Shown: positions 1 to 51,955 of the stretch, piece by piece
Layout: each line of letters opens with the position of its first letter
Numbering within the stretch: position 1 is the first letter of the stretch
Assembly: GCA_049679725.1 (NCBI GenBank)
Contig: JBAUGM010000160.1
Coordinates: 1-51,955 of the forward strand
Source of the DNA: Tepidisphaeraceae bacterium
Lineage (GTDB): Bacteria; Planctomycetota; Phycisphaerae; Tepidisphaerales; Tepidisphaeraceae
DNA length: 51,955 bases
Reading direction: 5' to 3'
Translations under genes and position numbers: made by a program
Notes under the pieces: generated by a model
The model's input: the letters and a program-made list of their open reading frames with translations, nothing else
Database searches by the model: none
Told to the model about the DNA's origin: nothing

Positions 1-1164
1 CGTCCGCGTGACGCTGGCTCGCATCGAACGCGGGGTATTCCGGATGGTTTTCTTCGACGCGGATCGGCTTGCGGATCAGCCGCTCGATCGCCTTGAGGTA
101 CGACCGCTCATCGCGATCGCAAAAGCTGACGGCCGTGCCGCTCGCGCCCGCCCGTGCCGTTCGGCCGATGCGGTGGACGTACGTCTCCGGCTCGTTACTC
201 AGGTCGAAGTTGATCACGTGCGAGATGTCGTCAATGTCGATCCCGCGCGCCGCGATGTCGCTGGCGATGAGCACCGGCGTCTTGCCCGTCTTGAAGTTGC
301 TCAGGGCGCGCTGCCGCGCGTTTTGGCTCTTGTTGCCGTGGATCGCTTCGGAGCTGATCCCGGCCTTGTGGAGCTGGCGGACGACGCGGTCGGCGCCGTG
401 CTTCGTGCGCGTGAAGACCAGCGCCCGCGAGAACGCTGAGTTGTTCAGCAGGTGCGCGAGCAGGTGCGGCTTGTTGCGCTTCTCGACGAAGTAGACCGAC
501 TGGTCGATCTTGTCCGCCGTCGAGGCGACGGGCGTCACGGTGACGCTTGCGGGATTGCGCAGGATCGAGTCGGCGAGCTGCCGGATGTCCTGCGGCATCG
601 TCGCGCTGAACAGCAGGTTCTGCCGCTTCGGCGGGAGCTTGGGGATGATCCGGCGGATGTCGTTGATGAACCCCATGTCGAGCATGCGGTCGGCTTCATC
701 CAGCACGAACACCTCGACGTGTCGCAGGTCGACGTGCCCCTGGTTCATCAGGTCGAGCAGCCGGCCGGGCGTGGCGACGACGATGTCCGTGCCGTTGCGC
801 AGCGACTGCACCTGGTGGTGCTGGCTCACGCCGCCGAAGATGACGGTGTGGCGCAGGCCCAGGTGCTGGCCGTAGGCGCGGAAGCTCTCGTCGATCTGCA
901 CGGCCAGTTCCCGCGTGGGCGAGAGGATCAGCGCGCGGATCGGTCGCTTCTGCCCGTTCGTCGGACCTTTCTGGGAGAACCGGTGCAGCATCGGCAGCGC
1001 GAACGCCGCCGTCTTGCCGGTTCCGGTCTGGGCGCATCCGAGCACGTCGCGGCCCTCCATGATGGGAGGGATCGCCTGCGCCTGGATGGGCGTGGGTTTC
1101 AGGTAGTTCTCGGCCGCAAGGGCGCGGAGGATCGGCTCGGCGAGCCGAAGGTCGGCAAACGTCA
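1..1164 (-). CDS. DEAD-box ATP-dependent RNA helicase (N-terminal ~388 codons; C-terminus runs off the left edge)
   Basis: Absent from the ORF track because it has no in-window stop. Reverse-strand reading from ATG at 1164 gives [60 protein letters not shown] (Q motif plus motif I). Further on it gives [16 protein letters not shown] (motif II, ~670-720) and [12 protein letters not shown] (motif VI, ~130-180). The plus-strand ORFs 8..439 and 452..1210 are antisense shadows. Confidence 0.9.
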
Positions 1165-1444
1165 TGTAACACTCACTCACTTTTCGGGTGACGGTGCGCA
1201 CCCGAAGTGACCAACGCGGCGTCATGCCGCGATAACAGGGTCCTTGAGGAGCGCTACAACTGAGGCTTCGTTTGGAACGAATTCAGGAGGAAATGCCGGG
1301 AAAATCAGGCAGAACCGCGTGAAGGCCGATGTCGGCAGCGGGCAGTTGTCTTCAATTACTATATCGGTACGCCGGCGGATGTACAGAAGATCGCCCGGCG
1401 GAATGTTTTCCCGCGGCACGTCCGCAGTACAGTGTGGGGCGACC

Positions 1445-2530
1445 ATGACGACTGTAGGCGTAGCCATCATCGGGGCGGGCCAGATCGCGCTGGCGAACCA
1501 CCTGCCGGGACTGAAACTGCTGCCGAACGCGAAGCTGGTTGCGTTATGCGACAGCGACGAGAAGACGTTGCGCCGCGCGTCCGAGCAGACGGGCGTGCGC
1601 GCGACGTTTGCCGACTACAACGAACTGCTGCGGCACGACGGCGTCGATGCCGTCGTCATCGCCACGCCCAACATCAACCACCCGCCCATCGCCATCGCCG
1701 CCGCCAAGGCCGGCAAGCACGTGATGTGCGAGAAGCCGTTGGCGCTGAACTTCGCCGATGCGATCGCGATGGTTCGCGCGGCGGAGGAGGCGAACGTTCG
1801 TCACATGACCGCGTTCACGTACCGCTTCGTCCCCGCCATGCGGTACATGAAACACCTGATCGATACCGGCGCAATCGGCACGCCGTTCCACTTCCGCGCC
1901 CAGCGCTTCCAGGACTGGGGCGAGCGGAACCTCGGCTGGCGGCAGGTCAAAAAGCTCGCGGGCAGCGGCGAGATGGGCGACATGCTCTCCCACCGCATCG
2001 ACTACGCCCATCTGCTGCTCGGCCCGATCAAGCGCCTCGTCGCCGACCTGAAGACCTTCATCCCCACGCGCGGCGGCAAGGAATCCGACGTTGACGACTG
2101 GGTCGCCATGCTCACCGACTTCGATCGCAGCGACGTCACCGGCGTCCTCGAAAGCACCAAGCTCGCCACCGGCCGAGGCGAAGGTCACCGCGGCCAGGAT
2201 GTCGTCGAGGTGAACGGCAGCGAAGGGTCGATCGTTTACTCGACGCAGAAGCCAATTGAGCTTCAGATCGGCAAGAAGGGCGACGCCGACCTGCGCCGCA
2301 TCGACGTGCCGCGAGATTTTCTGGTCTATCCGAAGTCCCCGCGCAAGCCGGGCGAAGGCGATCCGCTCGTCACGTTCCGCTACGACCAGACGGCGGAGTT
2401 CATCGACGCGATCGTCAACGAGAGGCCGTGCAGTCCGTCGTTCGTCGCCGGCGCCCGTGCGCAGGCGGTGATGGAGGCGGCGATCCACTCGGCGCGGGAG
2501 CGGTGTTGGGTTGACGTCTCACGGATTTAG
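1445..2530 (+). CDS. Gfo/Idh/MocA family NAD(P)-dependent oxidoreductase
   Basis: Track ORF 1244..2530. The likely start is the internal ATG at 1445 (MTTVGVAIIGAGQIALANHLP = Rossmann GxGxxG). EKPLA motif present (MCEKPLALN). The upstream 67 codons are low complexity. Confidence 0.85.
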   Translation: MTTVGVAIIGAGQIALANHLPGLKLLPNAKLVALCDSDEKTLRRASEQTGVRATFADYNELLRHDGVDAVVIATPNINHPPIAIAAAKAGKHVMCEKPLALNFADAIAMVRAAEEANVRHMTAFTYRFVPAMRYMKHLIDTGAIGTPFHFRAQRFQDWGERNLGWRQVKKLAGSGEMGDMLSHRIDYAHLLLGPIKRLVADLKTFIPTRGGKESDVDDWVAMLTDFDRSDVTGVLESTKLATGRGEGHRGQDVVEVNGSEGSIVYSTQKPIELQIGKKGDADLRRIDVPRDFLVYPKSPRKPGEGDPLVTFRYDQTAEFIDAIVNERPCSPSFVAGARAQAVMEAAIHSARERCWVDVSRI

Positions 2531-2538
2531 AGAAAGAA

Positions 2539-2620
2539 GGAGCCACAGAGAACACAGAGGACACGGAGAGAGGCGCAATTGGATGATTTCCTCTGTGTTC
2601 TCCGTGTGCTCTGTGGCTCC
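2539..2620. repeat. Complex intergenic inverted repeat (three complementary block pairs)
   Basis: Block A GGAGCCACAGAG (2539-2550) pairs with CTCTGTGGCTCC (2609-2620). Block B AACACAGAGG (2551-2560) pairs with CCTCTGTGTT (2590-2599). Block C ACACGGAGA (2561-2569) pairs with TCTCCGTGT (2599-2607). B and C occur in crossing order. Confidence 0.7.
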
Positions 2621-2642
2621 CATATTTCTCAGAAGGTGAAAC

Positions 2643-3353
2643 ATGGATCGCACGGCAGTGGTGACCGGCGGCAGCAGCGGCGTGGGCAGGGCGACGGCGT
2701 TGCGCCTCGTCAAAGAGGGCTGGCGCATCGCCATCGTCGGCACGCGCGCGGACGCGCTGGCGGAGACGATCAGGCTATCCGGAAAGCCCGATCAGATGCT
2801 CGCCTGCCCGTGCGACATTGGCGACGCCGATGCGGTGGCGGCGATGGCAAATCGCGTGACGGAGAAGTGGGGAGAAGTCGAACTCCTCGTCGCCGCGGCG
2901 GGGACGAACGTTCCAAACCGTAGTCTGGAAAAGCTCTCGCGCGACGATTACCGCAAGGTAGTCGATGCGAACCTCAATGGCGCGTACTTCTGCGTGGCGG
3001 CGTTCCTCCCCGACATGCGGAAGAACAAGCGCGGCACGATCGTCGTCGTCAACTCGCTCGCCGGGCTGCGGGCCAGCGGCCTGTCGGGCGTCTCCTACGT
3101 CATGTCGAAGTTCGGCGCCGCCGGCTTGGTCCAATCGATCAACGCCGAAGAGAACAAGCACGGCGTTCGCGCCACCAGCGTCTTCCCCGGCGACATCAAC
3201 ACGCCGCTGCTCGACAAGCGCCCCACCCCGCCGGCGAAGGAGCTGCGCGCCGCCATGCTCCAGCCGGACGACGTGACCGACTGCGTGATGTTGGCGGTGA
3301 ACCTGCCGGAGCGCGTGGTGGTGGAGGAAATCGTCGTGCGCCCGCGGGGGTGA
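2643..3353 (+). CDS. SDR family oxidoreductase
   Basis: 236 aa. N-terminal TGGSSGVGRA (TGxxxGxG) and the catalytic YxxxK (SYVMSKFGAAG). RBS-like GAAGGTGA lies upstream. Confidence 0.9.
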   Translation: MDRTAVVTGGSSGVGRATALRLVKEGWRIAIVGTRADALAETIRLSGKPDQMLACPCDIGDADAVAAMANRVTEKWGEVELLVAAAGTNVPNRSLEKLSRDDYRKVVDANLNGAYFCVAAFLPDMRKNKRGTIVVVNSLAGLRASGLSGVSYVMSKFGAAGLVQSINAEENKHGVRATSVFPGDINTPLLDKRPTPPAKELRAAMLQPDDVTDCVMLAVNLPERVVVEEIVVRPRG

Positions 3354-3360
3354 AGCGTGC

Positions 3361-3414
3361 TCACAAAATGTGATAATCCAGTTGACAGGGAAGGCCGATG
3401 ATCACAAAATGTGA
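3361..3414 (+). promoter_or_regulatory. Putative higBA promoter with two identical palindromic operators
   Basis: TCACAAAATGTGA occurs twice (3361-3373 and 3402-3414), and each copy is an inverted repeat TCACA/TGTGA. TTGACA lies at 3382-3387, followed by a 17-nt spacer and CAAAAT at 3405-3410 inside the second operator. GGAG at 3423-3426 precedes ATG 3430. Confidence 0.55.
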
Positions 3415-3429
3415 ACAGGGTCGGAGTCC

Positions 3430-3738
3430 ATGCAGGTAAGGTCCGTCGGTCGCCTTGACGAGTTCGTCCGGAAGCACGGCGATGCCGCGAGCTGGCTGCG
3501 AAGTTGGCTCGCCGCGTCTCTCAAGGCGGAGTGGCTGAATCTGCAGGACGTTCGCAAGACCTTCCCTCATGCCGATGGCGTGAAGGTCAAGAGCGGACGG
3601 ACGGTGACGGTCTTCAACGTCCGCGGAAACAAGCATCGCCTGATCGTGACGATCGATTACCCCACCGGTGTCGTCAACGTCCTCACCGTGTTGACGCATG
3701 CCGAGTACGACAAAGAGAAGTGGAAAGAGACGCTATGA
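3430..3738 (+). CDS. higB: Type II toxin HigB-family mRNA interferase
   Basis: 102 aa. The pattern ...FNVRGNKHRLIVTIDYPTGVVNVLTVLTHAEYDKEKW is typical of HigB-family toxins. Toxin-first order, with an ATGA overlap onto a downstream HTH antitoxin. Confidence 0.75.
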   Translation: MQVRSVGRLDEFVRKHGDAASWLRSWLAASLKAEWLNLQDVRKTFPHADGVKVKSGRTVTVFNVRGNKHRLIVTIDYPTGVVNVLTVLTHAEYDKEKWKETL

Positions 3739-4190
3739 CCAGGGTTGCTACTGCTGCTCGAAAGGTCCGGCCAGCGAGCGATGATTACCTCGCGCTCGTT
3801 GCAGAGCTGCCGATCCGCCCGATCGAAACGCCGGCGGAATACGCCGCCGCACAGTCGATCATGGACCGTTTGGTCGGGCGGCCGGACCTGACAGCCGGCC
3901 AGCAGGATTACATCGCAGCGCTTGCGCGGTTCATGGGCGACTACGAGCGGCTCAAGTTTCCACGGCTGTTTGTGCGGATGTCGCCCTTGGAAGCGCTCAA
4001 GTTCCTTATGGAAGAGAACGAGATGTCGACGACCGATCTGGGTTCCGTGGTCGGCAGCAGGGGGCTGGCTTCGGAGATCCTCAACGGCAAGCGTGGCATG
4101 AGCAAGGCGGTGATCGCCCGGTTGGCCAAGCGGTTCGCAGTCGAACCAGGCCTGTTCCTGAGCCCGAGGCCTGACGAGGAGTTCGGATGA
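3735..4190 (+). CDS. higA: HigA-family antitoxin (Cro/C1-type HTH)
   Basis: Start is the internal ATG at 3735 of track ORF 3504..4190, overlapping the higB stop. The C-terminal HTH is MSTTDLGSVVGSRGLASEILNGKRGMSKAVIARLAKRF. Confidence 0.75.
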   Translation: MTRVATAARKVRPASDDYLALVAELPIRPIETPAEYAAAQSIMDRLVGRPDLTAGQQDYIAALARFMGDYERLKFPRLFVRMSPLEALKFLMEENEMSTTDLGSVVGSRGLASEILNGKRGMSKAVIARLAKRFAVEPGLFLSPRPDEEFG

Positions 4191-4236
4191 TCAGGTGGGC
4201 AATTCTGCTGGCAAAGGGAACCAAGGACGATCCGGG

Positions 4237-4307
4237 GACTGCGTGATGCTGGCGGTGAACCTGCCGGATCGCGTGGTGGTGGAGGAGATCGTGGTGCGGC
4301 CGCGATG
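4237..4307 (+). pseudogene. Orphan duplicate of the last ~23 codons of the SDR gene at 2643..3353
   Basis: GACTGCGTGATGCTGGCGGTGAACCTGCCGGATCGCGTGGTGGTGGAGGAGATCGTGGTGCGGCCGCGATGA aligns with 3278-3353. It encodes DCVMLAVNLPDRVVVEEIVVRPR* versus DCVMLAVNLPERVVVEEIVVRPRG*. There is no upstream coding body. Confidence 0.8.
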
Positions 4308-4309
4308 AG

Positions 4310-4702
4310 TCAACCGGGAGTGAAGCTCCGAAACATCAGCTCGCCGGCGAACATGAGCAGAAGCCAAAGACACCCCAAGACAATCCCGCCGATGGCCATC
4401 GAGCGCGTGCGTGGCGTTCGACGTTGTCGAGAAGCCCTAGCAAGCGCCAATGTGCCGAGCACCATCGAGAGGACGGACGGAAGACGCACGATCCAAGTGA
4501 CAACGAGGTAGCGCCTCGGTCCGTAAAGCGCAAAGAGGTCGACGAGCAGGTCGTGCCAATCAACGGCGCCGATGATGCATGGACAGCCAACGATTCCGAG
4601 GCAAAGAGACGCGATTGCTAGTCGGCTCGTCGAGGGAGCCCCTTGGTCTGTCTGTGGCCGAGCGTACTCAAGGTCATGTCGCTGCATGCTTCTGGGCCGC
4701 AT
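4310..4702 (-). CDS. Small hydrophobic membrane protein (DUF4190-like by eye)
   Basis: 130 aa with two to three hydrophobic segments (LAIASLCLGIVGCPCIIGAV, MAIGGIVLGCLWLLLMFAG). Convergent with the SDR remnant, with only 2 nt between the stops. The start codon is uncertain. Confidence 0.45.
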   Translation of the reverse strand: MRPRSMQRHDLEYARPQTDQGAPSTSRLAIASLCLGIVGCPCIIGAVDWHDLLVDLFALYGPRRYLVVTWIVRLPSVLSMVLGTLALARASRQRRTPRTRSMAIGGIVLGCLWLLLMFAGELMFRSFTPG

Positions 4703-4766
4703 TCACCCTTGAGGTGCCAATCTGGCACTTCAAGTGATGTTCAACTTGAGGTCACAATCTGTGACT

Positions 4767-5672
<906 letters not shown>

Positions 5673-5764
5673 GGGGAATCGTCCTGTTATTCGTAAATGC
5701 GCGGGGGCGGAGCGTATAAGGGCGGCCGGGCAATTGCAATTTGCACGGCAGGGCAGGGGACTTC

Positions 5765-7249
5765 ATGACTGAACAACCCAAGCGACGCCGTATCAAGAAA
5801 CGATGGATTCTCCTCATCGTCGTGGTAGTTTTGGCGTTCGCCGCGATGGGCGCGCATTTGATCTGGACAGCAAGCGCGCGGCGGAAGCTTGACGCTCAGA
5901 TCGCCGAGTACAAATCCTTGGGGGAGCCGATCGAGCCCAACGACTTCGCCGGCTACGGGGTCGTTCCCGGCGAGAACGCCGTTCCCGACCTTCAAGCGGC
6001 CGCTCGATTGATCGATCGGACGACCCCCGCCTGGGACGCGTTCAAGGACGCCCAACTCTCGCCGCCATTTCCGCTGCGGCCGGACGAGATCCAGATGCTG
6101 CGTGCCCTGGTGGGCGAATCAAATCGCACGTTTCCGCTGGTGAAATCGGCGTCGAAATTGGCCGGAGTGGACTGGAAGCTTTCATTTCAGGGGCCGGTCA
6201 CGCAGATCGTATTTCAGGACTTCAACGGCTACCGCGATGTGACGAGCGTGCTCCATTGTGACGCGCTCCTGGCGCACGCGGAAGGCGATGACACCCGCGC
6301 CATCAAGCGCGCGAGCGAGTTGCTCTTCCTCTCTCGCGTGATGGGCAAGCAACCGACGTTCATGTCGAACCTCGTTTCCATTGCCATCGCCGCGATCGCG
6401 TCACAGGTGAGTGGGGAGGTGGGACCGGAGCTGCGCATCGGGACCTCGGCCGGTGAAGCGCCGCCGCAGCAGGTTCGGGATCTCATTGCACAACTCCTCG
6501 ATGAGACGCACACCGCCCAGTCCCAGCAGGACGGGCTGCTGGGCGAGCGGATGCTTCAGCTCACCATGGTCCGCTCCATGGCGGATGGAACGATTTCCGC
6601 CATGAACGGACAGCGGGCCGCCGGGCGGTCACTTAAGGGCTATGTCCTGACGCCCACGTTTCTCGACGACGCGCGGTTGCTGGTCGTGCACATCACGGCA
6701 TTGCGGCAAGCCGCCGCTGCGTCGCCGGATCTGCCGACGTTTCGGCAGCAGGCGCCGAAGGTCCCATCGTCGGTGCAGTCGCAGCGGTGGCGACACCTCG
6801 CGGCCAACCTGCTCATCTGGGGTGTGGATCGTGCAGTCGAAACGAACTACCGAGCGGTTGCGGACCGACGGCTCGCCGCCACGGCGCTGGCCGCGCGCAT
6901 GTATGCCGTCGATCATGGGGGCAAATTGCCACCATCCTTGGACGCGCTCGTTCCCGGCTACCTGCCCGAAGTCCCACGCGACCCGACCAGCGCCGGCCAA
7001 CCGCTTCACTACACCTCGGACGATCCCGATCCGCGCATCTGGACGCTCGGCGAAAACGGTCGCGACGACGGCGGGCGGGACATCGTGCCGACGGAGAGCG
7101 CCCGCTGGAACAAGGAGAACACCGACCGCGTCGTCCACCTGCGCCGCCAGCCGCGGCCCGAGCCTCCGGAGCCACTGGACGACGGCATCGGCGGGTATTC
7201 GACGGACCCCTCGATGGCGCCAGGCGCGACCGCGCCAGCATTGCCGTAG
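5765..7249 (+). CDS. Membrane-anchored hypothetical protein
   Basis: Track ORF 5741..7249 starts at TTG. ATG 5765 is preceded by AGGGGA. N-terminal KRRRIKKRWILLIVVVVLAFAAMGAHLIW is a signal anchor. The rest is a large soluble domain with no motif I recognise. Confidence 0.6.
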   Translation: MTEQPKRRRIKKRWILLIVVVVLAFAAMGAHLIWTASARRKLDAQIAEYKSLGEPIEPNDFAGYGVVPGENAVPDLQAAARLIDRTTPAWDAFKDAQLSPPFPLRPDEIQMLRALVGESNRTFPLVKSASKLAGVDWKLSFQGPVTQIVFQDFNGYRDVTSVLHCDALLAHAEGDDTRAIKRASELLFLSRVMGKQPTFMSNLVSIAIAAIASQVSGEVGPELRIGTSAGEAPPQQVRDLIAQLLDETHTAQSQQDGLLGERMLQLTMVRSMADGTISAMNGQRAAGRSLKGYVLTPTFLDDARLLVVHITALRQAAAASPDLPTFRQQAPKVPSSVQSQRWRHLAANLLIWGVDRAVETNYRAVADRRLAATALAARMYAVDHGGKLPPSLDALVPGYLPEVPRDPTSAGQPLHYTSDDPDPRIWTLGENGRDDGGRDIVPTESARWNKENTDRVVHLRRQPRPEPPEPLDDGIGGYSTDPSMAPGATAPALP

Positions 7250-7266
7250 GCGAGCGCATCAGAGCA

Positions 7267-7434
7267 TCACTCCGGCTTCGATCCGGGGGCGGTCCCGTTC
7301 GGCGAGAAGATCTGTTCCATCGTCTGCCCGAACACCCCCGCGATCTGGAACGCCAGCGCGGTAGGCTCGGGTCGTAGCGGCCCATCTCGATCGCGTTAAC
7401 CGCCCGCCGACTCAAATCGCTCAGCCTTCTCCAT
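7267..7434 (-). pseudogene. Decayed XRE-family (Cro/C1 HTH) regulator remnant
   Basis: Reverse-strand reading gives MEKAERFESAGG* in one frame, LSDLSRRAVNAIEMGRYDPSL in a second, and TALAFQIAGVFGQTMEQIFSPNGTAPGSKPE* in a third. Together these resemble a short XRE regulator (..SRQ.INAIE.G.YDPSL.LA..IA.VF....E.IF) broken by at least two frameshifts. Confidence 0.5.
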
Positions 7435-7488
7435 CCCGCCTCAAATGCTTACACAGAAGGGATTTAAAGAAAATATTAAATAATCGTC

Positions 7489-7517
7489 TTGACAATAGTC
7501 GTTTAAACAAATATATT
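7489..7517 (+). promoter_or_regulatory. Sigma-70-like promoter of the MarR gene
   Basis: TTGACA (7489-7494), exact 17-nt spacer, TATATT (7512-7517), in an AT-rich island. The spacer contains the palindrome GTTTAAAC. The coding start (GTG 7523 / ATG 7526) lies 6-9 nt after the -10, which suggests a leaderless or near-leaderless mRNA. Confidence 0.6.
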
Positions 7518-7522
7518 TACCC

Positions 7523-8011
7523 GTGATGGCTGGCAAGCTCCAACACGAGATCGGCAAGCGAAGGCCGTTCGACAGTCCGCACGAGGAAGCGTTCCTCAGC
7601 ATCATCCGGACTGCCGACGTGCTCTCGCGCGACGTCGCCGAGATGTTCAAGCCGTTCGCGCTCTCGTCCACGCAGTACAACGTGCTGCGCATCTTGCGCG
7701 GCACGTGCCCGTCGGGGACGCACGGACTGCCGTGCAGCGCGATCTCCGGTCAGATGCTGACGCGCGATCCGGACATGACGCGGTTGCTGGATCGCCTCGA
7801 GAAGCGCGGCCTGGTGAGCCGGGCGCGGGAAGAGGAGGATCGGCGCATCGTGCGGACTTGCATCACCGACAAGGGAATGAAGGTGCTCACGGAACTGGAC
7901 CCGCTCGTGAGCGAGTGCCATCGCAAGCACCTCGGCCATATGAGCCGGGTGCAGCTTCGGCAGCTCATCGAACTGCTGGAGGTCGCGCGGGAGAAGGTTG
8001 GATCGACGTAG
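7523..8011 (+). CDS. MarR family transcriptional regulator
   Basis: 162 aa. Winged-HTH pattern LSSTQYNVLRILRG...ISGQMLTRDPDMTRLLDRLEKRGLVSRAREEEDRRIVRTCITDKG. Confidence 0.88.
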   Translation: MMAGKLQHEIGKRRPFDSPHEEAFLSIIRTADVLSRDVAEMFKPFALSSTQYNVLRILRGTCPSGTHGLPCSAISGQMLTRDPDMTRLLDRLEKRGLVSRAREEEDRRIVRTCITDKGMKVLTELDPLVSECHRKHLGHMSRVQLRQLIELLEVAREKVGST

Positions 8012-8076
8012 CGATCGTTTTCATTTGTGTAGATATCTGTTGCAACGACTAACAGTTGAAGGAACAGGAGCAAGTC

Positions 8077-8775
8077 ATGATCAAGGTTATTCCGTCTGCG
8101 GATCGTCATCACGTTGACGCCGGCTGGCTCGACGCGCGCTGGCACTTCTCGTTCAGCGATTACCACGACGAGACCAACATGAACTGGGGCCCGCTGCGCG
8201 TCTTCAACGACGACGTGATCCAGGCGGGCGGCGGGTTCGGCATGCACCCGCATCGAGACATGGAGATCATCACCTACGTCCTCGAGGGCGAACTCGAGCA
8301 CAGCGACCACCTCGGCCACCGCGAAGTCCTTCGCCCGGGCGAGGTGCAGGTGATGAGCGCGGGCAAGGGGATCGTCCACGCGGAAGCGAATCCGTCGAAG
8401 ACGAGCCCGGTTCACCTGCTCCAGCTGTGGATCATGCCCCGCAAGCGCGGCGGCGAGCCGCGCTACGAACAGCGGCCGTTTGCGCCCGAAGCGCGGGTGA
8501 ACACGCTACTGCCGGTCGTGTCGAGCGGCGACGTCGCAAACACGATCGCCATCGACCAGGACGCGACCGTCTACGTCTCGTCCCTCCAGCCCGGCCAGCG
8601 CCTCACGCACTCGGCCAAGCCGAACCGTCACGCGTACCTGTTCGTGACCAAGGGCCAGGTCGTGGTGAACGGACAAGGCGTGAACGTGGGCGATCAGCTC
8701 CGCGCGAAGAATGAAACGGAGTTGAAGATCGACGCGCAGGGCGACGCGGAGTTGATCCTGCTGGATCTGCCGTAA
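8077..8775 (+). CDS. Pirin family protein (cupin)
   Basis: Track ORF 8056..8775 starts at TTG. ATG 8077 follows AGGAACAGGAG. Metal-binding cupin motif GFGMHPHRDMEIITYVLEGELEHSDHLG. Confidence 0.88.
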   Translation: MIKVIPSADRHHVDAGWLDARWHFSFSDYHDETNMNWGPLRVFNDDVIQAGGGFGMHPHRDMEIITYVLEGELEHSDHLGHREVLRPGEVQVMSAGKGIVHAEANPSKTSPVHLLQLWIMPRKRGGEPRYEQRPFAPEARVNTLLPVVSSGDVANTIAIDQDATVYVSSLQPGQRLTHSAKPNRHAYLFVTKGQVVVNGQGVNVGDQLRAKNETELKIDAQGDAELILLDLP

Positions 8776-8805
8776 CGGCAATTGGGGGATGACGCTTTAG
8801 AAGTC

Positions 8806-8877
8806 GTCATCCTGAGGTACTCCGAAGGATCTCGTGTGTCCGAGCGCCCGAGATCCTTCGGAGTACCTCAGGATGAC
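8806..8877. repeat. Long palindromic repeat element, copy 1 (29-bp arms)
   Basis: GTCATCCTGAGGTACTCCGAAGGATCTCG (8806-8834) and its exact reverse complement (8849-8877), separated by a 14-nt loop. Confidence 0.9.
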
Positions 8878-8899
8878 AAGTTTCAGGAAGGAACGACAA

Positions 8900-9637
8900 A
8901 TGGCTACGAATCAGGACAAGAAGGTCGCATTGGTGACGGGCGCGAACAAAGGCATCGGCCTCGAGACCGCCCGCCAGCTCGGCCAGCGCGGCTACCACGT
9001 GCTCATCGGCGCCCGCGACGCCGGTCGCGGGCAGGCGGCGGTGGACAAGCTGAAGGCCGAAGGCGCATCCGCCGAGTTCGTCAAGCTCGAAGTCACCAGC
9101 GACGTCGACCGCAAGGCGGTCGCGAAGCACATCGCGGAGAAACACGGCAAGCTCGACGTCCTCGTCAACAACGCCGCCATCGCCGTCGACGGCGAGAACA
9201 AGACCAGCGGCGTGCCCGATGACATCCTGCGGCAGACGTTCGACGCGAACTTCTTCTCCGTCGTCGCGCTCACGCAGGCGCTGCTCCCCAGCATCCGCAA
9301 GAGCGAGGCGGGGCGGATCGTGAACATGTCGAGCGCCCTGGGCTCGCTTGGCCTGCACAGCGACCCGAAGTGGCCGTTCTACGGAACGAACTGGCTCGCG
9401 TACGATGCCTCGAAGACGGCGATCAACGCGTTCACCGTCCACCTCGCGCACGAGCTGAAGGACACGCCGATCAAGGTCAACGCCGCCGACCCGGGTTGGG
9501 TGAAGACGGACATGGGCACGGACGCCGCGCCGCTGAACGTTACCCAAGGCGCCGAGACGCCGGTCGCGCTCGCCACGCTCCCCGCCGACGGCCCCACCGG
9601 CGGCTTCTTCAACCGCGGCGAAAGGCATCCGTGGTAG
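8900..9637 (+). CDS. SDR family oxidoreductase
   Basis: Start is ATG 8900, after AGGAAGGAA. MATNQDKKVALVTGANKGIGLE (TGxxxGxG), NNAAIAV, and AYDASKTA (YxxxK). Confidence 0.88.
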   Translation: MATNQDKKVALVTGANKGIGLETARQLGQRGYHVLIGARDAGRGQAAVDKLKAEGASAEFVKLEVTSDVDRKAVAKHIAEKHGKLDVLVNNAAIAVDGENKTSGVPDDILRQTFDANFFSVVALTQALLPSIRKSEAGRIVNMSSALGSLGLHSDPKWPFYGTNWLAYDASKTAINAFTVHLAHELKDTPIKVNAADPGWVKTDMGTDAAPLNVTQGAETPVALATLPADGPTGGFFNRGERHPW

Positions 9638-9702
9638 GGCATCTCGGCTGACTGGCGCGCTGCAAGCACGCCCGCAACCCGACGCGAACGTGCCGCACGC
9701 GC

Positions 9703-9799
9703 CGCACGTCATCCTGAGGTACTCCGAAGGATCTCGGGTTCCAGTCCTGCGCGGTTCGCCGAGCCCGAGATCCTTCGGAGTACCTCAGGATGACGTGCG
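9703..9799. repeat. Long palindromic repeat element, copy 2 (~35-bp arms)
   Basis: Same core arms as copy 1 (GTCATCCTGAGGTACTCCGAAGGATCTCG and its complement), extended by CGCAC/GTGCG. Arms are 9703-9737 and 9765-9799, with a 27-nt loop. Confidence 0.9.
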
Positions 9800-9822
9800 C
9801 TGGAGCATGAGAAGGAGTTTCA

Positions 9823-10617
9823 ATGGACCTGCAACTGAACGACAAAACCGCCCTCGTCACCGGCAGCACCGCCGGCATCGGGTTGGCGATTGCCGAGGGA
9901 TTGGCACGGGAAGGCGCGACCGTCTACGTCAATGGCCGCACGAAGCAGCGCGTGGATGATGCGATCAAGCAGATCGCGAAGAACGTTCCGAACGCGAACG
10001 TGAAAGGCATCGCCGCCGACCTGTCGAACGGGCAGGGCGCGGAGAAGCTCTTCCGCGAGCTGCCTGCCGTCGACGTGCTCGTCAACAACATGGGGACGTA
10101 TCAACTCAAACAGTTTGCAGAGATCACAGACCAGGACTGGCTCTCGATCTTCGAAACCAACGTCCTCTCCGGCGTTCGCGCCAGCCGGCACTACCTGCCC
10201 GCGATGCTGAAGAAGAACTGGGGCCGGATCATCTTCATTTCGAGCGAGTCGGCCCAGCAGATCCCGGTGGAGATGATCCACTACGGCATGACCAAGACCG
10301 CGCAGCTCGCCGTCGCCCGCGGCCTGGCGGAGACGACGGTGGGCACGGGCGTCACCGTCAACTCCGTCCTCCCGGGCCCGACGAAATCCGAAGGCGTCGG
10401 AGGCTTCGTGAAGGACATGGCGAAGAAGGAGGGCGTCAGCGAGTCGGCCGTGGAGACAGGATTCTTCAAGACCGCGCGCCCATCGTCGCTCATCCAGCGT
10501 TTCGCGACGCCCGAGGAGGTCGCGAACCTCGTCGCCTTCGTCGCCAGCCCCAAATCATCGGCCACCAACGGCGCCGCCCTCCGCGTGGATGGCGGCGTGG
10601 TGAGATCGATCCTGTAA
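9823..10617 (+). CDS. SDR family oxidoreductase
   Basis: 264 aa. KTALVTGSTAGIGLAIA (TGxxxGxG), NNMG, and HYGMTKTAQ (YxxxK). Confidence 0.88.
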   Translation: MDLQLNDKTALVTGSTAGIGLAIAEGLAREGATVYVNGRTKQRVDDAIKQIAKNVPNANVKGIAADLSNGQGAEKLFRELPAVDVLVNNMGTYQLKQFAEITDQDWLSIFETNVLSGVRASRHYLPAMLKKNWGRIIFISSESAQQIPVEMIHYGMTKTAQLAVARGLAETTVGTGVTVNSVLPGPTKSEGVGGFVKDMAKKEGVSESAVETGFFKTARPSSLIQRFATPEEVANLVAFVASPKSSATNGAALRVDGGVVRSIL

Positions 10618-10730
10618 TCCTCGACAGTCGCGACTATCCGGCGCTGCCGGCGTGATGTCTGAATCTTCGAGAAGTCTCTCGTGCACCACCTAACCCAGCG
10701 CGCCGCGGCGCGCACAGAAGGAGAACCGTT

Positions 10731-11312
10731 ATGAAGACCCGTCTCACCCTCACCGCTCTCGTGGCCGTGTTCGCGCTCGCGATGCAGGCCGGCTCGGTTC
10801 GCGCGGCCGACAACTACAAGGTCGACTCGGCCCACTCGTCCGTCCTCTTCAAGGTCGACCACTTCGGCGTCGCGCCGTTCTACGGCCGCTTCAACGCGCC
10901 GACCGGCACCGTCACGTTGGACAAGGAAGACCCCACGAAGTCATCGTTCACCTTCGAACTGAAGACGGAGAACGTCGACACCGGCAACGAGAAGCGCGAT
11001 GCGCACCTCAAGACCCCCGACTTCTTCGACGCCAAGCAGTTCCCCACCATCACGTTCAAGAGCAAGAGCGTGAAGGGTCTGGCCGACGACAAGTTCGAGG
11101 TCACCGGCGACCTTACGCTGCACGGCGTGACCAAGGAGATCAAGCTGATCCTGAACAAGACGGCTGAGAAGGACACCGGCAAGATGGGCTTCCGCACCGG
11201 CTGGACGACGGACGTCAACCTGAAGCGAAGCGACTACGGCATGACGCAGATGATCGGCCCGGTCGGCGACGACGTGCAAATTATCATCGCGTATGAGGCG
11301 GTGAAGTCGTAA
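10731..11312 (+). CDS. YceI family periplasmic protein
   Basis: 193 aa. Signal peptide MKTRLTLTALVAVFALAMQAGSVRA. YceI-like YKVDSAHSSVLFKVDHFGVAPFYGRFN...HGVTKEI. Confidence 0.85.
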   Translation: MKTRLTLTALVAVFALAMQAGSVRAADNYKVDSAHSSVLFKVDHFGVAPFYGRFNAPTGTVTLDKEDPTKSSFTFELKTENVDTGNEKRDAHLKTPDFFDAKQFPTITFKSKSVKGLADDKFEVTGDLTLHGVTKEIKLILNKTAEKDTGKMGFRTGWTTDVNLKRSDYGMTQMIGPVGDDVQIIIAYEAVKS

Positions 11313-11352
11313 ACGCGCCTGGCAGCCCGTGGGGCGATAGACGCCTCTGACT

Positions 11353-11390
11353 CCCTCTCCCCGGTACGCCGGCTGGGTGCCGGGAGAGGG
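11353..11390. terminator. Hairpin between convergent yceI-like and trpD genes
   Basis: CCCTCTCCCCGG (11353-11364) pairs with CCGGGAGAGGG (11380-11390), leaving one bulge. There is no clear U-tract on either strand. Confidence 0.35.
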
Positions 11391-11407
11391 GACAAGAGAA
11401 GGCGGCG

Positions 11408-12442
11408 TCATTGCTCGTTCGTACCCTGCGAACACGCGATCAGCTTGTCGAGCGTGTCGCGGGCGCGGCCCGAATCGATCGCCTCGCGCGCGAGCGTCAA
11501 TCCTTCGTCGAGCGTCGCCGCGCGACCGGCGACCACCAGCGCCGCGGCGGCGTTGAGGGCGGCGATGTCGTAGAGCGAGCCGCGCTCGGCGGCGAGCACG
11601 CGGCGCATCGCGTCGGCGGCCTGGTCGACCGAATCGACCTGGAGGTCGGACAGCCGCGCGTAGGGGATGCCGAGCGATTTCGGGTCGAACGTCCACGTGT
11701 GGATCTCGCCGTCGCGCAACTCGGTGACGCGCGTGGGGCCGAGCGTGGAGAGTTCGTCGAGGCCGTCGATCGCGTGGACGACCCACGCCCGCGCGCTGCC
11801 CAGGCCGCGGAGGACGGTGGCGAGCCTGTCGGTCAGTTCCGGCGCGAAGACGCCGAGCAACTGGTGCCGCGCCCGTGCGGGGTTGGTGAGCGGGCCGAGG
11901 AGGTTGAAGACGGTGGGGATGCCCAGCGCCGTGCGGACGGGCGCGACGTACTTCATCGCCGGGTGATGGCTCCGCGCGAAGGCGAAGCAGATCCCGGCGG
12001 CATGGATGCAGCCTTTCAACTGTTCCGGTTGCAGGTCGAGGCGCAGGCCGAGCTTCTCCAGCACGTCCGCCGACCCGGACTTGCTCGACGCGCTGCGGTT
12101 GCCGTGCTTCACGACCTTCACGCCGCACGCCGCTGCGATGATCGCCGCCGCGGTGGAGATGTTGAACGTCCCGCGCACGTCGCCGCCCGTGCCGCAGGTG
12201 TCGAGGATCACTTCCGCCGACGCGTCGCAGCCGATGGGCACTGCCTTCTCGCGCATCACGCCCGCCGCGCCGATCAATTCGTCCGTCGTCGTGCCCTTGG
12301 CCGCGAGGCCCACGAGCAGCCCCGCGATCTGCGCCTCGCTGGCCTCGCCTGACATCACGTGCCCGAACGCCTCGCGCGCCTCGTCGCGCGTGAGGTCCTC
12401 GCGGCGGCAGAGCTTGAGCAGGATGTCGCGAAAGGGGGTCAT
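11408..12442 (-). CDS. trpD: Anthranilate phosphoribosyltransferase
   Basis: 344 aa. LDTCGTGGDVRGTFNISTAAAIIAAACGVKVVKHGNRSASSKSGSADVLEKLG is the TrpD signature region. Confidence 0.93.
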   Translation of the reverse strand: MTPFRDILLKLCRREDLTRDEAREAFGHVMSGEASEAQIAGLLVGLAAKGTTTDELIGAAGVMREKAVPIGCDASAEVILDTCGTGGDVRGTFNISTAAAIIAAACGVKVVKHGNRSASSKSGSADVLEKLGLRLDLQPEQLKGCIHAAGICFAFARSHHPAMKYVAPVRTALGIPTVFNLLGPLTNPARARHQLLGVFAPELTDRLATVLRGLGSARAWVVHAIDGLDELSTLGPTRVTELRDGEIHTWTFDPKSLGIPYARLSDLQVDSVDQAADAMRRVLAAERGSLYDIAALNAAAALVVAGRAATLDEGLTLAREAIDSGRARDTLDKLIACSQGTNEQ

Positions 12443-12603
12443 GGCATCGGGAAAGTTAGCCGCAACGCGACGCGGACGGAAGATCGGCGCGGTGGCAGGC
12501 CGGCCGGCGGCACCGGCGACGACCGTCTCTTCGGCGGCACCGGCGACTCAAATGGCTTTTTCCCCGCCCCGCGCGTAACGTGGTGAGTGAAGCGACCCCG
12601 CCC

Positions 12604-12677
<74 letters not shown>

Positions 12678-12712
12678 TTTTCCTTCTGCGACAAGGAGTT
12701 ACGACGCAATCA

Positions 12713-12737
12713 GGGCCTCCGTTACGGAGGCCCTTTT
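12713..12737 (+). terminator. Intrinsic terminator downstream of tRNA-Arg
   Basis: GGGCCTCC (12713-12720), loop GTTAC, GGAGGCCC (12726-12733), then TTTT. Confidence 0.6.
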
Positions 12738-12817
12738 GGGGCCCTTATCACATGAAATATCACATGCGTTTCCGAAAGTGCCGATAACATCGTCGGCGTC
12801 ATCAGCAAGGAGTACGC

Positions 12818-14236
12818 ATGGCGAGACTGCGCGAGGGCAAGATTTCACGGCATCCAGTTCACGGCTTCCGGATAACGGTCGGCCGCAAGGCAGACGGCAA
12901 GCCGAGGCTGTTTTGGCTGGGCAAACACGAGGAGCAGGCGCGGTTCGCCGCCGCGTGCTACCGCTCGGGATGGCGGGAGATGAACGCTGTTGGGATCACT
13001 CACTGGACGCCAGATACGGAACAGCGAGTGAAGGACACGATCGCCTTCAGCCATCGGAAACTTCGTGAGAGATTTCAGGACCACGAACACCGGGCAGCAA
13101 TGATCGGGCCGATGCGCGGAGTCGTGTTCCCGAACGCCACGGCAGCGTGGATGCCAGTGCCCATGCAGCTTCTCATGGTGCCCAACGACACGCCGACCGT
13201 GCAGCAGAAGGGCAAGACCCTGTACCAGGCGATCGAAGCCTATCTCGCGGCACTCAAGGGCAAGCGGGTCTCGGAGGCACACAAATGGAGGGCTGAGCAA
13301 GTGCTCAACGTGACGCTCAAGCGAGTGGTGGCCGACTGTCCGATCGAGCAGATCGATTTCGCTTGGCTCGATACGCTGGCCGATCATTTCAAGTCACGAC
13401 CAAAATCGAGGAAGGGCAAGCGGAAGAACCGCAAGCCGATTAGTCCGCAGACGGTTAAGACGACCCTCGCCTATTTTCGTCAGTTCTTTGTCTGGTGTGA
13501 CGACGTGAGTTTCGGCGGGTGGGAAGGTCCCCGGAAGCTGACCAAGCCGTTCAGAGTTCGGCTTGACGACCTGCGCACACCCTCCGAACTTCGGCGAGCC
13601 AACACCATCGATCAGTTTGACGTTCCAACCCTTGTGCAAATCTACAAGGCAGCGAACGATCACCAGAAGACGATCATGCTGGCCGCCCTCTTCACGGCCG
13701 GTACTCAGAGGGAACTGGCCCTCCTCGAGAAGTCCGAGTTCGATCTGAAGGCGGGAGCCCTGCGCCACTGGAGGAATAAGACGAAAGTCGAGGGTCGGTT
13801 CTGGCTCCCGCCTGAGTTGATCACCTTGCTCAAGGCAGAGTTCAAGAAACACCGCAAGCATCCGCTCGCCTTTTACACCGCCCAAGGATCACCCCTTGTC
13901 ACGTATGCGAGCGGCAAGCTCGTGAGTGACGCGGTGCGGCAAATGTGGCTGGATCTCCGTGTGAAAGCGGAGGTCCCCGATGCTCTGAGTTTCAAGTACC
14001 TTCGGAAGTTCGTCGCTGACTTCATGGTCCGTCATGGGGGAGAAGCGATGGGGCAGATCGCCCTGAGCCATGCGCCGACCACGATGTTGGCGAAGAATTA
14101 CACAACAGCCCGTGACTTCGACGCATTCAACGCGTTACAGCGCCGGATGCACGCAGAGTTCATTGCCGCCGGGATGTTCGAGAAGGACGAGTCAAAGAGC
14201 GCCGACGTGGTGAAGGCTTCTGCGCAAGCCGCATGA
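12818..14236 (+). CDS. Tyrosine-type site-specific integrase
   Basis: 472 aa. The C-terminal catalytic region shows AGTQRELALL (Arg I), FKYLRKFVADFM (box with Arg II) and IALSHAPTTMLAKNYT (His...Tyr). Lies 140 nt downstream of the tRNA. Confidence 0.8.
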   Translation: MARLREGKISRHPVHGFRITVGRKADGKPRLFWLGKHEEQARFAAACYRSGWREMNAVGITHWTPDTEQRVKDTIAFSHRKLRERFQDHEHRAAMIGPMRGVVFPNATAAWMPVPMQLLMVPNDTPTVQQKGKTLYQAIEAYLAALKGKRVSEAHKWRAEQVLNVTLKRVVADCPIEQIDFAWLDTLADHFKSRPKSRKGKRKNRKPISPQTVKTTLAYFRQFFVWCDDVSFGGWEGPRKLTKPFRVRLDDLRTPSELRRANTIDQFDVPTLVQIYKAANDHQKTIMLAALFTAGTQRELALLEKSEFDLKAGALRHWRNKTKVEGRFWLPPELITLLKAEFKKHRKHPLAFYTAQGSPLVTYASGKLVSDAVRQMWLDLRVKAEVPDALSFKYLRKFVADFMVRHGGEAMGQIALSHAPTTMLAKNYTTARDFDAFNALQRRMHAEFIAAGMFEKDESKSADVVKASAQAA

Positions 14237-14372
14237 ATTCAACGTGCTGGGGTCCGCGACGATTGCAAGGCGCTTCGCAAGTGGCGTGGTCGGCTCGCCA
14301 GGCCATTCAACTCGAATATCGTGTGAGCTATACTCGGGTCCCGAGGACGATTTGAAGTCCATGGGAGATGAA

Positions 14373-14645
14373 ATGGAGCGGAAGAAGCCACTGCTGATCA
14401 AGGGCGTCCAAGTCAATGACGACGGCTCTACCACCGCTAAGACCTTCAACATCGCCGACGTCAAGCCTGGCGAGATCAGACACGAGAAGCTCACTGACGA
14501 CCAGGTCGCACGCGCGACAGAACTTTGGAGCCGAATTGGCGGGCACTGCAGGCCGAACTCCAATCTGGCGACGTGGCTCGAGGGCTTTCGCCGCGACATG
14601 CACCCAAGGATTGACGATCTGGGAGAAGATCGCCGCCGTCTCTGA
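14373..14645 (+). CDS. Hypothetical protein
   Basis: Part of track ORF 14244..14645. ATG 14373 is preceded by GGGAGATGAA. MERKKPLLIKGVQVNDDGSTTAKTFNIADVKPGEIRHEKLTDDQVARATELW.... Confidence 0.4.
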   Translation: MERKKPLLIKGVQVNDDGSTTAKTFNIADVKPGEIRHEKLTDDQVARATELWSRIGGHCRPNSNLATWLEGFRRDMHPRIDDLGEDRRRL

Positions 14646-14838
14646 TCGTCTCTGGCTCGATCAGAAGTTCTGCGGTCGCCTGACCCGCAATGGTTTGTGC
14701 CTTGCAGTGATGATGGCGTCGACGGGTGTAGTGGACATTCCCTCACAGCTTCCTGGGATCACCGACGAGCAGGTGGCCCGAATCAGGAAGGAATACGCGG
14801 GCGCTTGGCACTCGCACTTGGCTCCTGAGTCGTGGTGA
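14611..14838 (+). CDS. Hypothetical protein, or frameshifted continuation of 14373..14645
   Basis: Lies in the frame of track ORF 14416..14838. TTG 14611 is the first plausible start. Third-position GC bias is coding-like (TIWEKIAAVSDRLWLDQKF...ITDEQVARIRKEYAGAWHS). Overlaps the upstream ORF by 35 nt. Confidence 0.3.
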   Translation: MTIWEKIAAVSDRLWLDQKFCGRLTRNGLCLAVMMASTGVVDIPSQLPGITDEQVARIRKEYAGAWHSHLAPESW

Positions 14839-15348
14839 ACCTGCGCGGTGGCACACACCTCTCGAAAAGTGAACGCGCCGATTACCTCATCAGATCGCGC
14901 CCTACGAACGCCAGCCGGAGTCTGGAGACAGAACCACACGCCCCGGGGAGAGCATCGGAATGGCCGCAGCTTCGCGGGCATCGAGGCCGAGCGACTACGA
15001 TGTTTTCCTAGGTCGGGTAGCTCGTATCCGACCAACTTTGCGGAGTCGCGCCGACAACGTAGGTATATTCTCGCCGCTGACATTTCACTAAATCCTCGCC
15101 CGTCTTGGTACCGATACGTTCAACGTCACCCGCGATGGGCTGACACGTGAACACGGTCCTCGCTCTGAGGGCTGTAGTGCGGTCAACGCCACGACCGCAG
15201 CATGTGCACACCAAACAGAGAGATCGAACCGGCATTTGCCGGTACACCCGCTCGTCCTATGTAGGACGGCACCGTGACAGCCGGTGAGGGCCCAGCACGA
15301 TCGATGACCACAATTCTACTCGCGCCCGTGCTGGGCTCGTTCACGAAA

Positions 15349-15380
15349 CCCCGACGCTGTCACGTCGGGGTTTTCTATTT
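15349..15380 (+). terminator. Intrinsic terminator
   Basis: CCCCGACG (15349-15356), loop CTGTCA, CGTCGGGG (15363-15370), then TTTTCTATTT. Confidence 0.7.
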
Positions 15381-15404
15381 CGGGGTCCACCATGGAGGTT
15401 CGCC

Positions 15405-15827
15405 ATGCGCGAATCTTTGACCAAAGCCGAGACGCAGACGGCGACCGCTCTGCGAGTGGGTACCAACCGCATGCAGGAGCCCACATTCACCGTGCGGCTC
15501 GAACTGGATTGCGGCTGGTGCGAACGCGAAGTGACCGTCATCGATCCGCACATCAGCATCCCGGAGTTGATGAGGCGGATCGCGGACGGAGACACGCTGC
15601 TGACGGAGGTCGATAGGCCCGAAGGCCAGATCATCTACAACGAGCGAGGACGGCACAACGTCGTGGCTCGTTGGGAGACGACGGAGTCTGAGTGGCTTGG
15701 CGACCTGCCAGACGTCATCTTTGCGGTGCTCGGATCTGAGAGCGTGACGAGAGCCGACCTCGAGAACGCGATCGTTCACGTCGAGTACGGCGACGAGGAT
15801 AACGAAGACGGCCAGGACCTCGACTGA
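15405..15827 (+). CDS. Hypothetical acidic protein
   Basis: 140 aa. GGAGG lies 6 nt upstream of ATG 15405. An intrinsic terminator sits on each side. Confidence 0.6.
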   Translation: MRESLTKAETQTATALRVGTNRMQEPTFTVRLELDCGWCEREVTVIDPHISIPELMRRIADGDTLLTEVDRPEGQIIYNERGRHNVVARWETTESEWLGDLPDVIFAVLGSESVTRADLENAIVHVEYGDEDNEDGQDLD

Positions 15828-15834
15828 GTACCAC

Positions 15835-15868
15835 GGCCCCGGTCGGAAACGACCGGGGCCTTTCTTCT
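15835..15868 (+). terminator. Intrinsic terminator
   Basis: GGCCCCGGTC (15835-15844), loop GGAAAC, GACCGGGGCC (15851-15860), then TTTCTTCT. Confidence 0.7.
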
Positions 15869-15873
15869 ACACC

Positions 15874-16332
15874 ATGGAGATCATCGTGAAGGACACAATT
15901 GAACAAGCCGAGCCGCAAGCGGCACCTGACCTGCGCATGGAGCTAATCAAGCGACATCTCACGCCGGCTGAAACCGCAACCACTCTGCGCGACCTGCGCG
16001 GACTGGAGCTTGCAAGGCCGGCTCGCATGCTCTCGCTGTGGGTGATGTTCACCGGCGGCATCGAGAAACAACGGATCGTCGTCGTGACGGATACGCTGGT
16101 TCCGCTCGAAGCCATCCTCAAACTCATCGCAAGCGGACAGACGGCCATCACAAGGTGGGATGTTACGTCCGGCAACCTAATCGTTCAGGTTCCCGCGCAG
16201 GGCTACGAGTCCTTGGGATTTTGGTATACGGGCCACACGAGCGGTGGGGACTTCAGCGAGCCGGAGCAGGCCGTACTGATCGAAGTCACGCTATGTGGAT
16301 CGTCTCGTGAGATCCTTCGTATCAAGCTGTGA
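15874..16332 (+). CDS. Hypothetical protein
   Basis: 152 aa. Start context CACCATGGAG is shared with the region just upstream of the previous gene. Followed by a terminator. Confidence 0.55.
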   Translation: MEIIVKDTIEQAEPQAAPDLRMELIKRHLTPAETATTLRDLRGLELARPARMLSLWVMFTGGIEKQRIVVVTDTLVPLEAILKLIASGQTAITRWDVTSGNLIVQVPAQGYESLGFWYTGHTSGGDFSEPEQAVLIEVTLCGSSREILRIKL

Positions 16333-16337
16333 TCGCA

Positions 16338-16378
16338 CGGCCCGGCGCCGGAAACGGCGTCGGGCCGCTTTCGTTCTT
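16338..16378 (+). terminator. Intrinsic terminator
   Basis: CGGCCCGGCGCCG (16338-16350), loop GAAA, CGGCGTCGGGCCG (16355-16367, one mismatch), then CTTTCGTTCTT. Confidence 0.65.
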
Positions 16379-16400
16379 CGCCGGGAGATGAGGAGAGATC

Positions 16401-16616
16401 ATGCGACACCGAGACGACGATGCCGACCGCGAGCAGGAGATTGAGGACCAGATCGAGGCCGGCACATTCTTCAAGCGGCGGAAGCCGCCCAGCCCCGCGC
16501 CGCCGCCGGAGCAGATGGCGGACCTCATGACGGACGATGCCGCCGCGTGGCTGGGCAACCACCTCGCGGGCGTTGAAACCGACTGGGAGAAATTGAAGCG
16601 CGGAGGTGGGCGATGA
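16401..16616 (+). CDS. Small acidic hypothetical protein
   Basis: 71 aa. GGAGATGAGGAGAG lies upstream. ATGA overlap with the following initiator-like gene. Confidence 0.5.
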   Translation: MRHRDDDADREQEIEDQIEAGTFFKRRKPPSPAPPPEQMADLMTDDAAAWLGNHLAGVETDWEKLKRGGGR

Positions 16617-17794
16617 GCGACCAGCCCATCTACCGCAAGCTCTGGGTCGGTATCCGGCCCCGGCTTCACCTGCTCACCAAGGCGAGCGCGGGAGCGGTCT
16701 ACATGTACCTGCTGACTCGACTCAATGATGAGACGGGCCAGTGTGACGCCGCCGCGCCGAATGTCGCGGCAGACCTCGGACTAGACGTCAAGACGGTCTA
16801 CCGCGCATTTGACCTCATCGAAGAGTCGGGGGTGGCACGCCGTGAGGATCGACCGGGGACTAGTGATAACTGGGTGTTCGCCACGCTGGACATTGAAGCT
16901 GAGCGAGAGCAAACCCTATCCGCGAAACGGGCCTACCCGCGAAACGGGTCCACCCGTAAAACGGGTAGACACCCAACCCGCGAAACGGGTAGACACCCTA
17001 CCCGTAGAACGGGTAACGAAGAAGAAACCAAAGAAGAAGAAACCAGAGAAGACGGGGCTAGCGCCCCCGGCGGCATCGCCGCTCCCGCTGACGCGGTCGG
17101 TCTGGGCCGTGAGGCCGATGAGCCAGGATCGGGGCAAGCCCCCACTCCCTCCGCGACGAAGGCGAAGCGGGCGAAGCCCAAGAAGGGGGATCGTGGCGGG
17201 GCCACTCACTCCGCGATGCTCTGGCCGGACCTTAACGGGGACGATCGCGCGAAGGTCCACGACGACAAGACGCTGATCACGCTCGCCGGTCTGCTCGGCT
17301 TCGGCCCCGCCGGGGTCCGCACTCCGGCGTCGGACTGGCGGGCGAGCCAGATCGCGCCGGGGCCGTTCTGCTGGTTCCATGACGGCGTGCTCGCCAACGA
17401 CTCGCAGGCGCTCGACAAGCTCCCGGACCAACCGACCCGCGAGCAGCTTGCCGGATTCGCGTGGTACACCCTCAACCGCATCCGGCTCGACACTGGAAAA
17501 AAAGACATCCTGCTGCCGACGCGCGACGACCTCCTGAGCCGGTCCGCCAAGAAGCATGTGCTTGGTGACCTGTTCGAGACTCGCGGTCCGGAGGCAGCGC
17601 TGGCGCACATCGACGCCGTGAACGACCACTTTGAAGAGATCATCCGCCGGACGCGGAAGATGGACTACCCGCCCGCTCCGACCGGCGGGCTCTTCCGGCA
17701 CAAAGCCGTCATCACCCACGCCGATCGACTCGCTGCGGCTGAGGGTGAAGTGGACCTCTACGGCGAGGAAACCTCCATGGAGAACTACCTATGA
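16613..17794 (+). CDS. HTH (HTH_36-like) replication initiator / replisome organiser-like protein
   Basis: 393 aa. The N-terminal winged HTH is AVYMYLLTRLNDETGQCDAAAPNVAADLGLDVKTVYRAFDLIEESGVARRED, a pattern typical of phage and plasmid initiator HTH domains. Contains an internal DNA repeat array. ATGA-coupled to a DnaB-like helicase. Confidence 0.6.
   Translation: MSDQPIYRKLWVGIRPRLHLLTKASAGAVYMYLLTRLNDETGQCDAAAPNVAADLGLDVKTVYRAFDLIEESGVARREDRPGTSDNWVFATLDIEAEREQTLSAKRAYPRNGSTRKTGRHPTRETGRHPTRRTGNEEETKEEETREDGASAPGGIAAPADAVGLGREADEPGSGQAPTPSATKAKRAKPKKGDRGGATHSAMLWPDLNGDDRAKVHDDKTLITLAGLLGFGPAGVRTPASDWRASQIAPGPFCWFHDGVLANDSQALDKLPDQPTREQLAGFAWYTLNRIRLDTGKKDILLPTRDDLLSRSAKKHVLGDLFETRGPEAALAHIDAVNDHFEEIIRRTRKMDYPPAPTGGLFRHKAVITHADRLAAAEGEVDLYGEETSMENYL
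16909..17005. repeat. Iteron-like array: five copies of a 15-bp palindromic motif ACCCG-YRNAA-CGGGT inside the initiator gene
   Basis: TCCGCGAAACGGGC (~16910-16923, degenerate). ACCCGCGAAACGGGT at 16926-16940. ACCCGTAAAACGGGT at 16943-16957. ACCCGCGAAACGGGT at 16967-16981. ACCCGTAGAACGGGT at 16991-17005. Spacing is 17, 17, 24 and 24 bp. Followed by a purine- and A-rich tract at 17006-17045. Confidence 0.8.
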
Positions 17795-19407
17795 TTCTCG
17801 CCGACCAAGCACAGTTCCGGGGGCTGCTGACTGCGGCCCGCTACTGCCTGACCGACGTTACCTGCGAATCGCAGTTCGTCGCGGTGCTGCTCGCCCGGCC
17901 AGACTTCATTACCCGGGCGCGGCAAGTCGTGTCACCGGTCTGGTTCAGCAACGAGCAGGCGCGGAAGCTCTACGGCGTCTTCCTCGAGGTCGCATGGACC
18001 TGCGAGACAAACGGCTGGCCCGTCAAGCTCGATAGGGCGACCATCGACCAGTGCCTGATCACGCAGGGCAAGCAGGCGGGCTTCTGGCAGGACCGCGAGC
18101 TAGTCAGCTACCTCGAAGGCGTCGAGGTCATCGCCCGCGCCGTCAACGCAGACGATGCCAAGCGCATGGTCGATGGGCTCCAGTCCGCCGCCGCCCGCAC
18201 GGCGTTGTTCGACCGGACGCTGACGACGCTGACGGAGCTGATCCGCGAGCAGCGGGCCTGCAACCCCCAACTCCAGATCACCGCTCTGCTCAACGACCTA
18301 CACCAGATCAACCACGGGCATAGCGCGAAGGACGCCGGCATGCAGGCCGTGGGCTCCTGCAACCTGAACGACCTCGGCGCGCCGTGGGAAGTCGTCCCGA
18401 CGCACCTACCCACCCTCGCGGACCTCATCGGCGGCTTCCAGCCCGGCCGGTTCTACGCCGTCAGCGCCCGCACTGGCGTCGGCAAGAGCACGCTCCTGAA
18501 CAGCATCGCGGTTAACGCCGCCGTCGAACAGGAGATCCCTACTCTGGTGCTTGACGTTGAGATGCAGCGGCGCGAAGTGCTGCTGCGGGCCGTGTCGAAT
18601 CTCGCCGAAATCGATGAGCGGGCCATCGTCCGCAAGACCTACACCGTCGCGGAAGCCGAGCGTGTCGAGCAGCAGATGGCGCGGATCAAGGCGGCGCCGC
18701 TCTACCACGTCCAAGTGGGGCCGATGGCCTTCGAGGACATGCTGGGCTGGTTCTCCCACTTCAAGCGTTCGGTCGTGGACACACGGGCGGACGGGCGAGC
18801 GCTGATCATCCTCGACTACCTCCGCGCTCCGGGTGGTGACCGCGAGTGGCAGGCGCTGGGCCATCAAGCGGACAGGCTCAAGCAGATGGCAACGTCCTTG
18901 CAGCTTCCGGTCATCGCCGGGGTGCAGGCGGGCCGGCAGGCTGACGCGATGGACCACGCCGACTACGCCGACAGGAGTGTGGGGACGATCGGCGGCTCGG
19001 ACCGCATCGCCCACCACGCCGACTTCGCGTGTGCGCTTCGCAATCTCCGCTCGGACGAGCAGGAGAAGGTCCTGGCGAAGTTCAGCCCGCGTCCGGAGCC
19101 CGACCACGAGCCGCGTAACCGGCTTCGGTTCAATCAGGTGCTTCACGTCGGCAAGCAGCGTGCCGGCGCTACGCTCGGAGGCGGCATCCCCTTGTTCTGC
19201 AGATTCGGCCAGAGCCGGTATGAGGACGTCGGCGTCCGGCGCGACGAGGCCGGCAACCCGATCACCGTCAACGGCCGCATGATGCCCTCCGAGGAGCGGC
19301 ACTACATCCACTCGGCAGACTTCATCCGAAAGACGGCTCGCCGCCGGAGCGACAGGTCAAACCTTCCGACGCAGAAGGCGATCCAGCCGAGAGAGAAGGC
19401 GGCGTAA
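17791..19407 (+). CDS. DnaB-like replicative DNA helicase
   Basis: 538 aa. Walker A VSARTGVGKSTLLNSIAVNAA. LVLDVEMQRREVLLRAVSNLAEID. Walker B LIILDYLRAP. LKQMATSLQLPVIAGVQAGRQAD resembles the DnaB C-terminal RecA-like domain. Confidence 0.8.
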   Translation: MILADQAQFRGLLTAARYCLTDVTCESQFVAVLLARPDFITRARQVVSPVWFSNEQARKLYGVFLEVAWTCETNGWPVKLDRATIDQCLITQGKQAGFWQDRELVSYLEGVEVIARAVNADDAKRMVDGLQSAAARTALFDRTLTTLTELIREQRACNPQLQITALLNDLHQINHGHSAKDAGMQAVGSCNLNDLGAPWEVVPTHLPTLADLIGGFQPGRFYAVSARTGVGKSTLLNSIAVNAAVEQEIPTLVLDVEMQRREVLLRAVSNLAEIDERAIVRKTYTVAEAERVEQQMARIKAAPLYHVQVGPMAFEDMLGWFSHFKRSVVDTRADGRALIILDYLRAPGGDREWQALGHQADRLKQMATSLQLPVIAGVQAGRQADAMDHADYADRSVGTIGGSDRIAHHADFACALRNLRSDEQEKVLAKFSPRPEPDHEPRNRLRFNQVLHVGKQRAGATLGGGIPLFCRFGQSRYEDVGVRRDEAGNPITVNGRMMPSEERHYIHSADFIRKTARRRSDRSNLPTQKAIQPREKAA

Positions 19408-19561
19408 CCAAAGGAGAAGATCACGAAGAAGACTTCGGATGCGATACTTGGCGACGATATCGATGGCTCCGTGCTCGGCGTGCCGATGCGGTCACTGCTC
19501 GAATCGTGCGACCGCGCGACTAACGCAAAAGTCGCTACGCCGGTGCGTGCAGCGACCATGT

Positions 19562-20100
19562 CTAGATCCTCCGTGGACCTTGCGCCGACGCGCATTGCGA
19601 ATGGAAGATCAGGACTTCACGACCCATCCTCGGTGTTGTGGCGACCCTCTGGGAATTGAGAATCGTGCACGCGCGGTACGTTGCGTGTGTTAGCCAGGAT
19701 GGATGGCCGTAAGTTCTTGTTTCGCCGTGGTTCCTTTGGATCGGTGATTGACCCAACTCCGTCCTTGGCGGCGATTTTCACAGGCTCGTTCGGTCGAATC
19801 GAGGATGCCGGCACGAATCAATCTGAAGGTGCCATTATTGGACCTTCGATGGTGCCTCCGGAGGCAAAAAAACAGGTCGGGATCCTGATCGGTCGCCGTG
19901 TCAGCCGCCTTGCGCGCTAGTCGATCGATCCAACCACCGGGCCCCTCGGCCAACTTGCCGATACTCGTCCGCGACTTCGACCCACCTGAGGCATACCTGT
20001 CCTCGTGGCGATACAAGGTGTGGATCCAGCGCCGCTGCAGGTCCGGAAGACCGCTGAACCGCTTCTCCCGAGAGCTGTTGCCTGGTCGGGGATCGGAGAG
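19562..20100 (-). pseudogene. Possible degraded tyrosine recombinase
   Basis: Minus-strand fragments lie in at least two frames. One reads ...GLPDLQRRWIHTLYRHEDRYASGGSKSRTSIGKLAEGPGGWIDRLARKAADTATDQDPDLFFCLRRHHRRSNNGTFRLIRAGI. The next reads ...KNLRPSILANTRNVPRVHDSQFPEGRHNTEDGS. They loosely follow the integrase pattern (L.W.D.....tK..k.R.vpl....L...L....p.d.vF.......f.r..k.aGi...H.LRHt.At........iq..lGH.s...T). There is no intact ORF. Confidence 0.25.
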
Positions 20101-20174
20101 CTAACCTGTGGAAAACGCGCCGGATGCTTGTCTGTGCCAGCGAGCGAGCAGATCAGCAGCTGGCCCCGAACCCC

Positions 20175-20882
20175 ATGGCTCTAATCGAACACGGAACCCT
20201 GCACCTAGATCTCTACCACGGTACATCCTCATTAAACTTGCCCTCGATTCGAGAACACGGGCTTGGTGGTTGCAACCTAATCGCAGAGCTCGATGTCATC
20301 TCCTTTCTAGTGCATCTCTATTCGGTCGCCCAAGCCATTCTCCCAGCCGACCATGCCGAATGGTGCCTCGCGAAGGTCGTGATGGAACCCATGGTGAAGC
20401 AGCGCGTTGCTGCCTCGGGCTTCAACTATCGCCACGGCCAAACGTATCTGACGCCGTCACAACGCACCGCGATTAACTACGCCGTCAATAACGCTCAAGG
20501 CTCGGAGTTGCTTTCCAACGTCAAGCATCTCCAAGAGCTTGTGGCTTCCGTTGATCCGAGCGCTGCGTCAAGAATTACCCTTGGGAATCCCGCGCTGAAG
20601 GAGAGATTTCAGCGAACCGGCAAGCCGATTGTCATCCGCATATCCCATCTGCCTGTAGCAATGCTCAGATCCGAATCAGGGGGCAACGCGAATGAGGTGG
20701 TTCAAAAGATCGAGGCGCTCATGAGCACCCCCGGGAATCGAGAAGTCGCGGAAGCGATGTGTCAACAATGTAACTTTGAATTGCACGGGGTCGTGCCCTT
20801 TGATCTGCTGCGGTGTTACGAGGTGTCTAGTTCGAACGACCACAGGTACACTCTGCTAGAGGTGGCGTCAGAAGCCTTGTAA
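20175..20882 (+). CDS. Hypothetical protein, possible ADP-ribosyltransferase fold
   Basis: Track ORF 20124..20882; probable start is ATG 20175 (MALIEHG...). LDLYHGTSSLNLPSIREHGLGG resembles the [YF]-H-x-[TS]...N...I...G-L strand-helix seen in PARP, Tpt1 and DarT-type ARTs. Later come GQTYLTPSQRTAINYA and CNFELHGVVP. Lies in the low-GC block. Confidence 0.5.
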   Translation: MALIEHGTLHLDLYHGTSSLNLPSIREHGLGGCNLIAELDVISFLVHLYSVAQAILPADHAEWCLAKVVMEPMVKQRVAASGFNYRHGQTYLTPSQRTAINYAVNNAQGSELLSNVKHLQELVASVDPSAASRITLGNPALKERFQRTGKPIVIRISHLPVAMLRSESGGNANEVVQKIEALMSTPGNREVAEAMCQQCNFELHGVVPFDLLRCYEVSSSNDHRYTLLEVASEAL

Positions 20883-21288
20883 GGCGGGCGGCCCCCGGGG
20901 CGATCTCCAGTCTTTCGTGTACACCCGCGAGTGCTCGAATCGGCGTGTGGACGCAGCCGAGTTCATCGCCCAGCGCCGAGCACGTGGCGGTGATCCAGTC
21001 AAGGCGATCGCCAGGCTGGTCGAGCGCACGCGCTGAACTCCGGAGCACCGTCAATCCTCAAGAAACTCCACAAGCGAAAGTATTGTTGGAAGTCGCCAGA
21101 TTTTCTTGCAGGGCAGGGATGACCTGTGGATAGCCCGTCGTGCGCCAATGCGTGCCTATGCCACATTGGATGTTTGAAGTAGCCCACCAGTTGCTGCGGC
21201 TGGGGCGGCTCCGTCGAATGTCGAACGCCCCCCCGGGTACAAGACCGGCCAATGGTCAGGACCAAGTGGCAACGGCTCGCTAAATGCA

Positions 21289-21918
21289 TCACCGGATGAA
21301 TAACTCATCGACGGACGGCTGCAACTCCACACCACCAGGAACCTCGCCGCTCTCGGCAATGTACGAATTCAGTCCAGCCTTTGAGATCGTCTCCATGACA
21401 TGGGCGTCGACCCTCTCAGCTTCCTGCCAAGCCAAGAGTCGCTTAGCCTCATTCCCGCTCACAGAAATCTCGACCTGAAGAAGCCCGGGCATTTCTGATT
21501 TCGCCCACGCGAGGGCTGTCTGTGGATCGGTGACCACGACCTTGGGACGGCGCGCCCGGACGCCAACAACGCCAGCAGGAAGGCAAACTGAACGGCGCCG
21601 ACCGCCTTCTTCCATGAGCCGTTGCTCAAGCCAGCGCTGAAGCTGTGCACCATAGCGCTCCGTCAAATACCGCTCACGGCGTTCGGCTTTTCGAAGCTCA
21701 CCGGCAGCCCACGCTTCCACCCTACGACGGTAGACCCGTAATTCCGTCACTGCTCTGACGAGCCAGTTGGCGTCACGTTCGCTGCTGATCGAGAATCCCA
21801 ATTGGCTCGCGGGGTCCGGGAGTTCGAGTTCGTCCGCATCCACGCCAGATGGCGGCGATTCCGGCTCGACCAGTGCATCATCGTTCGCCGGGTGACATTC
21901 CGCATCTCTGAGCGACAT
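21289..21918 (-). CDS. gam: Mu Gam-like host-nuclease inhibitor protein
   Basis: 209 aa. A coiled-coil N-terminal half (DANWLVRAVTELRVYRRRVEAWAAGELRKAE...) is followed by GGRRRSVCLPAGVVGVRARRPKVVVTDPQTALAWAKSEMPGLLQVE. This parallels Mu Gam GGKVKTANLVTGDVSWRVRPPSVSIRGMDAVMETLERLGLQRFIRTK. Confidence 0.6.
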   Translation of the reverse strand: MSLRDAECHPANDDALVEPESPPSGVDADELELPDPASQLGFSISSERDANWLVRAVTELRVYRRRVEAWAAGELRKAERRERYLTERYGAQLQRWLEQRLMEEGGRRRSVCLPAGVVGVRARRPKVVVTDPQTALAWAKSEMPGLLQVEISVSGNEAKRLLAWQEAERVDAHVMETISKAGLNSYIAESGEVPGGVELQPSVDELFIR

Positions 21919-21942
21919 TTTGCGTACCCACGCAGGAGTCTA

Positions 21943-22353
21943 TTACGCTTCGCGACGCGCCAATTGCTCTATGAGCTCCGACAACTTGGTCTCTGTATTG
22001 AGGCACTGGAGCTTCGCCAGATTGGTCTGGGTCCGTGAGGCGCCCAGCGCGCTGCGCGTGGCCCGCCAGAGCGCCTCGACCGGCTCCAAGATTGCGTTTG
22101 CGCAGCGAACGTGTATCTCGTGCCGCTTCTCCGGCGAGCACGGAATCGCTTCCAACGCATCCCAGAGTTCGCAAATCGATCTCGAGATCTCCTCAGACAA
22201 TGCCGGCTCCACGATTTGCAGGCGAGCCAGGATTTCGCGCCGGCCCTTGGTTTTCAGTTGGTCCTTGACTTCACGGATCACTTCGGGTTCCACTGCAATG
22301 CTCATCACGCCTCCATATCTCGTCAACGCGTTCTCGGTGATAGGCTCATCCAT
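21943..22353 (-). CDS. Hypothetical protein
   Basis: Track ORF 21943..22380. Starting at the internal Met (MDEPITEN...) leaves an 8-nt overlap with the upstream gene. Part of the minus-strand operon 23375 to 21289. Confidence 0.45.
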   Translation of the reverse strand: MDEPITENALTRYGGVMSIAVEPEVIREVKDQLKTKGRREILARLQIVEPALSEEISRSICELWDALEAIPCSPEKRHEIHVRCANAILEPVEALWRATRSALGASRTQTNLAKLQCLNTETKLSELIEQLARREA

Positions 22354-22897
22354 GCCTGCGAGCGCCGTCCGCAATGACAAGGAATGCCGATACGAGCCGT
22401 CGCTCCATGGATTTCCCTGCCGGTCGCGACGGGCAGTGGCGACGGATGGATTCCTTGAGCGATTTGATCTGCTTGTCGATGTATGCGGCGAGGTCCGGAG
22501 CGTACATCTTCAGCCCTTGCAGATACGCCTGGTGACCACAGTTCTTTACGGCTTGCTCGCTCCGCATGATCCACCATGAACTTGGGACGACTGGCTCAGG
22601 CTGCGGGGGTGGCAATTGCATTGGGCTCGCCTCGTCTGGCGGTTCGACCGCCGCGAGCATCCGGCGGAGTCGCCTGCCGTCATTCAGCGTGAAACACACG
22701 ATCTCTACACGTCCGTCCGGCTCGGCCAAAGTTAGCGCGACGAGTCGCTGCCCCGTCTGCGCCCGATTGTCGGCAATTTCGCAATCGAGAACGCTGGCGA
22801 GGCGCGCCGCAACGCGGGGCGGTGACCCCGGCTTCTTGTCGTTTGGAACCTGCTCATCCGCTTCGTTCATGACGAACGCTTTCGCCTCAACTTGCAA
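22346..22897 (-). CDS. Hypothetical protein
   Basis: 183 aa, same operon. No recognisable motifs. Confidence 0.45.
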   Translation of the reverse strand: MQVEAKAFVMNEADEQVPNDKKPGSPPRVAARLASVLDCEIADNRAQTGQRLVALTLAEPDGRVEIVCFTLNDGRRLRRMLAAVEPPDEASPMQLPPPQPEPVVPSSWWIMRSEQAVKNCGHQAYLQGLKMYAPDLAAYIDKQIKSLKESIRRHCPSRPAGKSMERRLVSAFLVIADGARRHG

Positions 22898-22916
22898 AGG
22901 AACGACGGGCCACTGG

Positions 22917-23375
22917 TCAGATGTTGTCGTCGTCCGAGACCAGGCAGACGTTCCGCACGTGCTGCCGGTCCCTTACCTGGCGAGATAGCTCACACAGAAT
23001 GCGCCTGGCTTCTGATTCCTGAAATTGCTTGCGGATAAGCTTCGTTACATCTGCGATCGTCCACGACCCGCTCTTCCCGTCCTGCTCGAGCAACAGGCCT
23101 GCCATCAGGGTGAAGCAGCTCAGTGCCAGCACGTCCAACAATGCATCGTTGAGCCGAAGCCCACCTCGGCTGCCTCGAGCGCTGATGACGGGGCGAAGGT
23201 ACCCCTCGCTCACGACGCTGACCGCGACGGGTTCGTCTACACCAACAACGCCGAACTTGAGTTCATGCTCGACATGGTCATCTTCTTGGCGACCGCGACA
23301 TCGCATCTCGATGTGGAACGGGATAGGTATCTCGACACCAACAGCTCCTTCGCTCGCCATCGATCTGCTTCGCAC
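22917..23375 (-). CDS. Hypothetical protein
   Basis: 152 aa. First gene of the minus-strand operon, divergent from the Xis-like HTH gene across an AT-rich spacer. Confidence 0.45.
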   Translation of the reverse strand: MRSRSMASEGAVGVEIPIPFHIEMRCRGRQEDDHVEHELKFGVVGVDEPVAVSVVSEGYLRPVISARGSRGGLRLNDALLDVLALSCFTLMAGLLLEQDGKSGSWTIADVTKLIRKQFQESEARRILCELSRQVRDRQHVRNVCLVSDDDNI

Positions 23376-23428
23376 GGGATAAACTATATCGTCATCGAAA
23401 TAGTTGTCAATCGAAATATTTTAGGGAT

Positions 23429-23644
23429 TTGTTCCTCATCACCGATGGCAACAACGTGAAGGTGATCGGTACCCAAGAGGCTGCGAAGCGTCTCGGCATC
23501 ACGCCGACGCGCATCGCCACGATGATTCGTTCGGGAATCATCAAGGCCCAGAAAATCGGTCGCAGTTGGGTAATCGAGGAATCGGAGCTTGCGCGCGTCC
23601 AGAGACTGCCCCGCCGACCGGGGCGACCGCGGAAGCCGAAGTAG
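23429..23644 (+). CDS. Excisionase-family (HTH_17 / MerR-like) DNA-binding protein
   Basis: The track ORF starts at TTG 23429; GTG 23456 (MKVIGTQEAAKRLGITPTRIATMIRSGIIKAQKIGRSWVIEESELARV) is equally plausible. The pattern matches short Xis/AlpA-like HTH proteins. Basic C-terminal tail RRPGRPRKPK. Confidence 0.65.
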   Translation: MFLITDGNNVKVIGTQEAAKRLGITPTRIATMIRSGIIKAQKIGRSWVIEESELARVQRLPRRPGRPRKPK

Positions 23645-23727
23645 CATTATTCCCGCGCTCCGAACACAACTCGTCCGCACAGAGCTTCCTTGAGAATCGC
23701 TGAGTTGCCTTTCGCCGCACCCTGTCC

Positions 23728-24237
23728 TTGGCGTCAGCGGGCGTCGCGTCCCCACGTCCTCCGGCACACCCCGATCGGTTCATCGGTAAGGCGGCCAACA
23801 AGCACTTTGCCCTGAAGGACGTGCTCGGCCACGCCCGGCGGATCATCGAGTCGTGGGAGCGGGTCGGCCCCAACCTCACCAAGGAGGAGAAGACCGAGGC
23901 CCGGGCGGTGCAAGGCCCCGCCACTACCGCCTTCGTTCACGAGATCAAGGCGAACCTTCCCGCGCCCACGGCGTACGGTTGGTGCGAGCTCGGTCGCGTA
24001 CCCGTAGACGGCGAAGAACTTCAGGTTTGTCGCTGTTGCGGCCTCGACGGCGTGACCGAGACGCTCGTTCACGTCCGCGTCAGCGGGATCAGTATTTTCC
24101 TGGTGGTGGAGAATCTGCCCCTTGTGGAGGGCGGTCGTGCCGACGAGCTAACGCCGGACGGTGCGGATGTCCTTCGGGAGAACGGGACCCCTAACCAAAT
24201 ATCGCGGCGGCGGCGTGGCGACCTCATCGGTACGTGA
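23728..24237 (+). CDS. Hypothetical protein
   Basis: 169 aa with strong third-position GC bias. Non-ATG start (TTG at 23728). No motifs recognised. Its stop overlaps GTG 24234. Confidence 0.35.
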   Translation: MASAGVASPRPPAHPDRFIGKAANKHFALKDVLGHARRIIESWERVGPNLTKEEKTEARAVQGPATTAFVHEIKANLPAPTAYGWCELGRVPVDGEELQVCRCCGLDGVTETLVHVRVSGISIFLVVENLPLVEGGRADELTPDGADVLRENGTPNQISRRRRGDLIGT

Positions 24238-24359
24238 TTCAAGTGCCTTCAGTCGGTAAGCTTGCACGCTCATTTCGGTTCCCCAATGACTCGGGTTACG
24301 CAACAGGAAATTCTCAAGGTTGCGAGTATCCAGCGAGGGCACGGGGGGAGGCGATCGGC

Positions 24360-26069
24360 ATGGCGCAAATGTTTCCGTCGGTACTGCCCGAGGATGTCTT
24401 ACGCGATCCTCGGCGGAGGGCAGAGCGAGACTTCTTCGAGCTATGCCGGAATGCGCTCCCTGCTCAGGTCGTCGTGATCTACGGCTACCGTTGGTTAGAC
24501 CCACTCGACCGTGGCCGCGCAATCGAGGGCGAAGCGGATTTCGCCATCATCGACCCCCGTCGAGGCATCCTGGTTTTGGAGTTGAAGGGCGGGGTCATCC
24601 GGCGGGACGCCGCAACCGGTAAGTACTTCAGTCGCGAAGTGCGCGGAACTCGAGAACACGAGATCAAAGATCCCGGCTGGCAAGCAGCCAACAGCCGCCG
24701 CGCAATCGTCAACAAGGTGGAGGCCACCAAGCCTTGGCGAACTTGGCGCCAACGAGAGCGAGAACGAGCACGAGCGCCATTTCCAGCGGGCTTCGGCGTT
24801 GTGTTTCCTGATTGCACCGCCGAGGGTCACGTAATCGCCGGCGACATCACCCCGCAGAATCTCGTCGATGCGACGCACTTGGAAAGCCTCGACAAGCGAC
24901 TCGACGAAGTCTTCAAGACGCTTGTGGGAAAGAACCCGTGCCTGCCGCTGGCCAAAGAGGCAATGGGCGCCTTGCTCGATGTCCTCGCCTACGACGGGAC
25001 GCTTCGGCGACCGCTAGCGGTACAAATGGCAGACGAAGACCGACAACTCCTTCGCGCCACCAACAGTCAGCTCGTCATTCTTGGTGTACTGAGGCTGCAC
25101 GCACGGGTACTCCTCCGCGGAGGCGCGGGCACCGGTAAGACGATCCTCGCGATCGAGAAGGCACGCCGGTCGGCGGCACAGGGGCGCCCGACGCTATTTC
25201 TCTGCTACAACGAACTGCTTGGCGAGTTCCTCAAGACGAGTGAAGCTGCAAAGGCCGGGGCGCACGTGATGACGTTCCACTCACTGTGTCGCCAGATCAG
25301 CGGGCTCCGTCTCGCGCCAAGTGGCCCTGACGACGATGTGGCACGTCGTAGGTACTTTGACGAAGAACTCCCCGCCGCGGCCTACGAGCGGCTCATAGAG
25401 GAAGATCCCGCACAGCGATATCAAACCGTCGTCATCGACGAGGCACAGGACTTCCTGCCGACCTGGTACGACATCATCGGGCACCTTTTGGAGCCGGACG
25501 CGGCGGGAGAGCCCCCGGAGTACTTCATCGCCCTTGATGAAGATCAACTGCCGCCTGGACGGCTACACCGACTACCGGACCAACTAAGTCCGTTCCCGCT
25601 CGACGAAAACCTCCGGAATACGCGATGTATTTTCACAGCCACCACTCCACTTCGTCGCGGTGGTCCACTCTCCTGCGCCGGGCCAGACGGTGAGCCACCT
25701 AGAAAGGTGCGCTGTCAAACCGCCGAGGAGCTCGAAGCTGCGGTCGGCAAGGAACTCGATCACTACATCGAGAGCGGCAGGGTGAAACCAGAGGACATCG
25801 TCGTGCTCGTCGGGACGTCTTTAGCTCGTTCTCGCCTAGCCCTGAGCGGCCGCGCGGGGCGCTACCGCCTCGCCCAAGTCGCCGGAGGACCGACGACGAT
25901 TCAGATCGAGTCAGTCTGGCGGTACAAGGGTTTGGAGAAATGTGTCGTCATCTTGGCCGAGGTTGACGACATCGCATCCAACCGGCAAAGCCTTTACGTC
26001 GGGGCCACGCGCGCCAAGCTTCGGCTGAGCATCATCGGGACAACCCAGTTACTGCAGCAGTTCGCGTGA
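24360..26069 (+). CDS. NERD-like PD-(D/E)xK nuclease domain fused to UvrD/Rep-type SF1 helicase/ATPase
   Basis: Start is ATG 24360, with GGGAGG 9 nt upstream, inside track ORF 24234..26069. N-terminal GEADFAIIDPRRGILVLELKGG (D...ExK). LLRGGAGTGKTILAIEKA (Walker A). TVVIDEAQDF (motif II). C-terminal VWRYKGLEKCVVILAEV...LYVGATRAKLRLSI (UvrD_C-like). Confidence 0.75.
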   Translation: MAQMFPSVLPEDVLRDPRRRAERDFFELCRNALPAQVVVIYGYRWLDPLDRGRAIEGEADFAIIDPRRGILVLELKGGVIRRDAATGKYFSREVRGTREHEIKDPGWQAANSRRAIVNKVEATKPWRTWRQRERERARAPFPAGFGVVFPDCTAEGHVIAGDITPQNLVDATHLESLDKRLDEVFKTLVGKNPCLPLAKEAMGALLDVLAYDGTLRRPLAVQMADEDRQLLRATNSQLVILGVLRLHARVLLRGGAGTGKTILAIEKARRSAAQGRPTLFLCYNELLGEFLKTSEAAKAGAHVMTFHSLCRQISGLRLAPSGPDDDVARRRYFDEELPAAAYERLIEEDPAQRYQTVVIDEAQDFLPTWYDIIGHLLEPDAAGEPPEYFIALDEDQLPPGRLHRLPDQLSPFPLDENLRNTRCIFTATTPLRRGGPLSCAGPDGEPPRKVRCQTAEELEAAVGKELDHYIESGRVKPEDIVVLVGTSLARSRLALSGRAGRYRLAQVAGGPTTIQIESVWRYKGLEKCVVILAEVDDIASNRQSLYVGATRAKLRLSIIGTTQLLQQFA

Positions 26070-26082
26070 CTGGGGGTGGACA

Positions 26083-29000
26083 ATGGAGACCGTCGACTTC
26101 GGAAATCTGTGCCGGCAAGCGAACGAATGGAGGCGTCAGGCTGCGGATCTCGACTTCCTCGGAGAGATCGCGCTTCCACAGGCCGAGCTGGAGCAACTCC
26201 TTAAGATCCTCGGACGTTTCCACAAGCGCGTCGATGAACCGGAACTGTCGTTCGCCCTAGCCGTTGGAGCCGTCAATTGGGCCTACTGGCGTGGCGTCGA
26301 CGAGGAGGAGTCAAAAGGATTCCGCCATTCATTCATGACCCATTCCTTGGGCTACAGCGACCTACGCGAATGGGATCGATTGTGGGGGCCAGCGATTGAG
26401 CGAGCAATCTGCGACTGGAGTAAGCAACCCCCGAGGTTTGGCACATACCGATACGTCGGCCTCATCCTCCGGCACGCCGGAGTACCGCACTCGAAAATCC
26501 CAAGACTCGCGCAATTGTTGCAAGATATCGATCGCAACGTCGGTTGGCCAAACGTACCCGCGGCAAGAGACACCCAGATTCAGGGATACGTCGGTGCCTT
26601 CTTTGGCACGGGTTGTATCGGTGAGCATCTCGCGAGTGAGGCTGGACTCGCATACCTGCGAAGCCTCTGCGCGGACCTTATGCTCTTGCGATCCCGTTCA
26701 CCGCAGTCGGTCGACGACCTGCCGGGGTATCGGCCGGGTCTATTGCCTGCACTTCTGGCACATCTCGAATTGGGACCGCGGGTCCCGGCACCACAGTCTT
26801 TCCAACTGCCATACGTCATATTTGATCCCTCAAGCGGCCGCATCGAGCTTGTTTTCGACGAACGCCTCATTCGGCGGCGAGACCCGATTCAGTGCGACCA
26901 AAGGGAGAGGCGCCTCTTCGACGCCAGACTCGACCTTGGCCCTGGCGGCATTGAACCCGCGTCGACCTATAGTGGGCGTCTTCCAGACGGGCGTTCGTGG
27001 TCGGTGAAGGGCTGGCGCTATACGGATAGTGGCGCCTGGGCTCTGTTTCGGGCGGATGGGCGTCTGGTGACCACCCATTCACATGGCGACGCGGTGTCGA
27101 CCGGAGATTATCTGCTCGCGGTGATCCCAAGCCTCAACCCGACCGAGCTTTGGCCCGACGCCGCGGATGACGGGGAGCGGTTCCTTCCAGACGGCACCGA
27201 GTGCAGACTTTGGCATATCCGACTCAGCGAAGGTGACGACGGAAAGCTTCCCAACCTTCATGTGACCACTTCTGTCCATCCGTGGCTGGAGGTCGTGAAT
27301 GCGGGCCCCATGACCCGCTGGACCGAACTTGATGGAGTCTGCCCCGAGCAACCCATCGTTAACGTTGGGGGCTGGACGAATCGCAATAGCAGGCGATTCC
27401 GGCTAACGCTGACGTCCGGGGTCGACCAACGCGACCTGCACCCTTCGATATCTTCCGACGGCACGACCAGCATCGTGCTCTCAGAGCTGTCTGTTGGCGT
27501 CGTGGCTGAACTGAGCCTCGTGCCCGTCGGGTTCCAGCATGGTCCGCGAGTCACGCAAACCATGCGCGTGGTCCGCTTCCCCGGCCGCATCGATGTCGCA
27601 GACGGTCTATGGCCACTGGATGATGAAGCCAGTCTGATGATGAGCGTCAGTGATGGTCTGCGCGTGGAGGCGAACGACGACCTGCAATTAGACGCACATG
27701 AACGACGAGTTAAGGTGCTTGTGCCGCCCAACACGAATTGGGCCTCGCTGCGGGCCCTCAAGGGCGACGCGTCACTCTCGCTGCGATTCCCTGTCCGGCG
27801 TTGTTCGTTCTCAACCTCAGACTCGCCCGTTGTACCGGCAATATTCGACCGGGCCCTCCTGCGAGAGATGTGCGATCTTGGCGCCTCGTGCCGAACATTC
27901 ACAGTCTCGGCCATACCCGGCTGCACGGTGGACCTGATTGCCCGCGACCGAGAGGGTAACAGCCGTGTGTGGCGACGAGGCCTTCGGCTGGGTAGCAACG
28001 GCCGGCTGGAATTGCCTGGTACAGAGCTGGTCGATGTCACTCGCAACGAAGCTGGTATTCTGGAGATCGTCGTCAATTGTGACGGCTTCGAGGTCGCCAC
28101 AGGGGCGTTGTTCGTCGAACCAGTGGTTACCGATCTGAACACCGGCCCCTGGCCTCCCACGGTCGACCGTTACCTTCAACTCCTTCGTCAACCTCTTGTC
28201 ACTCCAGAAGGCCTCGATGTGGTGGCCGCAGCGCCGTCACTCTATCGTCACGCGAGAGTCATCGCCGCAGCGGACTGCGCATTCGGACTGTCGCCTCTGT
28301 CGCCGAGCGCGTTCCGGCTTCCCGTCAGCGCAGCGGATTGGATCGACCGATGTCGGGACCTGTTGTCCAATCAGCCACACACGCCGGGACTGAGCGCCGC
28401 GACCTGGAAGTCGGAGTTACTCGCCTGGCTCAAGGCGGCGCCATTGCCAATCTGTCCGGTGCGGTGGGAGGCGGCCGTCCGCTCGCTGATTGCCGAGATC
28501 GACCGGAAGATCGACATCTCCGGGCCCCTCTCTCGGCTACTTGCTGGAATAGCCGATCCCTCGGTGCCGGACGGGCTAGTTCACGGCTGGAAGTGCTATG
28601 TCGATGCCGAGCATCGGCTGCAACACGGCGATCAGAGAATCATCCAAGCCAACTCCTATTTCTCGGCTGCTGCTCGTGGGACGCTGCCCTGGAGCGCGAT
28701 CGCTGAACGCCTCTCCGCGTGGGCATTGCTGCGAGCAGGCGCCGTGCCGCAATTCGCGAAGTCGGTTGCGACGCTCACGCCGACAGTCGATTGTCCTGGA
28801 TTAACTTGTACTCTTCGCGCCGTCTCTTCGCTCTTAGCTCTGAAGCGGCCGGACGATGCTTCCCACGAACCCGGAGGGCTTGAACTGTCGCCTCGCGAGG
28901 ATGACCGTTTGCTCGCGTCAGCAATCGAAGGCAATCCCGGTGCTTGGTCACGTGCTGCGGAGAAGTGCTGGCTCTCCGCTTGGCTTGGTTGGCGTTGGTC

Positions 29001-29139
29001 CATCATAATGGGCCCGAACGGAGAGCATCGCGAGGAATACCGGGGCGCCGCCCTAGCACGCGTTGAAGATGTACCGATGCGCGGCCGTGAGCTCCTGTCC
29101 GTGGAGCTTCGATCAGGTGTACCTCATCCCATTAGCTAG
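26083..29139 (+). CDS. Large hypothetical protein (1018 aa), no recognisable domain
   Basis: ATG lies 13 nt after the previous stop, preceded by GGGGTGGA. The frame is continuous and coding-like. Trp/Arg-rich. I recognise no catalytic motif. Confidence 0.7.
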   Translation: METVDFGNLCRQANEWRRQAADLDFLGEIALPQAELEQLLKILGRFHKRVDEPELSFALAVGAVNWAYWRGVDEEESKGFRHSFMTHSLGYSDLREWDRLWGPAIERAICDWSKQPPRFGTYRYVGLILRHAGVPHSKIPRLAQLLQDIDRNVGWPNVPAARDTQIQGYVGAFFGTGCIGEHLASEAGLAYLRSLCADLMLLRSRSPQSVDDLPGYRPGLLPALLAHLELGPRVPAPQSFQLPYVIFDPSSGRIELVFDERLIRRRDPIQCDQRERRLFDARLDLGPGGIEPASTYSGRLPDGRSWSVKGWRYTDSGAWALFRADGRLVTTHSHGDAVSTGDYLLAVIPSLNPTELWPDAADDGERFLPDGTECRLWHIRLSEGDDGKLPNLHVTTSVHPWLEVVNAGPMTRWTELDGVCPEQPIVNVGGWTNRNSRRFRLTLTSGVDQRDLHPSISSDGTTSIVLSELSVGVVAELSLVPVGFQHGPRVTQTMRVVRFPGRIDVADGLWPLDDEASLMMSVSDGLRVEANDDLQLDAHERRVKVLVPPNTNWASLRALKGDASLSLRFPVRRCSFSTSDSPVVPAIFDRALLREMCDLGASCRTFTVSAIPGCTVDLIARDREGNSRVWRRGLRLGSNGRLELPGTELVDVTRNEAGILEIVVNCDGFEVATGALFVEPVVTDLNTGPWPPTVDRYLQLLRQPLVTPEGLDVVAAAPSLYRHARVIAAADCAFGLSPLSPSAFRLPVSAADWIDRCRDLLSNQPHTPGLSAATWKSELLAWLKAAPLPICPVRWEAAVRSLIAEIDRKIDISGPLSRLLAGIADPSVPDGLVHGWKCYVDAEHRLQHGDQRIIQANSYFSAAARGTLPWSAIAERLSAWALLRAGAVPQFAKSVATLTPTVDCPGLTCTLRAVSSLLALKRPDDASHEPGGLELSPREDDRLLASAIEGNPGAWSRAAEKCWLSAWLGWRWSIIMGPNGEHREEYRGAALARVEDVPMRGRELLSVELRSGVPHPIS

Positions 29140-29152
29140 AAACGGAGTTCGG

Positions 29153-30508
29153 ATGAACATGCAGCCACCGCCACCCACTCAACCGTCGCAACGGACACTC
29201 ATTGACGCAGTCAGGCAAGGCGAGAAGAAGAAGATCCCGCTCATTCAAGCGTTGAAGCTCACCCGCATCGATCGTGGGAACGTTGCAGACTTCATCGGCG
29301 CGATGAACGAAGTCCCCGGCCCCTTGGCAGCAGAACTTATTGCGCTCGCATGGAGCGACCTTGACGTTGAGTGTCGCCTTTGCGTGGTTCGCGAATGGCT
29401 CGACGGCAAAGACAAAGAGCAACAGGCGGGCGGCTATCATGCACTCTCCGCAAGGCTCCTGATATCCGACTCAGGCGCCGCCATGGACATCCTCGACCGA
29501 GTTGCGAAGCTCGCGGCGGGGTCACCTCCCTGCTTGAGACGGGTCATCTCCACCACCCGTTCGGAATGGGTCGGCACCACCCCAGAGCAAGCGAGGTTTC
29601 AACAGGTCGACCCCTTAAACCTGACCACGAACAGCCGCTTAATGCTCCTGGATTGGCTCTGCGACTGCTGTCCGGCAGAGCTCCGGCCGTCCGATGATGA
29701 GCGTCGGCGGACGGAACTTCAGAAGCACGCCGAGGCAAGGGCGGCTCTCGTTGCAGCTTGGCTCGAGCAGCTGCAAACTAAACAGTTATCAGAGCCTGTC
29801 GCACTCGCCATCGAGCGAAGTCTGGCCCGGCTCCGGCCAAAGGCGACCATCGTCCCGACTGCTCAGCCGGCCCGGCTGGAGATCGAACAGCCGCCCGACA
29901 CGAAGACCTCGACCTCACCCGTTCCCACTCCGCAGAGAACGAGCACAACCCCGCCGCAGGAGGCGGAGACGAACGACATGCTTCGCGAGGTCTTCAGCTC
30001 GATCAGACGCGTGTTTCAAAGGGAATCAGACCTGCATCGCCGCGAACTTCGGTCTGTCGAGTCCGAGTTAGTAAGTGCGAAGGCACAACTGGAGCGATCA
30101 GAACGCGACGCCGCGGCCTATCGAAACGCGAACGCCAAGGCGACGGAGCGCCTGTCAGAATTGGACGAGGAAATGCGAGGGCTCCTGGATGCGCGAGAGA
30201 GGACTGACAAGGAGTTGTCAGAGGCGCGTGAGAAGCTCGTCATCGTTAGCGCGGACCTAGACGCCGAGCGGCGCCAGAAGCAGGCCTTTCGCGATGAAAG
30301 TCACGAGGCCGTGTCAAGAGAAACGCAACGCGAGCGAGACCGTTTGCTGGCGCAGCTCGGGCAGCGGATCGGGAACATTGTTGAGGGTTACCGGGAGATC
30401 CGTGCCCGGGGGCCGCTTCCCGAAGGCACACCCACGATGGTGGGCGACATGATGGACGAGTTATTGTCACGGCTTGAAGCGGCAGGCGTACGTTTCAGGC
30501 GTGAGTGA
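29153..30508 (+). CDS. Coiled-coil protein (helical N-domain, P/T/S-rich linker, long charged coiled coil)
   Basis: Start is ATG 29153 (AACGGAG upstream), 13 nt after the previous stop; track ORF 29063..30508 overlaps the upstream gene. Linker QPPDTKTSTSPVPTPQRTSTTPPQEAE. Coiled coil ELVSAKAQLERSERDAAAYRNANAKATERLSELDEEMRGLLDARERTDKELSEAREKL.... Confidence 0.65.
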   Translation: MNMQPPPPTQPSQRTLIDAVRQGEKKKIPLIQALKLTRIDRGNVADFIGAMNEVPGPLAAELIALAWSDLDVECRLCVVREWLDGKDKEQQAGGYHALSARLLISDSGAAMDILDRVAKLAAGSPPCLRRVISTTRSEWVGTTPEQARFQQVDPLNLTTNSRLMLLDWLCDCCPAELRPSDDERRRTELQKHAEARAALVAAWLEQLQTKQLSEPVALAIERSLARLRPKATIVPTAQPARLEIEQPPDTKTSTSPVPTPQRTSTTPPQEAETNDMLREVFSSIRRVFQRESDLHRRELRSVESELVSAKAQLERSERDAAAYRNANAKATERLSELDEEMRGLLDARERTDKELSEAREKLVIVSADLDAERRQKQAFRDESHEAVSRETQRERDRLLAQLGQRIGNIVEGYREIRARGPLPEGTPTMVGDMMDELLSRLEAAGVRFRRE

Positions 30509-30523
30509 TTCCCAGGGGACTAA

Positions 30524-32002
30524 ATGGCTATCGGCATCGATTTTGGCACTACTAATTCTGCGGTGGTTTACAACCGAAACCAGTTGCTTGATGAGAGCGA
30601 CGAGCGGCCTATGCCTTCGCTCGTTGCGATAGACCCGCTAACAGGTAGCACGCTCGTCGGTCACGACGCCCGGAAGAAGCGGCATGACCTGGCTCGCGGC
30701 TCGTGGCACGTGGTCAGCTCTGTCAAGCTCGCACTATCTCATGATCGGGCGATCGCGGAAAGGCAGGGAAGCAAGCTCAATAGCACCGACATCTCAGCGA
30801 TCCTGTTCGACGAGCTTCGACAGCGGTCCGATCGATTGTTCGGCGCTGGCAGAGCGAAGGAAGCCGTCGTCAGCATCCCCATCGGATTGCGGGCGGGTGC
30901 CCGACGGAGGGTTCGTACGGCTGCCGAGCGAGCCGGAATTAAGATCTTGGAGTTCGTCTCAGAGCCCACTGCCGCATTTCTGGCATGTCGTGACCAACTT
31001 CCCGACACTGAACGTGTGCTCGTGTTCGACTGGGGTGGGGGGACGCTGGACGTGTCCGTGCTTCAGATCGAGGACGGCGCTGTGCATGAACTGGCGACCG
31101 CCAGTCTTCTCCAAGCTGGCGACATTATCGACGAGCTCATAGCCGAGCACATTCATGAGACCCTCACCCAAGAGGATTTCGATCGAACGCGAATGCCACC
31201 GAAGCAGTACGATCGGATTCTGATTGAAGCCGAATCGGCGAAGTGCGCGTTGACCGATGCGGAAGAAGCGCTGATTTTCCTGCCGGATTACCTCGGTCGA
31301 GACCACAAGTTCAAGCTTGACCGCGGTGCCTTGGGAGCACTCACCCAGCCGATTGTCGAGGCGTGCGTCAAGGTGGTTGCGGACGCGATCACGACGGCCC
31401 GGAGAGTAGGCGGTGATGCAAAGCTCGACCACATTGTACTCGTTGGCGGCAGCAGCAGGTTGTGGGGAATCGGGCCCAGGTTGCGAGAAGCTTTCATTGA
31501 CGTTGACGTTTTCGTGCCGAGCCGCCCCCAGTGGGCGGTTGCCCAAGGTGCGTCAGTTCTAGCCGAGGAGCTTAGTGGCAAGGAGAGGAGCTCCGTTTAT
31601 CGTTTGAACCACCCTGTGTATCTGCGACTAAGCGATGGGACTCTGCTGCCGTTGGTCCGCGCTGGTGACCGCTTTGACGGCAAGTATCGACGATACCTGC
31701 TAGGCGTAATTGAAGACACAGAGCACGCGCAGCTTGTATTTGCCGTGCCAGATGGTCACGGCAATGGCATCCTCGGCGGCATGCCCCAAGTCCGGTCCGT
31801 CGACTTTCTTTCCGTGCCGATCCAAGGACTTCCATTCGAGCAACTTAGGCTGGAGGCGAGATTGACGCCGGAACTGACCTTGGAGGTACGAGCCCAAACC
31901 GAGAAGGCAGATCCATACGCCAAGGAACACTGGACACACTGGGAGTACGAACAGCTTATGTTCTCCTACGGTCTCGGTGCCGGAACTGGAGGGGTACGGT
32001 GA
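30524..32002 (+). CDS. Non-canonical Hsp70/DnaK-like (actin-fold) ATPase
   Basis: 492 aa. MAIGIDFGTTNSAVVY (phosphate-1). VLVFDWGGGTLDVSVLQI (phosphate-2). HIVLVGGSSRLWGIGPRL (adenosine motif). The divergent ~120-aa C-terminal region is much shorter than a DnaK substrate-binding domain plus lid. Confidence 0.8.
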   Translation: MAIGIDFGTTNSAVVYNRNQLLDESDERPMPSLVAIDPLTGSTLVGHDARKKRHDLARGSWHVVSSVKLALSHDRAIAERQGSKLNSTDISAILFDELRQRSDRLFGAGRAKEAVVSIPIGLRAGARRRVRTAAERAGIKILEFVSEPTAAFLACRDQLPDTERVLVFDWGGGTLDVSVLQIEDGAVHELATASLLQAGDIIDELIAEHIHETLTQEDFDRTRMPPKQYDRILIEAESAKCALTDAEEALIFLPDYLGRDHKFKLDRGALGALTQPIVEACVKVVADAITTARRVGGDAKLDHIVLVGGSSRLWGIGPRLREAFIDVDVFVPSRPQWAVAQGASVLAEELSGKERSSVYRLNHPVYLRLSDGTLLPLVRAGDRFDGKYRRYLLGVIEDTEHAQLVFAVPDGHGNGILGGMPQVRSVDFLSVPIQGLPFEQLRLEARLTPELTLEVRAQTEKADPYAKEHWTHWEYEQLMFSYGLGAGTGGVR

Positions 32003-32442
32003 CTGGGCGTCAGCAGATCGAACAGGGAATCGTCCGACCGGCGCCGACCTTCGGCGACGTTCGATCAAACGTGACCGTATGCTCCAACCTCTTCCCGCGG
32101 TCACCGGAGATCTTGGAGCCCGAGCGGGACGTGGCATTCCGTTGCCGCGTCAGGGGTGCGATCGCACTTCGTAACATCGTGCCACCGGGCATTATCGACT
32201 CGATGTCAGGCAAGCACGGAATAGTGAAGCTATCCGAAGCAGATCGGGCGGCAGGTTTCGACGGAACGCTATCGTACGTCGTCTTCGCGCTGCTCCCAGA
32301 GCAGGTGCAAGAACTGCACGCATTCCGGTGCATCGACTGCGGACGCTCGACTGTCAGCGTTTGGTTCGAGAAGGGGCAAGTTCAGCGGCGATTCGTCACA
32401 TGCATGTGTCAGCGCCCAGGCCGGGGAGAGGAATCACGATGA
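31999..32442 (+). CDS. Small protein with C-terminal Cys cluster (possible zinc ribbon)
   Basis: 147 aa. GTG 31999 overlaps the Hsp70-like stop (GTGA), and its own stop overlaps the next ATG (ATGA). C-terminal FRCIDCGRSTVSVWFEKGQVQRRFVTCMCQ (CxxC ... CxC). Confidence 0.5.
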   Translation: MTGRQQIEQGIVRPAPTFGDVRSNVTVCSNLFPRSPEILEPERDVAFRCRVRGAIALRNIVPPGIIDSMSGKHGIVKLSEADRAAGFDGTLSYVVFALLPEQVQELHAFRCIDCGRSTVSVWFEKGQVQRRFVTCMCQRPGRGEESR

Positions 32443-35400
32443 TTGATCCGTTCGAGATGTGGCGAAAGCTCACAGGATCTTATCACTCTTATCTGAGCGA
32501 GACCTTCCCCGTTCACGCCTCGGAACCACGCCTTCGCGAACTCCTGCATTCGGCGATCCGCCGGGAGAACGCCGTTTGCAAGCCACCTCTCGTCTCGATG
32601 ATTCCGGCATATGCGACGGCGCTCACACCCGATCAATTATTCCGCAACGCGTCGCCGCCGCGCCTGCATGCCCAGCTCCGGCGGCTTTCTCCGCGCGAGT
32701 TTGATCCCGGCCGCCCGCTGTACGTGCACCAAGTCGAAGCTATCGAACGAATCCAATTAGGCCGGAACGCCGTCGTCGCGACGGGCACCGGCTCGGGAAA
32801 GACCGAGGCATTCCTCCTTCCTATCCTCGACCACTGCGTCCGTACGCGCAACAAGGGCATCCAGGCGATCTTGGTCTATCCCATGAACGCCCTTGCGAAC
32901 GACCAGCTAGACCGTCTCCGAGCGCTACTTGGCGACAGCGGCATCACGATCGGCCGTTACACAGGTCAGACTCCCGAAAACGAGGAGGACCTGGACGAGG
33001 ACACACGGAAGAATGCCAAGCCCTTCGAGCGGGCGACACGAGAGCAGATCCGCCAGCAGCCCCCGCAGATACTGCTGACCAACTTCGCGATGCTGGAGTA
33101 TTTGCTCCTACGACCGAGCGATCAAACGATCTTTAAGGATAGCAGCGTCCAGTTCGTGGTGCTGGATGAAGCTCACTCCTACCGAGGGTCGCAGGGGATC
33201 GACATCTCCCTTTTGATGAAGCGTCTTCAGTTGAGGTTTCCCAAAAAGGTTCAGTTCATCCTGACGTCAGCAACTCTTGGAGATCCCCGAGATGCCGGCA
33301 ACAAGGACCGAATTGCAAATTATGCGTCCGAGCTTTCCGGCGCCGAGCTCGCACCCGAAGATGTGGTGGGCGGATACACGGTGGATCCGTTCGAAGGCGT
33401 CGCACGCGACGAGTTGACGAAAGATGCGATTGCACGCCTCGCGAATCTGTCGATCACGCAGGTCGTGGATGCAGTCGCCTCCAACGAGCGGACGCGTTCG
33501 CTTTTGCAAAGCGTGGCCCTTCCGATTGAAAGCGGTGCGTCGGGCGTAGACACGCTCTATGCCTCCCTCCGGAAGCTCGCGCCGCTGCATCGGTTTTACT
33601 GTGCCCTCAAGGAAGGGCCCAGCACGGTTGACGCGCTGGCCCGCAACCTATCGGGACCAATTCCAGCGGCTTCGGCTGACGATAGCGAGATCCACGCGAC
33701 TATATCCCTGCTCGCGGCTGCATCGCTCGCGATCCCGGCGGACGGTCGCACGCCGCCTCTCTTGGCCATCCGTCTTCATCACTTCTTCCGTGGATTTGGC
33801 GGCGCGAGTGTGCTGCTGGATAGCGTGGACACGAGAGTGGTCGTCAAGAAGCTCTATTTGGAGCGAAAGGCGGTGGACGACATTCCGGACCCGCACTCCG
33901 GTGAAGAACCCACCGGTCGCGCGCTCGTCGCCCTCTTCACTTGCACCCACTGTGGCATGCCCGTGGCAGGCGTGGAAAAAGAGAATGACACGTGGAAGAC
34001 GCCGCTTTCGAATCGCTCACAGCGGGACCTCGACCTCTTGACCTGGCTGGAATTTGAGCAGCTCGAGGGAGACGAGGATGTAGAAGGGACCGACGGATTT
34101 GACCCTAACTACATGTTCCTGTGCACAGAGGAGTCATGCCGTGCGGTAGGCGAAGGAACGCCCGCGTCGTGCGGACATTCTGGCCAACTCCGCCTCCTGC
34201 GTTTACCACAGGCCGATGCCCAAGGCCTTCGCCGATGCCCGTGTTGTAACGGCGAGCGCCGCCCCTACCCCTCGGTATTGCGCGACTTCGTTGTTGGGGA
34301 AGATGCACCAACGGCGTTGCTTGCGGAAGAAATCCTCAGATGCCTTCCAGAACAGCCGGACTCCCGCTCGAAGCCAGCTGGCGGGCGACAGCTGATCGCG
34401 TTTAGTGACGCCCGGCAACGGGCAGCGTTCTTCTATCCGTACTTGGCGCGTACAAGCTGCGAGCCTGCGTATGTTCAACCGTTGATCGCCGCGGCGCGCC
34501 AACTAGAGGATGATGGGGACGTGACGACACCCAAGAGGATTGTGGAGGCGGCCACGCAGATCGTATTGAATCAGCCGCGCGTGCTCGTCCGCCGCATCGA
34601 AGGCGACATTGAGTATTACGAGCATCTAGCCAAGAAGCCCACGAGCGAGGACCTGGCGGACATCCGCGAGAGTCTGGCGGCTATCCTGTACGAACAACTT
34701 GGAGCGACGGGACGGATGCGGACGAGACTTCCGGGCTTGTGCTTGCTCGGAGCAAGGTTTGACATTGACGACGACTCGCTGGGCGATGCTCAACGCCGAG
34801 TTCCGGAGTTGTTCGGCGACGAACGGGCCGGTCGAGACACAGTCAGTCGACTTCTGAACACCCTCATTCGAACGCAAGCAGTTGAGTTCTGGCCCAGTCA
34901 GGTGGACCGACGCAAGATTCTCGGTCTGGCTGAAGGCCCGACGCTGGTAACGGTGCATCGCGGGGCTCGCTCGTACGTCGAACGCCACCAGATGCTGCAA
35001 TGGAATTCGATCAGACGCAGCATACGTGGATGGATCATTCGTCAGGCCCTCAGCCTGCGAGAAGGTGACCCTTCCGCGGACTCGACTGCCACTGCCGTGT
35101 TGGACAAGGTTTGGGACTGGATGCTGGACGCGGGCGTCCTTCAGGAGCACTCCCAACACCCAGGCGAGTTTCGGCTCCCGGCGAAACGGATTCTCGCGAC
35201 AACGCAAGGGCCATGGTTCCGTTGTGATCGGTGCGGGGCAGTGACCCTCCACCTAATGAACGGCACCTGCGAGATGAAGAGCTGCCGGGGCACCCTCCAC
35301 GCCATTAGCAGAGAGGCACTCAAGCAGGAGCACGCTGACAGTCATCGGGTGAAGCGCTTCGTGCAGAGGCCCTTACCTCTCGCAGTCCGAGAGCACACCG

Positions 35401-37259
35401 CTCAGATCTCACTGGCTGAAGGGAAGCGCATTCAACGTGACTTCATGAACAAGGACGTGAATGTGCTCAGCAGTTCGACAACGTTCGAGATGGGGGTCGA
35501 TGTGGGTCAGCTCGAGGCAGTGCTACTTCGGAACGTACCGCCCACTGCCGCGAGCTATGTTCAGCGTGCAGGACGTGCAGGACGTCGGCGGGTGGGCGCC
35601 GCTCACGCCGTGAGCTACGCGCGTCTCATGCCGCACGAGCAGCATCATTATCATCGTCCGCACGACATCGTCGGGGGCTCGGTTCCTGTGCCGGTCGTGT
35701 ACCCCAAGAACGAACGACTCACCCAGCGACACATTAATGCGTTGCTCCTGTCGGCATTTCTTGCTCACCACGGCATGCCGGTCGATGACCCACCGCTACA
35801 AGACTTTTTCCCTTTGTCCGAGACAGCACTGGACGGAACGTCACCGGCTGAGCGATTCGTCAAGTGGTGCCAGACGCTGACCCCCAAAGTATGCGGAGAA
35901 GTGGAGCAGTTAGCGAAACGGGCGGGAATGAGTGCCGATGCCGCGGTAACCGCGTCAGCGACCTCCATGTTCGACCCAGCCGGACCCTGTGTTTGGCGGA
36001 GGGGACTTTTGGACCCTGTTAACGCGTTCGAGAACGAGCGGCGCAGGCTTAACGATGAGAAGGCCGAGCTCGAACGAGAGCGCAAAAGCAAGCAAGCGGC
36101 TGCAGTGTTTGCAAAGCTTTCTCGCATTGATTCGCTGATCTCGCAGCAGATGGGCGAACGGCTCATTGGGACGCTGTCCTCTTACAGCTGGCTTCCGGCC
36201 TATGCATTCCCCCAAGATGCGGTTCAGCTGCTCGTGCTCGACCCCAACTATCAGTCAGCGTTGAAATTGGAGCGTGATCAGGAGCGCGGAATTTCCGAAT
36301 ATGCTCCTGAGAGCGAGATCATCGCAGACGGCAAGATGTTCACGAGTGTAGGGATCAACCTGCTCGGTCGAGCTCCTAATGTCCGACGGTTCCGTTTCTG
36401 TGAGGCAACCCGGCGCGTGCGGATTGGACTCGATGAGGATGAACTCAAACGCCAGCTCCCCAACGTCGGTCACCGTCCTCCGAAATCGGGCCAGTTCGTG
36501 CTCCCTTTAGGCTTTCTCACGAGTATCGAAGATAGGGGTAGCCAACCGAACCTCTATCGTCTCCGACCGCCAAGCAATTCAGAACTGTTTGTGGTCGATT
36601 CGCTCGACGAATCCGAGTTCGAGAGCCACGGAAAGCTGCCGGGAGTGACGACAGGTATCTGCCGCAACGCGCAGCTCTTCACCGCAAATCTGGGTCGGTC
36701 GGGCCAAGGATTTTGGCTGTGTGGCAACTGCGGCGCCGCGTCTGACGGCGTGAGGCTGGAGCTCGCTCACGACCGACCATTTGGTGGGAACAAGTGCAAA
36801 GGGCGACAGGAGCGAGTGGCCTTGGCCAGCATCTTCCGAACTGACGTCCTCCAGGTCCGCTTTCCCGCCGTCTCAACCCCTAGCGTGATTGGCGATGCTG
36901 GACGAACCTTTTGGACTACTCTCGCGGCAGCGATTGCCAGTGCAGGATGCGAGCTCCATCGAATCGATCCGTCGGATCTTGAGGTGAGCTATCGCTCGAT
37001 CTCCGACGCAGACCATCGAGGCGAACTTCTGCTGTTCGATAACGTCCCTGGAGGCGCGGGGTTCGTGCAGCGAATCCGCGAAGACTTGCCGGCCGTTCTC
37101 TTCGCTGCCATCGGAGTGCTACAGAACTGCCCCAACACGATCGACTGCGGCATGCAATCGTCTTGCTACGCGTGCCTGCGTACTTATCGCAACCAGTTTG
37201 ACTGGGAGTTCCTGTCGCGTGAGGTTCCGCTTCCTTGGCTTGCCGCGATCTGCGCTTGA
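32439..37259 (+). CDS. Very large DEAH-box SF2 helicase with C-terminal DUF1998/MZB zinc domain (DruE / MrfA-YprA-like)
   Basis: Start is ATG 32439 (GGAGAGGA upstream) inside track ORF 32328..37259; 1606 aa. NAVVATGTGSGKTEAFLLPIL (motif I). FVVLDEAHSYRG (DEAH). ILTSATLG (motif III). SSSTTFEMGVDVG...VQRAGRAGRR (motifs V/VI). Several inserted Cys pairs (CTHCG, CPCCNGE, FRCDRCG...CEMKSC, LCGNCG). Terminal FDNVPGGAGFVQRI...CPNTIDCGMQSSCYACLRTYRNQ is typical of DUF1998. Confidence 0.85.
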   Translation: MIDPFEMWRKLTGSYHSYLSETFPVHASEPRLRELLHSAIRRENAVCKPPLVSMIPAYATALTPDQLFRNASPPRLHAQLRRLSPREFDPGRPLYVHQVEAIERIQLGRNAVVATGTGSGKTEAFLLPILDHCVRTRNKGIQAILVYPMNALANDQLDRLRALLGDSGITIGRYTGQTPENEEDLDEDTRKNAKPFERATREQIRQQPPQILLTNFAMLEYLLLRPSDQTIFKDSSVQFVVLDEAHSYRGSQGIDISLLMKRLQLRFPKKVQFILTSATLGDPRDAGNKDRIANYASELSGAELAPEDVVGGYTVDPFEGVARDELTKDAIARLANLSITQVVDAVASNERTRSLLQSVALPIESGASGVDTLYASLRKLAPLHRFYCALKEGPSTVDALARNLSGPIPAASADDSEIHATISLLAAASLAIPADGRTPPLLAIRLHHFFRGFGGASVLLDSVDTRVVVKKLYLERKAVDDIPDPHSGEEPTGRALVALFTCTHCGMPVAGVEKENDTWKTPLSNRSQRDLDLLTWLEFEQLEGDEDVEGTDGFDPNYMFLCTEESCRAVGEGTPASCGHSGQLRLLRLPQADAQGLRRCPCCNGERRPYPSVLRDFVVGEDAPTALLAEEILRCLPEQPDSRSKPAGGRQLIAFSDARQRAAFFYPYLARTSCEPAYVQPLIAAARQLEDDGDVTTPKRIVEAATQIVLNQPRVLVRRIEGDIEYYEHLAKKPTSEDLADIRESLAAILYEQLGATGRMRTRLPGLCLLGARFDIDDDSLGDAQRRVPELFGDERAGRDTVSRLLNTLIRTQAVEFWPSQVDRRKILGLAEGPTLVTVHRGARSYVERHQMLQWNSIRRSIRGWIIRQALSLREGDPSADSTATAVLDKVWDWMLDAGVLQEHSQHPGEFRLPAKRILATTQGPWFRCDRCGAVTLHLMNGTCEMKSCRGTLHAISREALKQEHADSHRVKRFVQRPLPLAVREHTAQISLAEGKRIQRDFMNKDVNVLSSSTTFEMGVDVGQLEAVLLRNVPPTAASYVQRAGRAGRRRVGAAHAVSYARLMPHEQHHYHRPHDIVGGSVPVPVVYPKNERLTQRHINALLLSAFLAHHGMPVDDPPLQDFFPLSETALDGTSPAERFVKWCQTLTPKVCGEVEQLAKRAGMSADAAVTASATSMFDPAGPCVWRRGLLDPVNAFENERRRLNDEKAELERERKSKQAAAVFAKLSRIDSLISQQMGERLIGTLSSYSWLPAYAFPQDAVQLLVLDPNYQSALKLERDQERGISEYAPESEIIADGKMFTSVGINLLGRAPNVRRFRFCEATRRVRIGLDEDELKRQLPNVGHRPPKSGQFVLPLGFLTSIEDRGSQPNLYRLRPPSNSELFVVDSLDESEFESHGKLPGVTTGICRNAQLFTANLGRSGQGFWLCGNCGAASDGVRLELAHDRPFGGNKCKGRQERVALASIFRTDVLQVRFPAVSTPSVIGDAGRTFWTTLAAAIASAGCELHRIDPSDLEVSYRSISDADHRGELLLFDNVPGGAGFVQRIREDLPAVLFAAIGVLQNCPNTIDCGMQSSCYACLRTYRNQFDWEFLSREVPLPWLAAICA

Positions 37260-37454
37260 TGTTTGATTGCTGGGACTGTTCTGCGCCCGGAGGATTGAGA
37301 TGACGGAGCCCAAGCTAACACCGGCCTGAACTTCTCGTGTCGTGTGTGCACCTAGTTATAGCGTTTCGCTTGACCACCGGTACAATCGGTAGGGGAGCCA
37401 TCTTCACGCGGGCTCGCGCCTTAGAGGTATGCCCCGTACAAGCAAAGGCCGCCG

Positions 37455-38381
37455 ATGCAGTATAGGTTTTCGGGCCACGAGACGTTTCCTTGCCGCTACG
37501 CATGGCTGCCCAAGGCTTTTGGCGAAATCCGCCAGAACCCGAAGGCGCTGGCTGACGACCAAGAGGCAATGATCGCGCTCGGCGTGGGGAAGAACATGGT
37601 GCGGGCTATCCGCTTCTGGCTGCAGATCGCTGGCATGGCGGCCGCAGGAAGCGGCGGCAGCTTTACGCCAACACCATTCGGAAAGGCCGTCTTGAGCCCG
37701 AGGGGAGAAGACCCTTTCCTCGAAGACATCCGCACCCTGTGGCTAATCCACTGGCAGATCGCGACGCACGTCGAGCAACCCCTCTTCGCTTGGGAATTTC
37801 TGCTCAACAGGTGGCCGCATCCGGAGTTCAGTCGCTCCGTCGCCCTGGCCGCCTTCAAGCACGAGGCTCGTCTGCTCGGTAAGGACCTCTCGGAAATCAC
37901 ACTCGAGCAGCACTTCGACGTGTTCCTCCACTCGTACGTCCCGACGCGCGGGCGTAAAGGCGAGGTCTTGGAGGACAACCTCGACTGTCCGCTCGTCGAG
38001 CTGGAATTGATCCAGCGAACCGGCGAGCGACCCACGGGAAAGCAAGGTCACAGGGAGGCCGTCTATGCCTTCAGGCGCGAGGAAAAGCCTGAGATTACGC
38101 CGCCGTTGTTCATCTACTGCCTCGACGATTTCTGGCGTCGATGGCGGCCGTCAGAGCAGACGCTCACACTAAAAGACGTGGCACTTGCGCCGGGAAGCCC
38201 AGGGCAGATATTTAAGCTTCCCGAGGATGACGTACGCGACCGCTTGGAGCGGATCGGCTCGGATTCGGAGCAGCTGTTTGGCTACCGCGAGTCGGCATCT
38301 CTCCAGCACGTCATCAGAAATCGGCAGCCAGAGGGATCGCTACTGGGACGTCTCTACGAGAGGGAGCCGGCACATGCCTGA
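37455..38381 (+). CDS. sspB: DUF4007-family protein (SspB-like)
   Basis: 308 aa. The N-terminus MQYRFSGHETFPCRYAWLPKAF...GVGKNMVRAIRFWL matches my memory of the conserved DUF4007 start (F-SGHETF-R--WL-K). Followed by a large ATPase and a PAPS-reductase gene, as in Ssp loci. Confidence 0.7.
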   Translation: MQYRFSGHETFPCRYAWLPKAFGEIRQNPKALADDQEAMIALGVGKNMVRAIRFWLQIAGMAAAGSGGSFTPTPFGKAVLSPRGEDPFLEDIRTLWLIHWQIATHVEQPLFAWEFLLNRWPHPEFSRSVALAAFKHEARLLGKDLSEITLEQHFDVFLHSYVPTRGRKGEVLEDNLDCPLVELELIQRTGERPTGKQGHREAVYAFRREEKPEITPPLFIYCLDDFWRRWRPSEQTLTLKDVALAPGSPGQIFKLPEDDVRDRLERIGSDSEQLFGYRESASLQHVIRNRQPEGSLLGRLYEREPAHA

Positions 38382-41300
38382 TGCCCGGATCGCTGATCTG
38401 TTTCAGGTACGAACCCGATTCCTTCGCTCAGCCCACCTTGAGCGCGATTTCGAAGACGCTTCGGCGGTGACCGGGTACGTCGTCACCCCGCAGGCGCAGA
38501 ACTACCTGAATCGCCTCGCCTCCGGGCTTGCACCAACATCCGGGCAGCGCGCATGGCGCGTCACAGGTGACTATGGCGTCGGGAAGTCGTCGTTCGCGCT
38601 CGTGCTTGCCCACCTCTTGGGTGGGCGGGCGCGGAGCCTCCCGCCGTCGCTCCGCGATGCGGTTGACCTCTCGCACCTTGGTGCCCGGCGCCCGAAACTC
38701 GTCCCGGTGCTGGTCACCGGTTCGAGAAGCCCGGTCGCGCGGTCGACCCTCCAGGCGCTTGAGCGATCGCTCGACAGGCTTCACCTCCGCGGCCGGCGAC
38801 CGAAGGTGCTTGAGCGGATCCGACAGATGCTTAGCGCGCCCGAGAGCGCGGCCACATCGGACACTGATTTCGTCCAGATTGTTGAAGAGGCGTCACAGTT
38901 TGTCCGCGAGGGCGAACATGGCGTTGGGCTCCTCATAATTTTGGACGAGCTTGGGAAGTTTCTCGAATACGCGGCGCTTCACCCCGACCGGCAGGACATC
39001 TACCTCCTCCAGACGCTCGCGGAGGTAGCCGCTAGGAGCGGGAACACGCCGCTGGTCGTTGTCGGTCTGCTCCATCAAGGTTTCAACGCCTACGCTGACA
39101 GGCTGTCTGAGACTGCCCAGCGCGAATGGCAGAAGGTCGCAGGCCGCTTCGAAGAGCTCATCTTCGATCGGCCGCTCGACCAGACCGCGGCCCTCATCGC
39201 CGACGCACTTAACCTTCCCGTCGAGCGACTGCCACGTGCGATCTCGCGGCGAGCACGGGAGGACATGGCGTCTGCCGACTCACTCGGTTGGTACGGCCCC
39301 GGCAGGAAAGTTGGTGAGCTCACAGCGCTCGCCGCGAGTCTCTACCCGCTCCACGCAACGGTTCTCCCCGTGCTCACTCGGCTCTTCGCTCGCTTCGGTC
39401 AGAACGAGCGTTCCCTGTTTAGTTTCCTCCTGTCGAACGAGCCCTTTGGCCTGCAAGCGTACGCAGAGAGAACGGCAGCGCCTGATCGGTTCTACCGAAT
39501 ACATGACCTCTACGACTACGCGCGAGCGACCTTTGGTCACAGACTCAGCCTCCAGAGCTACCGGAGCCACTGGAACCTCATCGAATCGGTGGTGGAGAGC
39601 TTTCCGGTCGAACACGCGGTCGAGTCGCGGGTTCTAAAGACCGTCGCGATGCTGAACCTTATCGACGACCAGGGGCTTATTGCCACACGCGAGGCGATCG
39701 AACTCGCCACGTCGACAGGCGACAACGATCGCCTCCGCGTGAGAGACGCGGTAGCCAAGCTCCAGAAGAAGCGAGTCCTTTATTTCCGCGGCACCGCCGG
39801 TGGTTACTGCCTGTGGCCGCACACAAGCGTCAACATCGAGAAGGCGTACACGGAGGCCATGAAGGCCGTGGGGCCAATCTCCTGCGTCTCGACACTCATC
39901 GCCGACGAATTCGACACTCGACCTGTTGTCGCCCGTCGTCACTACATCGAGACGGGAAATCTCAGGCACTTCGAGGTGCGGTGCGTCGCGGTGAATGCCC
40001 TCGAAAGTGCCGGACGGGCAGAAGGTCGCGGCGCCGCCGACGGGCTCATTCTCTTGCCGCTGTGTGAGACCGCGGAAGACAGGAAGCTCGCCCTCGCGTT
40101 CGCCCAGTCGGAACCGATGACACGCGAGCCTGCGGTGCTCTGCGCCGTGCCAAAGCCACTTGAGATGCTCCAGTCGATGGTGCAAGAAACCCAGCGATGG
40201 AACTGGGTGTCGCAGAACACCCCGGAGCTCATCCACGACCGCTACGCAGCCGAAGAGGTGTCGCGGCAACTAGCGAACGCGCGCCGCGTGCTCCGAGACC
40301 GTATTCAGGATCTCATAGGGCTACGCACCTCTTCCGGCCGGACCGAGCTCGATTGGTTCCTCCAGGGAAAGCCCGTCCGCATCGCTACGAGCCGGGACCT
40401 CCTCTCGACAATTTCTGATGTGTGTGACGAGGTCTACGCCAGCGCGCCACGAGTGAAGAATGAACTCGTGAACCGGCGGGATCTTAGCACCGCCGCCGCT
40501 TCCGCGCGGATGCGACTCATCGAGCGGCTCTTCTCCTCAGCCGACCAACCACTGCTCGGACTGGATTCGGCAAAGAAGCCGCCCGAGATGTCCATGTACC
40601 TCTCGGTACTGCATCGCGGAAAGATGCACGTGAGCAGGCGGGACGGCCATGAGGTGGTAGAGCCTGGAAAATCGGATGACCCTCTAAACGTAAGGCCGAC
40701 GTTCCGGCGTATGCTTTGGATCCTGCGAGAGAAGCCGGACTTGCGGGTATCGGTATCCCGTTTGTTAGACGAGCTGCGGCGCCCGCCGTTTGGGATTCGC
40801 GACGGCCTCTCGCCGCTCCTACTCGCGGTGTTCGCCGTCATCCACGAGCAGGACCTCGCACTATACGAGGATGGCGCGTTTGTCCGTGAGGTGACGGGAG
40901 AGGAGTTTCTCCGACTGACTAAGAATCCGGCGTCATTCGAGCTCCAATACTGCCGGGTGACAGGCGTCAGGGCGTCGGTCTTCGCACGGCTAGTCCGCGT
41001 ATTACAGCCCGAAGAAGTTTCGGACGACGAGCCGAACGTGCTCGACGTCGTCCGCCCGCTCTGTGTCTTCGCGGCGCAGTTGCCCCAGTACACCCAGCGG
41101 ACGCGGCAGATCTCCGAGCAGGCCCGGTCGGTCAGGGCCGCCCTCACTTCGGCCAAAGAACCGGCGATGCTCCTCTTCCGCGACCTGCCGCTCGCGTGTG
41201 GCCTAAAGCCGTTCGAGTCTCGCGGAGCCCCAGGGGGCGCTACCGTCCGAGGTTTCGTCTCAAAGCTTAAGCGTTCGCTAGACGAACTACGCGCGACCTA

Positions 41301-41859
41301 CCCGACACTCCTGGACGACGTCCGTGAGCAGATTCGGAGCGCCTTCGAACGCCCAGGCGACTTCCCGGAAGTGCGGACAGCGATATCTGAGACGGCACAG
41401 CGGCTTCTCATTTCCATCCACGAACTGAAGCTCCGCGGATTCTGTCTCCGGCTCGCCGATCGCAGCCTCTCAGAACAGGCGTGGGTTGAGGCGTTGGCCG
41501 GGTTCCTCACCGGGAAGCCACCGGCATCCTGGCTCGAAACCGATGCGCAACGTTTTCGCGAGGAGATCCATCGCCATGCTCGAATGTTCCGCCGAGTCGA
41601 GGCGGCGGCGTTCGACGCCACGGGCGCAGAGGGAGCTATCGCCATCCGCGTCGCGGTTACGATGCAGGACGGGTCTGACGTCGAGGAGGTCCTTCACCTC
41701 ACGAGAGAGGAAGAGACGCTCGCGCACGAGCTCGAAGCGAAGATCCTCGCTCTCATCGAGCGATCGAAGCGTGTGGGGCTCGCAGCCGCTTCGCGCGTTC
41801 TCTGGAAGGCACTCGGAGCTCGCGACCTGAGTGGGTCGAAGGTGGAGGATTGCTCGTGA
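38374..41859 (+). CDS. sspC: Large P-loop ATPase (SspC-like)
   Basis: Start is ATG 38374, an 8-nt overlap with the upstream gene, inside track ORF 38185..41859; 1161 aa. Walker A RVTGDYGVGKSSFALVLAHLL. Walker B-like LLIILDELGKFLEY. Its position between the DUF4007 and PAPS-reductase genes supports the call. Confidence 0.6.
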   Translation: MPDARIADLFQVRTRFLRSAHLERDFEDASAVTGYVVTPQAQNYLNRLASGLAPTSGQRAWRVTGDYGVGKSSFALVLAHLLGGRARSLPPSLRDAVDLSHLGARRPKLVPVLVTGSRSPVARSTLQALERSLDRLHLRGRRPKVLERIRQMLSAPESAATSDTDFVQIVEEASQFVREGEHGVGLLIILDELGKFLEYAALHPDRQDIYLLQTLAEVAARSGNTPLVVVGLLHQGFNAYADRLSETAQREWQKVAGRFEELIFDRPLDQTAALIADALNLPVERLPRAISRRAREDMASADSLGWYGPGRKVGELTALAASLYPLHATVLPVLTRLFARFGQNERSLFSFLLSNEPFGLQAYAERTAAPDRFYRIHDLYDYARATFGHRLSLQSYRSHWNLIESVVESFPVEHAVESRVLKTVAMLNLIDDQGLIATREAIELATSTGDNDRLRVRDAVAKLQKKRVLYFRGTAGGYCLWPHTSVNIEKAYTEAMKAVGPISCVSTLIADEFDTRPVVARRHYIETGNLRHFEVRCVAVNALESAGRAEGRGAADGLILLPLCETAEDRKLALAFAQSEPMTREPAVLCAVPKPLEMLQSMVQETQRWNWVSQNTPELIHDRYAAEEVSRQLANARRVLRDRIQDLIGLRTSSGRTELDWFLQGKPVRIATSRDLLSTISDVCDEVYASAPRVKNELVNRRDLSTAAASARMRLIERLFSSADQPLLGLDSAKKPPEMSMYLSVLHRGKMHVSRRDGHEVVEPGKSDDPLNVRPTFRRMLWILREKPDLRVSVSRLLDELRRPPFGIRDGLSPLLLAVFAVIHEQDLALYEDGAFVREVTGEEFLRLTKNPASFELQYCRVTGVRASVFARLVRVLQPEEVSDDEPNVLDVVRPLCVFAAQLPQYTQRTRQISEQARSVRAALTSAKEPAMLLFRDLPLACGLKPFESRGAPGGATVRGFVSKLKRSLDELRATYPTLLDDVREQIRSAFERPGDFPEVRTAISETAQRLLISIHELKLRGFCLRLADRSLSEQAWVEALAGFLTGKPPASWLETDAQRFREEIHRHARMFRRVEAAAFDATGAEGAIAIRVAVTMQDGSDVEEVLHLTREEETLAHELEAKILALIERSKRVGLAAASRVLWKALGARDLSGSKVEDCS

Positions 41860-42665
41860 CCAAGCCGGTTCGCCACATCCTCAGCCTCTCTGGCGGGAAG
41901 GACAGCGCGGCTCTAGCTGTCTACATGCGGGATCGTGTGCCGGAGATGGAGTACATCTTCCACGACACGAAGAAGGAACTCCCGGAAACTTACGAATACC
42001 TGGAACGGCTCGAAGTTCTTCTCGGCAAGAAGATCCATAAGACGACGGTAAACGGCGGGTTCGATCACTGGTTCAAGGTCTACGGCGAAATCATTCCGTC
42101 TAACCACCGGAGATGGTGCACGCGGATGCTCAAGCTGAAGCCGTTCGAACAGTGGGTAGGGGACGACCCGGTCTTCAACTACATCGGCATCCGCGCCGAC
42201 GAAGACCGTGAGGGATACATCAGCCACAAGCCGAACATCACCCCAGTCTACCCGTTCCGCGACGACGGCCTTGTGTACGCTGACGTGGTGAGGCTCCTCG
42301 AAGAGTCGGGACTTGGGCTTCCGCGCTACACCGAATGGGGTCGCACGCGCTCCGGCTGCTTCTTCTGCTTCTACCAGCAGAAGATCGAGTGGGTGCGTCT
42401 GAAGGAGCAGTACCCGGACCTTTACGAAGAGGCGAAGGAGTATGAGAAGGCGAACCGGGTCAACGGGAATGTCTTCTACTGGTCCGGAAACGAATCACTC
42501 GAGGAACTGGAACGCCCTGAGCGAATACAGGAAATCAAGCGGAAGTGGGACGAGTCGCGCGCGCAGCGAAAGAAGCCGAGCGGCAGGAAGAGCCTTCTCC
42601 ACATCTTGGGTGACCTCGAAGATCCTGACGAGCCCAGAGAGGGATGCCTCATCTGTCAGCTGTAA
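41856..42665 (+). CDS. sspD: PAPS reductase / PP-loop ATP pyrophosphatase family protein (SspD / DndC-like)
   Basis: The track ORF starts at TTG 41850. GTG 41856 overlaps the upstream stop (GTGA) and follows GGTGGAGGA. PP-loop ILSLSGGKDSAALAVY. Cys pairs GCFFC and GCLIC. Confidence 0.8.
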   Translation: MTKPVRHILSLSGGKDSAALAVYMRDRVPEMEYIFHDTKKELPETYEYLERLEVLLGKKIHKTTVNGGFDHWFKVYGEIIPSNHRRWCTRMLKLKPFEQWVGDDPVFNYIGIRADEDREGYISHKPNITPVYPFRDDGLVYADVVRLLEESGLGLPRYTEWGRTRSGCFFCFYQQKIEWVRLKEQYPDLYEEAKEYEKANRVNGNVFYWSGNESLEELERPERIQEIKRKWDESRAQRKKPSGRKSLLHILGDLEDPDEPREGCLICQL

Positions 42666-42779
42666 GTACAGCAAATGCGCGATCTTGCCGCGCTCCGGCG
42701 CGAGCGTAAAGCGGCGCCGACCTGTAGAATTGCCGCAGGCTCGATCGGCCGCTCCTGGTAGTACAAAAGAGGTGAGGGG

Positions 42780-44636
42780 ATGAACGACTTGGGCGTGTCG
42801 TGGCTGAAGTTCGTGCGGCAGTACGGACCCATAGCGAAGAACGACAGCATGTACGACGAGACGATCCAACGATCGGCCCGCCGTAACCGCATCCGTCCCG
42901 TCACGTTCGAACACCCTCAGTACCAGGATGTGCTCAACTGCATGACAGGCTCAGATTGCGAGGGCTCCGTCGTCCTTACCGGAACAGCGGGGGATGGGAA
43001 AACCCACCTCTGCCGTGCCCTGTGGGAGAGGCTCGGCGGGGACACAAAGCTCTGGGCAGCGGATGAACCGTATCTGACAACCCATTCGACATCCGGAGCG
43101 ACGCTGCACGTGATCCGAGACCTAAGCGCGTGGGTTCCTCAGCGCGACGCCGACTGGCCGCAGGAGAAGCTTGAGCTACTCACCCGCTTCTCCCGGTCGC
43201 TCTTCAACCCAACAGAGCGGGACGTGTTCCTCGTCGCCGCGAACGACGGCCAGCTCCTAGAAACCTGGAGGCGCCTCCCGGATCTCCCGGAGATCGTCCG
43301 TTCTCGCGCCGCGCTGGAAACATTGCTAGTTGAGGACCGCCAAGAGTTACCCGACACGCGGGTTCGCTGCTTCAACCTGAGCCGCGGCAGCTCCGCCGCC
43401 GTGCTCGACCGGGCCCTCGATGCGTTTCTCTCGCACGACGGATGGGATGAGTGCTACGCGGGCAGCTCGGCGGACGACGAGGTCTTCGGCCCGAACTGCC
43501 CGATCCGTCACAACTACGAGCTCCTCAAACAGTCGCTCGTCCGCCAGCGTCTCCGCGCGCTCTTCGAGCTATGCGACTACAATGGGCTCCACATCCCGAT
43601 TCGACAGATTCTCCTCCTGCTTTCGAATGGGGTGCTGGGACATCCCGATGCCGCCGACCGCTTGATGGTGCCCGGCGACGTACCGAAGATCTTAAGGGCC
43701 CGGACACGCGGCAAGGCGAGTCTCTACAACAACCTCTTCGGAGGAAACCTCACCGAGACGCGACGCGAGTCGTTGCCGATCTTTGAGTACCTCGACCGGT
43801 TCCGCATCGGTCACGAAACTTCAAACCGCATCGACAACGTGCTCATATTCGGCGAAGCCGACGAAACGTTCCGTCCGTATTTTGACGAGCTTCTTCTCGC
43901 CGACACGTTCTACGGGGCCGACGAAGCGTATCGGTGCGAACAGCGCGCCTATATCGAAGCGGGTGATGAAGAGGAGGAACGCGGTTCTGGATTTCTCGAC
44001 CACCTCGTCAGTCAGAGGCGCGGCCTTTTCTTCAAGATTCCGCTCAAATGGGAGGACGAACTCCACCTGTGGGAGCTCACCGTCTTCCGCTACGCTGGCG
44101 AGTATCTGGACCACGTCGTCCGAACGCTCCAGAACGGCAATCGCGTGCCTGGGCCGCTTTTGGGCCGACTGGTCAAGGGGCTCAACCGGGTATTCGTTGG
44201 CATGCTCGTCGCGGGCGAACGTGAGCTTTTCCTAGCGACCAGCCTCTCCTTTGCAAACGCAAAGGTCAGTCGGCTTCTCGAAGAGAGAATCTCGGTACCG
44301 CCGCGTCTCGGCGAGAAGGTCGAAATCGTCCTGAGTAGCGGCACACCGACTTTGAACGTCGCACTCGCGCCCGACATCCAGTGTCCCCTAGCGCTTCACC
44401 TTGTCCGCTACGAGTTCCTGAGCCGTGTGGCGGACGGCGCTCTCCCGAGCAGTTTTAGCCGAGAGTGTTACGAGGATATACTCGCGTTCAAGAGCCAGAT
44501 CCTAGCCGGTATCGAACAGCGGCGCCTCGCACAGGGTGAGGACCGGGACGTCTCGGGTCTCGTGTTCCATCTCTTTGACTTAGACGATTCAGGGGTGCCG
44601 TCGGAGGAGACGGTAGAGGTGGTGATCGATGCCTAA
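42780..44636 (+). CDS. P-loop NTPase, DptF/DndF- or SspF-like by position
   Basis: 618 aa. Walker A VVLTGTAGDGKTHLCRAL. First gene after a 114-nt gap. Size and order (about 600, 520 and 1760 aa) parallel the phosphorothioation-dependent restriction trios. Confidence 0.5.
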   Translation: MNDLGVSWLKFVRQYGPIAKNDSMYDETIQRSARRNRIRPVTFEHPQYQDVLNCMTGSDCEGSVVLTGTAGDGKTHLCRALWERLGGDTKLWAADEPYLTTHSTSGATLHVIRDLSAWVPQRDADWPQEKLELLTRFSRSLFNPTERDVFLVAANDGQLLETWRRLPDLPEIVRSRAALETLLVEDRQELPDTRVRCFNLSRGSSAAVLDRALDAFLSHDGWDECYAGSSADDEVFGPNCPIRHNYELLKQSLVRQRLRALFELCDYNGLHIPIRQILLLLSNGVLGHPDAADRLMVPGDVPKILRARTRGKASLYNNLFGGNLTETRRESLPIFEYLDRFRIGHETSNRIDNVLIFGEADETFRPYFDELLLADTFYGADEAYRCEQRAYIEAGDEEEERGSGFLDHLVSQRRGLFFKIPLKWEDELHLWELTVFRYAGEYLDHVVRTLQNGNRVPGPLLGRLVKGLNRVFVGMLVAGERELFLATSLSFANAKVSRLLEERISVPPRLGEKVEIVLSSGTPTLNVALAPDIQCPLALHLVRYEFLSRVADGALPSSFSRECYEDILAFKSQILAGIEQRRLAQGEDRDVSGLVFHLFDLDDSGVPSEETVEVVIDA

Positions 44637-46188
44637 TGGGGACGAGCGCCTGCCAGCTCCACATCCGGGTGACCATAACGTCACCCTATGGCTTGACGAA
44701 CAGATATGGGGGCACAGGCTCTGGGACTCGCAAACGCCGTGGCTATTGTTCCTTGAGTTCCTGAACATCGCCGAGGGCGCGCGCAGACAGGGCAAGCTCC
44801 TGGACAACGCCGGAGATGACGAGCCGATCAGCTACCGGCCCTACCGGCGGATGTTCCTAAGGAATATCCTCTTCAACAACGATAAGATCAGCGAGATCGA
44901 CGAGCGGTTCAGGGACAGCTCCCAAGCCTGGACGGCCTGGCTAAAGCTAATGTCAGAGCGCGCACAGGCAGTAACGCCGCGTGACTTCTCTTACCTTAAA
45001 ATCCACTTCCACAGCTTCCACGACTTCGCCTCGCTCGTCGCTATGCTTCGGACCTCGGCGGTTGAAAGCGAGACAAACAAGCGATGGAACTCTCGCTTCG
45101 TCTTTCCGTTTGGGCCCAACGGACTATACGTCGACCTAGCCATCACCCCGACCGGAGACACGAGCCGCGAGTACATTAATTTCGGGCGGACCGGAGAGCT
45201 GATCTACCTCATGCTCTCGCGGTCCACTGCGTCAGCCGGTATCCGACCGCATCTTGAGCGCGTGCTCGCCGGTGACAAGAAGTGGAACCGCCTCCTCGGG
45301 CTCCTGCAGCCGGAGACAGAGGAAGACCTGGAACGTTCGGGGAAGAGTAGCTACCTCCCCTACCGGAGACATCCCACATTCGATCGGCTCGCCGAGGACT
45401 GGCTCCGGGTATTTGAACTGGGGCTACCGGGTTTCGACGCATTCCCGCACCTCGTAACTCTGAGCGCGTTCCATGTGCTCCTTTACCAGCTCACGCTTGC
45501 CGCCAAATGGGCCGGTACGACGCGGGCGCCTCACATGGTCTGCGAGGTGGTTGCCCCGCGAAAGACGCTCGTTCGGGAGCGGTCGTCCGAGAACTACCAG
45601 GACAACAACCTGCTGACTGAACAGGCTGTGCGAGCGTTCATCAAGTCCGAGGTGGAGGACTCTCCAGACTGGCAGAATGCCGTAACAACCTCGCTTACCG
45701 AACAAGAGGCGTTTGCGAAATGCCGGAAGCTTCTCGCTGACTTGCTCTGGTGGGGTGAGGATTACGACGGGCCGCGGAACCCGGAGGCCCTAATCTCTGA
45801 GCTAAAGACCATCGCCCTGAAGCGCCACCGGCAGCACGTGGCGAACGTCCACCGGAACTACGGGAAGCACGTTGGCCTAGTTTCGAAGCGCGGCACGAAC
45901 AAGCTCCGCTACGCTCCGACCGACGGACTCCTAAAGACGCTTGTCCTCGCGAACGTCGAGCACCGGCTAGAGCTCGGGGAGTTCTTGAGGCGACTCTTCG
46001 ATCGATATGGGCTCATCTTCGGGGATCGGGAGGCCGAGGTAGTGCTCGCGCACGCCGATCACGACAAGAAGGCGTTTCAAGCGAACGCCCGTCGCCTGGA
46101 GCAGCGACTCGGTAGCCTCGGGATGTTGCGCCGCCTTTCGGACAGCTGTGCATACGTGGAGAATCCTCTGGCGCGGAGGGGTGGATGA
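44629..46188 (+). CDS. Hypothetical protein, DptG/DndG- or SspG-like by position
   Basis: 519 aa. 8-nt overlap upstream and ATGA overlap downstream. No motif recognised. Confidence 0.45.
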   Translation: MPNGDERLPAPHPGDHNVTLWLDEQIWGHRLWDSQTPWLLFLEFLNIAEGARRQGKLLDNAGDDEPISYRPYRRMFLRNILFNNDKISEIDERFRDSSQAWTAWLKLMSERAQAVTPRDFSYLKIHFHSFHDFASLVAMLRTSAVESETNKRWNSRFVFPFGPNGLYVDLAITPTGDTSREYINFGRTGELIYLMLSRSTASAGIRPHLERVLAGDKKWNRLLGLLQPETEEDLERSGKSSYLPYRRHPTFDRLAEDWLRVFELGLPGFDAFPHLVTLSAFHVLLYQLTLAAKWAGTTRAPHMVCEVVAPRKTLVRERSSENYQDNNLLTEQAVRAFIKSEVEDSPDWQNAVTTSLTEQEAFAKCRKLLADLLWWGEDYDGPRNPEALISELKTIALKRHRQHVANVHRNYGKHVGLVSKRGTNKLRYAPTDGLLKTLVLANVEHRLELGEFLRRLFDRYGLIFGDREAEVVLAHADHDKKAFQANARRLEQRLGSLGMLRRLSDSCAYVENPLARRGG

Positions 46189-49100
46189 GAGACTACCGCC
46201 GCTCGGAACTAATCGGTCGGGTCGCAGCGTCATATCTACGCGCGCAGCTGGCTCGCGGCGAGACGGACGGCACAGCTCGATTCATCATCGACTGCCTAAG
46301 CCCGGAGCAGACCGCCGCCATTGCGAAAGCGATCCTGGCTGACCCGGAGCTCGAACGACAGGTCGACCTCAAACTGCCTGCGCACTTCGTCCACGATCAA
46401 GGGCTTCCGGCGGCGGTACTCACCGAAGAACGCGCCACCTACTTCCGTCACGCAGCGTGCGACAAGCCTGCACGCGTGTTCGCCAACACGGGCGACGACG
46501 AGGGTCAGTCGCTGAAGGAAGTAGCGCAGATCGGCGCCCCGCAGCTACAGGAGCACCCAGAGCTTTGGGTGTTGGTTGCAGCCGACGGGCTCCTCCTACC
46601 GCCGGATCAGCTCAAGTGGTGGGAGAAGGCATTGGGCGGTCTGCACGACCTTCGGTCTTTTCCTTTGGATGGCGTGTCGGCCTACGTGCTCCTGACGAGG
46701 AACTTGATCCGAGACGAAGGACTCCCGCTCATTTCGGCGCTGGGTGCAGCACTCCCCGCGTTGAGGCTTCCAAAGGACTCTTGTTACTTCAATCGGCTCA
46801 ACGACAAGGCTAGGACCCAGCCCGCACGGTGGCGCACCCTCTTCTCTGATGCGCAGAAGAAACGCGGATGCTTCCTGGGGAAACGCACGCCCTCTCAGGT
46901 GATGCTCGGCGAAGAGGAACTTCTTGCCGCGTGGGAGAAGGTGCGTGAAGGGATCCCGGCAGTCCACCACCCGAAGGCCGAGGCGTTTATCCGCTCGCCC
47001 GCGACCTGGAACGACGAGGCAGCAGCGCTTTCGGAATGCGAGTGGGAAGACATCAAGCCACTCTTCGATGGCCTCAAGCGAGAGAAGTTCAATCTTGCCC
47101 AAGAGACGATCAACTTCTACGCGGAACGCGAGCCCGAGTTGCTGAGCAACGATGATCGCGAATACCTCAAACGGCTTGTGGATCGACGGACCACGGAGCC
47201 GGAAGAAGAAGACGAAGACTTCTACGACGCGCACAGGAACGAACTCCGGGACGACCGGAAGCTCCGGTCCGCGTGGGACCGCTTCGTCTTCGGATCGCCT
47301 CGCGAGACCGAAGACTTCCTGTCCGGTCTGGTCGTGTGTCTCGATTCACTCTTCAACCGCGAGGAGCCGGGGAGCCGTCGCGTGCTCCGCATCTACTCGG
47401 ACCGGCGTACGAAGCGAGACCTCAAGGAACTGAACGTCGATGCCGGAATCTACTTCGCGCGTCGGTACAAGGGGCTCATGCAGCTGTTCGGCCGCGGACT
47501 GAAATGGGACGTGGGCGAACTCTTCAATTTCCCGGAGCTTGTTGAGACGTGGAGAGGTGCGAAGCGGTCCACACTCAATTACTCGACTTCAAAGTCAGCC
47601 CTTCAGTTAAAGTTCGTTCTGACTCTGGACGTCGAGCTCCCGCGCGGCGGCACCCAGAGCTACTCGACCCAACTCATTTGGAAGTTCGATCCGAAGCAAG
47701 TCGCGACCGAATTCGCGGAAGATTGGAGTCGCCTCGTCGAACATCCGCTCGTTGCGTGCCGCGTGAACCGCGAGCCCGTGACGGGTAAGGGACAATTCCA
47801 GACGGTGGACCTCGCGAACGTCAGGACCTTTAGCGCCGGGTTCGGTCAGGACCGAGGATCCTTCGTCTCGGTTTACCGCAGGGCAAATGACCTGGGTCTC
47901 CAGTGGCTGAACAATCTCGAAGCGGCGCAAAAGCAGGGGCTGTTAGACAAGCGCTCGGCAGATGTTCTGTCGGAGAACTTTGAAGCGTTTTCCTCAGCGT
48001 ACACCGACGCCATCAAAGGGTTCCGCGATCAGGGCTTAAGCCACCCGGCGATACTCGAACAGTTCAGCACATTTTCGGACCTTCTTGATGCCCTATGCCG
48101 TCACGCAAAAGGGGACAGAAGCCGAGAGCTCCTTCTAAAGCCGCTCCTCCAGCTTGGCGTGGTCGCGGTAGACGGTGGAAGGCCGACTGCGATTGTGGCG
48201 CCGTGGCAGCCGCTACGGCTTGCTGCGATGGCAATCAAAGCGCAGCGGGTCGCGGAACTCGTGAAACACCTGCTCACGGCCGATCAGATCGACTTCGGTG
48301 ACTCACGCCTCTTCTTCCGGGACACGCAGGAAGAGCTCCAGCACCCCTTCTACCCGGAGCTCGTCCTTGGCTGGCACGAGCACGAGCCGCAGCTTCTATC
48401 GTTAACGGACGTCGCGGGCGACTACAGCCTGCACGAGTCTCCGGTTGTCACCAACGACGGCCTCGATGACACAAACGAGAACCCCACGGAAGGCGCAGCC
48501 CGCGTCATCGAACTCGTCCGTCGATACCTCGCACTTCATCCTCACGAACAGGCGAACTTGTCCGTAGTTCTTTACAACTGCGACTCCGCACGACTCCCAG
48601 AGGCGGTCGTGGACAAGATCGGGGCAATGCACGAGGACGAAGATGACGTCCGCTGCCAGGTAATCCTCAGGCACCGTGATGCGAAGCGCCTCCGGCGCCT
48701 CTACGAGAACATTATTCAGTCATCCGGGAGCGATCCGGACGCGTTCAGCGCGAGTGAGGCGACCCGGGATTTCATGGCCCGTCTCCGGATCGGCATCATG
48801 GCAGACCAGGCGCCGGTGCCTGATCCAAAGGACGGAGCACCTGCCGACATCGTATTCTCGCAGGACGTCATCGCGCGACACGCACGCATCGAGTGGTTCA
48901 CCGAAGACGCGAGGCCTGTCGCAACCACCACTTTCGTCCCGCCCAGATGGTCCAGGCGCCGCCCTGCTGCGCAGCATGACATGAAGTCGGTCGTCTACCT
49001 CTGCTGTCCCGTGCAGACCCGCGAAGGGTGGACGTATCTCACCGCCATTTCCTCGTTTCTGCGTGGAGACTGGAACGAGGACGAAGCGCGACGCCTGCTG

Positions 49101-51473
49101 CCGGCCCGCCAACTCGACTTCCGGGATGTAACCACCGCACGAATCTTCGAGGAGACACACAACCTTGCGAATTGGGTCGTGAATTACGACGAACTGCTCG
49201 ACCGTCGGCAGCTTCTGAATCACCAGGTAAAGGTGATCCGCTACAAGCAGTCGGCTACCCAGGGTCGAAACGTCATCATCTCGTCGAAGGCGCCGTTAAG
49301 TCTGCTCCGCTCGATGGTGCTTGGACGGCTCCGCGATTTGAACCTCGACGCTCCGGACGTGAATTACGAGGCGCTGGCAGACCGATTTATCCAGGACGCC
49401 AATGACGTGTCCGGAGACATCGTACTCCGCGCAGCCAAGCGCGGTCGAAATGCGAGTGAGTTGATGGGGATCGTACTGAGCCGATTCCTCATTCGCCGCG
49501 AACTGGGACAAGAGAGGCTCTACGGCTGGTACTTTCTAGACGACTACGCACAATGGCTCGGTCAACGCGAGGAGCAGATTGCAGACATCCTCGCGCTGAG
49601 CCCCGAGCGAACCACGGACGGGAAGCTACGTCTCGCAGTCGTTGTCTCAGAGGCCAAATATATCGGCGCTGACAATCTCGCGTCGAAGCGAAATGAGTCT
49701 CAGAAACAGCTGCGGGATACGGTACGCCGAATCGTCGACGCCGCATTTGGCAGTCCGGAGCGTCTCGATCGAGATCTCTGGCTTGCTCGCCTTTCAGATC
49801 TCATCCTTGACGGCGTGCAGGTGCCGCCCGCCGCGGCCGTTAACCTCTCCGAATGGCGACGTGCCATCCGCGAGGGCGCTTGCGAGATCTATGTGCGCGG
49901 ATACTCACACGTGTTCGTCTCAGGTCCGAGCGACGCCGCAGACACGTCAGATTTTGTGAGCGTTGCCGACGTGGACAATTGCTACCAGGAGGTGTTCAGC
50001 CGCGCGAGGGTCCGGCAGCTCGTCCTTCGCTACGCGCGTCATGAAGACCCGATGCAGGTGCGCCGCGAGGAGGCGACGGAAGATGTTTGGGCAAAAAAGG
50101 AGTATCGGAGCCCGACAAAGACCTCTGCTGCAGAGGAAGAGCCCGCGCCGCGTGACGACAAGGACCGGAAAGGCCGCTCGGGCGACGGTGGCGGCAGCGG
50201 AATTCGCATGAAAGACCCAAAGCCGCGTGACTCGGCGCCAGAAAGCACAGTTCGTGATCCAAGGGAGACTAAGGCCGATCCGTCCCCTGAGGGGCGTAAA
50301 CCGAAAAATAATGGTGGCTTAAGCCGCTTTGCATATCCCTCCATCGAAGGGCTTCTGCCGGAAGTGGGAACGTCGAACGAGCCTGCGCCGGACGAGCGAG
50401 AATGGCTCGATCAGGTAGCAAATCGGACACGCGCAGCACTTCAACAGTTCCAGCTCCAGTCGAAGCTCCTCCAGTTGACCATCACACCAAACGCGGCGCT
50501 CCTGAAGTTCGCCGGAAGTGCCAACCTAACGGTCGAACAGGTTCTCAGACGACGGAGTGAGTTCCTGACGACACACGGGCTCAACATCGTCTCGGTCCAA
50601 CCCGAGCCGGGTGTGGTCAGCCTCTCGGTTGAGCGCCCCACGCGAAAGGTCGTCGGGATTGACGAGCTCTGGGCCCGTTGGACGCCCGACTCCGCCAAAG
50701 GGAATCAGGAGCTCCTCATCGGCGTTCGCGAGGAGAACGGGAGCCTGCTCTTCCTATCGCCGGGAAAGCAGCACGCGCCGCACACACTCATCGCCGGTTC
50801 GACCGGCAGCGGCAAGTCCGTCCTGATGCAGAACATTATCCTCGACATCGCAGCGACGAACACTCCGGAGCAGGCGAAGATCGTACTTATCGACCCGAAA
50901 CAAGGCGTCGACTACTTCCAGTTCGAAGAGCTCCCGCACCTCTCCGGCGGCCTAATCGATCGCCACGAAGTTGCGCTCGAACGCCTAAGGGCACTCGTCG
51001 ATGAAATGGACGACCGGTACGCGAAGTTCCGCGCGGCGAGGGCACAGAACCTCGCGGCCTACAACCAGAAGGTGCCTTCCACGGAACAACTGCCCGCGAT
51101 CTGGCTCATTCACGATGAGTTCGCCGAATGGATGATGATCGACGAGTACAAGAATGAAGTAACGGCGACAGTTGGCAGGTTGGGCGTTAAAGCGCGCGCC
51201 GCGGGGATCTACCTCGTATTCGCTGCACAGCGTCCGGATGCCAACGTCATGCCCATGCAGCTTCGGGCCAACCTCGGCAACCGGCTCATTCTACGCGTAG
51301 ACTCTGAAGGTACGTCCGAGATCGCGCTCGGCCAACCGGGTGCCGAACGCCTGCTCGGGCGCGGACATCTCTTAGCGAAGCTTGAGGGCGTCCCCGGTGT
51401 GGTCTTTGGGCAGGTTCCATTTGTCCCGCCGGAATTCGCGGAAAGCGTCGTCTCGTCCACCCGTGGCGGATGA
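46185..51473 (+). CDS. Giant protein with C-terminal FtsK/SpoIIIE-type ATPase domain (DptH/DndH- or SspH-like)
   Basis: 1762 aa. An N-terminal ~1300 aa region has no motif I recognise. Then a disordered K/R/D/P/G-rich linker (~50090-50330). Then an FtsK-like motor: HTLIAGSTGSGKSVLMQNIILDI (Walker A), AIWLIHDEFAEWMM (Walker B), IYLVFAAQRPDANVMPMQLRANLGNRLILRV. Confidence 0.75.
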   Translation: MRDYRRSELIGRVAASYLRAQLARGETDGTARFIIDCLSPEQTAAIAKAILADPELERQVDLKLPAHFVHDQGLPAAVLTEERATYFRHAACDKPARVFANTGDDEGQSLKEVAQIGAPQLQEHPELWVLVAADGLLLPPDQLKWWEKALGGLHDLRSFPLDGVSAYVLLTRNLIRDEGLPLISALGAALPALRLPKDSCYFNRLNDKARTQPARWRTLFSDAQKKRGCFLGKRTPSQVMLGEEELLAAWEKVREGIPAVHHPKAEAFIRSPATWNDEAAALSECEWEDIKPLFDGLKREKFNLAQETINFYAEREPELLSNDDREYLKRLVDRRTTEPEEEDEDFYDAHRNELRDDRKLRSAWDRFVFGSPRETEDFLSGLVVCLDSLFNREEPGSRRVLRIYSDRRTKRDLKELNVDAGIYFARRYKGLMQLFGRGLKWDVGELFNFPELVETWRGAKRSTLNYSTSKSALQLKFVLTLDVELPRGGTQSYSTQLIWKFDPKQVATEFAEDWSRLVEHPLVACRVNREPVTGKGQFQTVDLANVRTFSAGFGQDRGSFVSVYRRANDLGLQWLNNLEAAQKQGLLDKRSADVLSENFEAFSSAYTDAIKGFRDQGLSHPAILEQFSTFSDLLDALCRHAKGDRSRELLLKPLLQLGVVAVDGGRPTAIVAPWQPLRLAAMAIKAQRVAELVKHLLTADQIDFGDSRLFFRDTQEELQHPFYPELVLGWHEHEPQLLSLTDVAGDYSLHESPVVTNDGLDDTNENPTEGAARVIELVRRYLALHPHEQANLSVVLYNCDSARLPEAVVDKIGAMHEDEDDVRCQVILRHRDAKRLRRLYENIIQSSGSDPDAFSASEATRDFMARLRIGIMADQAPVPDPKDGAPADIVFSQDVIARHARIEWFTEDARPVATTTFVPPRWSRRRPAAQHDMKSVVYLCCPVQTREGWTYLTAISSFLRGDWNEDEARRLLPARQLDFRDVTTARIFEETHNLANWVVNYDELLDRRQLLNHQVKVIRYKQSATQGRNVIISSKAPLSLLRSMVLGRLRDLNLDAPDVNYEALADRFIQDANDVSGDIVLRAAKRGRNASELMGIVLSRFLIRRELGQERLYGWYFLDDYAQWLGQREEQIADILALSPERTTDGKLRLAVVVSEAKYIGADNLASKRNESQKQLRDTVRRIVDAAFGSPERLDRDLWLARLSDLILDGVQVPPAAAVNLSEWRRAIREGACEIYVRGYSHVFVSGPSDAADTSDFVSVADVDNCYQEVFSRARVRQLVLRYARHEDPMQVRREEATEDVWAKKEYRSPTKTSAAEEEPAPRDDKDRKGRSGDGGGSGIRMKDPKPRDSAPESTVRDPRETKADPSPEGRKPKNNGGLSRFAYPSIEGLLPEVGTSNEPAPDEREWLDQVANRTRAALQQFQLQSKLLQLTITPNAALLKFAGSANLTVEQVLRRRSEFLTTHGLNIVSVQPEPGVVSLSVERPTRKVVGIDELWARWTPDSAKGNQELLIGVREENGSLLFLSPGKQHAPHTLIAGSTGSGKSVLMQNIILDIAATNTPEQAKIVLIDPKQGVDYFQFEELPHLSGGLIDRHEVALERLRALVDEMDDRYAKFRAARAQNLAAYNQKVPSTEQLPAIWLIHDEFAEWMMIDEYKNEVTATVGRLGVKARAAGIYLVFAAQRPDANVMPMQLRANLGNRLILRVDSEGTSEIALGQPGAERLLGRGHLLAKLEGVPGVVFGQVPFVPPEFAESVVSSTRGG

Positions 51474-51955
51474 TGCCTAGTCGGACGATGGGACACGAGC
51501 GATGCTTTGCGCACCACCGCTCGATACAGCGCGGCGGCGGCGGCGGCGCACGACGGGTTGAGCGTGACGTTCACGCACGCCGGCGGCGCGATCGCGCTGC
51601 GGCTGTTCGACGTCTACTACGCGGACAACACGGCGGGTCCGGCGCTGGGGGCGCCGACGTTCACGCTCGGCGGCGTGCTCGCGCCCGTGCATGAACGGTA
51701 TGCGTACGACACGTCGGACCGGCGGGTGGTCAAAGAGATCGACGTCAACAACGACGACGATTTCACGGACCCCGAGGACACGACCGAGGCGTTCGTCTAC
51801 GACGGGGACGAGATCGCGCTGGTATTCGACGTGGACGATCAGAACGTCAGCACGCTGAAGAACCGCTACCTGCACGGCCCGGGCGTGGACGACGTGCTGG
51901 CGGAGGAGGCGGTGCGGGACTTCACGCTCTCCACGACGACGGTGACGCTGGACGG
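51474..51955 (+). CDS. RHS / YD-repeat protein fragment (no start codon; continues past the right edge)
   Basis: Not in the track because it has no in-window stop. Same frame as the preceding gene, opening right after its TGA. ...HERYAYDTSDRRVVKEIDVNNDDDFTDPEDTTEAFVYDGDEIALVFDVDDQNVSTLKNRYLHGPGVDDVLAEE shows YD-repeat and RHS-type Y-LHG-G-D--LA motifs. The minus ORF 51477..51875 is its antisense shadow. Confidence 0.6.

Follow-up and report, generated by a model that had tools for sequence, protein, structure and literature searches.

What is encoded by a tightly packed six-gene cluster that places an Hsp70-like ATPase beside a giant DruE-like helicase, and is it an undescribed defence system, as a preliminary description made from the sequence alone proposed? 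The cluster lies in a 51,955-nt contig of a Tepidisphaeraceae bacterium (JBAUGM010000160.1), and this whole stretch is hereinafter designated the window. We favour, at a probability of about 0.6, the reading of the operon as an anti-phage system that targets nucleic acids and belongs, like Druantia, ARMADA, and DISARM, to the YprA-helicase class; it would be carried on a mobile island and gated by Hsp70. The defence function and the gating are inferred, the former from context only, because no experiment exists.

An ORF check of the window confirmed six plus-strand ORFs between 24360 and 37259 (Table 1); the ORF of g1 is already open from a GTG at 24234. The genes are separated by 13 nt (g1/g2), 13 nt (g2/g3), and 15 nt (g3/g4), and then overlap by 4 nt at g4/g5 (GTGA) and g5/g6 (ATGA), implying translational coupling at both overlaps. 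A purine-rich, Shine-Dalgarno-like run precedes every one of the six starts, and GC1/2/3 is even across g1-g6, including the small g5.

Table 1. Operon genes and flanking features in the window
Feature	Coordinates	Strand	Length (aa)	Basis
tRNA-Arg(TCG); with the integrase, left island edge (12603..14236)	12603-12678	+		ARAGORN
Tyrosine integrase, beside tRNA-Arg	12818-14236	+		Pfam Phage_integrase
g1, NERD (PD-(D/E)xK) nuclease fused to SF1 UvrD-like helicase (predicted)	24360..26069	+	569	PADLOC, Pfam
g2, scaffold	26083..29139	+	1018	AF2 model; no profile match
g3, partner protein with helical repeat and long helix	29153..30508	+	451	AF2
g4, lidless Hsp70 (very likely)	30524..32002	+	492	Pfam, NCBIfam, alignment
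g5, Zn-knuckle adaptor domain (Cys cluster)	31999..32442	+	147	alignment, jackhmmer
g6, DruE/ArmC-type YprA-family SF2 helicase (very likely)	32439..37259	+	1606	PADLOC, Pfam, PDB, BLASTP
SspB-SspC-SspD + SspF-SspG-SspH phosphorothioation defence system, adjoining the operon	37455..51473	+		PADLOC

The last gene, g6, carries GSGKT and DEAH motifs, several CxxC modules, and a C-terminal MZB/DUF1998 domain, and Pfam identifies DEAD, Helicase_C, and MZB. It matches PADLOC DruE1 (1.2e-167) and DruE3 (1.6e-162), with about one third of the bits expected at subtype level (a true subtype member, in relative L013, reaches 1828 bits). In the PDB it matches 9tu7 (3e-64) and YprA (6znp, 4e-26). By BLASTP, g6 aligns collinearly with E. 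coli DruE (161+122 bits) and with ArmC (140+102 bits), in each case up to the MZB of the known protein. No nuclease domain was found downstream of the g6 MZB by Pfam or by BLASTP against DruE and ArmC; because g6 stops directly after MZB, it lacks the PLD or Vsr modules known from DruE and ArmC C-termini. Thus, g6 is in all probability a DruE-family helicase that has lost its C-terminal nuclease module, its domains being shown and its activities inferred. DruE itself unwinds 3'-5' from 3' overhangs and has variable sensor subunits as partners (bioRxiv 10.64898/2026.05.12.722862). A nuclease is predicted in g1, which matches PADLOC RTasNERD-Hel (7.8e-44) and NERD+UvrD (4e-17) and contains the Pfam domains AAA_19, UvrD, and UvrD_C_2. 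Its NERD residues E58, D60, E74, and K76, Walker A (G254-K260), and Walker B (D360/E361) are unchanged across 10 homologues.

The protein encoded by g4 matches Pfam HSP70 at 4.9e-42 and NCBIfam HscA/DnaK at about 1e-40, far under the equivalog cut-offs (142 versus 709 bits for HscA); PADLOC gives no match. The alignment of the family profile extends over DnaK residues 1-465/498, corresponding to a nucleotide-binding domain (NBD) and a substrate-binding β domain (SBD-β) without a helical lid. K68, E147, D169, T174, and the motifs DFGT(T), DWGGGTLD, and GGS(S) are invariant or nearly so in 23 homologues. From these intact catalytic residues and this profile alignment we infer, with high confidence, that g4 is a true, ATPase-competent, lidless Hsp70.

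The genes on either side of g4 are conserved with it. The g5 domain, found by local jackhmmer in the gene directly 3' of Hsp70 in 25 loci with zero stray matches, has an N-terminal SNVxxxSNV[YF] motif, and N24, S29, N30, D44, C111, and C137 are invariant or nearly so in an alignment of 19 sequences. It has no match in the PDB, Pfam, PADLOC, or NCBIfam. In relatives with DrmA and DrmB, the same domain is N-terminal in a GajB-like UvrD helicase of about 800 residues, suggesting physical coupling of the Hsp70 module with a helicase. The gene directly 5' of Hsp70, g3 in the window, is united as one family in 25-29 loci by local jackhmmer. The AF2 model of g3 (pLDDT 77.7) is all-α with zero β-strands and comprises a helical-repeat N-domain (16-227), a disordered linker, and a single helix of about 150 residues (271-418). 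PADLOC, Pfam, and NCBIfam give no match for g3, and Foldseek gives nothing significant, with weak HEAT-, TPR-, or 14-3-3-like matches only (E > 0.007). This all-α model is not an AAA+ fold.

The AF2 model of g2 (mean pLDDT 83.8) contains a helical region (1-230), about five β-sandwich domains (240-680), and a second helical region (690-1018). No Pfam, NCBIfam, or PADLOC profile matches g2; no enzymatic fold is recognised in the model, and Foldseek against the PDB returns only Ig-like/macroglobulin arrays with TM of about 0.1. The family is rare, with 220 representative clusters among 1.84 billion proteins. A sensor or platform role for g2 is possible; because neither g2 nor g3 gave a significant structural match, the roles proposed for both are guesses.

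The operon is flanked by a tRNA and integrase on one side and by the Ssp locus on the other. GC falls from about 0.66 to about 0.60 at the left edge of the island, and genes typical of mobile elements (a DnaB_C helicase, a Mu Gam-like protein, and an HTH protein) lie between the integrase and the operon. The Ssp assignments are supported by PADLOC scores of 3.8e-113 (SspB), E=0 (SspC), 3.9e-116 (SspD), 3.9e-213 (SspF), 1.3e-190 (SspG), and E=0 (SspH). No methylase was found in the island. The operon is thus likely to be cargo of a tRNA-Arg-integrated mobile island.

The conserved core is smaller than the operon. Specifically, the order coiled-coil protein, Hsp70, g5 domain is kept in all of about 30 loci from at least nine phyla, and a YprA-family helicase adjoins this trio in 26 of the 28 loci with enough sequence to be informative; in the other two (L005 and L018), the helicase was undetected within the available sequence. 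The 26 helicases comprise 8 fused DruE-like proteins, as in the window, 1 DruE2/4 within a DruF/DruL locus, and 17 DrmA+DrmB pairs (PADLOC 4e-248 and 5e-82). One relative, L013, is a PADLOC Druantia type IV locus (DruF4 1e-145, DruL4 9e-66, and the DruE noted above) that contains the trio. g1-like genes are optional, occurring at one or the other end of the cluster or not at all, and g2, always 5' of the trio where present, is missing from about half of the relatives. Every locus recovered by an independent scan anchored on g2 also contained the trio and a helicase. Many relatives lack g1 and g2, and the full set of six is therefore not obligatory; what is conserved is the trio plus a YprA-family helicase, with g1 and g2 frequent yet optional. 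In a rough neighbour-joining tree, Hsp70 topology does not track helicase type, consistent with a portable module. The flanks of the relatives are rich in known defence genes, with C5 methyltransferases (8 of 84 proteins) and further Vsr, EcoRII, mad2/3/8, Hhe, Mokosh, JetC, pAgo, and type I RM genes. One copy is decaying through IS insertion.

Most of the preliminary description held, namely the packing of the six genes, the tRNA-linked island beside a phosphorothioation-type locus, and the assignments of g1 (NERD-like nuclease with SF1 UvrD-type helicase), g2 (no recognisable motif), g3 (coiled coil), g4 (Hsp70/actin-fold ATPase with three nucleotide-binding motifs), g5 (Cys-cluster protein), and g6 (DruE-like DEAH helicase with terminal DUF1998/MZB). 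Its list of Druantia types held in part, with PADLOC type IV omitted. Its claim that the combination is new is supported: in PADLOC-DB v2.0, which lacks post-2023 models, no named system matches the gene set and only g6 and g1 are recognised, and a full-text literature search found no description of this system, the nearest case being the Hsp70-like CnuD of CoCoNuT. The pairing of Hsp70 with a DUF1998/MZB helicase also proved to be conserved across genomes, with two refinements: the six-gene unit is narrowed to its conserved core, and DISARM-type DrmA+DrmB is a commoner partner than the fused DruE-like helicase. A candidate undescribed defence system therefore remains supported; what the data show is gene content, intact motifs, conserved synteny, and a defence-island setting, while complex formation, client, trigger, and anti-phage activity are only inferred.

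In the mechanism that we propose, the effector arm would consist of g6, a nuclease-less DruE-type 3'-5' SF2 helicase with an MZB zinc domain, and g1, supplying the NERD nuclease joined to an SF1 helicase. The control arm would be the translationally coupled g3, g4, and g5, often preceded by g2. g4 may clamp a built-in client in an ATP-driven cycle, the likeliest client being the extended, invariant N-terminus of g5 (on the sole basis of the invariant motif and gene adjacency), and would thereby hold or free the helicase-nuclease machinery. g3 may be an adaptor or nucleotide-exchange-like partner and g2 an infection sensor or platform. An infection cue would release the clamp, whereupon g6 and g1 would unwind and cut invader DNA. 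The CoCoNuT authors prefer RNA binding for CnuD (PMC11090510), which speaks against a protein clamp.

One alternative, which we consider unlikely, is that the operon is a highly diverged member of a defined Druantia type (I, II, or IV), with g2-g5 being unrecognisable DruA-D or DruF/DruG/DruL and nothing new. In its favour, g6 is DruE-like, g2 occupies the DruF position and is as large as long DruF2 forms spanning DruF+DruL (PADLOC profiles of 1011-1030 positions), L013 contains the trio, and types I/II are said to harbour unappreciated diversity (Bell et al. 2025). Against it, g2-g5 and their homologues in L009, L011, and L013 have no PADLOC DruA-D/F/G/L/M/H match at E<=0.01; the g2 profile gives hhalign probabilities of at most 0.3% against DruF, DruL, and DruH; the trio in L013 is additional to DruF and DruL rather than replacing them; g3 is not the inactivated McrB-like AAA+ protein (CnuB) reported for types I/II (Bell et al.); g6 has a low score and no C-terminal Vsr/PLD module; and the trio partners are mostly DrmA+DrmB.

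Also improbable is a juxtaposition of independent units, namely a stand-alone NERD-helicase, a stand-alone DruE-like helicase, and an unrelated Hsp70 module. The variable position or absence of g1, the absence of g2 from about half of the relatives, the accessory role of NERD-helicases in other systems (the PADLOC name is DRT-associated), and the tight packing of unrelated systems in defence islands favour it. However, a helicase gene always lies immediately downstream of the trio, the g5 domain is physically joined to a helicase in at least 17 loci, and all independently recovered g2 family members adjoin the trio; the short gaps, SD-like sites, and coupling overlaps of the window genes argue likewise. 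A non-defence role in DNA repair, replication restart (an MrfA/YprA-type helicase with a chaperone), or island maintenance is very unlikely: although MrfA, a repair helicase, belongs to the YprA family (6znp match; PMC12458937), Hsp70s are classically housekeeping proteins, and the island has replication-type genes, the scores of g6 and its relatives place them with DruE/DrmA, on the defence branch, rather than with MrfA, the distribution across phyla is sporadic, g2 clusters are few, defence genes (RM, MADS, Hhe, Mokosh, pAgo, Wadjet) dominate the flanks, an mrfB-like exonuclease is absent, and the IS-interrupted copy is typical of accessory cargo.

Returning to the preferred reading, an Hsp70-gated system of the YprA-helicase class, g4 resembles DnaK/HscA in its complete catalytic residues and homologous SBD-β, and differs in its length of about 490 residues, the absence of a lid or C-terminal tail, its sub-cut-off scores, and its setting in defence-type operons without dnaJ or grpE neighbours. 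CoCoNuT type III systems, in which CnuD combines an Hsp70-like NBD/SBD with HEAT-like repeats and CnuB is a coiled-coil protein (Bell et al. 2024, PMC11090510), are the only predicted defence systems described to date in which a dedicated Hsp70-like NBD/SBD protein occurs together with helical repeats and long coiled coils. This likeness is one of architecture, with no g4-CnuD sequence comparison. Unlike CoCoNuTs, the window operon has no McrB-like GTPase or McrC DUF2357 and its g3 no AAA+ fold, the nucleotide motifs are invariant in g4 and described as degenerate in CnuD, and the helical repeat and coiled coil are encoded separately in g3. Druantia I/II have been linked to CoCoNuTs (Bell et al. 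2025, PMC12458937).

The same study provides two further comparisons. In ARMADA type II, a Druantia-like YprA helicase is likewise accompanied by an SF1 GajB/UvrD-like helicase bearing an N-terminal add-on (ArmD), TALON likewise has a NERD nuclease, and these systems, like the window operon, are tRNA-integrated mobile-element cargo. The window operon differs in lacking BrxHII-like ArmA, PglX-like ArmB, TPR-CSD, and TBP; its g5 domain is unrelated to the ArmD N-terminus (hhalign probability 0.05%), and g6 is slightly nearer to E. coli DruE than to ArmC.

Druantia is centred on DruE, with types I-IV (Doron 2018; type IV in PADLOC, DruE+DruF+DruL, Payne 2021, PMC8565338). The window operon shares with it the giant YprA-family helicase with a CxxC-rich post-RecA1 insertion and C-terminal MZB/DUF1998, the multigene organisation within a defence island on a mobile element, and, through L013, a bona fide DruF/DruL/DruE locus bearing the Hsp70 trio. 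Unlike Druantia, it has no detectable DruA-D, DruM/F/G, DruL, or DruH, its helicase is truncated after MZB and scores far under subtype level, and it adds an Hsp70, a coiled-coil partner, a Zn-knuckle domain, a β-sandwich scaffold, and a NERD-SF1 helicase. DISARM comprises the DrmA+DrmB helicase/DUF1998 pair, the PLD protein DrmC, and a DrmMI/MII methylase. A YprA-family helicase is common to DISARM and the window operon. In the 17 DrmAB-type relatives, the trio is followed by the DrmA+DrmB pair; several of these loci also encode a C5 methylase that scores as DrmMII (2e-171), and a PLD gene is present in L086. Unlike DISARM, the window operon uses a fused DruE-like helicase and has no PLD, no methylase was found in its island, and no DISARM definition includes Hsp70, a coiled-coil protein, the g5 domain, or a GajB-like helicase. 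Because the Hsp70 module recurs beside Druantia- and DISARM-type helicases in many phyla, it appears to be an add-on, hitherto undescribed, to known anti-phage systems; because it is found mostly with DrmA+DrmB and once inside Druantia type IV, the system is best seen as an undescribed form within the Druantia/DISARM class.

The six plus-strand genes of the operon (g1-g6) encode a NERD-SF1 helicase (g1), a large scaffold-like protein (g2), a coiled-coil protein (g3), an Hsp70 (g4), a zinc-knuckle domain protein (g5) and a DruE-like helicase of the YprA family (g6). The gene layout in the preliminary description held: all six open reading frames are present at the positions it had assigned. Gaps of 13, 13 and 15 nt separate g1 to g4, followed by a GTGA overlap between g4 and g5 and an ATGA overlap between g5 and g6. 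A GGAGG-like run lies 5' of all six starts, and the GC1/GC2/GC3 pattern is uniform over g1-g6, including the small g5. When the operon was scanned with a simple method for promoters and terminators, no internal signal exceeded the shuffled expectation. As to the accompanying claim of a single transcription and translation unit, one transcription unit for g1-g6 is plausible and has not been demonstrated.

Coordinates of the operon genes and of neighbouring features in the window
Feature	Position	Strand	Remark
Mobile-element backbone	12603-24200
HTH protein	16613-17794		island gene
DnaB_C-type helicase	17791-19407		island gene
Mu Gam-like gene	21289-21918	-
g1	24360-26069	+	open reading frame open from GTG 24234
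g2	26083-29139	+
g3	29153-30508	+
g4	30524-32002	+
g5	31999-32442	+
g6	32439-37259	+
SspB-SspC-SspD and SspF-SspG-SspH	37455-51473		complete phosphorothioation defence system

The product of g4 is a genuine Hsp70 with a β-type substrate-binding domain (SBD-β) and without a lid. It matches Pfam HSP70 (4.9e-42) and the NCBIfam HscA/DnaK models (~1e-40), the latter with scores far under the equivalog cut-offs. The g4-family profile aligns with DnaK from residue 1 to ~465-498, which corresponds to the nucleotide-binding domain (NBD) and SBD-β; g4 ends after SBD-β and therefore has no helical lid. Specifically, it has the actin-fold NBD of DnaK/HscA-type Hsp70s, with the catalytic K/E/D/T residues and phosphate-binding loops, but not the α-helical lid of the chaperone. 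Across 23 family members there is little or no variation at K68, E147, D169 and T174 or in the DFGT, DWGGGTLD and GGS loops, and from these intact motifs g4 is predicted to be ATPase-competent. No J-domain or GrpE gene was detected in the operon with Pfam or NCBIfam.

The g5 product is a member of a conserved domain of ~100 aa whose N-terminus carries an SNVxxxSNV[YF] motif; D44 and a Cys knuckle (C111 and a CRC at C137) are also characteristic. It has no match in PADLOC or Pfam, and a search of its profile against the PDB was also empty. The possibility that the domain corresponds to the RelE-like N-terminus of ArmD, the RelE-GajB protein of type II ARMADA, was rejected, as profile comparison gave no similarity. 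A homologue search with concatenated g3N and g5 found only five g3 homologues and missed g5 itself, so no MSA-based model of g5 was obtained. Genes like g5 were nevertheless called in three relatives (L085, L088 and L095). The small g5 gene may be absent from the protein set predicted for the window's record.

There are hundreds of g4 homologues at ~33% identity, the closest of them in Planctomycetota. About 30 non-redundant loci, each with a full-length Hsp70-family member, were gathered from contigs encoding g4 homologues, a scan of GTDB genomes, a g2-anchored metagenome scan (which yielded just 7 loci) and a scan of viral contigs, and their genes were labelled with local phmmer and jackhmmer. 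The loci span Planctomycetota, Bacillota, Desulfobacterota, Acidobacteriota, Spirochaetota, Synergistota, Actinomycetota, Cloacimonadota and Melainabacteria. In every locus the upstream neighbour of the Hsp70 gene encodes a g3-family coiled-coil protein, and the product of the downstream neighbour starts with the g5 domain. The order g3-g4-g5 never varies, with overlapping starts and stops. The g5 domain occurs either as a stand-alone protein of 107-190 aa or, in most relatives, as the N-terminal ~190 aa of a GajB-like UvrD helicase of 775-856 aa (PADLOC GajB 9e-26). Hereinafter, the coiled-coil protein, the Hsp70 and the g5 domain are referred to as the Hsp70 module.

Co-occurrence of the Hsp70-like gene with a DUF1998 helicase, the pairing singled out in the preliminary description, also held: a YprA-family helicase is present in 26 of the 28 loci with sufficient downstream sequence. 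It takes three forms. Seventeen loci carry a DrmA and DrmB pair (for example L009, with DrmA at 4e-248 and DrmB at 5e-82), and eight carry a fused DruE-like helicase of ~1600 aa (the window, L001, L011, L034, L085, L087, L088 and L095). The remaining one, L013, has a DruE2/4 helicase (1828 bits) in a DruF4/DruL4 locus, with the Hsp70 module between DruF and DruL. The two loci in which no YprA helicase was seen are L005, where a PLD nuclease occurs with a UvrD helicase and a PAPS reductase, and L018, where an SNF2 helicase and a DUF1156 methylase were found. Two components are optional: 11 loci have a g1-like NERD helicase, which can lie at either cluster end, and 12 have a g2-like protein. A rough neighbour-joining tree of the Hsp70s, without support values, does not follow helicase type, and DrmAB-type L086 joins the clade of the window. 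This suggests that modules and helicases have been reshuffled into new combinations.

A DISARM-like version of the locus is found in L086 (Phycisphaerales, 1545-19496), whose phylum is that of the window's closest relatives. The gene order is Dcm, HNH, Vsr, g2-like, coiled-coil, Hsp70, stand-alone 107-aa g5, UvrD, DrmA, DrmB and PLD, and its Hsp70 and g2-like proteins are nearer to those of the window than are those of other DruE-like loci. L013 (Acidobacteriaceae MAG PNAR01000267, 827-15182) holds the Druantia type IV set DruF4, DruL4 and DruE as called by PADLOC, with a C5 methylase adjoining. Because its Hsp70 module lies between DruF and DruL, some annotated Druantia type IV loci may contain unrecognised Hsp70 genes. 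Four further loci (L029, L051, L059 and L083) encode longer Hsp70 paralogues of 604-634 aa in different gene neighbourhoods; in L059 and L029 the gene upstream of the paralogue is weakly related to the g3 family. These four could represent additional Hsp70-containing conflict systems.

The g6 product is a DruE-type helicase without a nuclease of its own. It contains GSGKT and DEAH motifs, several CxxC modules and a C-terminal MZB domain (Pfam DEAD, Helicase_C and MZB). PADLOC matches it to DruE1 (1.2e-167) and DruE3 (1.6e-162), at about one third of the subtype-level score, and its top sequence matches in the PDB are a 2108-aa DEAD/DEAH helicase (9tu7, 3e-64) and then YprA. Compared with the E. 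coli ATCC 8739 proteins from NC_010468.1, g6 aligns collinearly with both DruE (161+122 bits) and ArmC (140+102 bits) as far as the MZB of each. It stops 26 residues past MZB, leaving ~390-470 C-terminal residues of DruE and ArmC unmatched, and therefore lacks their C-terminal PLD/Vsr modules. In Druantia, DruE of type III carries PLD and DruE of types I and II an inactivated Vsr; Bell et al. also noted a type III-like branch mostly without nucleases (PMC12458937).

The nuclease and helicase motifs of g1 are intact, from which enzymatic activity is inferred. Specifically, when ten homologues are aligned, E58/D60/E74/K76 of the PD-(D/E)xK site do not vary, nor do Walker A (G254..K260) and Walker B (D360 E361), and PADLOC matches g1 to RTasNERD-Hel (7.8e-44) and to NERD and UvrD models. 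No match to g2 was found in Pfam, NCBIfam or PADLOC, and a search with its profile recovered 220 representative clusters in 1.84 billion proteins. An AF2 model of g2 built from seven sequences (pLDDT 83.8) shows a helical region (1-230), about five β-sandwich domains (240-680) and a second helical region (690-1018); Foldseek against the PDB gave just generic Ig-like/macroglobulin arrays (TM ~0.1), which are uninformative on function. Homology of g2 to DruF, DruL or DruH was rejected at the sequence level, with hhalign probabilities of ≤0.3% for the g2-family profile against DruF and DruL from L013 and E. coli DruH; the fold level is left open. The AF2 model of g3 (pLDDT 77.7) is all-α: a helical-repeat domain (16-227) is joined through a disordered linker to a single helix of ~150 residues. 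Foldseek found no significant structural neighbour of g3 in the PDB, only generic helical repeats that say nothing of function. The idea that g3 is an inactivated McrB/CnuB, as in a 'type IV CoCoNuT', was rejected since the model is all-α and has no P-loop fold.

The operon sits in a lower-GC island that starts with tRNA-Arg(TCG) and a tyrosine integrase, which together with the HTH, DnaB_C-type helicase and Mu Gam-like genes make up the mobile-element backbone; the left flank of the island is metabolic. A search of the window for another copy of the tRNA 3' end (attR) was negative, which places the right end of the island beyond 51955. The phosphorothioation system is directly downstream of the operon; no sspA (cysteine desulfurase) is visible in the window. 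Among 84 proteins flanking the relatives, eight are C5 methylases scoring as DrmMII/DruM (best 2e-171), distributed over 7 loci, and Vsr is found in four relatives' loci. PLSDB plasmids contain no full-length family member, and only 1 of 80 matches in viral contigs is a family member, the remainder being giant-virus Hsp70s. That contig, L099 (IMGVR_UViG_3300029305_008688, 8617-21413), is the sole one in the viral collection with a full-length member and carries a DrmAB-type system, a NERD helicase and Dcm; it may be a prophage or a misclassified island. In Fontivita pretiosa (L001, CP191258, 1074-18295), a homologous six-gene operon is decaying through two IS elements: g2 is split in two ORFs, g3 is separated from g2 by a DDE_5 transposase, and the helicase is interrupted by a Transposase_mut IS. 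The tRNA/integrase island, Ssp neighbour, methylase and Vsr flanks, IMG/VR copy and IS decay are typical of accessory defence cargo, as far as context alone can tell.

We interpret the locus as a defence system built on a YprA helicase and equipped with a portable Hsp70 module that had not been described before; the defence function is inferred, without experiment. In the proposed mechanism, g3, g4 and g5 would assemble into a complex in which the Hsp70 clamps a built-in client, the best candidate being the invariant extended N-terminus of g5, and the clamp would hold or free the helicase/nuclease arm. Armadillo-repeat and coiled-coil proteins serve as exchange factors of Hsp70s, and by analogy g3 may be an adaptor or exchange-factor-like partner. 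g2 may be an infection sensor or an assembly platform. In type III Druantia, DruE unwinds 3'-5' from 3' overhangs and its partner DruH is an ssDNA-binding, ATP-regulated protein (bioRxiv 10.64898/2026.05.12.722862), which by analogy is consistent with a sensor-plus-helicase logic. Alternatively, the Hsp70 may bind nucleic acid, as proposed for CnuD, and this possibility is not excluded.

A bolder form of the clamp reading goes further. The module, often with the g2 scaffold, would be a portable ATP-driven switch repeatedly plugged into DISARM DrmAB, Druantia type IV DruE and the nuclease-less g6. It would be the first dedicated Hsp70-type chaperone machine to act as a prokaryotic immune sensor or regulator, with its client built in as the SNVxxxSNV[YF] N-terminus of the g5 domain. 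We hold these claims, taken together, to be clearly less likely than not. If true, they define a new, widespread system family that ties DISARM to Druantia mechanistically. What keeps the giant YprA helicases of Druantia, ARMADA and DISARM from acting on host DNA, and what turns them on at infection, is largely open, and work on type III DruH-DruE has only begun (2026 preprints). A catalytically intact, conserved Hsp70 module wired to three YprA-helicase branches gives a mutable handle on this regulation through ATPase-dead and cleft mutants of the Hsp70, g5 motif mutants and helicase-partner swaps. Immune switches would then include chaperone-type clamps, and the Hsp70 theme predicted for CoCoNuT would be broadened. 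Cultured hosts exist: Eubacterium coprostanoligenes ATCC 51222, Thermosyntropha lipolytica DSM 11003 and Fontivita pretiosa.

A system of this kind is not described in the full-text literature searched, which mostly leaves out subscription papers. Relevant finds of that search were confined to the CoCoNuT papers, a GTPase/tubulin/Hsp70 conflict system (PMC7159879) and bNACHT25, which senses host DnaJ. Bell et al. 2025 (PMC12458937), in their census of the YprA family, define ARMADA, BRIGADE and TALON and treat Druantia I/II as 'type IV CoCoNuT'; neither that census nor the PADLOC paper defining Druantia type IV (PMC8565338) mentions Hsp70.

The locus fails membership for all defined types of Druantia and for DISARM, ARMADA and CoCoNuT. 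With PADLOC-DB v2.0, dating from 2023, just g6 and g1 are recognised among the six proteins; models for DruA-D, DruM/F/G, DruL, DruH, DrmC/D/E and methylases gave no match to g2-g5 at E<=0.01, nor to their homologues in other loci. The large DUF1998/MZB helicase of Druantia (DruE) is present as g6, whereas the type-specific partners DruA-D (I), DruM/F/G (II), DruH (III) and DruF with DruL (IV) are undetected in the window and g6 lacks the nuclease or nuclease-like module at the C-terminus of DruE. DISARM has separate DrmA and DrmB (DUF1998) genes, like the 17 sister loci, whereas the window has one fused 1606-aa gene with a best DrmA match of 1.3e-20; no DrmC PLD or DrmMI/DrmMII methyltransferase was found by Pfam or PADLOC among the window ORFs scanned (12.8-51.5 kb, small ORFs not exhaustively). 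The BrxHII-like ArmA and PglX-like ArmB genes of ARMADA are absent, and g6 scores lower against ArmC than against DruE. The McrB-like GTPase CnuB and the McrC-N protein CnuC of type III CoCoNuT are also absent, with no AAA_5, McrB or DUF2357 match in the operon. CnuD is described in the CoCoNuT papers as an Hsp70-like NBD/SBD with HEAT-like repeats; here g4 has an NBD and SBD-β and g3 a helical-repeat domain, a likeness seen in domain content alone. The nucleotide motifs of CnuD are reported to be degenerate (PMC11090510), whereas those of g4 are intact. The window locus has the YprA-family helicase in common with Druantia, DISARM and ARMADA; with type III CoCoNuT it shares the general theme of combining an Hsp70-like protein with helical repeats and coiled coils.

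Follow-up and report, generated by a model that had tools for sequence, protein, structure and literature searches.

Six genes on the plus strand of the 51,955-nt stretch of DNA analysed here (the window, 52 kb), at positions 37455-51473 and in the order sspB-sspC-sspD-sspF-sspG-sspH, very probably constitute a compact and intact restriction-modification system of the phosphorothioate (PT) type, SspBCD-SspFGH, located on a defence island associated with tRNA-Arg; its activity is predicted from the sequence. The sspBCD-sspFGH arrangement is an already described system type, of which the cassette is a metagenomic example. All six genes were packed in an operon-like manner. The first, sspB (37455-38381, 308 aa), encodes a DUF4007 protein, the subunit with which the modification module binds and nicks DNA, as indicated by Pfam, PADLOC and PDB matches. 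It is followed by sspC (38374-41859, 1161 aa), assigned by PADLOC and its Walker A motif as a large BrxC/PglY-type P-loop ATPase. Its true start, read from the sequence, is the ATG at 38374, so that sspC overlaps the end of sspB by 8 nt; in the ORF list, the gene begins instead at an upstream TTG at 38185. The third gene, sspD (41856-42665, 269 aa), encodes a PAPS-reductase-fold ATP pyrophosphatase (PADLOC, Pfam and PP-loop) and starts either at the GTG at 41856, which overlaps the stop codon of sspC within a GTGA, or at a TTG at 41850. A spacer of 114 nt on the same strand (42666-42779, read from the sequence) separates the modification module from the restriction module, so that the sspFGH trio directly adjoins sspBCD. 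The trio comprises sspF (42780-44636, 618 aa; a P-loop NTPase, from PADLOC and Walker A), sspG (44629-46188, 519 aa; a mostly helical restriction subunit, from PADLOC and an AlphaFold2 model) and sspH (46185-51473; a 1762-aa restriction subunit with a C-terminal FtsK/SpoIIIE-type motor, from PADLOC, Pfam and PDB), with overlaps of 8 nt between sspF and sspG and 4 nt between sspG and sspH. When checked on the sequence, the coordinates and gene sizes given in a preliminary description of this DNA were found to be correct, as were its 114-nt gap and the overlapping genes of 618, 519 and 1762 aa that follow. All six ORFs were full length relative to their homologues, without frameshifts and with intact catalytic motifs.

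The modification module was identified from matches to all three of its proteins. SspB matched the PADLOC SspB profile over its full length (3.8e-113), Pfam DUF4007 (5.8e-67) and the solved SspB structures 6JUF/6LB9 in the PDB (E-value 2.5e-30). SspC matched the PADLOC SspC profile over its full length (E=0, 1378 bits), with a secondary match to PADLOC BrxC (3.4e-136), and carries an intact Walker A motif, GDYGVGKS, at residue 65. The DUF499 domain that had been expected in SspC was not detected by Pfam; AAA_16 was matched weakly, and the BrxC/PglY N-terminal family likewise gave a weak match only, both in this protein and in its relatives. SspD was matched by PADLOC SspD (3.9e-116) and Pfam PAPS_reduct (1.1e-10), with a secondary match to PADLOC BrxP (7.7e-10), and contains an intact PP-loop, SGGKDS, at residue 12. 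It has over 8000 homologues, the closest being 84% identical, and no match to sspD was obtained in E. coli genomes (blastn, distant mode). PADLOC profiles and Pfam therefore agreed with the order of DUF4007 protein, P-loop ATPase and PAPS reductase that had been equated with SspB, SspC and SspD.

A cysteine desulfurase was not found in the window by tblastn with three desulfurases from related ssp loci (best E-value 0.29). Searches for an SspE-type gene gave no DUF262 match in the 52 kb (tblastn), and the ORFs of at least 600 aa outside the cassette contained no DUF262 or DUF1524 match (Pfam); no accessory nuclease was present in the window. Both searches thus bore out the preliminary description, which had reported neither a cysteine desulfurase nor an SspE-type gene in the window, and the reading in which SspE partners the modification module was rejected on the DUF262 and DUF1524 results. 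The missing SspA had been treated as an oddity. This is, however, the published norm: sspA can be adjacent, be located elsewhere or be replaced by iscS, with sspBCD forming the minimal set (PMC12914056). In a set of 48 species-representative genomes with all six genes, a desulfurase was located within 10 kb in 13, and none was located within that distance in the other 35; roughly three quarters of SspBCD-SspFGH loci depend on a desulfurase gene outside the locus. As the lack of a sulfur-donor gene is the usual state of such loci, the cassette is in this respect ordinary, and its desulfurase was assumed to be encoded outside the 52 kb. The main reading of the preliminary description, namely an SspBCD module without SspA joined to a PT-dependent trio and supplied with sulfur in trans, was accordingly supported, both by the full-length profile matches and by collinear relatives with 49-83% identity.

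Given the missing desulfurase, together with the resemblance of SspC to BrxC and of SspD to BrxP, the possibility of a system like BREX type 4, or of some modification different from PT, was also considered. In both proteins, however, the Ssp profiles outscored the BREX profiles by far, neither PglZ nor BrxL was seen among the window ORFs scanned, and a DUF4007 SspB was present. BREX type 4 moreover makes PT too (PMC12914056). In some relatives (L002, L010 and L069), a desulfurase gene is located next to sspB or after sspH, and the Ssp proteins of such desulfurase-bearing relatives were as similar to those of the window as were the proteins of loci without one. Their SspD is 69-74% identical to that of the window, which points to the same sulfur chemistry here; nothing was found in favour of the different modification that had been offered as an alternative, as the desulfurase-bearing loci are equally close. 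The BREX type 4 reading was rejected on profile scores and gene content, and this explanation as a whole is considered highly improbable.

The three downstream genes had been likened to both DndFGH/DptFGH and SspFGH, and only the latter comparison was upheld. SspF matched the PADLOC SspF profile over its full length (3.9e-213) and has a Walker A motif, GTAGDGKT, at residue 68. SspG, for which 1353 homologue clusters were obtained, matched PADLOC SspG (1.3e-190), residues 17-514 aligning with profile positions 3-498 of 498. SspH matched PADLOC SspH with E=0 and 2247 bits, residues 6-1757 aligning with profile positions 3-1763 of 1766. A look-up of the exact SspH sequence in the contig collection returned no hit. 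The trio proteins thus do match the SspF/G/H profiles over their full length, which was a check set by the preliminary description. The Walker A in the first trio gene and the FtsK-type motor in the last were confirmed by motif scan and Pfam; in SspH, FtsK_SpoIIIE was matched at aa 1528-1684 (2.1e-34; nt 50766-51236), with a Walker A motif, GSTGSGKS, at residue 1538, and the motor matched the FtsK motor structure 2IUU in the PDB (2.8e-36). A DndFGH/DptFGH-type module, the partner of double-stranded PT, shares this general plan of three genes with a Walker A protein first and an FtsK/HerA-like motor last, a resemblance also remarked upon in PMC8092258, and both types pair a three-gene restriction complex with a PT mark. 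The PADLOC profiles of DndF and DndH, however, reached only 0.0029 and 0.003, respectively, over short P-loop stretches, and DndG gave no match. Because the Dnd profiles reach about 3e-3 at best, the trio was assigned as SspFGH. The neighbouring modification genes are likewise SspBCD with its DUF4007 protein and not DndBCDE, the DndC profile scoring just 0.0041, and Dnd PT is double-stranded. The Dnd/Dpt reading was ruled out at sequence level by the PADLOC scores, and its probability is considered close to nil.

A further resemblance was seen to MADS, the methylation-associated defence system. The C-terminal part of SspG matched NCBIfam MAD7 (2.7e-10) and, in relatives, Pfam PF26611, and the SspH motor matched the PADLOC mad8 profile (7.2e-22). 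These matches are partial and under curated cutoffs, the MAD7 score included, and MADS differs in being an eight-gene, methylation-based system, none of whose other genes were present at the locus; SspG nevertheless appears from its sequence to be distantly related to MAD7. The AlphaFold2 model of SspG (pLDDT 86, pTM 0.88) gave no significant PDB fold match with Foldseek (best E-value 0.56). Matches of MukE/JetB type to this model were weak and were dismissed as not credible. The N-terminal ~1340 residues of SspH contained no known domain, and a model of residues 1-1200 (pLDDT 72, poor after about residue 750) likewise gave no significant PDB match (best E-value 0.14), the cut at 1200 having probably split the domain of interest. 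Since no solved structure was matched by the SspG fold or by residues 1-1200 of SspH, the SspFGH restriction complex may contain new folds. The SspF profile, the SspG profile and the SspC sequence had no match among PDB sequences.

Just upstream of the FtsK motor, SspH displays an invariant pattern, E1129 / D1134 / E1156-x-K1158, in a strand-strand-helix context that resembles a PD-(D/E)xK nuclease core. It is conceivable, though somewhat doubtful, that SspH is itself the DNA-cutting subunit; the core is a guess made at motif level. For residues 1085-1270, the PD-(D/E)xK match was non-significant in Pfam searches of 16 members, as were the comparison of a profile of this region with PDB sequences and its hhalign comparison with an Mrr_cat protein and a NERD region. 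If the guess were correct, SspH would be a translocase-nuclease fusion, which would account for the compact six-gene form managing without any HNH, Mrr, DUF262 or SIR2 accessory gene.

Such accessory genes form the cargo of the sspD-sspF junction in relatives; this junction, like that between sspC and sspD, is a hot spot for accessory effector genes. Gene order B-C-D-F-G-H was conserved in 46 of the 48 genomes, 22 of which were compact like the window, and the closest relatives were 64-83% identical over their full length. The annotations of plasmid relatives went no further than hypothetical, DUF4007, PAPS reductase or FtsK-domain protein. In the window, the spacer holds a stem-loop (42677-42693) and, upstream of the sspF ATG, the ribosome-binding site GAGGTGAGGGG; no sigma-70-like consensus promoter was found in its 114 nt, an absence that carries little weight in a non-enteric host. 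An HNH-domain gene that is absent here separates sspD from sspF in the three closest loci (L070, L001 and L007), and if this gene is the effector nuclease of the clade, restriction in the window could be weakened. A decaying or partly inactive cassette was therefore considered, in which restriction would fail through loss of the HNH accessory gene or modification would fail through lack of a dedicated SspA, there being no desulfurase in the 52 kb. Comparison of the spacer with the HNH gene of the nearest relatives, however, revealed no remnant or scar; a junction without any gene was common, occurring in 22 of the 48 loci; and the experimentally active prototype also relied on IscS (PMC8092258). 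The intactness of all six ORFs and their catalytic motifs also stands against decay. Furthermore, a restriction trio active without working modification would be self-toxic (PMC8092258), and the presence of both modules, intact together, thus argues for function. Decay or partial inactivity was consequently judged improbable, and an intact SspBCD-SspFGH system is preferred.

The prototype of this system type, sspBCD-sspFGH of Vibrio anguillarum FF-93, also has no adjacent sspA (Wang et al. 2021, mBio 12:e00613-21; PMC8092258). There, sspBCD together with IscS produces CpsC PT. SspFGH inhibits the replication of phage T4 DNA and, if PT is lacking, is toxic; FF-93 SspF has a Walker A and FF-93 SspH a C-terminal FtsK-like region (PMC8092258). 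The window shares with FF-93 the same six families in the same order, sspBCD being followed directly by tightly packed sspFGH, as well as the Walker A in SspF, the C-terminal FtsK/SpoIIIE-like motor in SspH and the lack of an adjacent sspA. It differs in coming from another lineage and from a metagenomic contig, where the activity of the system is a prediction, and the likeness was judged via PADLOC profiles. The SspABCD-SspE systems of Vibrio cyclitrophicus FF75 and E. coli 3234/A (Xiong et al. 2020, as cited in PMC8092258) have the same SspBCD module, solved SspB being matched here, whereas the window lacks SspE (DUF262/DUF1524) and SspA and has SspFGH as its partner. SspE activity is stimulated by PT, whereas SspFGH instead attacks non-PT DNA.

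From the characterised family, a mechanism can be proposed in which persulfide sulfur would be supplied by a housekeeping desulfurase of the IscS/NifS/SufS type encoded outside the window, and would be activated and transferred by SspD as a PP-loop ATP pyrophosphatase. [quoted passage not shown] The PT site of the systems studied so far is 5'-CpsCA-3'. SspF, SspG and SspH would jointly act on DNA without PT, damaging it and blocking phage DNA replication, while the chromosome would be protected by the host's own PT marks.

The cassette is located downstream of a Druantia-like cluster. The window also contains a tRNA-Arg(TCG) gene (12603-12678, plus strand; ARAGORN) followed by a tyrosine-integrase gene (12818-14236, plus strand), the latter matching Pfam Phage_integrase with 6.4e-06 and 26.5 bits, just under the curated cutoff of 27.1 bits. 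After 13 kb, GC drops from about 0.65 to about 0.60. The tRNA-Arg and integrase genes (12603-14236) are likely the left end of a mobile defence island that carries the cassette. In the closest relative, the 3' end of the tRNA recurs as a 48-nt copy located 2.5 kb beyond sspH. The window itself contains no such repeat of the tRNA-Arg 3' end (attR), indicating that the right end of the island is not reached. The host is probably Planctomycetota-like, a placement taken from the flanks of the closest relative only.

The locus thus contributes a further environmental example of a defence system known since 2021 and leaves the understanding of that system unchanged, SspG and most of SspH being still structurally uncharacterised. 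Next to a Druantia-like cluster, the Ssp system appears here to travel on an integrative defence island at tRNA-Arg.

Examination of ORF coordinates and Pfam domains bore out the six tightly packed plus-strand genes reported at 37455-51473 in the preliminary description. The first gene, sspB (37455-38381, 308 aa), is followed by sspC (38374-41859, 1161 aa), whose ATG start lies in an 8-nt overlap with the sspB stop, and by sspD (41856-42665, 269 aa), which begins with a GTG in a GTGA overlap and has an alternative TTG start at 41850. A 114-nt spacer (42666-42779), carrying a strong ribosome-binding site 5' of sspF, separates these genes from sspF (42780-44636, 618 aa), sspG (44629-46188, 519 aa, 8-nt overlap with sspF) and sspH (46185-51473, 1762 aa, 4-nt overlap with sspG). 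Pfam matches of the products comprised DUF4007 (5.8e-67), PAPS_reduct (1.1e-10) and, for SspH residues 1528-1684, FtsK_SpoIIIE (2.1e-34), together with weak AAA matches for the two other P-loop proteins, SspC and SspF. The Walker A motifs of SspC (GDYGVGKS), SspF (GTAGDGKT) and SspH (GSTGSGKS) were intact, as was the PP-loop of SspD (SGGKDS).

PADLOC defence-system profiles were used to establish the identity of the cassette, and one full-length match was obtained for each product: SspB (3.8e-113), SspC (E=0, 1378 bits), SspD (3.9e-116), SspF (3.9e-213), SspG (1.3e-190) and SspH (E=0, 2247 bits, residues 6-1757 on the 1766-position profile). Furthermore, SspB matched its solved counterpart (6JUF/6LB9) at 2.5e-30, and the SspH C-terminus matched an FtsK motor (2IUU) at 2.8e-36. 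The downstream trio had been likened to both DndFGH/DptFGH and SspFGH; as the DndF, DndH and DndC profiles reached only about 3e-3 over short stretches, it was assigned to SspFGH and the Dnd/Dpt comparison was dropped. Secondary PADLOC matches to BrxC (3.4e-136) and BrxP (7.7e-10) were to be expected, since Ssp and BREX type 4 are known to be related. Neither PglZ nor BrxL was found among the window ORFs scanned, and the locus lacks the defining features of BREX type 4 as well as those of an SspE-coupled system. At the level of sequence, it has all the defining features of SspBCD, the phosphorothioate (PT) modification module, and of the SspFGH restriction trio, which supports the main interpretation of the preliminary description and makes the locus a further metagenomic example of the already described SspBCD-SspFGH system.

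The B-C-D-F-G-H order was also found in the neighbourhoods of close relatives, with full-length identities of 49-83%. Homologue clusters number more than 8000 for SspD (closest 84% identity) and 1353 for SspG. When an SspF alignment was scanned against one genome per species, 59 loci were returned from Acidobacteriota, Verrucomicrobiota, Planctomycetota, Chloroflexota, Bacteroidota, Proteobacteria and other phyla. All six genes were present in 48 of these, collinear on one strand in 46 and as compact as in the window in 22.

The cysteine desulfurase SspA had been correctly noted as missing, along with any SspE-type gene. A tblastn search with three desulfurase queries from related ssp loci (L002, L010, L069) found none in the 52-kb window (best E-value 0.29), queries for DUF262 (the SspE-type N-terminal domain) and for DndB-like proteins gave no match there, and a domain scan found no DUF262 or DUF1524 among ORFs of at least 600 aa outside the cassette. 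The absence of SspA had been treated by implication as an oddity, a view that was not borne out, because this is the published and most frequent configuration. In Vibrio anguillarum FF-93 the prototype locus reads sspBCD-sspFGH, and IscS was used to reconstitute the system in the paper defining SspFGH (PMC8092258), which also describes sspA as either adjoining sspBCD or sitting elsewhere in the genome, an IscS orthologue as able to do the job of SspA, and the cassette as widely distributed (196 strains). A second study likewise regards sspA as replaceable by a homologue such as iscS, with sspBCD as the minimal gene set (PMC12914056). In the survey, 13 of the 48 six-gene loci had a desulfurase no more than 10 kb from sspF; among the 33 loci whose flanks extended for at least 2.5 kb on both sides, 9 had one. 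Where present, the desulfurase gene stood either ahead of sspB or immediately behind sspH (L002, L010, L069). Loci with and without a desulfurase were equally similar to the window, which argues for the same sulfur chemistry across loci, with the donor probably supplied in trans here. By analogy with the characterised family, a housekeeping desulfurase would provide the sulfur, SspD would activate and transfer it, SspB and SspC would choose the site and place PT on one strand, and SspFGH would target DNA without PT and stop phage DNA replication.

The GC content of the window falls from about 0.65 to about 0.60 past 13 kb. At this drop lies a tRNA-Arg(TCG) gene (12603-12678). Behind it come a tyrosine integrase gene (12818-14236), a gene for a DnaB-like helicase (17791-19407) and, on the minus strand, a Mu Gam-like gene (21289-21918). 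The stretch 12603-22579 is probably the left-hand end of an integrative island with defence genes. The defence gene string is headed by a 611-aa NERD and UvrD-like helicase (24234-26069, plus strand; PADLOC 'RTasNERD-Hel', 1e-43) with no adjoining reverse transcriptase, and continues through a DruE-ended cluster to the ssp cassette. The 1643-aa DruE-like helicase (32328-37259, plus strand; PADLOC DruE1, 1.3e-167) carries DEAD, Helicase_C and MZB domains and is preceded by an Hsp70/MreB-like ATPase (30524-32002, plus strand; HSP70, 4.9e-42), a 147-aa ORF, and proteins of 1018 and 481 aa without any Pfam or PADLOC match. The plus-strand region 26083-37259 looks like a Druantia-type cluster whose partners match no catalogued Dru protein; its novelty may exceed that of the ssp cassette. 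Right after sspH, an RHS/YD-repeat ORF (YAYDTSDRRVVKEID ... RYLHGPGVDDVLA; 51477-51955, plus strand) runs off the window end.

In L070, the closest relative of the cassette, the 3' end of tRNA-Arg is copied over 48 nt at 96% identity (L070:17781-17828; window 12633-12680) 2.5 kb downstream of sspH, where there is no tRNA gene. This copy looks like an attachment-site scar, and the flank beyond it carries PSCyt2/PSD1/DUF1501 genes, which are typical of Planctomycetota. The scar-like copy suggests that the ssp cassette travels on islands that target tRNA-Arg. No attR copy of the tRNA-Arg end was found inside the window. The GC drop, tRNA-Arg gene, integrase, defence genes and L070 scar mark the window cassette as cargo on an integrative defence island associated with tRNA-Arg. 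Immediately behind its sspH (L070:15343-15948), L070 also carries a small gene for a SAM-dependent methyltransferase (Methyltransf_23/31/11) that has no counterpart in the window.

The sspD-sspF and sspC-sspD junctions are hot spots for accessory genes among the related loci. Where the window has its 114-nt spacer, relatives carry an HNH protein (L001, L007, L009, L070), Mrr_cat (L004, L022), a DndB-like protein with a partner of about 168 aa (L011, L018, L027, L042, L046, L061), GmrSD_N/DUF262 with SIR2 (L023) or with a protein kinase (L024), or ParB_N (L022, L033); between sspC and sspD, a HATPase_c_3 gene occurs with a partner of about 660-750 aa (L001, L002, L007, L020, L044). None of these genes is present in the window cassette, nor is there any remnant in the window of the HNH gene of the three closest relatives (L070, L001, L007). 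The spacer contains a short stem-loop but lacks a sigma-70 consensus promoter, an absence of little weight in a non-enteric host. As the prototype sspFGH is transcribed as a separate operon (PMC8092258), an internal promoter in the spacer is plausible by analogy.

No DNA-cutting subunit of SspFGH was named in the literature searched. Within SspH, residues E1129, D1134 and E1156-x-K1158 were invariant in an alignment of 35 homologues, lying inside GWYFLDDY...ADILALSPE...SEAKY (residues ~1115-1160, nt ~49527-49664) as part of a strand-strand-helix arrangement immediately ahead of the motor. They resemble a PD-(D/E)xK nuclease core, a candidate put forward as a hypothesis, as Pfam, a PDB profile search, hhalign and structure searches gave no support for such a core in SspH. 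No solved relatives were found with the SspF and SspG profiles or the SspC sequence. The predicted SspG model was confident (pLDDT 86), yet without any solved-fold match, and the model of SspH residues 1-1200, good to about residue 750, had no structure match. The remaining novelty lies in the uncharacterised SspG and SspH folds and in the junction cargo of the relatives.
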